46,826 bases of DNA from an uncultured bacterium (GCA_964606555.1 CAZSGU010000003.1:1-46826); one strand, 5' to 3'. Positions 1 to 46,826 are shown, numbered from the stretch's first letter. Notes: generated from the sequence alone by a model not told the origin. Numbers and translations are program-made.

Positions 1-1280
1 TCTTCCTCAACTGGAGCTTCTTCTTCAGGTTTATTTAGATCTATAAATGCATCTACTGCAACACTTATAGAATCTATTTCGTCAACAGATAACTCTAATT
101 CATCAACAAGAACTTTTTTCTTGGCTGATAAATAATCTGCTACTGAAACAATATCAACTCCTGCGAGTTTTTTAATTACTGCTTTTTTGATACCTTTTAA
201 ACTATCTAAGTCAGTTTTTTGATTTAATAATACTTCCTCATATTCTTTCTCGGTATATGCATCAATAGTATATCCAGTCAATTTTGCTGCTAGATTAATA
301 TTAACACCGCTTCTACCAACTGCACTTTCAAGTTCTCCCTCGTTGAAAATAGCAATACAATATTTTCTATCATCGTCTATGTATAAATCAATTGGTTTTG
401 CTGGAGAGAGTGCTCTTGTAATAAAGATTTCAGATCTTTCAGTAAAATTAACAATATCAATTTTTTCGTTATTTAATTCTCTAACGATTGCTTGAATACG
501 ACTTCCCCTCATTCCAACACAGGCTCCCACCGCATCAATTCTTTTGTCAATAGAATGAACAATAATCTTACTTCTTTCTCCAGGTTTTCTTGCAATCCCT
601 TTAATTTCAATAATTCCATCTTCAATTTCTGGAACTTCCATTTCAAATAATTTATATAAGAACAAATCATCGCTTCTTGAAATAATGATATCTGGTCCTT
701 TAGGTGTTACGTCAACAGACTTAATAAGAGCTCTAATAGTATCCCCTCTTCTAAATCTTTCTGAGAATATTTGTTCATTACGTGGCATTCGTAGTTCAGT
801 ATGTTCAATATTAACAAAGGTATTTTCTCTATGAACCTGATGGACGGTTCCTATGACAACTTCACCAATTCTTTGGACATAATCTTCGTATATATATTGT
901 TGTTGTACTTCTCTTGTTCTTTTGTTCAAAAATTGTCTAGCATTTGAAATCAATCTTCTACCAAATCTTGCAGGATCAATGACTTCGACAAAAGTATCTC
1001 CAAGCTTTAAATCAGATAATTCTGGTTCAAGCTCTAAAGCTCTCTCAAGAGTAATCTCAAAATGATCATCATCGACATGATCAACAATTGTTTTTTCAAC
1101 ATAAATCTCTATCTCACCCTTATCAAGATTAACAATAACACTGCAATTGTTTGAATCCCCTGTTTCTTTATCAATAATAAATAAAAACAAGTCTTCAATT
1201 ATCGTTCCTAGTTCAGAACGTTCAATATTTTTCTCTCGAGCAAGCTCAATAAAAATGTCAATTAAATCTCTATTTATCAT
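1..1280 (-). CDS. nusA: Transcription termination/antitermination factor NusA. The N-terminus is at 1280 and the C-terminal end runs off the window edge.
   Basis: My own translation of the minus strand from the ATG at 1280-1278 gives MINRDLIDIFIELAREKNIERSELGTIIEDL... Further in frame it gives IDAVGACVGMRGSRIQAIVRELNNEKIDIV (KH-type GxxG motif) and GRSGVNINLAAKLTG (second KH). It is absent from the ORF track because there is no stop codon inside the window. Confidence 0.85.
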   Translation of the reverse strand, partial: MINRDLIDIFIELAREKNIERSELGTIIEDLFLFIIDKETGDSNNCSVIVNLDKGEIEIYVEKTIVDHVDDDHFEITLERALELEPELSDLKLGDTFVEVIDPARFGRRLISNARQFLNKRTREVQQQYIYEDYVQRIGEVVIGTVHQVHRENTFVNIEHTELRMPRNEQIFSERFRRGDTIRALIKSVDVTPKGPDIIISRSDDLFLYKLFEMEVPEIEDGIIEIKGIARKPGERSKIIVHSIDKRIDAVGACVGMRGSRIQAIVRELNNEKIDIVNFTERSEIFITRALSPAKPIDLYIDDDRKYCIAIFNEGELESAVGRSGVNINLAAKLTGYTIDAYTEKEYEEVLLNQKTDLDSLKGIKKAVIKKLAGVDIVSVADYLSAKKKVLVDELELSVDEIDSISVAVDAFIDLNKPEEEAPVEE

Positions 1281-1302
1281 ATACCATCCTTATTTTTTAC
1301 TA

Positions 1303-1327
1303 TAACAAAAATGGGCCGTAGCCCATT
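1303..1327 (-). terminator. Rho-independent terminator downstream of the 1377-2003 gene and upstream of nusA
   Basis: The stem aatgggc (1310-1316) pairs with gcccatt (1321-1327) around the loop cgta. On the minus strand the hairpin is followed by a TTTT(T)G tract. Confidence 0.55.
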
Positions 1328-1376
1328 CAAAATACCATTGGAATATATTTATTAAAATTCGTTTAAACAAGAAAAC

Positions 1377-2003
1377 TTAGTTGAGCGCTGATGCCATCCC
1401 ATATGTATGCTCAAACATTTCTTGATAAGCGTTACTTTCAAGTTCAATAGCGTCTAAGATTTCTAATGCTCCTTCTTTATTGTTATCACTAATCATACGT
1501 CTTGCTTTAAGAATAGAAACATAATTTTTTTCGGTTTGAGAATTCGTAGCTTTTTGTGCTGAATCAAAAAGACGCATTGCTTTTTTGGAATCTGTTTCCA
1601 TGCGTGCCAACATAATATATGCTTCTGTTTTTAAGTTTGGATATTCAAGGTTTTTTACTGATTCTCTTAGAAGATTAGATGCTTTATCAGTATCGTTATT
1701 AATAAATGCAATTCTTCCAAGATAAAACTTGGCATGATCTGCTGATTTGGTTCCATTATAATCTTCTACTATGATTGATAATTGAAGCTCTGAATTGTCA
1801 AAATCTCCTCTTTCAAGATACACTAACGAATTACTAAGCTGCTCATGTGCTTCTAACTCTTTTTTATCTACTGATGAATTCCAGACGGATACCAAAACAA
1901 ATCCTACTACAAAACTGACTAAAAACATGTTTACAGTTCTTTTGTTCTCCGTATAATAGGTACTAATTTTTTTTAAATAATCTTCCATTACCGTTATTTC
2001 CAA
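1377..2003 (-). CDS. Membrane-anchored TPR-like protein, YfgM/UPF0070-like architecture
   Basis: 208 aa. It has a short cytoplasmic N-terminus, one TM segment (VNMFLVSFVVGFVLVSVW) and then helical TPR-like repeats. Length and layout match E. coli YfgM. The family call rests on architecture, not on a strong motif. Confidence 0.5.
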   Translation of the reverse strand: MEITVMEDYLKKISTYYTENKRTVNMFLVSFVVGFVLVSVWNSSVDKKELEAHEQLSNSLVYLERGDFDNSELQLSIIVEDYNGTKSADHAKFYLGRIAFINNDTDKASNLLRESVKNLEYPNLKTEAYIMLARMETDSKKAMRLFDSAQKATNSQTEKNYVSILKARRMISDNNKEGALEILDAIELESNAYQEMFEHTYGMASALN

Positions 2004-3031
2004 TAATCAAATAGTTGATATAGTTTTGGTTTAATTTTAGATGACAATTTACTACTAGAAACGGTTTTCGTAACATCTTTTCTTAGTTCTTTTTGTGTCT
2101 GTATATCTAATTGTGCAAAATCATTACAATCCTCTGAACAACAGCCATTATATGTTGTTTTACAATTATCACATTGAATAAATAGAATATGACATGCATC
2201 GTTTGCACAATTCGTATGTGAATCTGCTTTTTGTCCACATTGATGGCACTTTCCAATTACATGGTTAGTGACCTTTTCTCCTAGACGATTATCAAATACA
2301 AAATTTTTGCCTATAAATCTTGATGGAAGGTTTTCTTTCTTAATATCATGTGCATATTGAACAATTCCACCATCAAGTTGATATACTTCTTTAAATCCTT
2401 GTTTTAGAAGATAAGAACTCGCTTTCTCACATCGAATACCTCCTGTACAATATAAATGAAGTTTTTTATCCTTTTTATCAGCTAATAGTTTCGCTACTTC
2501 AGGAAGCAATTCTTTTGAACGATCTACATCTGGTGTAATTGCCCCTTCAAACTTTCCTACTTCGCTTTCGTAATAATTACGAATATCTACTACAATAGCA
2601 TCTTTCTGATCAATAGAGGCATTAAATTCTTGTGCTGACAAATGTTTCCCCACTTTATTCATATCATAAGTATCTCTGGGTAGATTGTATGCAACAATTT
2701 CTTCTTTTACCTTAATAGTTAATTTTAGGAACGATAATCCTTCTTGGACTGCTTTTTTAAGCTTAATTCCCTTTAAAATAGATGATTTATTGATATAATC
2801 CTTAAAACTGTCCCATTTATGATCAGGAACGCTAATTTGGGCATTAATTCCCTCTTCAGCGACATATACCCTCCCTAAAATCTTTAAATCGGATAAATCT
2901 TGATATAATTGATTTCGCAATGTTTCTGGATCATCAATTACACAATATCGATAAAAAGAACACGTAATACGTTGAAAAGATTCTTTATCTAAATCTTTTC
3001 TTAACTCAAATTTTGATTTTTTGTTAAACAT
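1994..3031 (-). CDS. trhO: Rhodanese-domain tRNA uridine(34) hydroxylase, UPF0176/YceA (TrhO) family
   Basis: 345 aa. The N-terminus CSFYRY..D...LR..L......L.GRVYVAEEGINAQISVP is typical of UPF0176. A rhodanese loop is present (LYCTGGIRCEKAS), followed by a Cys-rich C-terminal tail (CHQCG...CAN..C..LFIQC.NC). Confidence 0.85.
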   Translation of the reverse strand: MFNKKSKFELRKDLDKESFQRITCSFYRYCVIDDPETLRNQLYQDLSDLKILGRVYVAEEGINAQISVPDHKWDSFKDYINKSSILKGIKLKKAVQEGLSFLKLTIKVKEEIVAYNLPRDTYDMNKVGKHLSAQEFNASIDQKDAIVVDIRNYYESEVGKFEGAITPDVDRSKELLPEVAKLLADKKDKKLHLYCTGGIRCEKASSYLLKQGFKEVYQLDGGIVQYAHDIKKENLPSRFIGKNFVFDNRLGEKVTNHVIGKCHQCGQKADSHTNCANDACHILFIQCDNCKTTYNGCCSEDCNDFAQLDIQTQKELRKDVTKTVSSSKLSSKIKPKLYQLFDYWK

Positions 3032-3071
3032 GATTGGATTTTAATAGAAAAAGGATTGGTTATCAATCATT

Positions 3072-4031
3072 TTAAAGAACACTTTTAACATTGTGTAATT
3101 TGTTGGTATTGCCTTTATATAACGCATACTGAAATCCTTTCTGGATGGATGCATACCCAATACTTCCATCTTTTCCTAATGCAATATATCCAACTTGTAA
3201 TTTGGTTTTACCGCCTTCTTGTTTAATAATACGATCAATTGCTTCCTTGCAGGCTTCCATGGCAGAATATCCGTGTCGCATTAATTCTACTATTAAAAAA
3301 CTCCCACATGTTTTAATCACTAATTCTCCAACACCGGTTGCACCCGCAACGCCTACTTCATTATCAACATACATTCCTGCACCAATAATTGGGCTATCTC
3401 CTACACGTCCATGTAATTTATAAGCTAAGCCGCTTGTTGTACATGCGCCTGATAAATTGCCTTCATTATCTTGTGCTAATGAAGTAATCGTATCATGATC
3501 ATCATTTGGTCCCCACGAGTCTTTAATATTGTTGTTTTTCTTCCATTCTAACCATCCTTTTTTTGATTTTTCAGTTAGAAGGTTTTCTTTTTTGAATCCA
3601 TTTTCTAATGCAAACTTTAAAGCACCTTTGCCTGCTAACATTACATGATCTGTTTTTTCCATTACTTTTCTTGCAACAGAAATTGGATGTTTAATATTTT
3701 GTAAAAATGCAACAGCGCCTGCATTTCCATCTGAATCCATGATACATGCATCCAAAGTAACATTTCCTTCTCGATCAGGTCTCCCGCCTAATCCAACAGA
3801 TTGATTTTCAGCATCTGCTTCGGTCACTTGGACACCTGCTTCTACTGCATCTAATGCCGAACCACTCTTTTTTAATATTTCCATTGATACTTCATTGGCC
3901 GGTATTCCATGAGACCATGTTGAGATTACAATAGGATTGTTTTTATTTACTTTCATATTCTTATTTCCCGCTAAAAGAATAGGGCTTGCTAATCCAGCTG
4001 CTCCTACTTTGATAAAATTTCTTCTTTTCAT
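3072..4031 (-). CDS. Exported Ntn-hydrolase of the asparaginase-2 family (glycosylasparaginase / isoaspartyl peptidase)
   Basis: 319 aa. A twin-arginine signal (MKRRNFIKVGAAGLASP) is present. The autoprocessing site HDTIT would supply the nucleophilic Thr. Conserved GRVGDSPIIGAG and GATGVGE segments are also present. Confidence 0.85.
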   Translation of the reverse strand: MKRRNFIKVGAAGLASPILLAGNKNMKVNKNNPIVISTWSHGIPANEVSMEILKKSGSALDAVEAGVQVTEADAENQSVGLGGRPDREGNVTLDACIMDSDGNAGAVAFLQNIKHPISVARKVMEKTDHVMLAGKGALKFALENGFKKENLLTEKSKKGWLEWKKNNNIKDSWGPNDDHDTITSLAQDNEGNLSGACTTSGLAYKLHGRVGDSPIIGAGMYVDNEVGVAGATGVGELVIKTCGSFLIVELMRHGYSAMEACKEAIDRIIKQEGGKTKLQVGYIALGKDGSIGYASIQKGFQYALYKGNTNKLHNVKSVL

Positions 4032-4047
4032 AACATCATAATTTAGG

Positions 4048-4086
4048 AAAAAAAAGAGCCTACCAACTATACAATTGATAGGCTCT
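4048..4086 (-). terminator. Rho-independent terminator after the 4114-4869 gene
   Basis: An 8-bp stem forms between agagccta (4055-4062) and taggctct (4079-4086). On the minus strand it is followed by a T8 run, the complement of the A-run at 4048-4055. Confidence 0.65.
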
Positions 4087-4113
4087 CTATAATCAAAATA
4101 AGATTAATTCAAA

Positions 4114-4869
4114 TTAATCCATTGTTGTACTTAATTCTGGTCTAAATCTCCAGGTTTCACTCCAAATCCAACTCCATCCACCTCTGACTTTGGAATCTAA
4201 ATCTGAATCTTCATCATACATTTTTTGAAGTGTTTCTCCAAATTCTGCTTGATGTGGACCTAACATCTCAGACATAGTCATGTGAGGTGTTGAATATGAA
4301 TACACTGAAACATTTCCTCCTAATGTTTTTGTCATTGCTACCCAAGGTCTTTTGCTATCACTTTGTTTTGCAATTTCATTGAATTTTGAAAACACATATT
4401 CTGTATTCGCAGTTCCTCCTTGTTGAACTCCATAGTAGTATACTGTAATAAAATTTGGAGGTCCTTGATTGTTAACATTAGCACCATCCACAGTAGGCAT
4501 ATTTCTACTTAAATCTGGACGAATTGTCCAAAATTCCATACCTCCAATTTGTTCAATCATACTATCATTCCATTTATCATATGGAACTGGATCATGATTA
4601 GACATAGCATCATATACACTATCTACTATATCTAACGGAGTTGGCCATTGAGCAGCTGCAACTCTTACATATTTTCCAGCATTAGGTCCATTCACAATTG
4701 AAAATGTATTTACGGCTCCCAAACCTGTATGAGCCTTATTATGATAGGTCATTGCTTTTTCAAAATCAGCTACTTTTACACCTTCTTCAACACCTAAGAC
4801 AGTCTGCATATGATATGCCTGTCCAAATGCTAAAGTAGAAAAAATAACTGTTATTAATAGTTTTTTCAT
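4114..4869 (-). CDS. Exported hypothetical protein built from two internally duplicated halves of about 115 aa
   Basis: 251 aa. The signal peptide is MKKLLITVIFSTLAFGQA. Both halves end in the same motif, EFWTIRPDLS and ETWRFRPELS. I recognise no named family. Confidence 0.6.
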   Translation of the reverse strand: MKKLLITVIFSTLAFGQAYHMQTVLGVEEGVKVADFEKAMTYHNKAHTGLGAVNTFSIVNGPNAGKYVRVAAAQWPTPLDIVDSVYDAMSNHDPVPYDKWNDSMIEQIGGMEFWTIRPDLSRNMPTVDGANVNNQGPPNFITVYYYGVQQGGTANTEYVFSKFNEIAKQSDSKRPWVAMTKTLGGNVSVYSYSTPHMTMSEMLGPHQAEFGETLQKMYDEDSDLDSKVRGGWSWIWSETWRFRPELSTTMD

Positions 4870-4896
4870 GATTTCCTCACTTTATTGTTAACATTA

Positions 4897-5835
4897 TTAA
4901 AGATTAAAAATATTTCCTCTCTCTACTACATTAAACCCATTATAAATTATTTTTTTGTATTCATTTGAATTTTTGTTTAAAGCAGGATTTGTATGGTTAA
5001 GATGAATAAAATGTATAGAATTTCTATATATTGAATCTTCAAAAATTTCCATTGTTTCAATGATAAATGGATGCGGGATTTTTGACATATCTCTACCTGG
5101 TAATTCATTAATATCATAAAAAGTACCATCAAGCAAACTATAATCATTGTCTTCTACTAATTCTTTAATACTTGATTCCCATTTATCCCACTTATCAATA
5201 TCAGGAATGAAAATTAAAGATTTATTAGGGCCTTGTACTTTATATCCTACTGTTTCTGAGTATTCATCGCGGTGCGGTACTAAAAATGGAACAATAGATA
5301 ATCGTTCGTTTAATTGCACTACCCCATTATCGTTAATCTTGCGAATTAATATGTTACTTAACCTAACCAATTGATTCCAAGGACCATTTGTTTCTAAAAA
5401 TTGCTTCATTCTTGGCATTGCATACACAAGAACCTCTTTTGCCCCCATTACTTCTTTTCCAAGATGAATCAGTCCAGTATAGTGACCAATATGTGCATGA
5501 GTCAGAAAAACACCTTCTAAACTATTATCTGATACACTATTAAGTTGAGAAGCCAAATCTGGTGTTGCATCAAGAATCCATGTTTCATTTGTTTTTGGAT
5601 CTACAATAGCAATGCTTGATACTTTTAGATGTTTTTCAGGATTATCCCATCTTTCTTCACAACATTCTTTTAAACACCCAGCATGTGGGGCTCCACCATC
5701 CTGCGCAACTCCTAACACAACAACATAGGGATTAGTAGAATTTTCTCTCGAATTTATAGTATTGTCATTCGGAAAGTTAGCGGCAAAAAATATTGCGAAT
5801 ATTAATAGGAGAAGTATATATTGGTAATTCTTCAA
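4897..5835 (-). CDS. PqqB-like metallo-beta-lactamase-fold protein with an N-terminal signal or anchor
   Basis: 312 aa. The hydrophobic N-terminus is YILLLLIFAIFFAA. The segments GVAQDGGAPHAGCLKECC and SSIAIVDPKTNETWILDATPDLASQL resemble the PqqB N-terminal region. The MBL metal motif is LTHAHIGHYTGL. Confidence 0.7.
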   Translation of the reverse strand: MKNYQYILLLLIFAIFFAANFPNDNTINSRENSTNPYVVVLGVAQDGGAPHAGCLKECCEERWDNPEKHLKVSSIAIVDPKTNETWILDATPDLASQLNSVSDNSLEGVFLTHAHIGHYTGLIHLGKEVMGAKEVLVYAMPRMKQFLETNGPWNQLVRLSNILIRKINDNGVVQLNERLSIVPFLVPHRDEYSETVGYKVQGPNKSLIFIPDIDKWDKWESSIKELVEDNDYSLLDGTFYDINELPGRDMSKIPHPFIIETMEIFEDSIYRNSIHFIHLNHTNPALNKNSNEYKKIIYNGFNVVERGNIFNL

Positions 5836-5846
5836 GACAGATTGTC

Positions 5847-7721
5847 TTAACCGCCTAATTCATCAGATGCGATAGGTCTCTTGTCAATATACATTTCATC
5901 GATTTCAGCTTGGTGTTTTTCAGTAACAACTTTACGTTTGATAGATAACTTAGGAGTCAATTCTCCAGCTTCAACTGTCCATTCTTGAGGAATTAATGTA
6001 ATTTTTCGAACTGATTCATAACGAGAAAACTTGCTCATAGCTTCTTCAACAATCTCATTATACATATCATAAGTTTTTTGATCTGCACAAAGACTTTCAT
6101 AATCCATTGATTCCATGCCATTCTTTTCTGCCCATGCAATCAAATTCTCTTTACTTGGAACAACCAAAGCAGAAATAAAATTTCGATCATCACCAATTGC
6201 TAAACATTGTTCAATATACTTATTTGAAGTCAAGGTCACTTCCATTGGTTGTGGTGCAACATTTTTACCACCGGATGTCACTATTAAACTCTTTTTTCTA
6301 TCTGTAATCTTTAATAATCCATCTTCATCAAACATTCCAATGTCACCAGAATGGAACCATCCATCTTTCATAACTTCAGCAGTAGCTTCAGGTTCTTTAT
6401 AATATCCCTTCATTACATTGTGTCCACGACATAAGATTTCTCCGTCTTCTGCAATCTTAACTTCCACGCCTGGAATTGGCTTTCCAACGGTACCATATTT
6501 AAAGAATTCAGGATGTCCTACGGTCATCACAGGACTTGTTTCTGTTAGTCCATATCCTTCTACGATTGAAATCCCAATACCGCAAAAGAATGATCCAACT
6601 TCTGGAGATAGTGCTGATCCACCGGAAGATGCAGCTGCAACTCTACCGCCTAAAATTGCTCTAAACTTACTTAAAACTAATTTGTCTGCTAAATTCCACT
6701 GCAACCCAAGTAGGAATGGTAATTTTTCATCCCTTTGAAAGTATGGTGCCGCTTTTAATCCAACATTAATAGCCCAATTAGCAAGCACTTTCTTTATTCC
6801 AGTAGCTGCTTCAACGCCTTCCATAATTTTTGCATGAATCTTTTCAAAAATTCTTGGAACAGCAGTCAAAAATGTTGGCCTAACTTCCTGAATATTAGGG
6901 ACAACAAAGCTCATATCTGGTAAATTTTCTGCATAATAAATTTGCATCCCTGCATTAAAACAACCGTAATGTCCTCCCACTCTTTCAAAGCTATGTGCAA
7001 CTGGCAGGAAGGATAAAAATGCTTTTTCTTCCATACCATATTTGTCTTGAATAAGATCAATTAATTCTCCAATAGATAACAAATTTCTACAAACATTATC
7101 ATGAGTTAACATTACTCCTTTTGGAAGACCAGTTGTTCCACTTGTATATATTAAAGTTAACAAATCATCAGGTTGAACAGTTTCAGCTATTGCTTTAATA
7201 TCATGAGTAGTATTATTTAAAGATACTATTTTTGAAAAATGAGTAGCATGTTCACCGGAATAGCTTTCATCCATAATAATAATTTTATTTAAATGACACT
7301 CATCATCGCTTAATAGTGGTAAGATTTTATCTAACTGTTCTTTGTCTTTAACAATAGCAATTTTACTTTCAGAGTGTTTTACAACATATTGTGATTGTTC
7401 AGCAATAAGAGTTGGGTAAACTGGAACAGAAACAGCACGAATGTGTGCGATAGCAAAGTCAGAAGTACACCACTCAGGAGAATTTGTTCCAACAATTGCT
7501 ACTTTATCATGTTCATTAATTCCAAGATTCTTTAAACCGTTTGCAAAACCTTCTACGCGTGCTTGCAATTCGTTAAATGTTTGCCCTTTCCATTGACCGT
7601 CTTTTTTAACAAAGTATGTTTCAATATCTTGGTTTTCGGAAACAACTCGTTGAAACATTTGAGGAATAGTGGTAAAAGTGGCCTCTACTCCTTTGTAACC
7701 TGGATGTGGATTCTTGCTCAT
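5847..7721 (-). CDS. Long-chain-fatty-acid--CoA ligase (AMP-forming acyl-CoA synthetase, ANL superfamily)
   Basis: 624 aa. The AMP-binding motif is YTSGTTGLPKGVMLTH. EGYGLTETSP, the GWFHSGDIG hinge and a C-terminal PKLSIKRK are also present. Confidence 0.85.
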   Translation of the reverse strand: MSKNPHPGYKGVEATFTTIPQMFQRVVSENQDIETYFVKKDGQWKGQTFNELQARVEGFANGLKNLGINEHDKVAIVGTNSPEWCTSDFAIAHIRAVSVPVYPTLIAEQSQYVVKHSESKIAIVKDKEQLDKILPLLSDDECHLNKIIIMDESYSGEHATHFSKIVSLNNTTHDIKAIAETVQPDDLLTLIYTSGTTGLPKGVMLTHDNVCRNLLSIGELIDLIQDKYGMEEKAFLSFLPVAHSFERVGGHYGCFNAGMQIYYAENLPDMSFVVPNIQEVRPTFLTAVPRIFEKIHAKIMEGVEAATGIKKVLANWAINVGLKAAPYFQRDEKLPFLLGLQWNLADKLVLSKFRAILGGRVAAASSGGSALSPEVGSFFCGIGISIVEGYGLTETSPVMTVGHPEFFKYGTVGKPIPGVEVKIAEDGEILCRGHNVMKGYYKEPEATAEVMKDGWFHSGDIGMFDEDGLLKITDRKKSLIVTSGGKNVAPQPMEVTLTSNKYIEQCLAIGDDRNFISALVVPSKENLIAWAEKNGMESMDYESLCADQKTYDMYNEIVEEAMSKFSRYESVRKITLIPQEWTVEAGELTPKLSIKRKVVTEKHQAEIDEMYIDKRPIASDELGG

Positions 7722-7774
7722 GATTATATCATTGACAAAATAACTACTTTAAGCCAAATTAGTCAATTGTTTTT

Positions 7775-7858
7775 GCCGGGGTGGCGGAATTGGTAGACGC
7801 GCTGGTCTCAAACACCAGTGAGGATTTCCTCATGTCGGTTCGAGCCCGACCCTCGGTA
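7775..7858 (+). tRNA. tRNA-Leu (anticodon CAA), type II with a long variable arm
   Basis: I folded the cloverleaf by hand. The acceptor GCCGGGG pairs with CCTCGGT (two G-U pairs). The D-loop contains GAATTGGTAGA. The anticodon stem CTGGT/ACCAG carries the loop CTCAAAC. The long variable arm is TGAGGATTTCCTCA and the T-arm is GTCGG-TTCGAGC-CCGAC. CCA is not encoded. Confidence 0.9.
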
Positions 7859-7860
7859 CA

Positions 7861-7893
7861 AAAAAAAGGGCTTTGAATAAAGCCCTTTTTTTT
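7861..7893. terminator. Bidirectional rho-independent terminator
   Basis: A perfect 10-bp stem forms between aaagggcttt (7865-7874) and aaagcccttt (7879-7888) around the loop gaat. An A-run lies on one side and a T-run on the other. It lies between tRNA-Leu (+) and the 3' end of the 7921-8409 gene (-). Confidence 0.8.
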
Positions 7894-7920
7894 CAATTAT
7901 GTTAACTTATTAAAACGTTA

Positions 7921-8409
7921 TTACTTTTTCTCCGCTTCTTCTTCTGGAGGAAATACTTCATCAGTTAATTTCTTAACTTCTTTCTTCAACTTAGTAATAT
8001 CTCTTTGATTATTACGTATCTTTCTATTCAGATTTTCTTCTACTCCCTCAAGATCACGTTCAACATTCTTTATCTTCTTTGATAAATCACGATCAACGCG
8101 TTTAATTTCATATGCTAAATCATCTATTAAATCTCCAAGTGAATCAGCTTTTGCATAAATCAATTTTGTGTTTGCAAGAATCATTTGTCTTCCTTCTTGG
8201 ATTTTCTTCCCTTGACCAATATTATCAAGCTCAACATTCTTAACTCTTTCTCTAAATTCTGTATTGACATCGTCTACATGTTCTTTATGATCAGCTTCTA
8301 GTCTTACCATTTCTTCCATTGCAGATTTCGTTTGAAAAAATGAACCAGCAACTGATACAACAAGAAATAACATGAGGACACTTAAGACTTTTTCTGTGTT
8401 AGTTAACAT
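7921..8409 (-). CDS. Membrane-anchored coiled-coil protein, function unknown
   Basis: 162 aa. There is one N-terminal TM segment (VLSVLMLFLVVSVAGSFF). The rest is a charged helical region with the reiterated motif K(R/N)V(D/E)RDL (IKRVDRDLSKKIKNVERDLEGVEENLNRKIRNNQRDI). Confidence 0.55.
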   Translation of the reverse strand: MLTNTEKVLSVLMLFLVVSVAGSFFQTKSAMEEMVRLEADHKEHVDDVNTEFRERVKNVELDNIGQGKKIQEGRQMILANTKLIYAKADSLGDLIDDLAYEIKRVDRDLSKKIKNVERDLEGVEENLNRKIRNNQRDITKLKKEVKKLTDEVFPPEEEAEKK

Positions 8410-8485
8410 ATTGTATTATCCCTTTCTTTGTTTTGAGATGATTGAAACTAATAAATGAAACTTCAATATGAAAACTTTTTTTTTA

Positions 8486-9463
8486 TTAATTCGGGATTTT
8501 TCCGATTCGGTTTAGTCTTGGAATATAATTATTCAAATTAATCGAAAACCATGTAATAAGTGGTTGCCCAAGAACATGGCTCTTTGGAACAAATCCCCAG
8601 AATCTTGAATCTTCACTATTATCTCGATTGTCTCCCATCATCCAAAAATAATCTTGCGATAATGTATAGGTTTCAACCTCACTAATTGGTTTTCCGTTAA
8701 TATATAAATATTGTATATGTTCTTTTTTAAATCTATCAGACCAAGGCGTAATTAATGTAGCATTGGTACTTGGAAAATAATCTTTATAGATACTTTTATC
8801 ACCAGTTCTTCTTTCGACATCTCTTGGGCTAGTATTGGTAAACATTAAAGAATTTTCACCAAAAATATATTGAACTTGATTGCCTTCATATAACAATAAT
8901 GGAAGTACTAGTTTCCAATCCATATTCTCATCTAAGATAAATGAATCTCCTTTTTTTGGGATGGTAATTTCAGGATATTGATCTTTATTCCCTTGTTTGC
9001 CAAGAAAAATATCAGGATCAATGACTTCGCTTGATAGATAATTATTTATAATAAATTTACCGCCTTCTGGCAATGGAACAAGTTCTCCATTCACGTATAC
9101 ATTCTGATCTTCAATTTTTACAGTATCTCCTGCAATTCCAATACAACGTTTTACAAACTTGTACACTGGATCTCTAGGATACTCAAATACAACTACATCC
9201 CCTCTTTCCACTTCTTTAAATGCAGGAAAACGATATTCAGGAAGAAATGTTGGAATGCTAATTGCGCTAAAAGGAATCCATATTTTTTCTGGCACTTTCA
9301 TTCCATAGATATAACGACTTCCGATGAGGAAATCTCCTTTTAAAATATTCTCTTCCATACTACTTGTTGGAACAATATAGGCTTCTACCACTGTTTCTTT
9401 TAAAAACAAGATGATAAGGATAAGTATCAATATTGACTTTACTTCAGCAATAAATTTATTCAT
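8486..9463 (-). CDS. lepB: Signal peptidase I
   Basis: 325 aa. It has an N-terminal TM segment. The catalytic Ser box is PTSSMEENILKGD, the Lys box is VKRCIGIAGD and the C-terminal box is GDNRDNSEDSRFWGFVP. Confidence 0.9.
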   Translation of the reverse strand: MNKFIAEVKSILILILIILFLKETVVEAYIVPTSSMEENILKGDFLIGSRYIYGMKVPEKIWIPFSAISIPTFLPEYRFPAFKEVERGDVVVFEYPRDPVYKFVKRCIGIAGDTVKIEDQNVYVNGELVPLPEGGKFIINNYLSSEVIDPDIFLGKQGNKDQYPEITIPKKGDSFILDENMDWKLVLPLLLYEGNQVQYIFGENSLMFTNTSPRDVERRTGDKSIYKDYFPSTNATLITPWSDRFKKEHIQYLYINGKPISEVETYTLSQDYFWMMGDNRDNSEDSRFWGFVPKSHVLGQPLITWFSINLNNYIPRLNRIGKIPN

Positions 9464-10014
9464 TTGTTTATCATCCTAGATATAGGCTTAAAGGTTTGAC
9501 GATGTATTTTTGTAAAAGAAAATTTTTTCAATGCTTTACGATGATTTGGGGTACCATATCCTTTATTATTCAGAAAATCATACATCGGGTAAATATAGTG
9601 AAACGAACGCATAATTTCATCCCTCGTAACTTTTGCAATAATCGATGCTGCCATAATAGCAGTTATTTTTTGATCTCCTTTTATAATTCCTTGATTGGTA
9701 ATTGGAATATCTAATGCAAATCCATCCACCAATACTTTCTCTGGTTGTTTAGGTAAATCATTGATAGCATCAATCATTGCATGTTCGGATGCAACCTTGA
9801 TATTGTGTTCATCAATATAACTATTCCACTTAATTCCAACCGCAATAGATAACGCATCTTTCATTATCTCTTTATACAATATCTGTCGTTTTGGTTCCGA
9901 TATTTTCTTAGAATCATTTAATCCCTGAATGTCTCTTTTTAAGATGACTGCTGCTGCAACTACAGGTCCAGCCAATGCCCCTCTTCCTACTTCATCTACC
10001 CCAGCAATTAACAT
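9460..10014 (-). CDS. rnhB: Ribonuclease HII
   Basis: 184 aa. The N-terminus is GVDEVGRGALAGPVVAAAV. DSKK and ASIIAK motifs are present. It overlaps the lepB start by 4 nt. Confidence 0.9.
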   Translation of the reverse strand: MLIAGVDEVGRGALAGPVVAAAVILKRDIQGLNDSKKISEPKRQILYKEIMKDALSIAVGIKWNSYIDEHNIKVASEHAMIDAINDLPKQPEKVLVDGFALDIPITNQGIIKGDQKITAIMAASIIAKVTRDEIMRSFHYIYPMYDFLNNKGYGTPNHRKALKKFSFTKIHRQTFKPISRMINK

Positions 10015-10075
10015 AGAAATAAAATTAATAATAAAATTGATGTTTACTTTTAAAAATATTTTTTAAAATGTTGTC

Positions 10076-11638
10076 ATGTCAAAACAAAGATACGCCTTAA
10101 TAATATTTGGAATTATCGGAGTTGTACTTTTGTTTTCTGGGGTCCATTTCTATGATAGTGTCTGGTCATTTCCAGGAAATCTATTAGGCGAAGATTTTCT
10201 AAAAAGTTTTCCTATTGCAAGTATACCACTAATGGTGTTTGCTTTGCTTGGAACTGGAATTTATATGACATTTAAGTTAGGATTTCCCCAATTAAAACAT
10301 GTATTACATGGAATTAGGGTAACCCGAGGAGATTATGATAATGTAGAAGATGAAGGCGATTTAAACCATTTCAAGGCTCTGTCTACAGCGTTAGCAGCAA
10401 CGGTTGGAATTGGAAATATTGCAGGAGTAGCAATTGCAATTTATTATGGTGGTCCAGGAGCATTGTTTTGGATGTGGATTACTGCATTTTTTGGAACAGC
10501 ATTAAAGTATTCAGAGTGTACATTAGCGCTTCAATATAGAGAAACCGATCAACTTGGAAATACCGCTGGTGGCCCTATGTACACTATTGAAAATGGATTA
10601 GGACCTAATTGGAGATGGCTTGCTGTGGCATTTGCTTCCTTTGCAATTATTTGTTCTTTTTTTACTGGAAATGCTATCCAATCCTTTACACTCACTGATC
10701 AATTATATAGTCAATTCTTACCTATATTAGGAGCAGAACATGTACTAATGGAAAAATCTATACTCGTTCCTGGTGTATTCGAACCTTCTATCTTTCAAAT
10801 CATTTTTGGTATTATAATTGCAACTATTGTTGGAATGGTCATTTTAGGCGGGATTAAACGTATTGGGACCGTAACTGCATACCTAGTACCAATTATGGCT
10901 GTCATTTATGTTTTTGCTGCGTTTTTCATTATTGCAAGCAATTATGATAAAGTAGGCCAATCGTTTGGTACTATCTTTCGCATGGCCTTTAACCCTCCAG
11001 CAGAAATTGCTGGTATTAGTGCAGGTGCATTCATTGCTTTTCTCAATACAATGATGATGGGAGTAAAACGAGGGTTATTCTCTAGTGAAGCAGGACAAGG
11101 ATCTGCTGCTATTGCGCATTCAACTGCAAAAACGCCATATGCAGTTAGAGAAGGAGTTGTAGGCCTTTTAGAACCATATATTGATACCATCATTATTTGT
11201 ACTTTAACCGGATTAGTTATTATGGTAACTGACTCTTGGCATTATACACAATTTTATGGTCAAAGAATTGATGCTTCTATTACACAAGATCTATGGATGA
11301 ACAGCAGTGTATTAACAAGTTACGCCTTTGCTCAAGGCATTCCTTTTGGAGATAAAATTGTGACATTGGCGGTAGTATTGTTTGCAATCTCAACTGCAAT
11401 TAGTTGGTCATTTTATGGAGACAGAGCAACAGAATATCTTTTTGGAATCAAAGCGATTCCATTCTATCGTTATTTTTATGTATTTATGGTATTTGTTGGT
11501 TCTACTTTAATGTTGGAAGCTGTGTGGGTTTTTGGTGATGCTGCTCTAGGTTTTATGACATTTCCAAATCTGATTGCTATTATACTGCTTAGCACCAAGC
11601 TAAAAACACTATCTAACAGTTATTTTGAGAAATATTAA
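10076..11638 (+). CDS. Sodium:alanine (alanine/glycine:cation) symporter, AGCS family
   Basis: 520 aa and polytopic. The AGCS signature segments are FKALSTALAATVGIGNIAGVAIAIYYGGPGALFWMW and GLFSSEAGQGSAAIAHS. Confidence 0.85.
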   Translation: MSKQRYALIIFGIIGVVLLFSGVHFYDSVWSFPGNLLGEDFLKSFPIASIPLMVFALLGTGIYMTFKLGFPQLKHVLHGIRVTRGDYDNVEDEGDLNHFKALSTALAATVGIGNIAGVAIAIYYGGPGALFWMWITAFFGTALKYSECTLALQYRETDQLGNTAGGPMYTIENGLGPNWRWLAVAFASFAIICSFFTGNAIQSFTLTDQLYSQFLPILGAEHVLMEKSILVPGVFEPSIFQIIFGIIIATIVGMVILGGIKRIGTVTAYLVPIMAVIYVFAAFFIIASNYDKVGQSFGTIFRMAFNPPAEIAGISAGAFIAFLNTMMMGVKRGLFSSEAGQGSAAIAHSTAKTPYAVREGVVGLLEPYIDTIIICTLTGLVIMVTDSWHYTQFYGQRIDASITQDLWMNSSVLTSYAFAQGIPFGDKIVTLAVVLFAISTAISWSFYGDRATEYLFGIKAIPFYRYFYVFMVFVGSTLMLEAVWVFGDAALGFMTFPNLIAIILLSTKLKTLSNSYFEKY

Positions 11639-12628
11639 TTATTTAAGATTTAAATATTTTTTGACATCAGAAACAACGCTCTTCATAAGTTTTGCATCAT
11701 TTTCTAACAATAATCTGACTTTTTCTCTTCCTTGGGCCATTTTTTCTTCTTTGTAAGAAAACCATGAACCCATCTTAGTGATAATACCTGCTTCTAAAGC
11801 GATATCTAATACATCTCCACTATAAGATATTCCTTTTCCATACATAATATCAAATTCAGTCTTTTTAAATGGTGGAGCTACTTTGTTTTTTACTACTTTT
11901 ACTCGTGTTCTATTCCCAATCATATCGGTTCCAGTTTTAATTGCAGCAATTCTGCGAATATCTAATCGAACAGATGCGTAGAATTTTAAAGCTCTACCAC
12001 CAGGAGTTGTTTCAGGACTTCCGAACATTACTCCAATCTTTTCTCTTATTTGGTTAATAAAAATAACACAAGTATTTGATTTGGAAATTGGTCCAGATAA
12101 TTTTCGTAATGCCTGAGACATCAATCGTGCTTGTAATCCCACGGTAACATCCCCAATTTGTCCTTCTAATTCTTTCATTGGAACCAGTGCAGCAACAGAA
12201 TCTATAACCACAACATCTAAAGCTGCAGTTTGTACTAATTTCTCTAAAATATCTAGTGCTTGTTCCCCTGAATCTGGTTGAGAAACAAGTAGATCATCTG
12301 TATTACATCCTAAATTCTTTGCATAGATAGGATCTAGTGCATTTTCAGCATCAATAAATGCAGCACTTCCTCCATTTTTCTGACATTGTGCTACAACATG
12401 TAGCGCTAAGGTTGTTTTTCCAGACGATTCAGGTCCAAAAATCTCAATCACTCTCCCTCTTGGAACTCCACCAACACCCAATGCCATATCTAATGAAAGA
12501 GATCCGGTTGAGATTGCATCCACTGTTAATTTAGTATCTCCACCCAATCGCATAATAGAACCTGCACCATACTCTTTAATGATTTGTTGTTCTACTGTTT
12601 CAATTGCTTTGTGTTTCTTGTCTGACAT
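11639..12628 (-). CDS. recA: Recombinase RecA
   Basis: 329 aa. The Walker A motif is [10 protein letters not shown]. The segments [19 protein letters not shown] and the L2 region [35 protein letters not shown] are all present. Confidence 0.97.
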
Positions 12629-12649
12629 CTTAATTCATTCCCCTATATT

Positions 12650-13879
12650 TCAATTCTTTTCCAAAAGTTTCCTTAGTTCATTTAAACATAACACCACAGT
12701 AAGTTGTCGATTAATTTTACGATTTGGTGTCAAATTGTACTGTTTAATATAGACATTATTTTTATAAAATATTCCAACAAATATTAAGCCAACTGGTTTT
12801 TTTTCGGTTCCTCCCTTTGGCCCCGCTATTCCAGTAATACCAATCCCAATATCGCTCTTTAATTTCTTTGCAATCTTAGATGCAAGCTCTGATGCTACTT
12901 CTTCACTGACAGCACCATGTTTGTCCAATAAGTCACTATCTACCCCCACAACGTCTCTTTTTAGAGCGTTGCTATAACATACTACTCCTCCATTAAAATA
13001 TTGAGAACTGCCTGATAAATTTGTTAGTTTTGCACTCAACATTCCAGCAGTACATGATTCTGCAGTTGCAACCGTTAAATTTTGTTCTTTTAATTTGTCT
13101 GCAACTATTTTTTCAATTGTATCATTATTAAATCCATAGACATATTTACTAATTCGATTTACGATTTGATCTTTTAAGCCTAAAAGCGATTGATGATTGC
13201 TTGTTGTTAACCTAATATCAACTCCCAACATACGATGTGGCAAGAAAGCAACATCACAATTTTTAGATTCAATTAAATCAACAATCTTTTCCTGTAAGAT
13301 TGATTCAGGAAGTCCTGTAGTACGAATAGTCTCACAATGTACTTTTGATGTTAATTTTTTTTCTAAGTGAGGCAAAATATAACTTAATATCATTCCTTCC
13401 ATTTCTTTTGGTACGCCAGGCAAGGCAAAATAATTGGATCCATCTTTTTCAAAATGCATTCCCCTTGCGGTACCAAAAGAATTATCAATCATTTTGACCT
13501 TATCCCCTTTATGTGCTTGGTTACGATTCAAGGTTGGAACCTTCATATTAATTGCTTTAAAACGTTTTTCTAATTCTTTCCAATATTCTTCATCAAAAAC
13601 AGGACTATCGCCAAAATATTCATACAATGTTTTTACAGTAATATCATCAAGGGTTGGACCTAATCCCCCTGTTATAATGATATGATTACAATCCTGTGAT
13701 AATTCATCAAGAGATTTAGTAATCATATCAGCATCATCTGCAATGGTCTTTTTAACATGGACTTTGAGTCCAATTTCTAATAATCGTTGACCAATCCAGG
13801 CAGAATTACGATCAATCGTAAATCCGCTTAATAATTCATTTCCAATGGTTATAATTCCAATCTTCATCATAGAATCCAT
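12650..13879 (-). CDS. cinA: CinA family protein (competence/damage-inducible; N-terminal MoCF-binding domain plus C-terminal nicotinamide-nucleotide amidase PncC-like domain)
   Basis: 409 aa. The N-terminus is IGNELLSG...GGLGPTLDD and the C-terminus is ATAESCTAGML...GITGIAGP. The position immediately upstream of recA is classic synteny. Confidence 0.88.
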   Translation of the reverse strand: MDSMMKIGIITIGNELLSGFTIDRNSAWIGQRLLEIGLKVHVKKTIADDADMITKSLDELSQDCNHIIITGGLGPTLDDITVKTLYEYFGDSPVFDEEYWKELEKRFKAINMKVPTLNRNQAHKGDKVKMIDNSFGTARGMHFEKDGSNYFALPGVPKEMEGMILSYILPHLEKKLTSKVHCETIRTTGLPESILQEKIVDLIESKNCDVAFLPHRMLGVDIRLTTSNHQSLLGLKDQIVNRISKYVYGFNNDTIEKIVADKLKEQNLTVATAESCTAGMLSAKLTNLSGSSQYFNGGVVCYSNALKRDVVGVDSDLLDKHGAVSEEVASELASKIAKKLKSDIGIGITGIAGPKGGTEKKPVGLIFVGIFYKNNVYIKQYNLTPNRKINRQLTVVLCLNELRKLLEKN

Positions 13880-14445
13880 AAATAAATACTTAAAATAGAT
13901 ATAACAATAATAGAACTTAACGATCCTGCCACTAAATCGTCTGCCATAATTCTCATTGGTGAATCAATAGGGTCAGTATCAAATTTTTTCCACCACAAAG
14001 GAGCATTTTTAGGATCTTCGCTCCAACCTACAGGTCCGATTTTGCTAATATCAAAAATTCGAAACAGAACAAACGTTAACACGAATAGTAATTCTTGATT
14101 ATTAATATAGTTTGGGAGATCGAAAGAAAACCCTCCAAAAAACGAAGAAAAAAGCCCTACAATCATAATAGCGAATGACATCCCAGCGATTTCGTCTAAT
14201 ACAAATTCTTTTGGATCTTTAGAATCGAAGAACGATAATGATTTTTTATATAGATATCCAAAAGAAAAAAATGACATTATATATGTATACAATGCTATTT
14301 CACCGCTGATAGCATTTATCGATGAGTCTTCGAATATAATCACTAGAAATAGGACAAATAAAGAAGCCCAAGTTCCTCCTCCTGGCAATCTACCTAAACC
14401 AAAAAGGGTAACAATTTGATAAGCTATCTTGTTTTTAAAATCCAT
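13867..14445 (-). CDS. pgpA: Phosphatidylglycerophosphatase A
   Basis: The ORF is open up to 14490 (207 aa). The Met at 14445 (MDFKNKIAYQIVTLFGLGRLPGGGTWAS...) gives a typical PgpA N-terminus and reduces the overlap with pgsA to 11 nt. DEIAGM and DDLVAG motifs are present. Confidence 0.75.
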   Translation of the reverse strand: MDFKNKIAYQIVTLFGLGRLPGGGTWASLFVLFLVIIFEDSSINAISGEIALYTYIMSFFSFGYLYKKSLSFFDSKDPKEFVLDEIAGMSFAIMIVGLFSSFFGGFSFDLPNYINNQELLFVLTFVLFRIFDISKIGPVGWSEDPKNAPLWWKKFDTDPIDSPMRIMADDLVAGSLSSIIVISILSIYLWIL

Positions 14446-14935
14446 TTTTAGCCACATAATGCATACCTGTTGCTCCTGCATATACTGCATTTAATCCCAT
14501 TACTAAATCAATTAATTCTTGAGTGGGAGATGCAACTAGAATAAAGATCACAGCAAGATGTTGAAATACGGTTTTGAATTTTCCATATTTTGAAGTAACT
14601 AAAGGTCGATTTTTATTGCGTAGATATTGACGATAGAATGTAATTAAAACATCACGTCCGATGATAATGCTATATGCCCATACTGCTATTAGCCCTTGAT
14701 ATAGAAATACGGTTAATACCGCAGTCATCAAAATTTTATCTGCCAATGGATCAAGGAAATTGCCCCTCTCATTTACCAAATCATATTTTCTTGCAAGATA
14801 CCCATCAAGAAGATCACTAATGCTACAATAGATAAACAGAATAGATGCAATAACAAAATTATTTACAAAAATAAAATAGACAACAAAAGGAGTAACTAAA
14901 ATTCTAGAAAAGGTAAAAAAATCAGCAATACTCAA
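14435..14935 (-). CDS. pgsA: CDP-diacylglycerol--glycerol-3-phosphate 3-phosphatidyltransferase
   Basis: 166 aa. The CDP-alcohol phosphatidyltransferase motif is DLLDGYLARKYDLVNERGNFLDPLADK. Confidence 0.88.
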   Translation of the reverse strand: MSIADFFTFSRILVTPFVVYFIFVNNFVIASILFIYCSISDLLDGYLARKYDLVNERGNFLDPLADKILMTAVLTVFLYQGLIAVWAYSIIIGRDVLITFYRQYLRNKNRPLVTSKYGKFKTVFQHLAVIFILVASPTQELIDLVMGLNAVYAGATGMHYVAKNGF

Positions 14936-15531
14936 TTTAACTCTACTCTTTCTTTTATGGCTGTTGCAACTGTTTTATCATCAATGTATTCAAGATTGCT
15001 TCCCACCGGTAAACCAATTGCAAGACGTGATACTTTAATACTATGTTCTTTTAAAATTTTTTGGAGATACATTGCTGTTGCATTCCCTGATGTGCTTGGA
15101 TTTGTCGCAATAATAACCTCTTCTACCCCATTACTGATTCGACCTAAAAGCTTATCAAAAGAAAGCTCTGATGGACCAATACCATCCAAAGGAGAAATTG
15201 CTCCACCCAAAACATGGTATAACCCATTATAGCTATGAGTATTTTGAATTTTAATTGCATCTTCAATGTTCTCAACAACGCAGATATGTTTTGTATTGCT
15301 AGCAGAACTGCAACTGCATTCTTTGTCTTTTTTGAGAAAAATCATTCCACAATTTTCACAAGTCTGCAATTTATCCCCAATATCTTCTAACGAAGACACT
15401 AAGTCTTTTGCAGTTTTATCATTAGAATGAATAATAAAATATGCAATGCGTTCTGCGCCTTTTCTTCCAATACCAGGAAGTTTTGTTAATGCTTCTATTA
15501 ATTGATCAATATATGTTGCGATATTACTCAT
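14932..15531 (-). CDS. recR: Recombination protein RecR
   Basis: 199 aa. The helix-hairpin-helix segment is LPGIGRKGAERIAY. A C4 zinc finger (C..C......C..C) and a Toprim segment (ICVVENIEDAIKIQ) are present. Confidence 0.92.
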   Translation of the reverse strand: MSNIATYIDQLIEALTKLPGIGRKGAERIAYFIIHSNDKTAKDLVSSLEDIGDKLQTCENCGMIFLKKDKECSCSSASNTKHICVVENIEDAIKIQNTHSYNGLYHVLGGAISPLDGIGPSELSFDKLLGRISNGVEEVIIATNPSTSGNATAMYLQKILKEHSIKVSRLAIGLPVGSNLEYIDDKTVATAIKERVELN

Positions 15532-15845
15532 TAAAAACCTGGAAGATTGTCCATTAATCCGCCTGTAACTGATTTTAATCTTTTTGACGCTGTATCTTTT
15601 GCCTTGTCTAGCGCCCCGTTTGTAGCAACCTTAATTGCATTTTCGATTATATCTTTATTGCTACTAAGAAGTGTTTCATCAATGGAAACTTGAGTTGTTT
15701 TCATATCAGCAGTCATTCTAACAACGCATGAACCATTTGCGGCAGATCCTTCGACTTCAATCTGTTCTAATTCTTTTTTTATCTCATTCATTTGAGATTT
15801 CATGTTTTGTGCTTGTTTAAGCATTTCTTTCATGTTACCAAACAT
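15531..15845 (-). CDS. ybaB: YbaB/EbfC family nucleoid-associated protein
   Basis: 104 aa. It begins MLKQAQNMKSQMNEIKKELEQIEVEGSAANG.V.V. It sits between dnaX and recR, the conserved dnaX-ybaB-recR order. Confidence 0.88.
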   Translation of the reverse strand: MFGNMKEMLKQAQNMKSQMNEIKKELEQIEVEGSAANGSCVVRMTADMKTTQVSIDETLLSSNKDIIENAIKVATNGALDKAKDTASKRLKSVTGGLMDNLPGF

Positions 15846-17401
15846 TACATTGTATCCTTTCCTTGAAATAACTCAACCACATCGTTTTGATTAATTGAAT
15901 CATTATCTGGTTTTTCTTCAATCTTTTCAACTTCTGTATCTACTATAATCTTCACCCCTACAGAAGCATTAATCACTTCATTAATAGAATCTTTAATAAA
16001 ACCTAGATTGTCATTTATTAGTTGTTGGTTAAATTCATTGCTGTCATAAGAAATTAATTCAAGATTATTTCCATTCATTTCTTTAATAATACAGTCACTT
16101 AATAGCGCATGAACTGACCCTCTTTCTTGTGATATTTTATCTAAAATTTTATCCCAAGAATCTTTTATTTGATCGGTAGTTACTCCTGATGTTTTCTTAG
16201 CTATTTTTTTTACTGTTTTTTTTGGAACACTGTTCGTTTTTTTAGGTTCTGGAACAGAAGGTTCTTCTTGTGGAACATTTGACTCTAAGAATTTTTCAAT
16301 ATCAACACTTTTATCAAATTGAAGAAATTTCATTAGTGTCATTTCAAATATCAGTGTTTGATCGGAAAAACGTTTAATAGATGCATACAATTCCGATAAA
16401 CTATTGGAAATACGCACTAAATCTTTTAAAGACCAATCATATTTATTTTTCTTATAGAGTTTTTTTAATTCGGGAGATAGACCCATTAAATCTAGTCCAT
16501 TCTTATAGTGCATCAGAGTCAAATTGCGCATATGATTAATTAACCCTTTGATGAGATCTTCAACAATATACCCTTTTTCTTTTACATGGTTAAGAATATT
16601 GACTAATTCTTCTCCATTTTTACTATGCAACGCATTGGTAATATCAAAATAAACCTCTGTTGGAATTACTCCCAATAAATCAATAACTATTTCATCTGTA
16701 ATCTTCTTATCACTAAACACTAAAATCTGATCCAAAAATCCTAGAGCATCTCTCATACTACCATCAGATTTTGATGCAATTAAATCCAATGAAGAATCAT
16801 CAATCTTGACAGATTCGGCTTTTAGAATATGTTTCAATCTATTTTTAATTACTTCGTTAGTGATTGGTAAAAAATCGAAACGTTGGCAGCGAGAAATAAT
16901 AGTTTGTGGCACTTTATGGATATCTGTGGTAGCCATAACAAATTTGACATGTGATGGCGGTTCTTCAAGTGTTTTTAAAAGCGCATTAAAAGCTTGTGTA
17001 GTTAACATATGCACTTCATCAATAATTACTACCTTAAACTTTCCTTCTAGAGGTGCAAATTTAATATTTTCTCGTAATTCTCTTATTTCATCGATTCCTC
17101 GATTTGAGGCACCATCTATCTCAATAACATCCATTGATCTTCCTTCAATAATCTGCTTAATCACATCTGATTCAACATCATATTTAATAGATGGCTTATC
17201 TGATCCATTTAAACACATTGCAAGCAATCTTGCCGCTGTAGTCTTGCCAACACCTCTCGGTCCGGCAAATAAGAAAGCTTGTGCAATTCGATTTTTCTCA
17301 AAGGCTTTGATTAAAGTTTTTGTAATATGGTCTTGTCCTACAACTTCTTCAAAGTGTTTTGGTCGCCATTTTAGCGCTAAAATCTGGTAATTTTTACTCA
17401 A
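15845..17401 (-). CDS. dnaX: DNA polymerase III subunit gamma/tau
   Basis: 518 aa. The N-terminus LKWRPKHFEEVVGQDH, the Walker A motif GPRGVGKTT, the Walker B motif VIIDEVHML and the sensor SRCQRF are all present. A Lys/Pro-rich linker sits at about aa 380-406. Confidence 0.95.
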   Translation of the reverse strand: MSKNYQILALKWRPKHFEEVVGQDHITKTLIKAFEKNRIAQAFLFAGPRGVGKTTAARLLAMCLNGSDKPSIKYDVESDVIKQIIEGRSMDVIEIDGASNRGIDEIRELRENIKFAPLEGKFKVVIIDEVHMLTTQAFNALLKTLEEPPSHVKFVMATTDIHKVPQTIISRCQRFDFLPITNEVIKNRLKHILKAESVKIDDSSLDLIASKSDGSMRDALGFLDQILVFSDKKITDEIVIDLLGVIPTEVYFDITNALHSKNGEELVNILNHVKEKGYIVEDLIKGLINHMRNLTLMHYKNGLDLMGLSPELKKLYKKNKYDWSLKDLVRISNSLSELYASIKRFSDQTLIFEMTLMKFLQFDKSVDIEKFLESNVPQEEPSVPEPKKTNSVPKKTVKKIAKKTSGVTTDQIKDSWDKILDKISQERGSVHALLSDCIIKEMNGNNLELISYDSNEFNQQLINDNLGFIKDSINEVINASVGVKIIVDTEVEKIEEKPDNDSINQNDVVELFQGKDTM

Positions 17402-17508
17402 TTGAATCCTTTTACTTCCGACAATTTAACAAAAGTTTTAAATTTTATAATGATAAATAATAAAAGATTCAAATAAATTAAACAAACGAAACAATAAGGT
17501 GGTAAATA
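17402..17508. promoter_or_regulatory. Divergent intergenic region that must carry the promoters of the dnaX array (-) and the 17509 gene (+)
   Basis: This is a 107-bp AT-rich spacer between divergent starts. A TATAAT hexamer lies at 17446-17451 and an AAGGTGG Shine-Dalgarno lies just before the ATG at 17509. No convincing -35 element was identified, so the call is at region level only. Confidence 0.35.
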
Positions 17509-17991
17509 ATGCTCTACAAAAATCCAGATAATGCATTTCTTTTTCCAAATGAAGAAGTTATGGAAGAGGCTAGAAAAAATCATAATGATGGAAAACCTCT
17601 CATACAAATTAATCTTCTATCTTATCGTAAAACCGCAAAATATGAAGACGAAAGTTTAAACACAACATCAGGAAAAGAAGCTTATAACAAATATGCAAAA
17701 GTTGCTATGAAAGCAGTGACTAAAGTCGGTGGAAGATTTTTATGGTATTCCAAAGTACGATTAACAATGATTGGTCCAGATTTGCATAAATGGGATGATG
17801 TTGGCATTGTGATGTATCCTAATCTAGATAAGTTTATCGAAATGGCGAATTTTGATTGGTATAAAGCATCCTTACACCACCGTGAAGCAGGCTTAAGAGA
17901 TACTCGATTAATAACATGTTATGATATGCCACGATCTATGCGATTTCAGCTTTGGCTTGCAAGATGGTTTGGAAAAATAATCTTTAGATAA
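17509..17991 (+). CDS. DUF1330-like protein (dimeric alpha/beta-barrel superfamily)
   Basis: 160 aa. The pattern AYNKYAKVAMKAVTKVGGRFLW...WDDVGIVMYPNLDKFIEMANFDWYKASLHHREAGL matches the DUF1330 layout (Y..Y.......GG......W....vv.fPs......w..S..Y......R). A strong Shine-Dalgarno is present. Confidence 0.6.
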   Translation: MLYKNPDNAFLFPNEEVMEEARKNHNDGKPLIQINLLSYRKTAKYEDESLNTTSGKEAYNKYAKVAMKAVTKVGGRFLWYSKVRLTMIGPDLHKWDDVGIVMYPNLDKFIEMANFDWYKASLHHREAGLRDTRLITCYDMPRSMRFQLWLARWFGKIIFR

Positions 17992-18015
17992 AAAGTGCAG
18001 AATAATTTTCTGCAC
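17990..18015. terminator. Terminator hairpin between convergent genes
   Basis: The stem gtgcagaa (17995-18002) pairs with ttctgcac (18008-18015) around the loop taatt. The A5 run at 17990-17994 gives a T5 tail on the minus strand, serving the cupin gene. The T-tract on the plus strand is weaker. Confidence 0.55.
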
Positions 18016-18043
18016 CTCTTATAAGTTTTAACATTTCGTTCAG

Positions 18044-18403
18044 TTATTTTGCGTAAGTCTCAGCTGTTTCTGACGAAAATTCAAAACATTCTACTTCCTC
18101 GTCGCCATTTACTTCAGCTGTATGACCTGGCAATACTTCGTAAGCATCTCCAGGACCAAATCTCTCTTCTGATCCATCATCGCCAAAGATTGTTATATCT
18201 CCTTTAGTGACAACGCCTAAATGGTGAGCTTGACAAGTCTCAGTTCCTGCAATTGGGCCTACACATTCTGACCAAGTCCATCCAGGTTGTGAAGTAAGTC
18301 TAGCAACTTTCCCTGATGGAAATTCTAGAAATTCAACTTTCATTTTATCTGGTTCGCGCAATTCGTCAGGATTGCCAAAGTTCTTTTTTATTACATTTGC
18401 CAT
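18044..18403 (-). CDS. Cupin-domain protein
   Basis: 119 aa. This is a small beta-barrel protein with a cupin-like H..H/G.....G pattern (CQAHHLGVVTKGDITIF...GPGDAYEVLPGH). Confidence 0.6.
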   Translation of the reverse strand: MANVIKKNFGNPDELREPDKMKVEFLEFPSGKVARLTSQPGWTWSECVGPIAGTETCQAHHLGVVTKGDITIFGDDGSEERFGPGDAYEVLPGHTAEVNGDEEVECFEFSSETAETYAK

Positions 18404-18415
18404 ATTAACTCCCTT

Positions 18416-19912
18416 CTATTCACTTTCTTTATCTAATTGAGCTTTTAAACTGTCAGCTTTAGCAACACTTGCTTTAAGTCCCATTTTAGCTGATTGTTCA
18501 AAATATTTTAATGCACTCACATTATCTTCAATTGCTAAATAATAATCGCCCATTGAATCATATGGATTTGCAAGACCTGGTGCCGACCTTACTTGCTCTT
18601 GAAGTGCTTTACCAGCATTCTCTAAATCTTCTTTATCCATATAAGCATATCCTAACATGTTATATGCGGGAGTAAAATCAGGATCCATAGCAAGCAAAGC
18701 GTTCGCTCTTTTAATCACTGCATCAGCTCCAATAGCACTCATCGTTGCAAATACAGTTTCGAATGCTAACATTGAATCATCTCGATATTTAGCAGCTAAT
18801 TCTTCAACTGTTTTGTTGAAAGTATCGTTAGTTCCATCTTTAACACTTGCAGCTAAAGCATTGATTAGAGATGCTTCATCGTCAGATGCATTTAATGACA
18901 TGCTCACAGCAATATCTAAATCATCAACAAGGTCTTCTCCATTTCCTAGGAACGCACTTGTTCTAGCTCTCATTCCATATGCTAATGCAAAATTTGGATC
19001 CAATTCAATAGCTTCACTGAATTTTTCATATGCTCTATCCCAATCGATATTGTATAGATACCATCCACCAACATTAAATGCATTTTTTGCATCTTGATTT
19101 TCTGTAGAAGAAGGCATAATCTTCGCTTCACCATTTGCTCGTTTTACTTGCCTCATAGTTCTTGCAACATTTATTGGACCCCATTTATAATTAGGATTTA
19201 CTCCTATAGCTCTTCTATAATTCGCTAATGCATTTTCAAAATCGCCTTTCATTAAATAATATTCACCCATTGAATCTAATGCATTTGCTAGACCATCTTT
19301 GTCATGTTCTGTACGCATATATCTTCGTAAATGACCAGATGCTTTTTCAAATTCATCAGATCCTGGTTCTTCATTATTCATGTAAGTATAAGCAAGTAAG
19401 TTGGATAAAAATCCAGCAGATGGCATCGCAGCAAATGCTTCTTCAAGCAATACCCTTGCTTCATCTAATTGATCATTTATCATCAAACTTCTTGCTGCAC
19501 CATTTGCTAAATATGGGTCGTTCGGATATTTTTTATACAAACTTTCATAACTATCAAATCTACCGCCTTCTCCATTTATCCAATTAACCGCATCGCGTGC
19601 TAATTCTGTTTCAGGATGTTGTGTGCTTGATAATTCTAATGCTTTCTCATACAATTCTCTTCGTTGTACCCTATCGGTCTCCACGTGTCCTTTGTTTAGA
19701 TAACATGATATACAGTTTGGGTCTTTTGCAATCCCTTCATCAAATTTGTCTCGTGCCAAATCCCACATTACGTTATGTGCAAGATATAAACCTTCTTCAA
19801 CTTCGCTACTTGCATCGCCTGTTTGTCTTGGTAGCTTTCCATCAGAAGTGCCGCAACCAACAAAAAGCATTGCTAATAACACCACAATAGGAATAAAAGA
19901 ATATTTTTTCAT
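18416..19912 (-). CDS. TPR-repeat lipoprotein
   Basis: 498 aa. The signal peptide carries a lipobox (LLAMLFVGC). Multiple TPR-like A..Y......G.....A...F..A units run throughout. Confidence 0.7.
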   Translation of the reverse strand: MKKYSFIPIVVLLAMLFVGCGTSDGKLPRQTGDASSEVEEGLYLAHNVMWDLARDKFDEGIAKDPNCISCYLNKGHVETDRVQRRELYEKALELSSTQHPETELARDAVNWINGEGGRFDSYESLYKKYPNDPYLANGAARSLMINDQLDEARVLLEEAFAAMPSAGFLSNLLAYTYMNNEEPGSDEFEKASGHLRRYMRTEHDKDGLANALDSMGEYYLMKGDFENALANYRRAIGVNPNYKWGPINVARTMRQVKRANGEAKIMPSSTENQDAKNAFNVGGWYLYNIDWDRAYEKFSEAIELDPNFALAYGMRARTSAFLGNGEDLVDDLDIAVSMSLNASDDEASLINALAASVKDGTNDTFNKTVEELAAKYRDDSMLAFETVFATMSAIGADAVIKRANALLAMDPDFTPAYNMLGYAYMDKEDLENAGKALQEQVRSAPGLANPYDSMGDYYLAIEDNVSALKYFEQSAKMGLKASVAKADSLKAQLDKESE

Positions 19913-19980
19913 AGATTCACCTTTCTTGTTTTTAATATCGTCTATATTAAGGACAATTTTTTAGATAATGTATTAGATTC

Positions 19981-20667
19981 TTAAGCTAATTTTTCAAATA
20001 TACTCTTTGCAGCAATGAGGCGAATAACAAAACATAGTATCAATGCAATCACAGCAATTTTCTGGGAAAGAACAACCTGCTCAATTGGAATAGACCCTTG
20101 ATAAAAATCATTCAAATACATATCAACAGAATGTTTTGCCACTGGAAATACCGCTAGAAAATTTAGAATACCATAAAAGGTAGGAAATTTTGGATCAAAC
20201 ACAATTCCAATTCCGTTAAACATTAACGCTAATAAAATGAATCTAAATCCATATTGTGCACTATAGGTATGGATTTTGATACTTAGATCAAATGCATCAA
20301 ACGGAATTGCTACTAAGCCAAAACAAATACCAGCTAACACGCCAAATAGCGTACCAAGCTTGACAAATACAAAGGTATTTTTTGTAGGATCAAATAATTT
20401 TTTTTCTTCTAAAAAAAACAATGAACATCCTACTGCAACTGAAAACATTGCTGCAATAAAGAAAAACATCGAAGGACTATTGAATTCTCCATTGTGAGCA
20501 GTAAAAGCCCCAAGCTCACTAATAAAATTATTGTAGAAAGAGTACCCTACGGTTGTTGGATCACTAACGGTACCCCCTTTAAAGAAGAGAATAGCTAATC
20601 CTAAAAATGGGATAAACAATACTTGTATTAGAAGGCTTCTTAAATATGGATTATTTTTTGCAAACAT
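19981..20667 (-). CDS. Polytopic membrane protein, DUF998-like
   Basis: 228 aa with about 6 TM segments. An N-proximal FISELGA motif resembles DUF998. The assignment is tentative. Confidence 0.5.
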   Translation of the reverse strand: MFAKNNPYLRSLLIQVLFIPFLGLAILFFKGGTVSDPTTVGYSFYNNFISELGAFTAHNGEFNSPSMFFFIAAMFSVAVGCSLFFLEEKKLFDPTKNTFVFVKLGTLFGVLAGICFGLVAIPFDAFDLSIKIHTYSAQYGFRFILLALMFNGIGIVFDPKFPTFYGILNFLAVFPVAKHSVDMYLNDFYQGSIPIEQVVLSQKIAVIALILCFVIRLIAAKSIFEKLA

Positions 20668-20714
20668 CTTGATGAATAATTTATCATAAAAATTATATTT
20701 ATTATAATGTATAT

Positions 20715-22448
20715 TTGTACATGATAAAGAAATTACTGATTTTACTTTCGATTTTTGTTATTAATTGTTCTAACGAAGAGAAAATACAACCACCTTCTCT
20801 TGATTTTAGCCAAGATATTACAATGAAGGATGCGTTTTATTTTGAAAAAGGAGTTTATCAAGTTGTAGACAATGTCTATGTAGCCATTGGATATGGATTG
20901 GCAAATTCTATTTTAATTGTTGGTGATGGTGGAAATATTATCATTGATACGACTGAAAGTTATGGAGCGGCTTCTGAAATTTCTGAGGAATTTCGAAAAA
21001 TATCTAATCAACCAATTAAGGCAGTGTTTTATACCCACTCTCATCCAGATCACTGGAGAGGAACCAAAGCATTCTTTGAAGAAGACACTAAAGTGTATGC
21101 ACATAAAACTTTTGAAAAAGGATTTGATGATTCCATGAATTTATTAAGACCTATTTTGACCAAAAGAGGAATGAAACAATTCGGGTATTTCCTCCCAGAT
21201 GAAATTCAAGAATGGGGACATGGATTGGGTCGTGCATTTGGTTGGGACTTTGTACAGCCTCCGATTATATATCCAACACATCTTTTAGAAGAAAAAATAA
21301 CTACAATTACCACTGCAGGTGTAACATTAGAAGTAACTCATTCACCTGGAGAAACAGATGATCAAATTATCATCTATTATCCCGATAAAGAGGTTGTTGT
21401 TTCTGGTGACAATTATTATATGCGTTTTCCTAATTTGTACACTATTCGCGGCAGTTCCTATCGCGATACATACAAATGGTATAAATCTGTAGATGAAATG
21501 CGTGCTTATAACCCGAAATATCTAATTAGTTGCCATGGACCATATTTATCTGGAAAAGAAGAAGTATATAATCGACTTACTATTTACAGAGATGCAGTTC
21601 AATATATCCATGATTATGCAGTAAGAGGAATGAATCAAGGAAAAACGCCAGATGAACTCGTTGAAGAATTTGAATATCCTAGTTTCTTTAAAGAAAACTT
21701 TGATTTAGAAGAAAAATATGGAAAAGTAAGTTGGAGTATTCGCAATGTATATAGTGGCTATATTGGATTCTTTGATGGAAAAGCAGTAAATCTTGAACCA
21801 TTATCTGGTAAACAACGCAATAAAAGATTATTAAATATCATCGGATCTAAAGAAATATTAATTGAACTAATAGAACAAGCTAATAATGATGGAGATTACC
21901 AATGGGCAGCAGAACTATGTGAGATTGGTTTTTCTAACTTCCCTAATGATAAAACTATTAAAGAACTCTATGGAAACACTCTCATAGTTTTAGGCACAAA
22001 AGAAACAAATCCTATTGCACGCAACTGGTATTTATCAGATGCATATGAAATGATGGGACTTATAACCCCACACGAACAATACAAATCAACAGAAGGACAA
22101 ATCGAGAGGGTTCCAATTAAAACATTCTTTAATGCAATGCCTCCACGTCTTAATCACAAAAAAGCAAGCGGAAAATCTATAAAAATCGGTTTTGTTATGT
22201 CTGATACTGGTCAAACATTTGGAATGATTTTAAGAAATAGTATTATTGAAATTACGCAAAGTGTTCCTGATAATTCTGATGCAACAGCACGTGTAAACAC
22301 AATGACCTGGAAAAAGATCTCTGTTGGTTTAGCAGATGCAAAAGAAGCGATAGCAAACGGAGACTTGGTAATTGATGGAAGCAAATTAAAGTTTGCGCAA
22401 TTCTTCTCGATGTTTGATAGAGATTCGTTTCAATTAATAGTCGATTAA
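20715..22448 (+). CDS. Alkyl/aryl-sulfatase (type III sulfatase: MBL fold plus dimerisation domain plus SCP2-like C-terminus; SdsA1/YjcS/Bds1 family), probable lipoprotein
   Basis: 577 aa. The lipobox-like N-terminus is LSIFVINCS. The MBL motif is YTHSHPDHWRG. The C-terminal GDLVIDGSKLKFAQFFSMFD is typical of the SCP2-like alkyl-sulfatase C-terminal domain. Confidence 0.85.
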   Translation: MYMIKKLLILLSIFVINCSNEEKIQPPSLDFSQDITMKDAFYFEKGVYQVVDNVYVAIGYGLANSILIVGDGGNIIIDTTESYGAASEISEEFRKISNQPIKAVFYTHSHPDHWRGTKAFFEEDTKVYAHKTFEKGFDDSMNLLRPILTKRGMKQFGYFLPDEIQEWGHGLGRAFGWDFVQPPIIYPTHLLEEKITTITTAGVTLEVTHSPGETDDQIIIYYPDKEVVVSGDNYYMRFPNLYTIRGSSYRDTYKWYKSVDEMRAYNPKYLISCHGPYLSGKEEVYNRLTIYRDAVQYIHDYAVRGMNQGKTPDELVEEFEYPSFFKENFDLEEKYGKVSWSIRNVYSGYIGFFDGKAVNLEPLSGKQRNKRLLNIIGSKEILIELIEQANNDGDYQWAAELCEIGFSNFPNDKTIKELYGNTLIVLGTKETNPIARNWYLSDAYEMMGLITPHEQYKSTEGQIERVPIKTFFNAMPPRLNHKKASGKSIKIGFVMSDTGQTFGMILRNSIIEITQSVPDNSDATARVNTMTWKKISVGLADAKEAIANGDLVIDGSKLKFAQFFSMFDRDSFQLIVD

Positions 22449-22961
22449 AGTACGAACTTCACCATACTGATCTGCTATCTTCTTTGATCCACCTAATTCT
22501 GGTAAATCTATTAAAGAAAGTGTATGGATAGCAGTTGCACCTAACTCTTTGCATAAATCAGCGGTTGCAAGAGCTGTACCGCCTGTAGCAATTAAATCAT
22601 CAACAATGAGAATAGTATCCCCTTTTTGGATTGAATCAGCATGGATATGAACACTATTTGTACCATATTCTAAGGTAAATGGCTTGCTCACAGTTCTTCG
22701 TGGCAATTTTCCAGGTTTACGTGCTAATACAAAAGGTTTAGACAATGCATAAGCAATTGGAGCTGCCCAGAAAAATCCTCTTGATTCTACCCCAACAATT
22801 TTATCAAATGATAAATCGGAAACGTTTTCTACCATAATATCTACAGTTGCTTTAAATGCTTCAGGATCTTCTAGCAGAGTTGTAATATCCCTAAAAATGA
22901 TTCCAGGGATTGGATAGTCATGAACTATTGTAATTGTCTTTTTAATATCTTCTATATTCAT
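22434..22961 (-). CDS. apt: Adenine phosphoribosyltransferase
   Basis: 175 aa. The segments DITTLLEDPEAF and VGVESRGF and the PRPP loop ILIVDDLIATGGTA are present. Its 3' end overlaps the sulfatase 3' end by 15 nt in convergent orientation. Confidence 0.92.
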   Translation of the reverse strand: MNIEDIKKTITIVHDYPIPGIIFRDITTLLEDPEAFKATVDIMVENVSDLSFDKIVGVESRGFFWAAPIAYALSKPFVLARKPGKLPRRTVSKPFTLEYGTNSVHIHADSIQKGDTILIVDDLIATGGTALATADLCKELGATAIHTLSLIDLPELGGSKKIADQYGEVRTLIDY

Positions 22962-23013
22962 AAATATTGGCGCTATAATAGGAAAAACAGATTAAACTTC
23001 AAAGCAATATCTA

Positions 23014-23676
23014 TTAAGATGGCAATACGTAGAAGAATATCGACATAAAATGACTAAAACTTCCAAATAATACACAAGCATGCCAGATGGCATGATTGTA
23101 TGGGATTTTATCATCCATAGCATAGAAAAATACCCCGATTGTATATGCAGCACCACCGCTAATCAACCATACCAAGCCTTCATAAGGTAACTTTGTTAAT
23201 AACGGATTGATATAGAAAAGACATATATATCCCATACACAAATAAAGTATGGTAGAAATAACATTATATTTTCCTGTTGTAAAAATTTTCCAAATCGCTC
23301 CTGTAAACGCAATCAACCACATAATTCCAAACAGCTTCCATCCTTCGATTCCTTTAAGCATGACAAGCGCATAGGGAGTATAAGAGCCTGCAATTAATAC
23401 ATAAATCGCAATCATATCTAATGTTCTATAGAAATTACGCGCAACAGGCTCTTGCGTACTATGATACAATGTTGAAGCAGTATACAATAATATTAGGCTG
23501 AGACCAAAAATAGTAAGACTAAAAATATAAATTGAATCTCCATTCTCCAACGCACGTAATAGCAAAAAGATAAATCCTATTATACTTAGGATTAATCCAA
23601 ATCCATGGCTTAATATGTTGATTCTCTCTTCCTGTTCAGAATAGAAATGTTGTTGAATCTTATCTTGTATACTCAA
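23014..23676 (-). CDS. Hemolysin III / PAQR family membrane protein
   Basis: 220 aa with 7 TM segments. The motifs YHST, DMIAIYVLIAGSYTPY and HAIWHACVLFGSFSHF are present. Confidence 0.88.
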   Translation of the reverse strand: MSIQDKIQQHFYSEQEERINILSHGFGLILSIIGFIFLLLRALENGDSIYIFSLTIFGLSLILLYTASTLYHSTQEPVARNFYRTLDMIAIYVLIAGSYTPYALVMLKGIEGWKLFGIMWLIAFTGAIWKIFTTGKYNVISTILYLCMGYICLFYINPLLTKLPYEGLVWLISGGAAYTIGVFFYAMDDKIPYNHAIWHACVLFGSFSHFMSIFFYVLPS

Positions 23677-23699
23677 TTTTGGCTTGAATTAGAATCTCT

Positions 23700-24359
23700 T
23701 TAATTCTTAATGTTATGTTTATCGCAAAGACCAGATAAAAAACTCCACAACATATGCACAGTAGATAATGCAGCTTCATTGGCAAGAATTTGTTCTTCTT
23801 CATTGAGTTGTAACATCAGTTGTTCGCTCTGCTCACGATGCAATACATCAGCATCTTTATGCACAACAAAATATTCTAACCCTTGATTTGTCGAAATATT
23901 ATAATGATCAATCAATCCTTTAATTTTGGTTTCAGCAATTTCGGGTACTTGACGTTCATACGCATACAATGCACCAAGTCCTTCTGCATAAGAAGAACGT
24001 GATAAACGAAAGAAATTTTCAATCAAATCTGAAGTAAAATATTCTTGTTTCACTGAATCCAAATTGTTCTCATCTGCGCCTGCTGCCAACGCAAATTGTT
24101 TCCAAAGCATTGGATGGTCTTTATTAAAATCTTCTTCATCGCTTAAATTGTCCAAAAGTATTTTTCTTTTTTCGATATCTTCACACATAGAATGTGTAGC
24201 ACTAATGTATCTAGGAAATGCTTTGATATGTTGATAATACTGTTCTGCGTAATCCTGCAGTATTTCTTGTGTTAATTCTCCTTTTTCCCATGCGATATAA
24301 AATGGATGATTTAATAGGTGAAATCTGTCTAGCTTATTATTTAGTTCACTTAAATTCAT
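23700..24359 (-). CDS. Heme-oxygenase-like diiron oxidase of the TenA/PqqC/CADD family (candidate CADD-type p-aminobenzoate synthase)
   Basis: 219 aa. The N-terminus is LLNHPFYIAWEKGELTQEILQDYAEQYYQHIKAFPRY. Candidate metal ligands are EEDFNKDH, YAYERQVPE and HKDADVLH (an HxxxDxxH pattern). Confidence 0.7.
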   Translation of the reverse strand: MNLSELNNKLDRFHLLNHPFYIAWEKGELTQEILQDYAEQYYQHIKAFPRYISATHSMCEDIEKRKILLDNLSDEEDFNKDHPMLWKQFALAAGADENNLDSVKQEYFTSDLIENFFRLSRSSYAEGLGALYAYERQVPEIAETKIKGLIDHYNISTNQGLEYFVVHKDADVLHREQSEQLMLQLNEEEQILANEAALSTVHMLWSFLSGLCDKHNIKN

Positions 24360-24389
24360 TTTAAAATCCCCTTTCTTTATTACCTTAAT

Positions 24390-25697
24390 CTACAACTTCT
24401 TTAATTCTTCTTCAACTACCCAAATACGATCTTGGCCCCATATGGATAAAATATTCTTATTGTTGTGGAACAATTTAAAGGTAGGCGCTCCCCAACAATT
24501 TACTTTATACATATCCAATCGATTCTTCTCAAATCCTGCTTCCCAATCGGTTGTATCTAAATGCTTAAATCCTTCATCAGCATCCAAATCCAAATCGGTT
24601 AATAATTGTTGTAAAAATGTCTTTGATCCCACACGGATTCCTGTTGCAAAAATTGCTTCCATACACTTGTGTAAATACTCAAATCCTTTGCCATGGGAAT
24701 TCACATATGGAAATAATGAATAAATTCTTCGTAAAGGATACCCAATTGGGGTTTGAACTTTTCCAAAGGGAATTTCTAGTTTCTCAGCAACACGTGCAGA
24801 ATCCGAAAGAATATAAAATCCTTTCCTTCGTGATATATCCATTTGGCGCATCAACATTGGCATAATAGGTCGTACGACAATAGGAATTCCATAGGTTTCT
24901 CCTAACTTTTTCACACGATCAAATGCCAAATAGGTATACGGACTATTTGCCGAAAAGAAGATTTCAAGTTTGACATCAGATAATTGGCGACTTGGATGAG
25001 AACTTAATGCTGGATTGACACGCAATGATGCGCCTTTCTTTACCCCTAATGCTTCTAAGCGTTCTAATAGAAAATTAATACGATCAATGCCCCAATAATT
25101 TTCTCCTCCATAGTGGAAAATTGCGCCTAAATAATGGCCACATTCATCGCGTTTTTCATTGCCTTTTTTTAAGGTATCTTCTATCACTTTTTCAGAACAT
25201 ATATTTCCTGAAAATTGCCCTTTCCAGAATTTCAAACTTATGCTAGGAAGCTGTTCGATTAATTCCTCTTGATTTAAGCTACATAAATGGCTCAAAAAAC
25301 GATCTTTTTCCTCCGCAGAAGGAATATGTGTGTTTGAGAAATCAATGTCGTAATACGGAGCAATTTTTTGCACATCATTAAATACATATTTCCGGTACAT
25401 TTCAGGTTCTGGAAGCGCATCATACCCTTCTTCTCCCAATAAATAAATTTCTAATTTAACGTCGTATGAGGCTTGTATTTGATGAAGAAATTGTGCTGCC
25501 AAGGTCGAATAAGGGTCATTGGATTGGAAGAAGAACAAAAGCCTATGGGGTTCTATTCTTTGCTTTCGTCGTAGTTCAAATTCTTTTCTTTTTTTATCAC
25601 GCAATTCCAGATCAGCAAATCGCGTCATTAAAAAAGATCGAATCTCTCTAAGCAGTGATTCAGAAGGAATAAATTTTATGAGATCTTCTAGTTTCAT
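24390..25697 (-). CDS. Protein with two tandem 2-hydroxychromene-2-carboxylate isomerase / DsbA-like (kappa-GST type) thioredoxin-fold domains
   Basis: 435 aa. Each half starts with the family N-terminal motif that lacks CxxC: FFFQSNDPYSTLAAQFL (first half) and IFFSANSPYTYLAFDRV (second half). The C-terminal WGQDRI is typical of this family. Confidence 0.7.
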   Translation of the reverse strand: MKLEDLIKFIPSESLLREIRSFLMTRFADLELRDKKRKEFELRRKQRIEPHRLLFFFQSNDPYSTLAAQFLHQIQASYDVKLEIYLLGEEGYDALPEPEMYRKYVFNDVQKIAPYYDIDFSNTHIPSAEEKDRFLSHLCSLNQEELIEQLPSISLKFWKGQFSGNICSEKVIEDTLKKGNEKRDECGHYLGAIFHYGGENYWGIDRINFLLERLEALGVKKGASLRVNPALSSHPSRQLSDVKLEIFFSANSPYTYLAFDRVKKLGETYGIPIVVRPIMPMLMRQMDISRRKGFYILSDSARVAEKLEIPFGKVQTPIGYPLRRIYSLFPYVNSHGKGFEYLHKCMEAIFATGIRVGSKTFLQQLLTDLDLDADEGFKHLDTTDWEAGFEKNRLDMYKVNCWGAPTFKLFHNNKNILSIWGQDRIWVVEEELKKL

Positions 25698-25810
25698 ATA
25701 AGTTATATGTTAATTCTATTCTTTAGTAATTGCTAAAAAAATTGTTATTCTAGTGTCTTTATAATATTTATATTTTATTTAATAAAGATTAATACAAACA
25801 AGAGGTTAAA
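25698..25810. promoter_or_regulatory. Divergent intergenic region expected to carry promoters for the 24390-25697 array (-) and the 25811 gene (+)
   Basis: This is a 113-bp AT-rich spacer. A TATAAT hexamer lies at 25760-25765 and an AGAGG Shine-Dalgarno lies before the ATG at 25811. The call is at region level only. Confidence 0.3.
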
Positions 25811-26644
25811 ATGAAAAAAATACTATTAATGGCTATGTTTACAACAATAGCTTTCTCTCAGTATACTGATGGGAATACAGTTGTAACTATTTCAAAGTAC
25901 AAATGGGAACCGCTAGCAGGAAGTGAACTTACTTGGGGCGACAGAACAGCCGATGTAACAGAATTTCACACAAAAAGAAATGGAGTCGCTAGAAAACTAA
26001 TGAGCTCAATGTTTCTTACTCACTTTTGGACAGGTGAGGTTTCAGAAGTATTAATACTTGGGGAATTTAAAAACATGGGAGATGCAACTGATTATGCCGG
26101 ATTTAATAATATTAACAGTATAGCATGGTTCAATCAGGAAGAAAGAGCAGCTGCTGTTTCAAATTATAATAGACATTTCCAATCTTACCATGAAGATGTT
26201 CATCTATTAGAACACTGGGGAGCACTTCAAAAGAAAAATACAATGGAAGTAACTGGCGAAGAAAACATTGTTGGTGGATCTGTTGTCTCTATAGGTATTA
26301 GATACTGGAAACCAATGAATCAGGTTGAAGGTGGCTCATCAGAAGAACGTTTAGAAATGATGAAAAAATATGCTGATGAAGTTGTAAAGAAAAATCCTAA
26401 AATTATCAGTCAAAAAGTGCTAACTCACTTGTGGTCAGGATCAATTGAAGCAGGCTCATTACCTGTATTCTATATCACTGAATATGCTTCTTTAGAAGAT
26501 ATGAATGATGCTGGAAATGGTGTCTTAGAAGATGAAGCATTTGGTGAAAATAGAAGAGATTACTGGAAATACTTCCATAGTCTATTAGACAAACATACTG
26601 ACTTAGGAATTTATAGAAATTTCTTACCAGCAAATAAAAGATAA
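25811..26644 (+). CDS. Exported hypothetical protein with an internal tandem duplication
   Basis: 277 aa. The signal peptide is MKKILLMAMFTTIAFSQ. The repeat pairs are VVTISKYKWEP / VVSIGIRYWKP and FLTHFWTG / VLTHLWSG. I recognise no named family. Confidence 0.6.
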   Translation: MKKILLMAMFTTIAFSQYTDGNTVVTISKYKWEPLAGSELTWGDRTADVTEFHTKRNGVARKLMSSMFLTHFWTGEVSEVLILGEFKNMGDATDYAGFNNINSIAWFNQEERAAAVSNYNRHFQSYHEDVHLLEHWGALQKKNTMEVTGEENIVGGSVVSIGIRYWKPMNQVEGGSSEERLEMMKKYADEVVKKNPKIISQKVLTHLWSGSIEAGSLPVFYITEYASLEDMNDAGNGVLEDEAFGENRRDYWKYFHSLLDKHTDLGIYRNFLPANKR

Positions 26645-26662
26645 TAAATCTTTGTTAATTAC

Positions 26663-26692
26663 AAAAAAGGCCAGTTTTTACTGGCCTTTTTT
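26663..26692. terminator. Bidirectional rho-independent terminator
   Basis: The stem ggccagt (26669-26675) pairs with actggcc (26680-26686) around the loop tttt. An A6 run lies upstream and a T6 run downstream. It lies between the 25811-26644 gene (+) and the 3' end of tRNA-Val (-). Confidence 0.8.
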
Positions 26693-26705
26693 ATTTATTG
26701 TATTG

Positions 26706-26779
26706 TGGGCGATACTGGATTTGAACCAGTGACCCCCTGGATGTCGACCAGGTACTCTAACCAACTGAGCTAATCGCCC
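26706..26779 (-). tRNA. tRNA-Val (anticodon GAC)
   Basis: The reverse complement is GGGCGATTAGCTCAGTTGGTTAGAGTACCTGGTCGACATCCAGGGGGTCACTGGTTCAAATCCAGTATCGCCCA. The 7-bp acceptor stem is perfect. The D-arm is GCTC/GAGT. The anticodon stem CCTGG/CCAGG carries the loop TCGACAT. The T-arm is ACTGG-TTCAAAT-CCAGT. Position 33 of the loop reads C rather than the usual T. Confidence 0.85.
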
Positions 26780-26791
26780 TTCTTAAAAAAA

Positions 26792-27382
26792 TTAAAGTTT
26801 ATAATTTAATTCAAGAAAAAAATTATTCATTCCTTCTATCTCGTGATCATCAAGCGAACGATAGTAACCTGCATTAATACTAATGTTTCCTCTTAAAGGA
26901 ACTGAACCCCCAAACATTAGACCGTAATCAGAATCTGTAATACTTTCAGATTCAGATATTCCTGCAAATGATCCTGTACTCTGATATAAATGCGCATAAA
27001 GTGGACCTGCCCATAATGAAAAATTTCCATTATCCATTAAAGTATAAGACATCCAAAACTCAACACCTTTCACCTTAGCTTTCACATTGGCACCAGAATC
27101 AAGTTCGTTATCATCGCCATCACCAAATAAATCAACAAGATCTATACTAAACCCTCTTTGTCCAAGTCCTGCACCGATGGTAATTTTCTCATTAAGTGCA
27201 TAACCAAATCCTAGTGTAAATCCATTGGTTCTTCCTAAATCTACATCCACGTCCTCTGTATCGAATTCTTCACCTACTCCCATTGATGCATATCCTCCAT
27301 ACACACTCCATGGAGACGTTGTATCGTCTTGAGCAAAAACAATTGTTAATAAGAGTAAAAAACATATTGCTATTTTTTTCAT
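26792..27382 (-). CDS. Small outer-membrane beta-barrel protein (OmpA/OmpW-like porin-type barrel)
   Basis: 196 aa. The signal peptide is MKKIAICFLLLLTIVFAQ. Alternating aromatic/Gly-rich beta-strand patterns are present (GFTLGFGYAL, VEFWMSYTL, GLMFGGSVPL, FFLELNYKL). Confidence 0.7.
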   Translation of the reverse strand: MKKIAICFLLLLTIVFAQDDTTSPWSVYGGYASMGVGEEFDTEDVDVDLGRTNGFTLGFGYALNEKITIGAGLGQRGFSIDLVDLFGDGDDNELDSGANVKAKVKGVEFWMSYTLMDNGNFSLWAGPLYAHLYQSTGSFAGISESESITDSDYGLMFGGSVPLRGNISINAGYYRSLDDHEIEGMNNFFLELNYKL

Positions 27383-27506
27383 TATACTTCTCCTTATTAT
27401 TTGAACAAAAAAACTTAGTTAATTTTCTTTAGAAGAAACAATTAAATATGCGAAAAAATGCATAATCTTATTCTGTGTCTTTTCTGGCAATAAACTAAAC
27501 AATTTT

Positions 27507-27872
27507 TCAATCATAAGAATGCCAATATGCTAACCCAATAAATAATGCTTGAAATGGTAATCTTCCCCAAGCTAATTCGGGAGAAATATCCATTGCAGCT
27601 CCATTGGTATATGCTAGATAAATATTTGCTGGAAATACAGCAATTAACAGCATAATAAGTCCCCAAGCTGCATGATACCTTGTTTTAGGAATTAAAAGCA
27701 AAACACCAAATAATACTTCAAAAAATCCACTGATATAGACTGCTGCAAGCCCAAATGGTAGAAATGGTGGATAAATCTGTAAAAACCATTCTGGTTCAGT
27801 AAAATGTTTAATACCTGTAGTGATATAAAAAAAAGACATTAACCCAATGGTAAGAAGCTTAATTGTGTTCAT
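27507..27872 (-). CDS. DoxX-like small membrane protein
   Basis: 121 aa with 4 TM segments. The motifs GIKHF and the FEVLFGVLLLIPKTR...AVFPANIY pattern are typical of the DoxX/DoxX-like family. Confidence 0.65.
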   Translation of the reverse strand: MNTIKLLTIGLMSFFYITTGIKHFTEPEWFLQIYPPFLPFGLAAVYISGFFEVLFGVLLLIPKTRYHAAWGLIMLLIAVFPANIYLAYTNGAAMDISPELAWGRLPFQALFIGLAYWHSYD

Positions 27873-29599
27873 TAAATTGAAATTGATCCTTTTCTAAAAT
27901 CCGTTTTTCCGATACGCATATTGATAAGGACAGGCGTTCCCGTTTTCGCATCAGATTTGGCTTGCAATAAAACATCACGTAATTGGGAAATTTCGGTTAC
28001 CAAAAATCCTTTGCCTCCATACCCTTCTGCTACTTGATGATAGTTGGTATCGTTTAGATTGGTTCCGATGTCGCTACCGAGCATTGCGACTTGTTCTCGA
28101 GCAATTTGTTGCCAAGAACTGTCATTTCCTACTATAGCAATCACGGGCAATTTATGACGAACAAAAGTATCAAATTCTGCTAAACTAAATGCACAGGCTC
28201 CATCCCCATAAATAATCCACACCTCTTTGTCTGGAAACGCACTTTTTGCTCCTAAGGCAAATCCACCGCCAACCCCTAATGTTCCAAAGGCCCCTGGATC
28301 CAACCAGCTTAATGGAGCTCGAGGACGTAAAACATAAGAAGCTGTTCCTACAAAATCACCGCCATCGGCAATAATAATACTATTTTCATCCAATACATCA
28401 TTGATGGTAGTACATGCTTTGATAGGATTAACAAATTCTGTGTTCATTTCTGCTTGTGCTAAAATTTCATTATCTCTTTTCTGTTCCATTTGTTGTAATT
28501 CTTCTAACCATGTTTTGCAATCCGGTGTATTAATAATCTTAGCAATCTCATAAATACTTCTTGATGGATCTCCTTTAAGCTGTAGATATGGTCTCCGATT
28601 TTTTACAAGATCTTTTCTACTCTTATTTAAGGCAATAATCTTTGCATCAGAATTGATAGAAAATCCATACCCTAAACGAAAATCTAGTGGAACGCCTGCA
28701 GTAATCACGACATCTGCATTTTTTAAGGCATGTTTACGATTATGGCGTAAGAAAAATGAATCTTCTTTCCCTAAACATCCTCGCGCCATTCCTGATGTAT
28801 AGGTTGGAATAGATAGTTTTTTTAAGCTTTGAATAAACCGATCTAAAAATTCTTTATTATGGATAATTTGATTTCCAAGCAATACGACTGGTCTTACTGA
28901 TTCATGAATTGTAATTGCCGCTTTATCAATTGCAGATTGGCTTGCATTTTTAATGCTTTGCTTCCGAGGAATAATGAGCGATTTTCCTTTAGAAAATACA
29001 TTTTTTAGATGTTGTTCTACATACCATTTAAACACTTTATCAACAAATGAATTTGAAGAAATTTGTGATAGATGTTGCTCTCGAATCATTTCTTCTGGAT
29101 AGAGCAAATCAATAGGAAGTTCAACAAATACAGGACCAGGTACATCAGAAACAGCACGATTAATAGCATTATGGAGTACCGGGACAATATCTCGACATCT
29201 TTTTACAGAGGTTGCCGATTTAACATGTGGTTTCATTAGTGATAATTGATCAATATCTTGCAACGATCCTTTTCCTTTTAACAGAGTTGCAGCTGCTCCA
29301 CCAATCAACAACAAAGGAGATTGGGCTAATTGTGCATTTTTAATTGCTGTCATTGTATTGGTTACTCCCGGACCTGCAGTCACAATTGCAACACCAATGG
29401 TATCCGTTATCCTTGAAGTAGCATCTGCAGCAAATACTGCCGAAGCTTCGTCTCTCACTTGAACAATGTTAATTCCTTCAGATTCACATCCAACCAAAAT
29501 AGGTGAAATATGTCCTCCACAGAGGGTAAATACAGTTGAAATATTATTGTCTTTGAAAAAAGAACTTATGGAAAAACCGGCATGTGATTCAGATGCCAT
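27872..29599 (-). CDS. Thiamine-diphosphate-dependent enzyme, acetolactate-synthase-like / 2-hydroxyacyl-CoA lyase-like family
   Basis: 575 aa. The N-terminal Pyr domain shows CGGHISPIL...TAGPGVTN. The ThDP/Mg motif is [32 protein letters not shown]. Substrate specificity cannot be determined from sequence. Confidence 0.8.
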
Positions 29600-29605
29600 A
29601 GATTG

Positions 29606-31282
29606 CTAATTTTCCGTTAACGCAATTTGTTGTTCTTTAGGTGCAGTTAATATGGAAGAATACAACGCATTATCAAGAAGGATTTCTAATGATTTCTGCA
29701 CTGTCTTATCATCCTGAAGTAAAAATTCATATCTTCCTTTGTCTCCATCATAATAGAAAGCAAATTCTCCTAATAACATTTTTTTGATGAACTCTTTCTC
29801 ATCATCAAACATAGCAGTCTGTGATTTCTTGATTTGATTTTCAATGACATTAAATGCATTATTTAAGAATATATTTTTTGGTTCATCTTCTTTAACCAGT
29901 TTTTCTTTTGCTTTCTCTAAATCGCCTTCACCATCTACATATCCTGCAATATCATTTTCTTTAATAAAATCAGCAAATTTGTTCATTAAAGTAATGTCAT
30001 TGGCCACTGCATCTAAAGAATCATATTGATCGCTTGTTTGTTGCGCAAAACGGAAAAATCCTCCATTGCGTAAGATTGAAACAGCTAATGGGTATGATTC
30101 CAAATTTTCAACTAAAACATCGGGAGCAATGCCTCCGCCTCCGAGTACTTTTCGTCCTGCTTTTGTAGTAAATAATGAATCTTCAACCGTTACTTTATCT
30201 GTAAGCAATTCTTTATCAATGTATTCTCTTTTTTGCAGGGTACGCCCACTTGGAATATAATATTTTGAGTTGGTAATTTTTAACGCAGAGTTATTGTTAA
30301 TCGCAATCACAGATTGGACCAATCCTTTTCCAAAAGATGGAGATCCGATAATCACTGCCCTGTCATGATCTTGCAACACACCAGCAACAATTTCACTTGC
30401 AGATGCACTGCCTTCATTAATTAAGACTGTAATATCAATATCTTGAGGGAGTAATGCTCTATTTAATGATCTATATTTCTTTAATATCTTTCCACTACGT
30501 CCCTTGGTTGAAACCATCTCTAAATCTTTTTGCAATATCAGATCTAATACGTCTAATGATGAAGAAAGCAACCCTCCAGGATTGTCTCTTAAGTCAATAA
30601 TAATATTTTCTGTTCCTTCGTTCATTAAAGACAAAAACGCATTGTTTACTTCCCTTGGAGTATTCTCTGAGAAATTGGTTATTCTAAGATATCCGACCAC
30701 TGGATCAATCATCCCATAGTATGGAATATCTTTGATGATGATAATATCACGATTAATAGTATAATCATGCACTTCTTCTGTAATCGGTTTTTTAATGGTT
30801 AATACTACATCTGTGCCTTTTTCTCCTCGAATCTTATTGGTCGCATCTTTGAGCTCCATTCCATCAGTAGAAACTCCATCAATGTGAGTAATTTGATCTC
30901 CAGTAAAAATACCTGCACGAAATGCAGGAGAGCCCTCAATTGGCCCTACTACTGTTAGCTGATCTTCATACATATAAATCTGCAACCCTACTCCACTGAA
31001 TTCGCCTGTAGTTTTAATATTTAAATCTTCCAAATCTTTCTCTCCATAATATTCGGTATATGGATCAAAATTTTCTAACATCGAATTGATAATTGTTGAT
31101 GTTAATTCTGTGATATCTAACTCATGGATATATTCAGTAACAAGATATTTATAAACAGTCATGATTTGCTGTTGAGATCGTGCAATTTCACGATAGATAT
31201 CAAGCTGTTGACTTCGCAATAATCCGAAGAAACAAATCGTAATTATTAAAGTTATAAAAGATAATTTTTTTAATTGCTTCAT
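29606..31282 (-). CDS. S41 family C-terminal processing peptidase (Ctp/Prc-like) with a PDZ domain and a long C-terminal extension
   Basis: 558 aa with a signal or anchor sequence. The PDZ segment is GSPAFRAGIFTGDQITHIDG. The catalytic region is DLRDNPGGLL...NEGSASASEIVAG...GSPSFGKG. Confidence 0.88.
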   Translation of the reverse strand: MKQLKKLSFITLIITICFFGLLRSQQLDIYREIARSQQQIMTVYKYLVTEYIHELDITELTSTIINSMLENFDPYTEYYGEKDLEDLNIKTTGEFSGVGLQIYMYEDQLTVVGPIEGSPAFRAGIFTGDQITHIDGVSTDGMELKDATNKIRGEKGTDVVLTIKKPITEEVHDYTINRDIIIIKDIPYYGMIDPVVGYLRITNFSENTPREVNNAFLSLMNEGTENIIIDLRDNPGGLLSSSLDVLDLILQKDLEMVSTKGRSGKILKKYRSLNRALLPQDIDITVLINEGSASASEIVAGVLQDHDRAVIIGSPSFGKGLVQSVIAINNNSALKITNSKYYIPSGRTLQKREYIDKELLTDKVTVEDSLFTTKAGRKVLGGGGIAPDVLVENLESYPLAVSILRNGGFFRFAQQTSDQYDSLDAVANDITLMNKFADFIKENDIAGYVDGEGDLEKAKEKLVKEDEPKNIFLNNAFNVIENQIKKSQTAMFDDEKEFIKKMLLGEFAFYYDGDKGRYEFLLQDDKTVQKSLEILLDNALYSSILTAPKEQQIALTEN

Positions 31283-31920
31283 GATATCAATTTTTCATTT
31301 ACAATAGATGAAATCTCGTTATGAATTTCATCAATTGAGTTTTCTCCATTAATCAATATTACACGTTCTGGTTCTTTTGTGTGTAGACTGGTATAAAAAT
31401 CACGTACTCTTTGTTGAAACTCTTGTCCTTCTTTTTCAATCCTATCTCTGGAAACAGACATTCTTTTGTTTGCTTCTTCAACAGAAATATCAATAAAGAA
31501 GGTTAAATCAGGTTTCAAAGTATATGTTCCAAAATAATTAATTTCCTCAAGGGCAGTGCTGTTTAATCCTCTGCCTCCCCCTTGATATGCAAGCGTAGAA
31601 TCAGCATAGCGGTCTGCAATCATCCATCTTCCATTCAGTAGATGAGGGAGAATAACTTTATCGGTTAATTGTGCCCTACTCGCAATCATCAATAATGCTT
31701 CTGCACGATCAGACATTATTTCTTCTGAATGCAATAGTAGTTTACGAATCGATTCCGATATAGGGTCTCCACCAGGCTCTCTTACAAAACTAATTGATAA
31801 TTCTTGTTTTTCTAGCAATTCTAGCAACATTTCTGCTTGCGTAGTTTTTCCACAACCATCAATGCCTTCAAATGTGATAAATTTTCCTCTAGAAGTAGAT
31901 TCTGTCATCATCTTTTCCAA
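31279..31920 (-). CDS. tmk: dTMP (thymidylate) kinase
   Basis: 213 aa. The P-loop is FITFEGIDGCGKTTQ. DRY and LID-region motifs are present. The start may be one of the downstream Mets (31911 or 31908). Either way it overlaps the rsmI 3' end. Confidence 0.9.
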   Translation of the reverse strand: MEKMMTESTSRGKFITFEGIDGCGKTTQAEMLLELLEKQELSISFVREPGGDPISESIRKLLLHSEEIMSDRAEALLMIASRAQLTDKVILPHLLNGRWMIADRYADSTLAYQGGGRGLNSTALEEINYFGTYTLKPDLTFFIDISVEEANKRMSVSRDRIEKEGQEFQQRVRDFYTSLHTKEPERVILINGENSIDEIHNEISSIVNEKLIS

Positions 31921-32581
31921 TAATAATTACTAATTCACCTTTTACTTTTTTTGACTCAAAGAACTCAACTACACTGCTAAAGTTTCCTCGTACAATTTCC
32001 TCGTACAATTTTGTCAACTCTCTTGCAACGATAATTGGTCTTTCACCTAATTCGTCATGCAATTCCCTCAACGTTTTTAGTAATCGATGAGGACTCTCAA
32101 ATATAATTATAGTATTTTCTAAACTCTTTAAAAAAGAAATTTTCTTTTTTCTCCCTTTTTTCTGCGGAAGAAATCCTAAAAAGAAAAATGAATCAGATGG
32201 GAGACCTGATGCGCTAAGAGCTGCTGTTATAGCGGAAGCTCCTGGAATAGGAATAATATCAATTTCTTCATCAATACATGCTCTGATTAATTTATATCCT
32301 GGATCGCTAATAGTCGGAGTACCTGCATCAGAAATTAATCCAATATTTTTCCCTTCACTTAATAACCTGATAATTTTAGGGATCTTTTTCGTGTTATTAT
32401 GTTCATGATAGCTATCTAAATTGGTTGTGATATCATAATGTTTCATTAACTGAATAGATTTACGTGTATCTTCGGCAAAAATGTGATCAACTTCTTGTAA
32501 GATATCGATAGCTCTAAATGTGAAATCTTTTAAATTGCCAATCGGAGTGGCAACAATATATAATCTACCTTTATTAGACAT
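31889..32581 (-). CDS. rsmI: 16S rRNA (cytidine1402-2'-O)-methyltransferase
   Basis: 230 aa. The N-terminus is GRLYIVATPIGNLKDFTFRAIDIL, followed by AEDTR, SDAGTP.ISDPG and the C-terminal ELTKLYEE..RG. Confidence 0.9.
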   Translation of the reverse strand: MSNKGRLYIVATPIGNLKDFTFRAIDILQEVDHIFAEDTRKSIQLMKHYDITTNLDSYHEHNNTKKIPKIIRLLSEGKNIGLISDAGTPTISDPGYKLIRACIDEEIDIIPIPGASAITAALSASGLPSDSFFFLGFLPQKKGRKKKISFLKSLENTIIIFESPHRLLKTLRELHDELGERPIIVARELTKLYEEIVRGNFSSVVEFFESKKVKGELVIIIGKDDDRIYF

Positions 32582-33888
32582 TACCCTAATTTATCTAGAG
32601 CTTTTTTGAAACAATCTATTCCAAAATCAATATCTTCAGTTTTCACATTTAAGTGAGGACGGAAACGTATAGACTGATGTCCAGATCCTAATAAGATTGA
32701 TCCTTCTTCTAAGAGCAATTCTGCCAACTTATCTCTTTTGTCTCCAGAAGGAAGATCAAATGCACAATATAATCCTCTTCCTCGCGCATTAGAAACAAGA
32801 TTTGGGTACTGTTCCTGAAGTGCATATAAACGATCTAACAAATAATTCCCCGTTTCATCAGCTTTATCCACTAGGTTTTCTTTCTCTATTAATTCTAAAT
32901 AGATAGTAAGTCGCACCATATCAACCAAATTGCCACCCCATGTGGAATTTAATCGACTAGATTCTGCAAACACATGGTTCTCTACTTCTTCAACACGATT
33001 ACTAACCGCAATACCACACACCTGAGTCTTCTTACCAAATGCAATAATATCAGGTTCAGCAGATGTAAAATGTTGATGTGCCCACATTTTTCCCGTAACT
33101 CCGATTCCTGTTTGCACTTCATCATAGATGAGCATGATATCATTTTGATCAGCAATATTTCTTAATTCCTGAAGGAATTCGCATCGAAAATGATTATCAC
33201 CTCCCTCTCCCTGAATTGGTTCAATAATGATAGAGGCAATATTATCTGGATTGGCAGAAATCGCATCTTTTATTTCTGTCAATGCTTGGTTTTCTAATGC
33301 AATCACTTGATCTAAATTGTTCTCTAAAGGAAATGTAATTTTTGGATTAGTAACTCTTGGCCAATCAAATTTAGGAAAGTACATGGTTTTTCTTTTATCA
33401 GGAGAATCAGTTAGTGACATTGTATATCCTGAACGACCATGGAAACATTCTTTAAAATGGATTACTTTCTCTCCTCTTACATTGCTTCCTTTAGCTAAAT
33501 TTTTTCTACGCTTCCAATCAAAAGCAACCTTAAGAGCATTCTCAACAGCTAATGTTCCTCCTTCAATAAAAAACGCATGAGGTAAATAGTTAGGTTGAGC
33601 AACGCGTTTAAATGTTTCCATAAACTCTGCCAGCTCTAAAGAATAGACATCTGAGTTGGTAGGTTTATTAATAGCGGCAACTTTTAAGCGCTCTGATTGT
33701 TCTAATACATAAGGATGGTTATATCCAACAGATAATGAAGCGAACATTGAAAACAAATCAAGATATTCCTTCCCAGTTACTTTATCTACTAGCCAAGAAC
33801 CATGCGATTTCTCTAAGTCAATAATTGGAGACATACCATCCGCTAAAATACTACTACCAATAATTTTTCTAATATCAGATGGTTGCAT
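32581..33888 (-). CDS. lat: L-lysine 6-transaminase (lysine epsilon-aminotransferase, class-III PLP aminotransferase)
   Basis: 435 aa. The N-terminus ILADGMSPIIDLEKSHGSWLVDKVTGKEYLDLFSMFASLSVGYNHP closely follows the LAT family consensus. DEVQTG and the PLP-Lys region FGKKTQVCG are present. Confidence 0.82.
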   Translation of the reverse strand: MQPSDIRKIIGSSILADGMSPIIDLEKSHGSWLVDKVTGKEYLDLFSMFASLSVGYNHPYVLEQSERLKVAAINKPTNSDVYSLELAEFMETFKRVAQPNYLPHAFFIEGGTLAVENALKVAFDWKRRKNLAKGSNVRGEKVIHFKECFHGRSGYTMSLTDSPDKRKTMYFPKFDWPRVTNPKITFPLENNLDQVIALENQALTEIKDAISANPDNIASIIIEPIQGEGGDNHFRCEFLQELRNIADQNDIMLIYDEVQTGIGVTGKMWAHQHFTSAEPDIIAFGKKTQVCGIAVSNRVEEVENHVFAESSRLNSTWGGNLVDMVRLTIYLELIEKENLVDKADETGNYLLDRLYALQEQYPNLVSNARGRGLYCAFDLPSGDKRDKLAELLLEEGSILLGSGHQSIRFRPHLNVKTEDIDFGIDCFKKALDKLG

Positions 33889-33898
33889 TATTATTTAA

Positions 33899-34672
33899 TT
33901 ACCCTTCTGTTCTCTCAGGGTTTTGAAATGACCAGTAACCAAGCGCTACGATAATCAATCCTAACATCCAAAACGTACCATAATTATACGATGGACCAGA
34001 AAATAAGATTAAATCATTAAAACGCCCGATTAACAGAGAAATTCGGCCCATTACAGCGAACCCAAAGGATGCACCAAAACTAATCATTAGGAAGTAAACT
34101 CCTAAACGCGTGAAACGTCCATAGGCTCCAGACTGTTCTCTTGAGAAATAAAAATACATTAGAGCACTTATTGTGCCAATAAAAATAATAATATTATTGA
34201 AAATACTATCTCCAGACATTGCAAAAAATTCTAATTCTCCACTGAACAATTCTACTGCAGTAGATTTAATCTGACTAATAACATTGGAGCTTAAATATCC
34301 AAAAGCTTTCAATCCAGCAGCAATTCCAACCGTGTAAGCAATGCCCCATCTTGCCATCCAATTAATCTGCCTGAATACACTTAATAACATCATAATACCT
34401 AAGAGCAACGGGAAGAAATATAACCCATTGTATTCATGGCCTTTATCAATAACATACATACTTGCAAATGGACTATCTACAGCAAATAACCTACCAAATA
34501 AATTAGGGTAGATTTGAGTCCAATAAAATGTAGCAGCCCAATAAGCAGCAGATACACCAACAAATACATGTTCGGCTATTTTATAAAATGGATTATCTTT
34601 ATAGAGATATGAAAAAATTCCTAACGTAAGAAATGCAGCAATCCAAGCACCGAATATTGTTGAAAACGACAT
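33899..34672 (-). CDS. Module gene 7: polytopic membrane protein, no recognisable family
   Basis: 257 aa with about 6-7 hydrophobic TM segments. Its start lies 1 nt after the stop of the upstream gene. Confidence 0.6.
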   Translation of the reverse strand: MSFSTIFGAWIAAFLTLGIFSYLYKDNPFYKIAEHVFVGVSAAYWAATFYWTQIYPNLFGRLFAVDSPFASMYVIDKGHEYNGLYFFPLLLGIMMLLSVFRQINWMARWGIAYTVGIAAGLKAFGYLSSNVISQIKSTAVELFSGELEFFAMSGDSIFNNIIIFIGTISALMYFYFSREQSGAYGRFTRLGVYFLMISFGASFGFAVMGRISLLIGRFNDLILFSGPSYNYGTFWMLGLIIVALGYWSFQNPERTEG

Positions 34673-34673
34673 C

Positions 34674-35522
34674 TTAGTATTTCCTCTCTCTTCGTTCGGT
34701 AATAAAATAAGCTAAATTTCCCAAAATAATAAATAAGACAATAACAACATGTCCATAAGATTGTGCTGCCATTCCTTGAATAGCAATTCCAGGGGTCTCA
34801 ATTAATTTTTCATATTCTGCTGCACCAGGCATCCCTGCAAGAATACCTTTTAGTTGGCCACTTTGCACATAAGGCATCACTTCATTTACTTGAATAGAAG
34901 TTGTCCCAGATGAAAGAGGAACACCTGTTGGATCTGCTCCATATTGTACCCATTCAAAGGTACCAGGATACCCCGCAGAACCTGTAAACATAAATTGGAA
35001 ATCGTTTAGATTGTTTATTCCTTCCATCATTGGAATTTCACTTATTGGTTTTTGTGCTGCATCAACGGTAAATACTTTACGTAAATCACTTGCTAAACCT
35101 TTTACAATCGCTTCGTTTCCAGGTCTAAATCCTAGCAAAACATAATCTTCATGTTCAACTAAATCATATTCTTCATTAATTGTTTTTAAAGCATCTTTTG
35201 CCATATATAACCCATCAGGCCACAAGCAAGTTATATAGATCTTATGTCCACGATCTTGACTAAGAAGATGGCGCATAATACCTAGTGTCATCGGATGAAT
35301 TTCTGGTCTAGTACTCGGTCCATAATCGAATGAAATTAAAACATTAGAATTATCAGGAATACTATCAACAGCATCATACACTCTTTGAGAAGATGGGGTT
35401 GGTCGTATTGCAAGATCAACAGGACTTAATAGTGGGATAAGTACTGCTAATCCAATCAATATAAAGATTACTCTTCTATCAACTGATCCAAGTTTTACAA
35501 TAATATCTTCAAGAAATCTCAT
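34674..35522 (-). CDS. Module gene 6: bitopic membrane protein (N-terminal TM, globular domain of about 210 aa, C-terminal TM), no recognisable family
   Basis: 282 aa. The TM segments are VIFILIGLAVLIPLL and HVVIVLFIILGNLAYFI. The C-terminal tail is basic (ERRERKY). It has an ATGA start/stop overlap with the upstream gene. Confidence 0.6.
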   Translation of the reverse strand: MRFLEDIIVKLGSVDRRVIFILIGLAVLIPLLSPVDLAIRPTPSSQRVYDAVDSIPDNSNVLISFDYGPSTRPEIHPMTLGIMRHLLSQDRGHKIYITCLWPDGLYMAKDALKTINEEYDLVEHEDYVLLGFRPGNEAIVKGLASDLRKVFTVDAAQKPISEIPMMEGINNLNDFQFMFTGSAGYPGTFEWVQYGADPTGVPLSSGTTSIQVNEVMPYVQSGQLKGILAGMPGAAEYEKLIETPGIAIQGMAAQSYGHVVIVLFIILGNLAYFITERRERKY

Positions 35523-36448
35523 TGATCACCTATGTATGATTTTTCTAGTCCAAATATATATCTCAGACTGGTTACAATAATCCCTAATCCAATACCAATC
35601 ATAATAGCTCGTGCGCCAGCTAAATTAGGAACTGTATAAATCCATTCTTGTAAAGCAGGTAGATAGAATACTGCAGGTTGATCTATAGGCCAACCCATAG
35701 ATGAACCAAGAACTGTCACGCCTATTAATCCTAATGCAATCCAACCAAATACAAACTTACGGTTCTTGAAATATGTGTTAATAATGATTCCAATTACTAA
35801 TACCAATAAATACATAATCGTCCAGCTTGAAATAAGACTACCAATCGGAACTCTTCCAATCATAATAATAATACCAGCCAATAAAAGCAGTGTCGCTTCA
35901 AAATTCCTTGCTCTAAACGCACGATATGATGCTGAAGCAACATAGAATGCTAATAAAGCAAACATAGTGGCTGAAAGAGGTGTAAAGATGTTATCAAACA
36001 TCCATTTAAATAGCCCTCCTTCTGTTTGTATATGGGCTCCCCACTGTGCAGGTGTAATGCTTGCAGCAACACCTGAATCTTTTAATTGATTAACTGCTTC
36101 TTCTGCTGCTCCTTGTGTAAAATACGTACTCTGCACATCGGTATTAGGAATATCAACAACAAAAGCACCTCTCATAAAAAATCCCATAACAAAAACAATA
36201 AAGAAAGAAACGATTGCAACAACACTATATTGCCAACCTGATTGTCGTTTAAGAACTTTTAAAAATTGTAGTTTTAATAGATTTAATGCTCCAAGAAAGA
36301 TTGCAAAACTGGCAATAATATCATACCACTGAGTTGCATCATCGTCAATAAAAGCTTTGATACCTTCGTTTTCAATGAACCAACCAAACAAAGTGAGAGA
36401 TCCAAAAAATCCTACAATAGCAATTGGTATATATCTTTTCCAAATCAT
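35519..36448 (-). CDS. Module gene 5: polytopic membrane protein with one extramembrane loop of about 60 aa, no recognisable family
   Basis: 309 aa with about 7-8 TM segments. The soluble loop reads DIPNTDVQSTYFTQGAAEEAVNQLKDSGVAASITPAQWGAHIQTEGG. Confidence 0.6.
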   Translation of the reverse strand: MIWKRYIPIAIVGFFGSLTLFGWFIENEGIKAFIDDDATQWYDIIASFAIFLGALNLLKLQFLKVLKRQSGWQYSVVAIVSFFIVFVMGFFMRGAFVVDIPNTDVQSTYFTQGAAEEAVNQLKDSGVAASITPAQWGAHIQTEGGLFKWMFDNIFTPLSATMFALLAFYVASASYRAFRARNFEATLLLLAGIIIMIGRVPIGSLISSWTIMYLLVLVIGIIINTYFKNRKFVFGWIALGLIGVTVLGSSMGWPIDQPAVFYLPALQEWIYTVPNLAGARAIMIGIGLGIIVTSLRYIFGLEKSYIGDQ

Positions 36449-36452
36449 ACTA

Positions 36453-37316
36453 TTATCCGACTATATCCAAAAGGTTAAATGAAACAATATCAAGATCAAA
36501 TAAGGCACGCATCACCAAACAAACAATAATTAGTCCAATTAACATCAGCTTAACTGTATCTTGTGTTTTAACTCCACCAATTAATTCAGGTTTTCTAGAA
36601 AGATAAGCGCTTGCTGCAAAGTATTCTTCTCCCATTAAAGTATAATCACAAGCTGTAACAAAGAAAGGAATTTGAGCTTGAGAGGCTGTTCCAGCAATTT
36701 GAATTGCACCAATTCCGTTTCCTGTTTCTGCAAATAGAAGTGATTCTGCATAAAACTTACCCATATACATACATGCAGCCGGTTTATCTCTTTGCATTAT
36801 ACCATTTACTCCAGCTGCATAAGCAAATTGATCATCGGTAATATAATGAACCATGTCTTCATTAAACATTTCTGGTCGTCCTTGGCTAAGATATGCTTCT
36901 TTACAAGATTCTCTTGCTGCCTGCATTACAATAGATCTTGCAACAGGTACATCAAGACCAGTTTCATATTGCGCAGTCATCTGTGCAACATGTCCTAAAA
37001 TAATAACGCCAGCAACTGTTTCAACTTCGTTCATATCCATAATACCTGGAACATAAAGAATTGGCCTACCCATTTCGGTAGAACGACCTACAGCTTCTTC
37101 AACAGCTTTTAGACCGGGAATTGTACGTAAAAAAATTGAATCAGAATCTTTTCTTGCATTTTGAATTTCATTTAGCAATACCATTATAACGGTAAGCAAA
37201 ACAATAAACATAAATGATCGACTTGAATTAAAGATATGAAACTGGGACAAGATAAAGGTCAGGATAACAATTCCTAGAATACCTCCTGCATATATTAGAA
37301 CACGTTTATTATCCAT
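36453..37316 (-). CDS. Module gene 4: membrane protein (2 N-terminal TM segments, globular domain of about 190 aa, C-terminal TM), no recognisable family
   Basis: 287 aa. The TM segments are VLIYAGGILGIVILTFIL, FMFIVLLTVIMVLL and VKLMLIGLIIVCLVM. The conserved-looking core is IPGLKAVEEAVGRSTEMGRPILYVPG. Confidence 0.6.
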   Translation of the reverse strand: MDNKRVLIYAGGILGIVILTFILSQFHIFNSSRSFMFIVLLTVIMVLLNEIQNARKDSDSIFLRTIPGLKAVEEAVGRSTEMGRPILYVPGIMDMNEVETVAGVIILGHVAQMTAQYETGLDVPVARSIVMQAARESCKEAYLSQGRPEMFNEDMVHYITDDQFAYAAGVNGIMQRDKPAACMYMGKFYAESLLFAETGNGIGAIQIAGTASQAQIPFFVTACDYTLMGEEYFAASAYLSRKPELIGGVKTQDTVKLMLIGLIIVCLVMRALFDLDIVSFNLLDIVG

Positions 37317-37581
37317 TTTTACCTAATCTTTCCAATTCAGAGATTAAAAATTCTACGCTAATGCTACTTTCAAATAATTCTGCAGCCCTATAATAACCAT
37401 CTGTTTTGACAAATGCACTAATTATTGGTCCAAAAAATACCATAGTTTGGCTACCAATAAAATTTAATGGTTTTGCCATCTCAAAAAAGAAAATAGCAGG
37501 AGTTACCAACTTTAATTCTATAATTTTTTTAGCAATTCCTGTTAAAAAGTTTTTATCATCTACTGTTAGATTTTGAATCAT
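37309..37581 (-). CDS. Module gene 3: 90-aa hydrophobic microprotein
   Basis: The hydrophobic hairpin is LVTPAIFFFEMAKPLNFIGSQTMVFFGPIISAFV. It has an ATGA overlap with the upstream gene and an 8-nt overlap with the downstream gene. This supports it as a real coding gene despite its small size. Confidence 0.55.
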   Translation of the reverse strand: MIQNLTVDDKNFLTGIAKKIIELKLVTPAIFFFEMAKPLNFIGSQTMVFFGPIISAFVKTDGYYRAAELFESSISVEFLISELERLGKNG

Positions 37582-38699
37582 TGTAATTCAACCATCTCTA
37601 AGTTAGCTCTTGGAATCAAAAAGTTTTTACCATCAATTTCAATTTCTGCTACCCTCACCATTGTTTCAGATTCCATCTTATGTAATTTAGCTGGTAGAGA
37701 AGTAACGGTACCTATCTTTCCAAAATTTGGTGAACGAATTACTCTCACAATACTTCCCTCTTGAATCCCTTCTTGCACATTTGAAAATGAATCTTCACTA
37801 CTCTCATCTTTAAGTGGAATAACAATTTCTGGACGGATTACCCCAGCTCTTATTTGTGTTGCTCCATTAATAGATGCATCACTTCCATCATGTGATTTTA
37901 ATAAATCAAATGTTGCCTTACTCATTGGAATTGATCCATATCCTTCGGTAACAATAAGCGCTGTTTTTAATTTTTCAGTCCCAGTAATTGCAACACCTAA
38001 ATTATATCCTAATACTTCCTTTAAGTCATAATAATTAAATCCTCCAACAACTATCCCAGCAACATTACATGACATTGCTTTTTTATATGCATCTAAGCCC
38101 AAAAATGATCCTCCGATTAAAATTTTTCCAGCCATATCATTTGTAATCTTTTCTGCAGTTAATTCTTCAGATGGATTTTGAGAAACTAGTTGTAATGCCC
38201 CTTGTTTCTCTCCTGCAATACCAAAAATACCTTGGATAAAAGAAGCGCTAGAAGTTACTATAATTCCTTCATTTTGAATCACTTCTCCTACTTTACCGCT
38301 TACATAAGCATCTACCTCCACTGGAATTGGTGCTTCACGTAATACAACTCGCCCTGTACTATCTGAAATAGATTCAACAGTACCATCCACTGGAGATTCA
38401 ACAGATGATTTGAACATGCCTAGCAATCCTGCTGTTTCAGCAATTTTCTCACCTTTTTTAACACTGTCTCCTTCTTTGACAACCAAACAAGCTTTTACAT
38501 CTCTTGGTTCAATATTGAGGATATTATTTACTTTTAACATTTGAACATTTCCCGGAAGAGAAGTTGATGCTACAATCGTTTCTGGAGACAGTTTATCTCC
38601 TTGTTTTACTAAAACTTCTCCTTTCAATGGCAAAATTCTTTCTTTGCTAAACAATGTCTTTTTTAAAACCTTTAATCCTGGAGTATACGAATGTGCCAT
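37578..38699 (-). CDS. Module gene 2: soluble protein with a barrel-sandwich-hybrid (lipoyl/RnfC-N-like) N-terminus, a central alpha/beta domain and a KOW/SH3-like C-terminus; no named family
   Basis: 373 aa with no TM segment. The split hybrid motif is GEVLVKQGDKLSPETIVAS ... VVKEGDSVKKGEKIAE ... SPVDGTVESI. There is no biotin/lipoyl attachment Lys motif (no MKM). The C-terminus GSIVRVIRSPNFGKIGTV is KOW-like. Confidence 0.6.
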   Translation of the reverse strand: MAHSYTPGLKVLKKTLFSKERILPLKGEVLVKQGDKLSPETIVASTSLPGNVQMLKVNNILNIEPRDVKACLVVKEGDSVKKGEKIAETAGLLGMFKSSVESPVDGTVESISDSTGRVVLREAPIPVEVDAYVSGKVGEVIQNEGIIVTSSASFIQGIFGIAGEKQGALQLVSQNPSEELTAEKITNDMAGKILIGGSFLGLDAYKKAMSCNVAGIVVGGFNYYDLKEVLGYNLGVAITGTEKLKTALIVTEGYGSIPMSKATFDLLKSHDGSDASINGATQIRAGVIRPEIVIPLKDESSEDSFSNVQEGIQEGSIVRVIRSPNFGKIGTVTSLPAKLHKMESETMVRVAEIEIDGKNFLIPRANLEMVELQ

Positions 38700-40525
38700 T
38701 AGAACAAATCTCCTTTAGGATATTCATTAACCGCATCAGACCAATTAAGCAAATTTTGGATACGCTCTGAAGAATCTTTTGGTAGGTTAATTGGTCGATT
38801 TCTACCATCAAAAATTAATCCAACAACCCCTCCATAAATTGTAGAACTTAATGGCTCCCCTTTTCCAGCTCCTACATCAATACCTCTTGAAGGTTGTATT
38901 TCAATCTTTACTGGTTCATAAGGAACTTCCAGCATTTCTAAAGACCCTTCATTAATATCAATTTTCTTTGTTGAACCATCTTCAAAACTCAAAGAGATTT
39001 GGGCCATTTGAGACTTTGGTTTTGCCTTACCTATTGGTGTAATGCATGTCCCTAATCTAATTAAACAATCGTTATCAAAAACTTCTAAAGCTGCTTGGCT
39101 TGCATCGTCTTTCAATTCTTTGCTATCAATATTGGCTAAAACCCCCAATTGAGGCATCATAAAAATTGAATCCACTGCTAACTGTGTAATCCCTTCTGGC
39201 ATAAATGCATCAATAAGCATTCTAGCAGATTGTTGTCTACGAGGAGCATGTGACAACACTCCTCCGGATCCTACCAATAAATCCAATTCCATCATATTTA
39301 CAAGAGATTGTCCACTAGATGATTGTTCAAAAGCATCAGAAATTGTTCTTTCTGATTGAACACCTTTAAGACTCGTAGCAAATGCTTTATGCTGAATAAA
39401 TGAAAGCCTTAAAGCCTCTCTTGCAATTGCTTGTTCTACTACTAATTCTTCCAATGATTGCGGAACAGTGGTTGGACGAATCATCTTGTTTCCAATACGA
39501 TTTGTCAAATTGCTATGATCAATATCGAAAGGAACCCATCTTAAGACATTCTCTAAACCAGATTCAGCTAATACATTACAAATTGAATAACTCATCCCAA
39601 GATTAGCGCTTACAGTACGATTAAACTTCCCTTCAAACACTGAAAAAATATCTGTTGTTGCTCCACCAATATCAACTCCTACTACAGAAATATCTTCTTT
39701 TTTTGCAATCATTTCAATTAGAGATCCAACAGCTCCAGGTGTTGGCATAATTGGAGCATCTGTCCAAGACATTAGTTTTTTATATCCTGGCGCTTGTGCC
39801 ATCACATGCTCCATAAATAAATCATGAATTTTATCTCGAGAAGGTTCAAGATTCTCCTGCTCAAGAACTGGACGAATATTTTCCACAATATCTAAGTCTG
39901 AAATCTCACCCAATGTCTTTTGAATGTTGTCATGTGCCTTGTTATTACCAGCATAAATCACAGGTAATTTATAATTTTGACCAAGTCTAGGTCTAGGATT
40001 AGCAGCTGCTAATATTTCTGCTAATTCCATTACATGCGTTGTGGTTCCTCCGTCTGTACCACCTGATAGTAAAATCATATCAGGTCTTAGTTGGCGAATT
40101 CTAGTAATTTTTTCGTGAGGTAATCGACCATCATTGGATGCCAACACATCCATCACGATTGATCCAGCTCCTAAAGCAGCACGTTCTGCACTTTCACCAG
40201 ACATAGATTTTACCACTCCGGCTACCATCATTTGTAATCCACCGCCCGCAGAACTTGTGGATACATAAATATCAACCCCTTTTTCTCCATTATCAGGAGT
40301 AATAATTTTATCTCCATCAAGAATTGTTCTGCCAGACAATTCTTCTACTTCCATTACAGCATTCAAAACACCTTTGGTAACATCCTCGAAAGGAGCTTCT
40401 ACAGTCGTAGGAGCTTCTCCTCTAAATGTTAGACGATAACGATTGTCTTTCCATTCAATTAAAATTGCTTTTGTAGTTGTGCTACCACAATCTGTTGCTA
40501 ATATAGATTTGATTTTTTTACTCAT
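38699..40525 (-). CDS. Module gene 1: GlmL/MutL-type (glutamate-mutase-L / EutA-like) duplicated ASKHA-fold ATPase
   Basis: 608 aa. Two actin-fold phosphate-1 motifs are present: ILATDCGSTTTKAIL near the N-terminus and VVGVDIGGATTDIFSV mid-protein. LLSGGTDGGTTTHV and LLVGSGGVLSHAP are also present. Length and motif order match the GlmL/MutL family. Confidence 0.75.
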   Translation of the reverse strand: MSKKIKSILATDCGSTTTKAILIEWKDNRYRLTFRGEAPTTVEAPFEDVTKGVLNAVMEVEELSGRTILDGDKIITPDNGEKGVDIYVSTSSAGGGLQMMVAGVVKSMSGESAERAALGAGSIVMDVLASNDGRLPHEKITRIRQLRPDMILLSGGTDGGTTTHVMELAEILAAANPRPRLGQNYKLPVIYAGNNKAHDNIQKTLGEISDLDIVENIRPVLEQENLEPSRDKIHDLFMEHVMAQAPGYKKLMSWTDAPIMPTPGAVGSLIEMIAKKEDISVVGVDIGGATTDIFSVFEGKFNRTVSANLGMSYSICNVLAESGLENVLRWVPFDIDHSNLTNRIGNKMIRPTTVPQSLEELVVEQAIAREALRLSFIQHKAFATSLKGVQSERTISDAFEQSSSGQSLVNMMELDLLVGSGGVLSHAPRRQQSARMLIDAFMPEGITQLAVDSIFMMPQLGVLANIDSKELKDDASQAALEVFDNDCLIRLGTCITPIGKAKPKSQMAQISLSFEDGSTKKIDINEGSLEMLEVPYEPVKIEIQPSRGIDVGAGKGEPLSSTIYGGVVGLIFDGRNRPINLPKDSSERIQNLLNWSDAVNEYPKGDLF

Positions 40526-41169
40526 AAATATTGCCCAATAACATATAACAATGTTAGTGGAGATGTCAATATTAAAGAATCGACTCTATCCAATGCACCG
40601 CCATGCCCCATTAATAGACGAGACGAATCCTTTACATTTGCTTGTCGTTTTAAGAAAGATTCAAATAAATCACCTAAAAATCCAACAATGCTGAAGATTA
40701 ATACAAATATGCACTGGTCACCTATGCTGAGAGCAAAAACAAAGCGATCAAATAGCAATATAAACGCTATAGAACCCATCAGGCCACCGAATAGACCTGC
40801 ATAAGTTTTGTTTGGACTAATTGATGGCGCAATTTTCTTTCCACCAATCAAACTACCAAAAATGTACGCAAAGGTATCATTTAATGTCACTCCACAAAAC
40901 AACATAAGTGTAAAATAAGAATTTAACTCGTTATCGATACTGCGCAAAACAAGCAAAGACGAAAGACCAACACACACATAACAGATACCAAAAAAAGCCC
41001 AAAGAATAAAATTTCTATCTTTTGACCTCAAAGAAAGGAATTCTATGAAAGCCATTGTCATAAAAAATACTATAAAAAGCTTGAAAATCCACCCGCCAAT
41101 TAAGACAATCCATAGAGAGAGAGGAAGACCTATTAAATAAACGGGAAGCCTTGATTGAAGAGAACTCAT
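40522..41169 (-). CDS. cdsA: Phosphatidate cytidylyltransferase (CDP-diglyceride synthase), short form
   Basis: 215 aa and polytopic. The signature is SFLKRQANVKDSSRLLMGHGGALDRVDS (S..KR....KD.....PGHGG..DR.DS). Its TGA stop overlaps the ATG of the GlmL-like gene (ATGA). Confidence 0.85.
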   Translation of the reverse strand: MSSLQSRLPVYLIGLPLSLWIVLIGGWIFKLFIVFFMTMAFIEFLSLRSKDRNFILWAFFGICYVCVGLSSLLVLRSIDNELNSYFTLMLFCGVTLNDTFAYIFGSLIGGKKIAPSISPNKTYAGLFGGLMGSIAFILLFDRFVFALSIGDQCIFVLIFSIVGFLGDLFESFLKRQANVKDSSRLLMGHGGALDRVDSLILTSPLTLLYVIGQYL

Positions 41170-41194
41170 ATTAGAAGCTAAGAATAGTTCCTAA

Positions 41195-42085
41195 TTATAC
41201 CAAAAGCTTAATCGCTTTTGGAATTACTTCTGTGCTAATTTTACTACTTTTAACTAAATCTCCATCTAGGTTAAATAGAGATTCTCCCAAAGCATCAATT
41301 TTGAATGATTTCGCCTTCTCTATATGCACATATGGTAGTCGAACATGTTCTCCGCTAAACACCTTTGAAAATAGATTAATCAGTTGAAATCGATTTACAT
41401 CATTTTTAACAATCAATATATCTATTACTCCGTCGAAAAATCCTCCATCTGGAGCTGCTTTCATGCCTTTTCCAGTATACATGCTATTGCATCCCACTAT
41501 AAATGCACATGAAATATCAAATGTGGTGTTATTAATTGTCATTTTTGCATCATAAAATGATCGTTGCAACAATTTAATTATTGAGGCAACATCATAACGT
41601 ATTGTCCCCAAAAATCTTAATTTTTCGGCTAGAAGATTCCCGTAAGAAAACATTCCCCATCCTATAATGCTAATACTCAACCGTACTCCGTCATCAAAAA
41701 TAACCTTATTCACATCCATTAATTGAATATTGTTCTCTAAAGCTCTATCTATTGCATCATGATAATTAAGACAATCAATATCGTGCATAACTGAATTACC
41801 AGATCCAGTCGGAATAATGCCAAGGGGAAAATGAGTCAATAAATCTGCTTGATATAGTCCATTTACCGTCTCATTCACTGTCCCATCCCCTCCAAAAACT
41901 AATACCCTATCAAATTCATTTGGTTTTAGAGTAGAAACATATTCGGTAGCATGACCAGCATAACTTGTGGTAAATAATTTAGGAGAAAATCCCGCATTTA
42001 CTATCTTTTTCTCTACTTCATAGTATACTTTAAGTGATTTTTCTAACCCGCTGACAGGATTAACGATACAAAGAATAGATTTCAT
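41195..42085 (-). CDS. Diacylglycerol-kinase-catalytic-domain lipid kinase (YegS/BmrU/Rv2252 family)
   Basis: 296 aa. The N-terminus is ILCIVNPVSG, followed by the GGDGT motif (VLVFGGDGTVNETVNG) and IIPTGSGNS. Confidence 0.82.
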   Translation of the reverse strand: MKSILCIVNPVSGLEKSLKVYYEVEKKIVNAGFSPKLFTTSYAGHATEYVSTLKPNEFDRVLVFGGDGTVNETVNGLYQADLLTHFPLGIIPTGSGNSVMHDIDCLNYHDAIDRALENNIQLMDVNKVIFDDGVRLSISIIGWGMFSYGNLLAEKLRFLGTIRYDVASIIKLLQRSFYDAKMTINNTTFDISCAFIVGCNSMYTGKGMKAAPDGGFFDGVIDILIVKNDVNRFQLINLFSKVFSGEHVRLPYVHIEKAKSFKIDALGESLFNLDGDLVKSSKISTEVIPKAIKLLV

Positions 42086-42087
42086 AA

Positions 42088-42531
42088 TTATTTATAATAT
42101 TTATTATCACCAAGATTCAGTACATCAATACGAACCTTTGTTGTTCCTTGGTTAACAAATCCTAGTTTTTGTGCAGCTCTATATGATAAATCTAATATGC
42201 GACCTTTTGCAAACGGTCCTCTATCATTAATAATAACTTTAAGTGATTTTCCATTGCTTAGATTGGTTACTCGTATTTTTGTTCCCAAAGGTAGAGTTTT
42301 GTGCGCAGCGCTAACCCTATACATATTAAATTTTTGTCCATTTGCTGTTAATTTTCTATGAAATTCTTTTCCATAATACGAAGCAATCCCTATCTGAACC
42401 TTAGGATGGTCGCGTATCGCCTCAATTTGTTTCCGAGTCATTCCATCAGAATTAACATAATCACCATACGCAATACTTGGACCGCAACTTATCATTATAA
42501 GAGAGATTAGTAATATTATTCTAAGACGCAT
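42088..42531 (-). CDS. rlpA: Septal-ring lytic-transglycosylase-like lipoprotein RlpA (DPBB domain)
   Basis: The ORF is open up to 42573. The Met at 42531 gives a lipoprotein signal (MRLRIILLISLIMISCG). The DPBB core is GIASYYG..FH...TANG..F......AAHKTLPLGT...VTN..NGKS..V.INDRGPF...R..DLS..AA..LG. Confidence 0.82.
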   Translation of the reverse strand: MRLRIILLISLIMISCGPSIAYGDYVNSDGMTRKQIEAIRDHPKVQIGIASYYGKEFHRKLTANGQKFNMYRVSAAHKTLPLGTKIRVTNLSNGKSLKVIINDRGPFAKGRILDLSYRAAQKLGFVNQGTTKVRIDVLNLGDNKYYK

Positions 42532-43612
42532 GAGATAGTTTAGCATTAATTTGAGGAATTTTAAATGGATCATTTACTAACTGAGTTGCCATACCAATTA
42601 AGATTGCTCCTTTATCTCGTACAGCTTTTACTTGATTATAGTCCATGATTCCCCCTGTAGCAATTATTGGAATTTTAGAATTATTATGCACTAATTCAAC
42701 TCTCTTTAAAGTGTTTTCAAATAAAGCAATTCCACTTAATCCTCCACCTTCTTCTGAAAACTCATTAGCATTTAATCCAACCGATTGGGTTGATACATAC
42801 TTTGTATTCCCTACATTAATAGCACATTTTTCAGAATTAGAAAGTAATTCACATATATTTAGAACTTCTTCATCACTACTATCAGGAGATACTTTGACAA
42901 TAACTACATTTGAAGAAACAGATCGGATTGCTCTTATTAACGATGATAAATCTGCTAAATTATCGCTTAAACATTTTCCATCTTGTGTGTTTGGACAACT
43001 TATATTTACCTCATAGAAAACTTTTTTAAAATCTAAAGAATGTACTTTGAGATGTATCTTATTAAAAACATCTAAATATTCGTCTAAACTATTACCTCCA
43101 ATACTAATTCCTACAGGACGATCAAAAGACAATATTCGTTTATTATCAAAATTAGAAACGAAATATTCTAAACCTTTTGTTGGCAAACCCAACGAGTTAA
43201 TTAATCCGTAGTGTGAATTATATTGGATTTCCTGTATTCTAGGTCGTTTATTCCCTTCTGATGGAGCTTTTAGCACTGTTTTATATGTGATACCACCTAA
43301 ACCTAATAATTGCCACTGAAATAGTGCATCTATATCATCTTTAAAGGAAGCCGCAATTAGCGGTGAAGGAAACTTTAAATCAAATAACGAGACACCGATA
43401 TTTTTAGGAATAGAGAATTTAAAAAAATTGCGTAGCGGAGAGTTCATTAAACCACTATTTAAGCTATCTCCAATAATGATAGCTTGTTCTAAATCTCTAG
43501 GTCTTCGAGCACACAAATTAATTATTGTTCTTCTTATAAAACGATAATCTATTGATAATATCTTTGCTCTTGTGTTACTCAACATTAAGTGCTTCCAATC
43601 TTTTTTGAGCAA
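42521..43612 (-). CDS. Dihydroorotate-dehydrogenase-family FMN TIM-barrel flavoprotein with an N-terminal extension
   Basis: 363 aa. The segments are FPSPLIAASFKDD, GLGGITYKTV...P..GN.RPRI, NSLGLPTKG, NISCPNT, GGLSG and IIATGGI. An alternative start at 43585 is possible. Its ends overlap both neighbours. Confidence 0.7.
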   Translation of the reverse strand: MLKKDWKHLMLSNTRAKILSIDYRFIRRTIINLCARRPRDLEQAIIIGDSLNSGLMNSPLRNFFKFSIPKNIGVSLFDLKFPSPLIAASFKDDIDALFQWQLLGLGGITYKTVLKAPSEGNKRPRIQEIQYNSHYGLINSLGLPTKGLEYFVSNFDNKRILSFDRPVGISIGGNSLDEYLDVFNKIHLKVHSLDFKKVFYEVNISCPNTQDGKCLSDNLADLSSLIRAIRSVSSNVVIVKVSPDSSDEEVLNICELLSNSEKCAINVGNTKYVSTQSVGLNANEFSEEGGGLSGIALFENTLKRVELVHNNSKIPIIATGGIMDYNQVKAVRDKGAILIGMATQLVNDPFKIPQINAKLSHAS

Positions 43613-45197
43613 TTATTCCTTGATCTGAAGATGGATGTTTTTCTTTAATCCATTGATAATACACGATAGCACTGTCTTTCTGAGACAATTCATAGTCATA
43701 ATAATACGCTAGAAAATATGCTGCAATATTTGAAGATAATGTCGAGGAATCTTTGTCTAAAATCTGCCTATAGATATTTAAAGATTTCTTTTGGTCAGTA
43801 GCCCAAAGTGACTCAGCAGTTAAGAGAAGTGTTGACGGTTCATGATTAATATCTAATTGTTCATTTTCTATAATCATTTTTGCGTAATCTGATTGTGGAT
43901 ATTGTTCTAAAATTATTTCTTTATATTGATCACCCTCCAAGGCATTTTTTTTGTTATATATGGAATAAGAAGCAAATAAAGATTGTGTATAAAAATCTGA
44001 TTCTGCATGATTATTAATAATGATTTCAAAATAATCTAATGCTTCATAAGTGCTACCAATATCAAATGCTAAAATTTCTGCAATTGCATATAAAATTGAT
44101 GGATTATTAGAAATGTCTTCTTCTGAATCTTTAGTTAGTGCAATAATCTTATTCACCGAATCTCGTTTATTAGAAATAATAATTTTATAAGGAGAATTGA
44201 AATTTTGCTTCATTCCCTGATTCATAAAGAAATTTGCACGTTCAAAATCAATATTTGGGTTCTTAAGAAAGATATTTCCAAGCAAATAGTATGCTTCCAC
44301 CGAAACTTCAGTATTTTGATTGTCTTGGGCTACTTGATCCAAGCTCTGTATAGCAAAATCTAGGTTATTTCTGTCTAGTTCAATCTTTGCCAATTCTAGG
44401 CTTAATTTCCCTTTAATTGAGTTAAAATTTTCATCTAAGAGCAATTGTTCTATTCTTTTCTTAGCTTCATCAAGATCTCCTAATAAACGATACGTTTGAA
44501 TAATCTTTAGATTCGATTCTCGAATCCTTGAAACCGATATTGTGTTACTAAGAACATTTTTATAGTTATCAGATGCTTGTTGATACAATTCATTTCCATA
44601 GGATAATTCTGCCATCTGAAAATAAATTTGTTCTCTAGTTAGACGGTTGCTAGCAGTTTTTGCCCCACGATCTAAGAATTGAAACGCAGAATCCGGTCGA
44701 TCAATTTCAAGATAAATTTCACCTAACGCTAAGTATATACGAGATTCTAAATCTACCAATTCAGTTTCATCCAACAAATCTTTCAAGTCATTAATAGCTG
44801 GTTGAGGTCTAAAATCTTTCCATTTACATAATGCTAACCAATATTTTGTTTCATTTTGAAAGAAAACTTCTTCAGAATCCTTTAATTGATTAAATACTTC
44901 TTTTGCACTATCATATTCATTTTTAAAGAAATGAGATCTTCCCTTTAATAGTAATGCATCTTGTACATATTTACTATCACCATACTCTGTCAGTACTTTT
45001 TCAGATTTTTCAATTGCGCTTTGATATTCCTGAATAGCTTTTGAAGGTAGTTTATTTCCAAAATTTTCCATCCGTATTTTTTCTGCCATCTGATAGTGTT
45101 CTTGCGCATTATAAAAAGTATTGAAATAGGCACAGGCCTGGAGAAAAACCAAAAGACATAAGGATTTAATTATTTTTGAATTAAATTCAGATATCAT
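43575..45197 (-). CDS. TPR-repeat lipoprotein; first gene of the long minus-strand array
   Basis: 540 aa. The signal peptide carries a lipobox (LCLLVFLQAC). TPR-like units recur along the whole length. Confidence 0.7.
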   Translation of the reverse strand: MISEFNSKIIKSLCLLVFLQACAYFNTFYNAQEHYQMAEKIRMENFGNKLPSKAIQEYQSAIEKSEKVLTEYGDSKYVQDALLLKGRSHFFKNEYDSAKEVFNQLKDSEEVFFQNETKYWLALCKWKDFRPQPAINDLKDLLDETELVDLESRIYLALGEIYLEIDRPDSAFQFLDRGAKTASNRLTREQIYFQMAELSYGNELYQQASDNYKNVLSNTISVSRIRESNLKIIQTYRLLGDLDEAKKRIEQLLLDENFNSIKGKLSLELAKIELDRNNLDFAIQSLDQVAQDNQNTEVSVEAYYLLGNIFLKNPNIDFERANFFMNQGMKQNFNSPYKIIISNKRDSVNKIIALTKDSEEDISNNPSILYAIAEILAFDIGSTYEALDYFEIIINNHAESDFYTQSLFASYSIYNKKNALEGDQYKEIILEQYPQSDYAKMIIENEQLDINHEPSTLLLTAESLWATDQKKSLNIYRQILDKDSSTLSSNIAAYFLAYYYDYELSQKDSAIVYYQWIKEKHPSSDQGIIAQKRLEALNVE

Positions 45198-45211
45198 AGA
45201 CAGAAGTTACA

Positions 45212-45505
45212 ATGAAGCTTGAAAAATTACAGACAATAATTTCGAAAAAAATATCAGAAACTATCTCCGTAGATTTTATCAAAATATTTGATTATACCGC
45301 GGAACATGAAAACCATGCAACCTTTGAAGGAAATTTCCACTTAAGCATGACGTTGGTAAGCCCTGATTTTGAAGGAATGAGTCTTATTGAGCGCCATCAA
45401 CTCATATATAAAGTTGTTGATGAGTATATGCACAACGAAATTCATGCTTTAACCATGAAAATCCACACTCCTGAAGAATATAAAAAAATTACTGAGCGTA
45501 ATTAG
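45212..45505 (+). CDS. BolA family protein
   Basis: 97 aa. The pattern F.I.D.T..H........GNFHL....VSP.FEGMSLIERHQLIY..V......EIHAL....HTPEE is the BolA signature. Confidence 0.85.
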   Translation: MKLEKLQTIISKKISETISVDFIKIFDYTAEHENHATFEGNFHLSMTLVSPDFEGMSLIERHQLIYKVVDEYMHNEIHALTMKIHTPEEYKKITERN

Positions 45506-46052
45506 GTGTAGGAGCAATTCCTAAATTAATCTCTAATAAATCACTTTCAATAGTTCCAATAGGAGTTTCTACAATACGACCTATTTCTTCGTTGTTTCTA
45601 GCCACAATCACGGTTGGAACATAACGAATATCTTTTCCTACATGTTCGTTACCAGGACTAATTTTATCCCTATCTACACATACATATTGTACATTTTCTG
45701 GTGCAATATCTAATGTTTGGAATATTTTAGCGATTCTTGGCACTTCTCGTCTGCTATCAGCACACCAAGTACCAAGAAATACTTCATATGTATATGCATT
45801 CGGATTATCAATAGCACTAATTAATTGAAAGTCTACATCATATCCTTGGAAACCAGATGCATACCACTCTTCAAATGGATCTTGTTTTAGATCTTCTAAA
45901 ACAATACTTCCCACTATCATTGGCTGTCCTGTATTAGGATCTTTTACTGTCCCATCAGGAAGATTATCAGAACAAGAAACTGATAAAAACAATACAGCTC
46001 CTAAAATAATAAGTTCGATAATCCTTTTTATGATAGTGTAGGACTGTCTCAT
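45489..46052 (-). CDS. Thioredoxin-fold lipoprotein with a monothiol CxxS active-site motif
   Basis: 187 aa. The lipobox is LFLSVSC. The thioredoxin-like FLGTWCADSRREVP carries Ser in place of the resolving Cys. A cis-Pro region (YVPTVIV) is present. Confidence 0.7.
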   Translation of the reverse strand: MRQSYTIIKRIIELIILGAVLFLSVSCSDNLPDGTVKDPNTGQPMIVGSIVLEDLKQDPFEEWYASGFQGYDVDFQLISAIDNPNAYTYEVFLGTWCADSRREVPRIAKIFQTLDIAPENVQYVCVDRDKISPGNEHVGKDIRYVPTVIVARNNEEIGRIVETPIGTIESDLLEINLGIAPTPNYAQ

Positions 46053-46822
46053 TTTGTGTAATACTTATAAATCAGATAGGTTCCTAGAATGGTACAACAT
46101 AAAGAAATAACAGAGCCTTCAATCCCAAATGCTCCTCCTGAAATAATATCAGGAACTTGTCCTGAGTTTTCATGTGCAATTGCTTTCCAAGAATCTACTC
46201 CCATTCCGCTAATTTCAAATCCAAATAACCCTTGGAAGAAATTCCATCCAAAATGAAAAAAGGTTGGAAACCATAGATTTTTGGTAAAGGTATAACTAAT
46301 CCCTAGAATAAATCCTGCGGCGAATAATTCTGTCATTGGAACAAAGGTACTCCATACATTAGGATTGCCGGCATGCATTAAAGCAAACACCACAGAAGAA
46401 ACGCCTAGTGCCCACCATCGATTCATTGAATCCATCAAATTGTTTAATACATAACCACGAAATACAATTTCTTCATCAAATGCAGCAACAAACAACATTA
46501 AGCTCACCATCATTACTCCTGGCTTTAATCCTACTGCTCCTGTTACTGTAATAGCCCCAAAACACCATAGAATAAGGAAAATACCACCTATAAACAATAA
46601 AGCAGCTCCTAGTCCAGCTAACATCTCTTGTCCGCGATCTTTTATGGATAATCCAATATTTGTTAATGGTTCTTTGTTAAATACAGTCATCATAAACCAA
46701 ATTGCTGCAAAACTTGCAGTAATTTGAAGAAGAGACATGGCCAACATCATTGGTGATGCGAAGTCCATGCTGTCCATTCCTGCGGCATATCCTTCTACGG
46801 ATGCCGGATCTTGCATGTCCAC
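46049..46822 (-). CDS. CPBP family intramembrane glutamic endopeptidase (CAAX protease / Abi family); the N-terminus may extend beyond the window
   Basis: At least 257 aa and polytopic. The motifs are EEIVFRGY, FALMHAGN and FFHFGWNF. The first Met lies 4 nt from the window edge, so the true start is uncertain. Confidence 0.8.
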   Translation of the reverse strand: MDMQDPASVEGYAAGMDSMDFASPMMLAMSLLQITASFAAIWFMMTVFNKEPLTNIGLSIKDRGQEMLAGLGAALLFIGGIFLILWCFGAITVTGAVGLKPGVMMVSLMLFVAAFDEEIVFRGYVLNNLMDSMNRWWALGVSSVVFALMHAGNPNVWSTFVPMTELFAAGFILGISYTFTKNLWFPTFFHFGWNFFQGLFGFEISGMGVDSWKAIAHENSGQVPDIISGGAFGIEGSVISLCCTILGTYLIYKYYTK

Positions 46823-46826
46823 ACCG

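Follow-up and report, generated by a model that had tools for sequence, protein, structure and literature searches.

Organization of the locus

Whether seven adjoining genes encode one molecular machine, and of what kind, is the question raised by a minus-strand locus (33899–40525) in a marine Marinimicrobia genome. It lies in a window of 46,826 nucleotides, the whole stretch of DNA that was analysed. Sequence comparison suggests that the seven genes probably encode an undescribed ATP-driven membrane complex. The products are the ASKHA (actin-fold) protein A of the Pfam MutL/GlmL family (38699–40525, 608 residues); its soluble, β-rich partner B (37578–38699, 373 residues); the small conserved protein C (37309–37581, 90 residues); the DUF6754 protein D (36453–37316, 287 residues); the polytopic membrane protein E (35519–36448, 309 residues); F, with a transmembrane (TM) helix at each end (34674–35522, 282 residues); and the polytopic membrane protein G (33899–34672, 257 residues). 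The ORF listing confirmed all seven frames described in an earlier note, with their lengths and coordinates, and the six junctions: overlaps of 1 nt (TAATG) between A and B, 4 nt between B and C and 8 nt between C and D, a 4-nt gap between D and E, a 4-nt overlap between E and F, and a 1-nt gap between F and G. The genes are real, to judge from the clearly conserved homologues that each has in many phyla.

The earlier note took this tight coupling as a sign of subunits made in fixed stoichiometry. The argument is weak because the entire streamlined window is packed likewise: 58% of its 36 same-strand junctions do not exceed 10 nt (median 3 nt), an ATGA overlap joins CdsA to gene A, and the flanking genes for CdsA, an aminotransferase, RsmI, Tmk and an S41 protease are joined equally tightly. 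Tight packing is no distinguishing mark of the seven-gene set.

Conservation of gene order across phyla

On the sequence record, comparative synteny, not packing, is the real evidence for a unit. Gene neighbourhoods were compared at 81 loci spanning roughly ten phyla (Marinimicrobia, Zixibacteria, WOR-3, Fermentibacteria, Eisenbacteria, Ignavibacteriales, Stahlbacteria, Aegiribacteria, Planctomycetota and 'Deltaproteobacteria' MAGs, with Latescibacteria and GN15 added from protein names). For 83 of the 85 testable D genes, E, F and G lie next, contiguous and collinear, and A-B is linked to them in several independent arrangements; the genes thus clearly co-occur outside this genome, and the idea of a conserved functional unit holds. 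The D-E-F-G junctions are also tight outside the streamlined Marinimicrobia, where the median upper bounds are 7 nt (D-E), 16 nt (E-F) and 10 nt (F-G). Wherever A and B were both found, B lies downstream on the strand of A, the sole separation being an inserted toxin-antitoxin gene pair in locus L084. No natural fusion between module proteins occurs among the 507 proteins fetched.

Outside Marinimicrobia the layout is H-C-A-B-D-E-F-G, where H is an eighth member, a two-TM protein present in most other phyla and absent from the window. The arrangements include a co-directional H-C-A-B-DEFG, a divergent form in which B and A run away from DEFG, DEFG-C-A-B, and the A-B-C-DEFG order of the window. 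H-C-A-B stands alone in one locus (L082), and three loci (L025, L028 and L029) carry H-C-DEFG without A-B; the latter show H and C bridging the A-B and D-E-F-G parts.

The earlier note's single seven-gene block is better described as two sub-modules, [H]-C-A-B and D-E-F-G, because other phyla have one A-B pair for three D-E-F-G sets and A-B can lie apart. This 1:3 gene ratio is found in Zixibacteria and Ignavibacteriales, where one A-B pair accompanies three diverged tandem D-E-F-G sets. More generally, a single pair stands beside two or three tandem sets in ten of 14 multi-set loci, and in L084 as well. The tandem sets are 37–47% identical to one another and their order is kept between genomes. 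One A-B pair for several D-E-F-G sets is the pattern that would be expected of a shared energising module. D-E-F-G is flanked by 6 kb or more on either side at 34 loci, and in 15 of these A-B was not within the stretch fetched, so the link to A-B is looser than the links inside D-E-F-G. For one Zixibacterium with D-E-F-G alone, an A-B pair apparently lies on what seems to be the same contig of 138,818 bp.

The ASKHA protein A and its partner B

A matches Pfam MutL (PF13941) over residues 8–469 with E = 4e-124 (415 bits versus a cut-off of 27), in agreement with its earlier assignment as a MutL/GlmL-type ASKHA protein. It carries a duplicated ASKHA fold with hydantoinase-like phosphate-binding motifs, after which come some 140 less conserved C-terminal residues. 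The motifs ATDCGSTTTKAILI, STSSAGGGLQM, SGG.DGG, GVDIGGATTD and SGGVLSHAPR are invariant across phyla, and the ATP-binding DCGSTTTK and DIGGATTD are intact in all 34 sequences aligned (33 orthologues plus the window protein). Alignment columns average 67% identity, and A proteins are 59–78% identical across phyla. The invariant nucleotide-binding motifs and this level of identity indicate that A is constrained and a predicted active ATPase.

The named relatives fit A poorly. It reaches 222 bits against the GlmL model NF040745 (cut-off 475), 209 bits against the ornithine-degradation Or-4 model NF040744 (cut-off 600) and, over one short stretch, 12.9 bits against Pfam EutA (cut-off 27). By the first two scores, A is an orthologue of neither GlmL nor Or-4. 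Nor does its context resemble that of GlmL: A is not beside GlmS/GlmE, and no mutase genes or domains were found in the flanks (29.6–33.9 and 40.5–45.2 kb) or among the annotated neighbours of related loci. The single actin-like match is to FcmB (E = 0.05), and sequence and profile searches returned no solved relative.

From N- to C-terminus B comprises a barrel-sandwich hybrid, an α/β domain and a KOW-like barrel, with a mean column identity of 55% across phyla. The barrel-sandwich hybrid and the KOW-like region proposed earlier were both recovered. Residues 70–116 match RnfC_N at 27.9 bits (cut-off 25.6), KOW scores 14.9 bits (cut-off 22.3) and NqrA_N is weak and below its cut-off; domain-level Foldseek matches of the AlphaFold model (pLDDT 81.8) to BCCP, Spt5/NusG KOW and PA-like domains support both assignments. 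No global Foldseek match (TMq of at most 0.18) and, by profile search, no solved relative were found.

B was rejected as an RnfC or NqrA subunit. The full-length models fail (20 bits versus 246 for TIGR01945 and 18 versus 450 for NqrA), no NqrA or RnfC chain is among the 50 best Foldseek matches, the alignment has no invariant cysteines for Fe–S clusters, and Pfam and NCBIfam detected no FMN- or NADH-binding domain. A biotinyl or lipoyl carrier is equally disfavoured, with Biotin_lipoyl at 19.3 bits (cut-off 22.1) and a non-conserved Lys97, whose position is Ser in the Zixibacteria-type consensus. The name NusG, used in some sources, is not borne out: there is no NGN match and KOW is below cut-off.

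The small protein C and the membrane proteins

The centre of C is moderately hydrophobic (consensus VPAIxFLExxKPLSFxGSQxLxFFGPI) and leads into a helix; the protein contains no 19-residue segment with a Kyte–Doolittle hydropathy of 1.5 or more and has no Pfam or NCBIfam match. Five membrane-embedded proteins, a hydrophobic C among them, had been proposed; only D, E, F and G are clearly embedded. ORF clustering found C in 33 of the 81 loci. In the HMM map it lies between B and D in Marinimicrobia; at most other loci it directly precedes A, and at the three H-C-D-E-F-G loci it precedes D.

The earlier statement that the six proteins other than A match no recognisable family stands for C, E, F and G. 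It fails for D, which belongs to the uncharacterised family DUF6754 (PF20539; E = 3e-110, 367.9 bits versus a cut-off of 27, residues 27–271). Clustered at 50% identity, this family counts 2033 representatives, and no paper found mentions DUF6754 or PF13941. Hydropathy places TM helices of D at 6–24, 34–52 and 255–273, two N-terminal and one C-terminal, around a strongly conserved domain of about 200 residues that is predicted to be cytoplasmic. Two bitopic proteins with domains of about 200 residues had been described; F fits and D, with its three helices, does not. Thirty-four residues are invariant in 36 diverse D members, including GRxTEMG, DDQF and CDY and the polar residues Arg64, Glu81, Glu191, Glu197, Gln206, Thr210, Gln215, Cys223, Asp224, Glu231 and Asp253. 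The many invariant polar residues would equally suit a catalytic site. There is no histidine among them, and so no B12-binding motif. With a pLDDT of 60.8, the AlphaFold model is too weak to give a fold; the N-terminal half appears Rossmann-like (α/β) in it, and D also has a weak eIF-2B-like match. Profile searches gave no solved relative, and D is absent from 72,556 plasmids. In D homologues elsewhere, periplasmic FN3 or β-propeller (PQQ-propeller) extensions precede the D domain.

Hydropathy supports E and G as the two polytopic proteins proposed earlier; they are not homologous to one another. E has a core of about six TM helices, to which Marinimicrobia add a loop insert and extra helices, and its conserved motifs are PLxATMFALLAFFVASASYRAFRA and AGQRAIMIGIALG...GIERSYLG. 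It has no Pfam family and no PDB relative; TMD0_ABC appears as weak noise in 11 of 37 members, and such noise, from TMD0_ABC and ABC2_membrane_3, is confined to some E homologues. G has about five to six TM helices, conserved polar residues within the membrane or close to it, the invariant residues Asp26, Asn27, Glu34, Arg108, Gln134 and Arg210, and the motif YFFFSKEHKG; again, neither a Pfam family nor a PDB relative was found. In F, TM helices at 18–36 and 257–275 bracket a domain of about 215 residues, Arg16 and Arg17 ahead of the first helix are invariant, and the C-terminal tail reads ERRERKY. None of 37 F members matches a Pfam family, and F has no PDB relative.

TM positions were taken from hydropathy and orientation from the charge distribution. 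By hydropathy and the positive-inside rule, the SYRAFR and GIERSYLG motifs of E and the conserved domain of D are predicted to be cytoplasmic. The F domain is predicted to be periplasmic because both F termini are rich in Arg and Lys. This topology agrees with the FN3 and PQQ-propeller domains that extend D homologues.

Interpretation of the module

The reading that we favour, tentatively and at somewhat less than an even chance, is an inner-membrane machine in two parts, powered by ATP, whose cytoplasmic A-B(+C) engine would serve exchangeable D-E-F-G membrane units. The engine would consist of the ASKHA protein A, its obligate partner B and C, with H added in most phyla. In the membrane unit, D would supply a conserved cytoplasmic domain on TM anchors, and E and G would form a polytopic core with the most conserved motifs of E predicted to point toward the cytoplasm. 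F would present its domain of about 215 residues to the periplasm, as D elsewhere may do with its FN3 or β-propeller domains. A-B may dock where D, E and G together form a cytoplasmic face; ATP-driven closure of the ASKHA domains would then pass through the TM helices to the periplasmic domains, and an envelope substrate would be moved or remodelled, by transport or by mechanotransmission. One engine would serve several paralogous membrane units. We infer the physical assembly, the ATP coupling, the direction of action and the substrate.

A membrane-anchored metabolic enzyme complex is a rather unlikely alternative, in which A would be an ATP-dependent kinase, carboxylase or activating chaperone and D its catalytic partner, while E, F and G would only hold the complex in the membrane or serve to channel an envelope or lipid precursor, the pathway perhaps belonging to phospholipid or lipid-carrier metabolism. 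The nearest named relatives of A are indeed enzyme accessory proteins or hydantoinase-type enzymes, and D offers its 34 invariant, often polar residues, the Rossmann-like half and the weak eIF-2B-like match. Two unrelated lineages also have lipid genes adjoining the module: in Marinimicrobia DAGK-CdsA lies upstream (the window neighbours being CdsA, DAGK, a class III aminotransferase and RsmI), and in Phycisphaerales PlsX lies downstream. However, such lipid neighbours are confined to particular lineages, and Zixibacteria, WOR-3 and Fermentibacteria lack them; overall, neighbours vary by lineage (CdsA/DAGK, PlsX, PPDK, TonB-ExbBD) and give no consistent hint of a substrate. A cytoplasmic enzyme would hardly account for the periplasmic domains that F and the long D proteins (FN3, β-propeller) carry, or for three paralogous membrane sets per engine, and neither B nor D matched a known catalytic family.

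It is distinctly unlikely that two unrelated systems are involved, a soluble or peripheral A-B (with C and H) and a separate D-E-F-G, brought together in the window by genome compaction. The 15 of 34 well-flanked loci that lack A-B beside D-E-F-G, the solitary H-C-A-B of L082 and the equally tight packing of unrelated genes in the window are what such a view would expect. Yet the adjacency recurs in at least six phyla in differing orientations and orders, for which inherited synteny is insufficient; H and C accompany A-B and also D-E-F-G without it; and the Zixibacterium A-B pair apparently shares the contig of its D-E-F-G set.

By analogy with MreB-MreCD, FtsA and PilM-PilNO, A might instead polymerise into a membrane-tethered cytoskeleton anchored by the membrane proteins, with a role in shape, division or organelle positioning. 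A has the actin/ASKHA fold, its combination with single-span and polytopic partners recalls MreBCD and PilMNO, and the carriers include Planctomycetota, many of which are reported to lack canonical division genes. We nevertheless regard this as very doubtful: A falls in the GlmL/hydantoinase branch rather than with actin, MreB or FtsA, with only the FcmB match at E = 0.05; three membrane sets and FN3 or propeller domains are atypical of cytoskeletal anchors; and division or shape genes are not consistently adjacent. Despite its Pfam MutL membership, A is most unlikely to act conventionally, as a GlmL-type chaperone or reactivase of a B12-dependent mutase, with the membrane genes incidental, given GlmL and Or-4 scores far under their cut-offs, the lack of mutase subunits beside the module in the window or among annotated neighbours elsewhere, and a D protein with no invariant histidine and so no B12-binding motif.

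Comparison with known systems

The module has no homology to any characterised system. As noted earlier, no characterised transporter, secretion, respiratory or division system matches it in Pfam, NCBIfam, structure or profile searches. Pfam and NCBIfam found no ABC, AAA+, P-type or Rnf/Nqr homology in the module proteins, the alignments of B, D, E, F and G contain no conserved cysteine clusters for redox cofactors, and none of the seven proteins matches a PADLOC defence model.

GlmL/MutL and Or-4, members of A's family, are regarded as soluble accessory proteins of enzymes rather than as motors. A shares PF13941 and the duplicated ASKHA fold with them; it differs in scoring less than half of the equivalog cut-offs, in its roughly 140 extra C-terminal residues, in having no mutase genes nearby, and in being paired invariably with B and linked to membrane genes. 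B has the barrel-sandwich hybrid of NqrA and RnfC and is, like NqrA, cofactor-less, soluble and encoded beside membrane subunits, but E, F and G are unrelated to NqrB–E or RnfADEG.

PilM-PilN-PilO, MreB-MreC-MreD and FtsA likewise place an actin-fold protein at the cytoplasmic face of membrane partners. A has no PilM, MreB or FtsA Pfam match, however, belonging to the GlmL/hydantoinase branch, and its partners are unrelated to theirs.

The type VII ABC mechanotransducers (MacB, LolCDE and FtsEX) and GldA-GldF-GldG combine a cytoplasmic ATPase with a small polytopic permease and a large TM-bracketed periplasmic domain, GldG having TM helices at both ends. The module resembles them in architecture only; there is no sequence homology and no ABC ATPase, and none of the seven proteins matches ABC_tran, FtsX, MacB_PCD or ABC2_membrane. 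We know of no transporter or mechanotransducer that uses an ASKHA protein as its energiser. One EcfAA'T serves many S components in ECF systems, and one TonB-ExbBD serves many receptors. The presence of one A-B pair for two or three D-E-F-G sets is alike without homology, but the module duplicates a whole four-protein membrane unit rather than a single specificity subunit.

Gene packing in the window

The seven genes A–G lie on the minus strand and are transcribed in that order: A (an actin-fold, or ASKHA, ATPase; 38699-40525, 608 aa), its β-rich partner B (37578-38699, 373 aa), the small protein C (37309-37581, 90 aa), the DUF6754 protein D (36453-37316, 287 aa), the polytopic membrane protein E (35519-36448, 309 aa), F, with a transmembrane (TM) helix at each end (34674-35522, 282 aa), and the polytopic membrane protein G (33899-34672, 257 aa). 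The ORF listing reproduces exactly the coordinates and lengths of the seven consecutive ORFs described in the earlier note, and the six junction sizes claimed there follow from them: from A to G, overlaps of 1, 4 and 8 nt, a gap of 4 nt, an overlap of 4 nt and a gap of 1 nt. The same note took this packing as the signature of one unit, an argument that is weak here, as unrelated neighbours in the window are packed alike: 58% of same-strand junctions are of 10 nt or less (median 3 nt; n = 36). The junction between A and the unrelated CdsA gene is an ATGA overlap, a class III aminotransferase gene lies 10 nt downstream of G, and the genes for RsmI, Tmk and an S41 protease come next in line, joined by overlaps. 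Tight packing is no special property of A–G.

A scan of the window found 61 promoter-like sites (75.5 expected from shuffled sequence) and nine terminator-like sites (7.3 expected). Such sites are thus no commoner than in shuffled sequence and do not define operon boundaries, and since unrelated genes are equally tight, packing alone does not define a unit. The genome is streamlined, with a GC content of 31-36%; gene spacing in it cannot give operon boundaries. Near-identical homologues of D bear Marinimicrobia (SAR406) names. The only Rfam elements, riboswitches included, found in the window and five other loci were two tRNAs, both elsewhere in the window. The stretch 27872-45197 holds 17 minus-strand genes in a row, with overlaps or with gaps of at most 25 nt. 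Two of the overlaps, of 53 nt (42521-42573) and 38 nt (43575-43612), involve genes with listed starts that are possibly too far upstream (TTG for a DHODH-like gene).

Conservation of gene order across phyla

A pattern scan with one genome per GTDB species found a D homologue in at least 595 species. DUF6754 comprises 2033 cluster representatives at 50% identity, and the protein collection holds more than 8000 homologues of B. Synteny was analysed in the 80 best loci, on which the module genes were placed by tblastn and then HMMs. These loci belong to Marinimicrobia (Neomarinimicrobiota, Fidelibacterota), Zixibacteria, WOR-3, Stahlbacteria, Fermentibacteria, Aegiribacteria, Eisenbacteria, Ignavibacteriales, Phycisphaerae, Planctomycetaceae, Isosphaeraceae and 'Deltaproteobacteria' MAGs; Latescibacteria and GN15 were added as carriers by protein names.

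Of the 85 D genes that have 3.5 kb or more of sequence downstream, 83 are followed by E, F and G in order, the exceptions being one frameshifted assembly and one orphan D. The earlier note had staked its functional unit on co-occurrence beyond this genome, and this collinearity bears it out. The junctions are also tight outside Marinimicrobia (median upper bounds of 7 nt for D to E, 16 nt for E to F and 10 nt for F to G). The canonical layout there is H-C-A-B-D-E-F-G, where H, directly upstream of C, encodes a two-TM protein of ~150 aa that also has a small C-terminal domain (L031, L038, L042, L066, L071, L077, L081, L025, L028 and L029; for example L071:4917-5369). H matches no Pfam family and has no homologue in the window or the Marinimicrobia loci. 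A and B are always found as a pair in the mapped loci, and rearranged loci keep two blocks whole: a divergent B-A pair beside D-E-F-G, D-E-F-G-C-A-B, H-C-D-E-F-G without A-B, and a lone H-C-A-B. Because D-E-F-G is collinear, A-B is paired and the blocks are rearranged intact, the genes are better described as two linked sub-modules; of the single seven-gene unit proposed before, the conserved linkage stands and the single block does not.

Three loci deserve separate mention. In a Marinimicrobia MAG (L001; GCA_038281605.1, JAYQJI010000001.1), A, B, E, F and several neighbours are split into two or three called genes, probably by assembly frameshifts rather than as pseudogenes. A locus labelled 'uncultured Lentisphaeria' (L006; CAYVVT010000005.1) has the Marinimicrobia-type order A-B-C-D-E-F-G, with CdsA ~5 kb upstream of A and proteins 54-77% identical to those of the window; it may have been misbinned or misclassified. 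One abundant uncultured genome has a nucleotidyltransferase/HepT-like toxin-antitoxin pair inserted after A and before B (L084:4259-4878), so this junction tolerates insertion.

Multiple D-E-F-G sets per A-B pair

Two or three tandem D-E-F-G sets occur in 14 loci, ten of which have a single A-B pair; L084, fetched later, has the same arrangement. Three sets are found in Zixibacteria, Ignavibacteriales and related MAGs, either with a single A-B pair, a 1:3 gene ratio (L046, L055, L060, L061, L071, L081 and L084), or with A-B absent from the fetched stretch (L034, L037, L048, L073 and L080). The tandem sets are 37-47% identical to one another, and their ordinal position is kept between genomes in ~62% of best-hit comparisons, against 33% by chance; the triplication is therefore old and maintained. 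Pyruvate phosphate dikinase follows the triple arrays in Zixibacteria and Ignavibacteriales, and together with a small gene it adjoins the array in at least six loci (L046, L048, L055, L061, L079 and L049-type).

The ATPase A and its partner B

The earlier assignment of A to the MutL/GlmL-type ASKHA proteins is confirmed by a full-length match to Pfam PF13941 (E = 4e-124). Despite this membership, A failed all three tests for being GlmL, Or-4 or EutA, and scored 222 against a cut-off of 475 for the NCBIfam GlmL equivalog and 209 against 600 for Or-4. Its ASKHA nucleotide-binding motifs (ATDCGSTTTKAILI, STSSAGGGLQM, SGG.DGG, GVDIGGATTD and SGGVLSHAPR) are intact and invariant in orthologues of several phyla. 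Mean column identity among the orthologues is 67%, only the C-terminal ~140 residues being variable, and A is 59-78% identical across phyla, a level typical of core cellular machinery.

B matches the RnfC_N-type barrel-sandwich hybrid above the Pfam cut-off, with sub-threshold matches to NqrA_N, Biotin_lipoyl and KOW. Its AlphaFold model (pLDDT of 81.8) has no global match in the PDB (Foldseek, TMq of at most 0.18); individual domains match biotinyl carrier domains, Spt5/NusG KOW domains and PA-like α/β domains. The description of B as a barrel-sandwich hybrid followed by KOW thus agrees with both searches, KOW being sub-threshold in Pfam and matched by Foldseek at the domain level. The candidate hairpin-tip lysine is not conserved, which rules out a role of B as a biotin or lipoyl carrier. 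The name 'NusG' that B carries in some databases is a KOW-driven misnomer, as B has no NGN domain.

The membrane proteins D–G and the small protein C

Hydropathy marks D, E, F and G as clear membrane proteins. C is small and conserved, and its centre is moderately hydrophobic; it shows no clear TM segment, at odds with the earlier view of it as membrane-embedded. D, previously thought to be without a named family, belongs to Pfam DUF6754 (E = 3e-110), which has no assigned function and is mentioned in no paper found by our literature search. Of the six proteins beyond A that had been judged unassignable, C, E, F and G do remain without a matching family in Pfam or NCBIfam. Scanning E, F and G homologues singly (33-37 diverse sequences) gave no consistent Pfam family; 11 of the 37 homologues of E matched TMD0_ABC (best E = 0.003), which was taken as hydrophobic noise. 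No homology was found between E and G, D and F, or D and G.

From the positive-inside rule and alignments, the conserved domain of D and the motifs SYRAFR and GIERSYLG of E are predicted to be cytoplasmic and the 215-aa domain of F periplasmic. D homologues in other lineages carry long N-terminal FN3 or PQQ-propeller extensions ahead of the TM helix, which fits this predicted topology. The N-terminal half of D may be Rossmann-like, as read from a poor AlphaFold model (pLDDT of 60.8, with the most conserved residues, 165-249, below 50) whose Foldseek matches are generic Rossmann fragments (E of at least 0.17). The E protein of Marinimicrobia (window 35519-36448) has lineage-specific insertions at residues ~95-140 and ~205-255, one a predicted periplasmic loop insert and the other a stretch with extra hydrophobic segments; in other phyla the core of E, of ~210-230 aa, lacks them.

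Searches for known systems

In Pfam, NCBIfam and PADLOC the seven proteins matched only MutL, DUF6754 and barrel-sandwich hybrid/KOW domains. Sequence and profile comparison of A, B, D, E, F and G with all PDB chains gave nothing below E = 0.07, and no Rosetta-stone fusion was present among 507 fetched proteins. Literature searches with DUF6754, PF13941 and GlmL plus ASKHA, also combined with the names of the carrier phyla, yielded nothing of relevance. The module therefore matches no characterised system in these searches, as had been proposed. A defence island was rejected on the lack of defence-system homology in any of the seven proteins (PADLOC), a plasmid-borne element as no plasmid copy was found, and a biotin-dependent Na+ decarboxylase for want of a conserved lysine and of OadB or GcdB homology. 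No library or paper searched describes an ASKHA ATPase genetically tied to a dedicated membrane assembly; judged by conserved gene linkage and negative homology searches, the module appears to be of a new kind.

Discussion

Our leading interpretation, which we hold tentatively, is that A–G form a two-part ATP-powered inner-membrane machine. A, together with its adaptor B and the small bridging proteins C and, in other lineages, H, would dock on the cytoplasmic face, formed by the D domain and by conserved loops in E and G. Domain closure in A, driven by nucleotide, would be relayed across the membrane core to periplasmic domains, those of F and in other phyla also those of D, which would act on an envelope substrate, and a single engine would serve several paralogous membrane units.

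A less probable reading makes the module an ATP-dependent enzyme complex anchored in the membrane, in which D would be the catalytic partner and lipid precursors the possible substrates. Throughout Marinimicrobia the module is preceded by genes for a YegS-like lipid kinase and a CdsA of only 215 aa (window 40522-42085), and PlsX lies ~330-490 nt downstream of G in Phycisphaerales (L031:9038-10051 and L038:14169-15182). Lipid-synthesis genes flanking the module in two unrelated lineages weakly hint at a connection with membrane lipids. The DAGK-CdsA pair is confined to Marinimicrobia, and in WOR-3 and Fermentibacteria G is followed by genes for a TonB-dependent receptor with a CarboxypepD_reg domain, ExbB, two ExbD proteins and TonB (L042:13168-18761, L066, L059 and L065); across lineages the neighbourhood points to no consistent function. 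That the blocks are two separate systems, frequently adjacent, is unlikely. They do occur apart: A-B lies inside the fetched stretch in 19 of the 34 loci where D-E-F-G has 6 kb or more on each side, and the lone H-C-A-B locus apparently has its D-E-F-G ~50 kb off on the same contig. An actin-like cytoskeleton tethered to the membrane, suggested by the fold of A and set against its MutL/GlmL-type membership, is more doubtful still. A conventional B12-mutase reactivase is highly improbable: A is of the MutL family but scores far below both equivalog cut-offs.

If the seven or eight proteins do form the proposed inner-membrane machine, ASKHA-fold ATP hydrolysis coupled to a membrane assembly would be a new energising principle in envelope biology, and several large families of unknown function (DUF6754 and B, together with the family-less C, E, F and G) would gain one. 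It might then be the first example of a class of envelope machines in bacteria that draw their energy from a GlmL-type ASKHA ATPase and not from an ABC, AAA+, P-type or ion-motive motor, with H-C-A-B as a cytoplasmic engine that can detach and drives one to three interchangeable four-protein units, D-E-F-G; in Planctomycetota and the FCB group (Fibrobacterota-Chlorobiota-Bacteroidota and allied phyla) the class would be ancient and have a housekeeping-like character, a proposal that we consider plausible without yet favouring it outright. The 1:3 ratio of engine to membrane units offers a concrete structural hypothesis that can be tested. The module is widespread and strongly conserved in ecologically important, mostly uncultured phyla; its carriers are abundant and include SAR406/Marinimicrobia in the ocean, Zixibacteria, WOR-3, Latescibacteria and Planctomycetota. 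Given the core-machinery-like conservation of A, its function likely matters for their physiology.

Comparison with known systems

RnfC and NqrA have one domain in common with B, which fails their full-length models; with homology limited to this domain and cofactor motifs absent, an Rnf/Nqr-like redox pump was rejected. In overall architecture the module resembles, by analogy only, type VII ABC systems and GldAFG, and likewise the sets of an ASKHA protein with membrane partners in PilMNO and MreBCD. The arrangement proposed here, in which one engine would serve several membrane units, is analogous to that of EcfAA'T and ExbBD-TonB.
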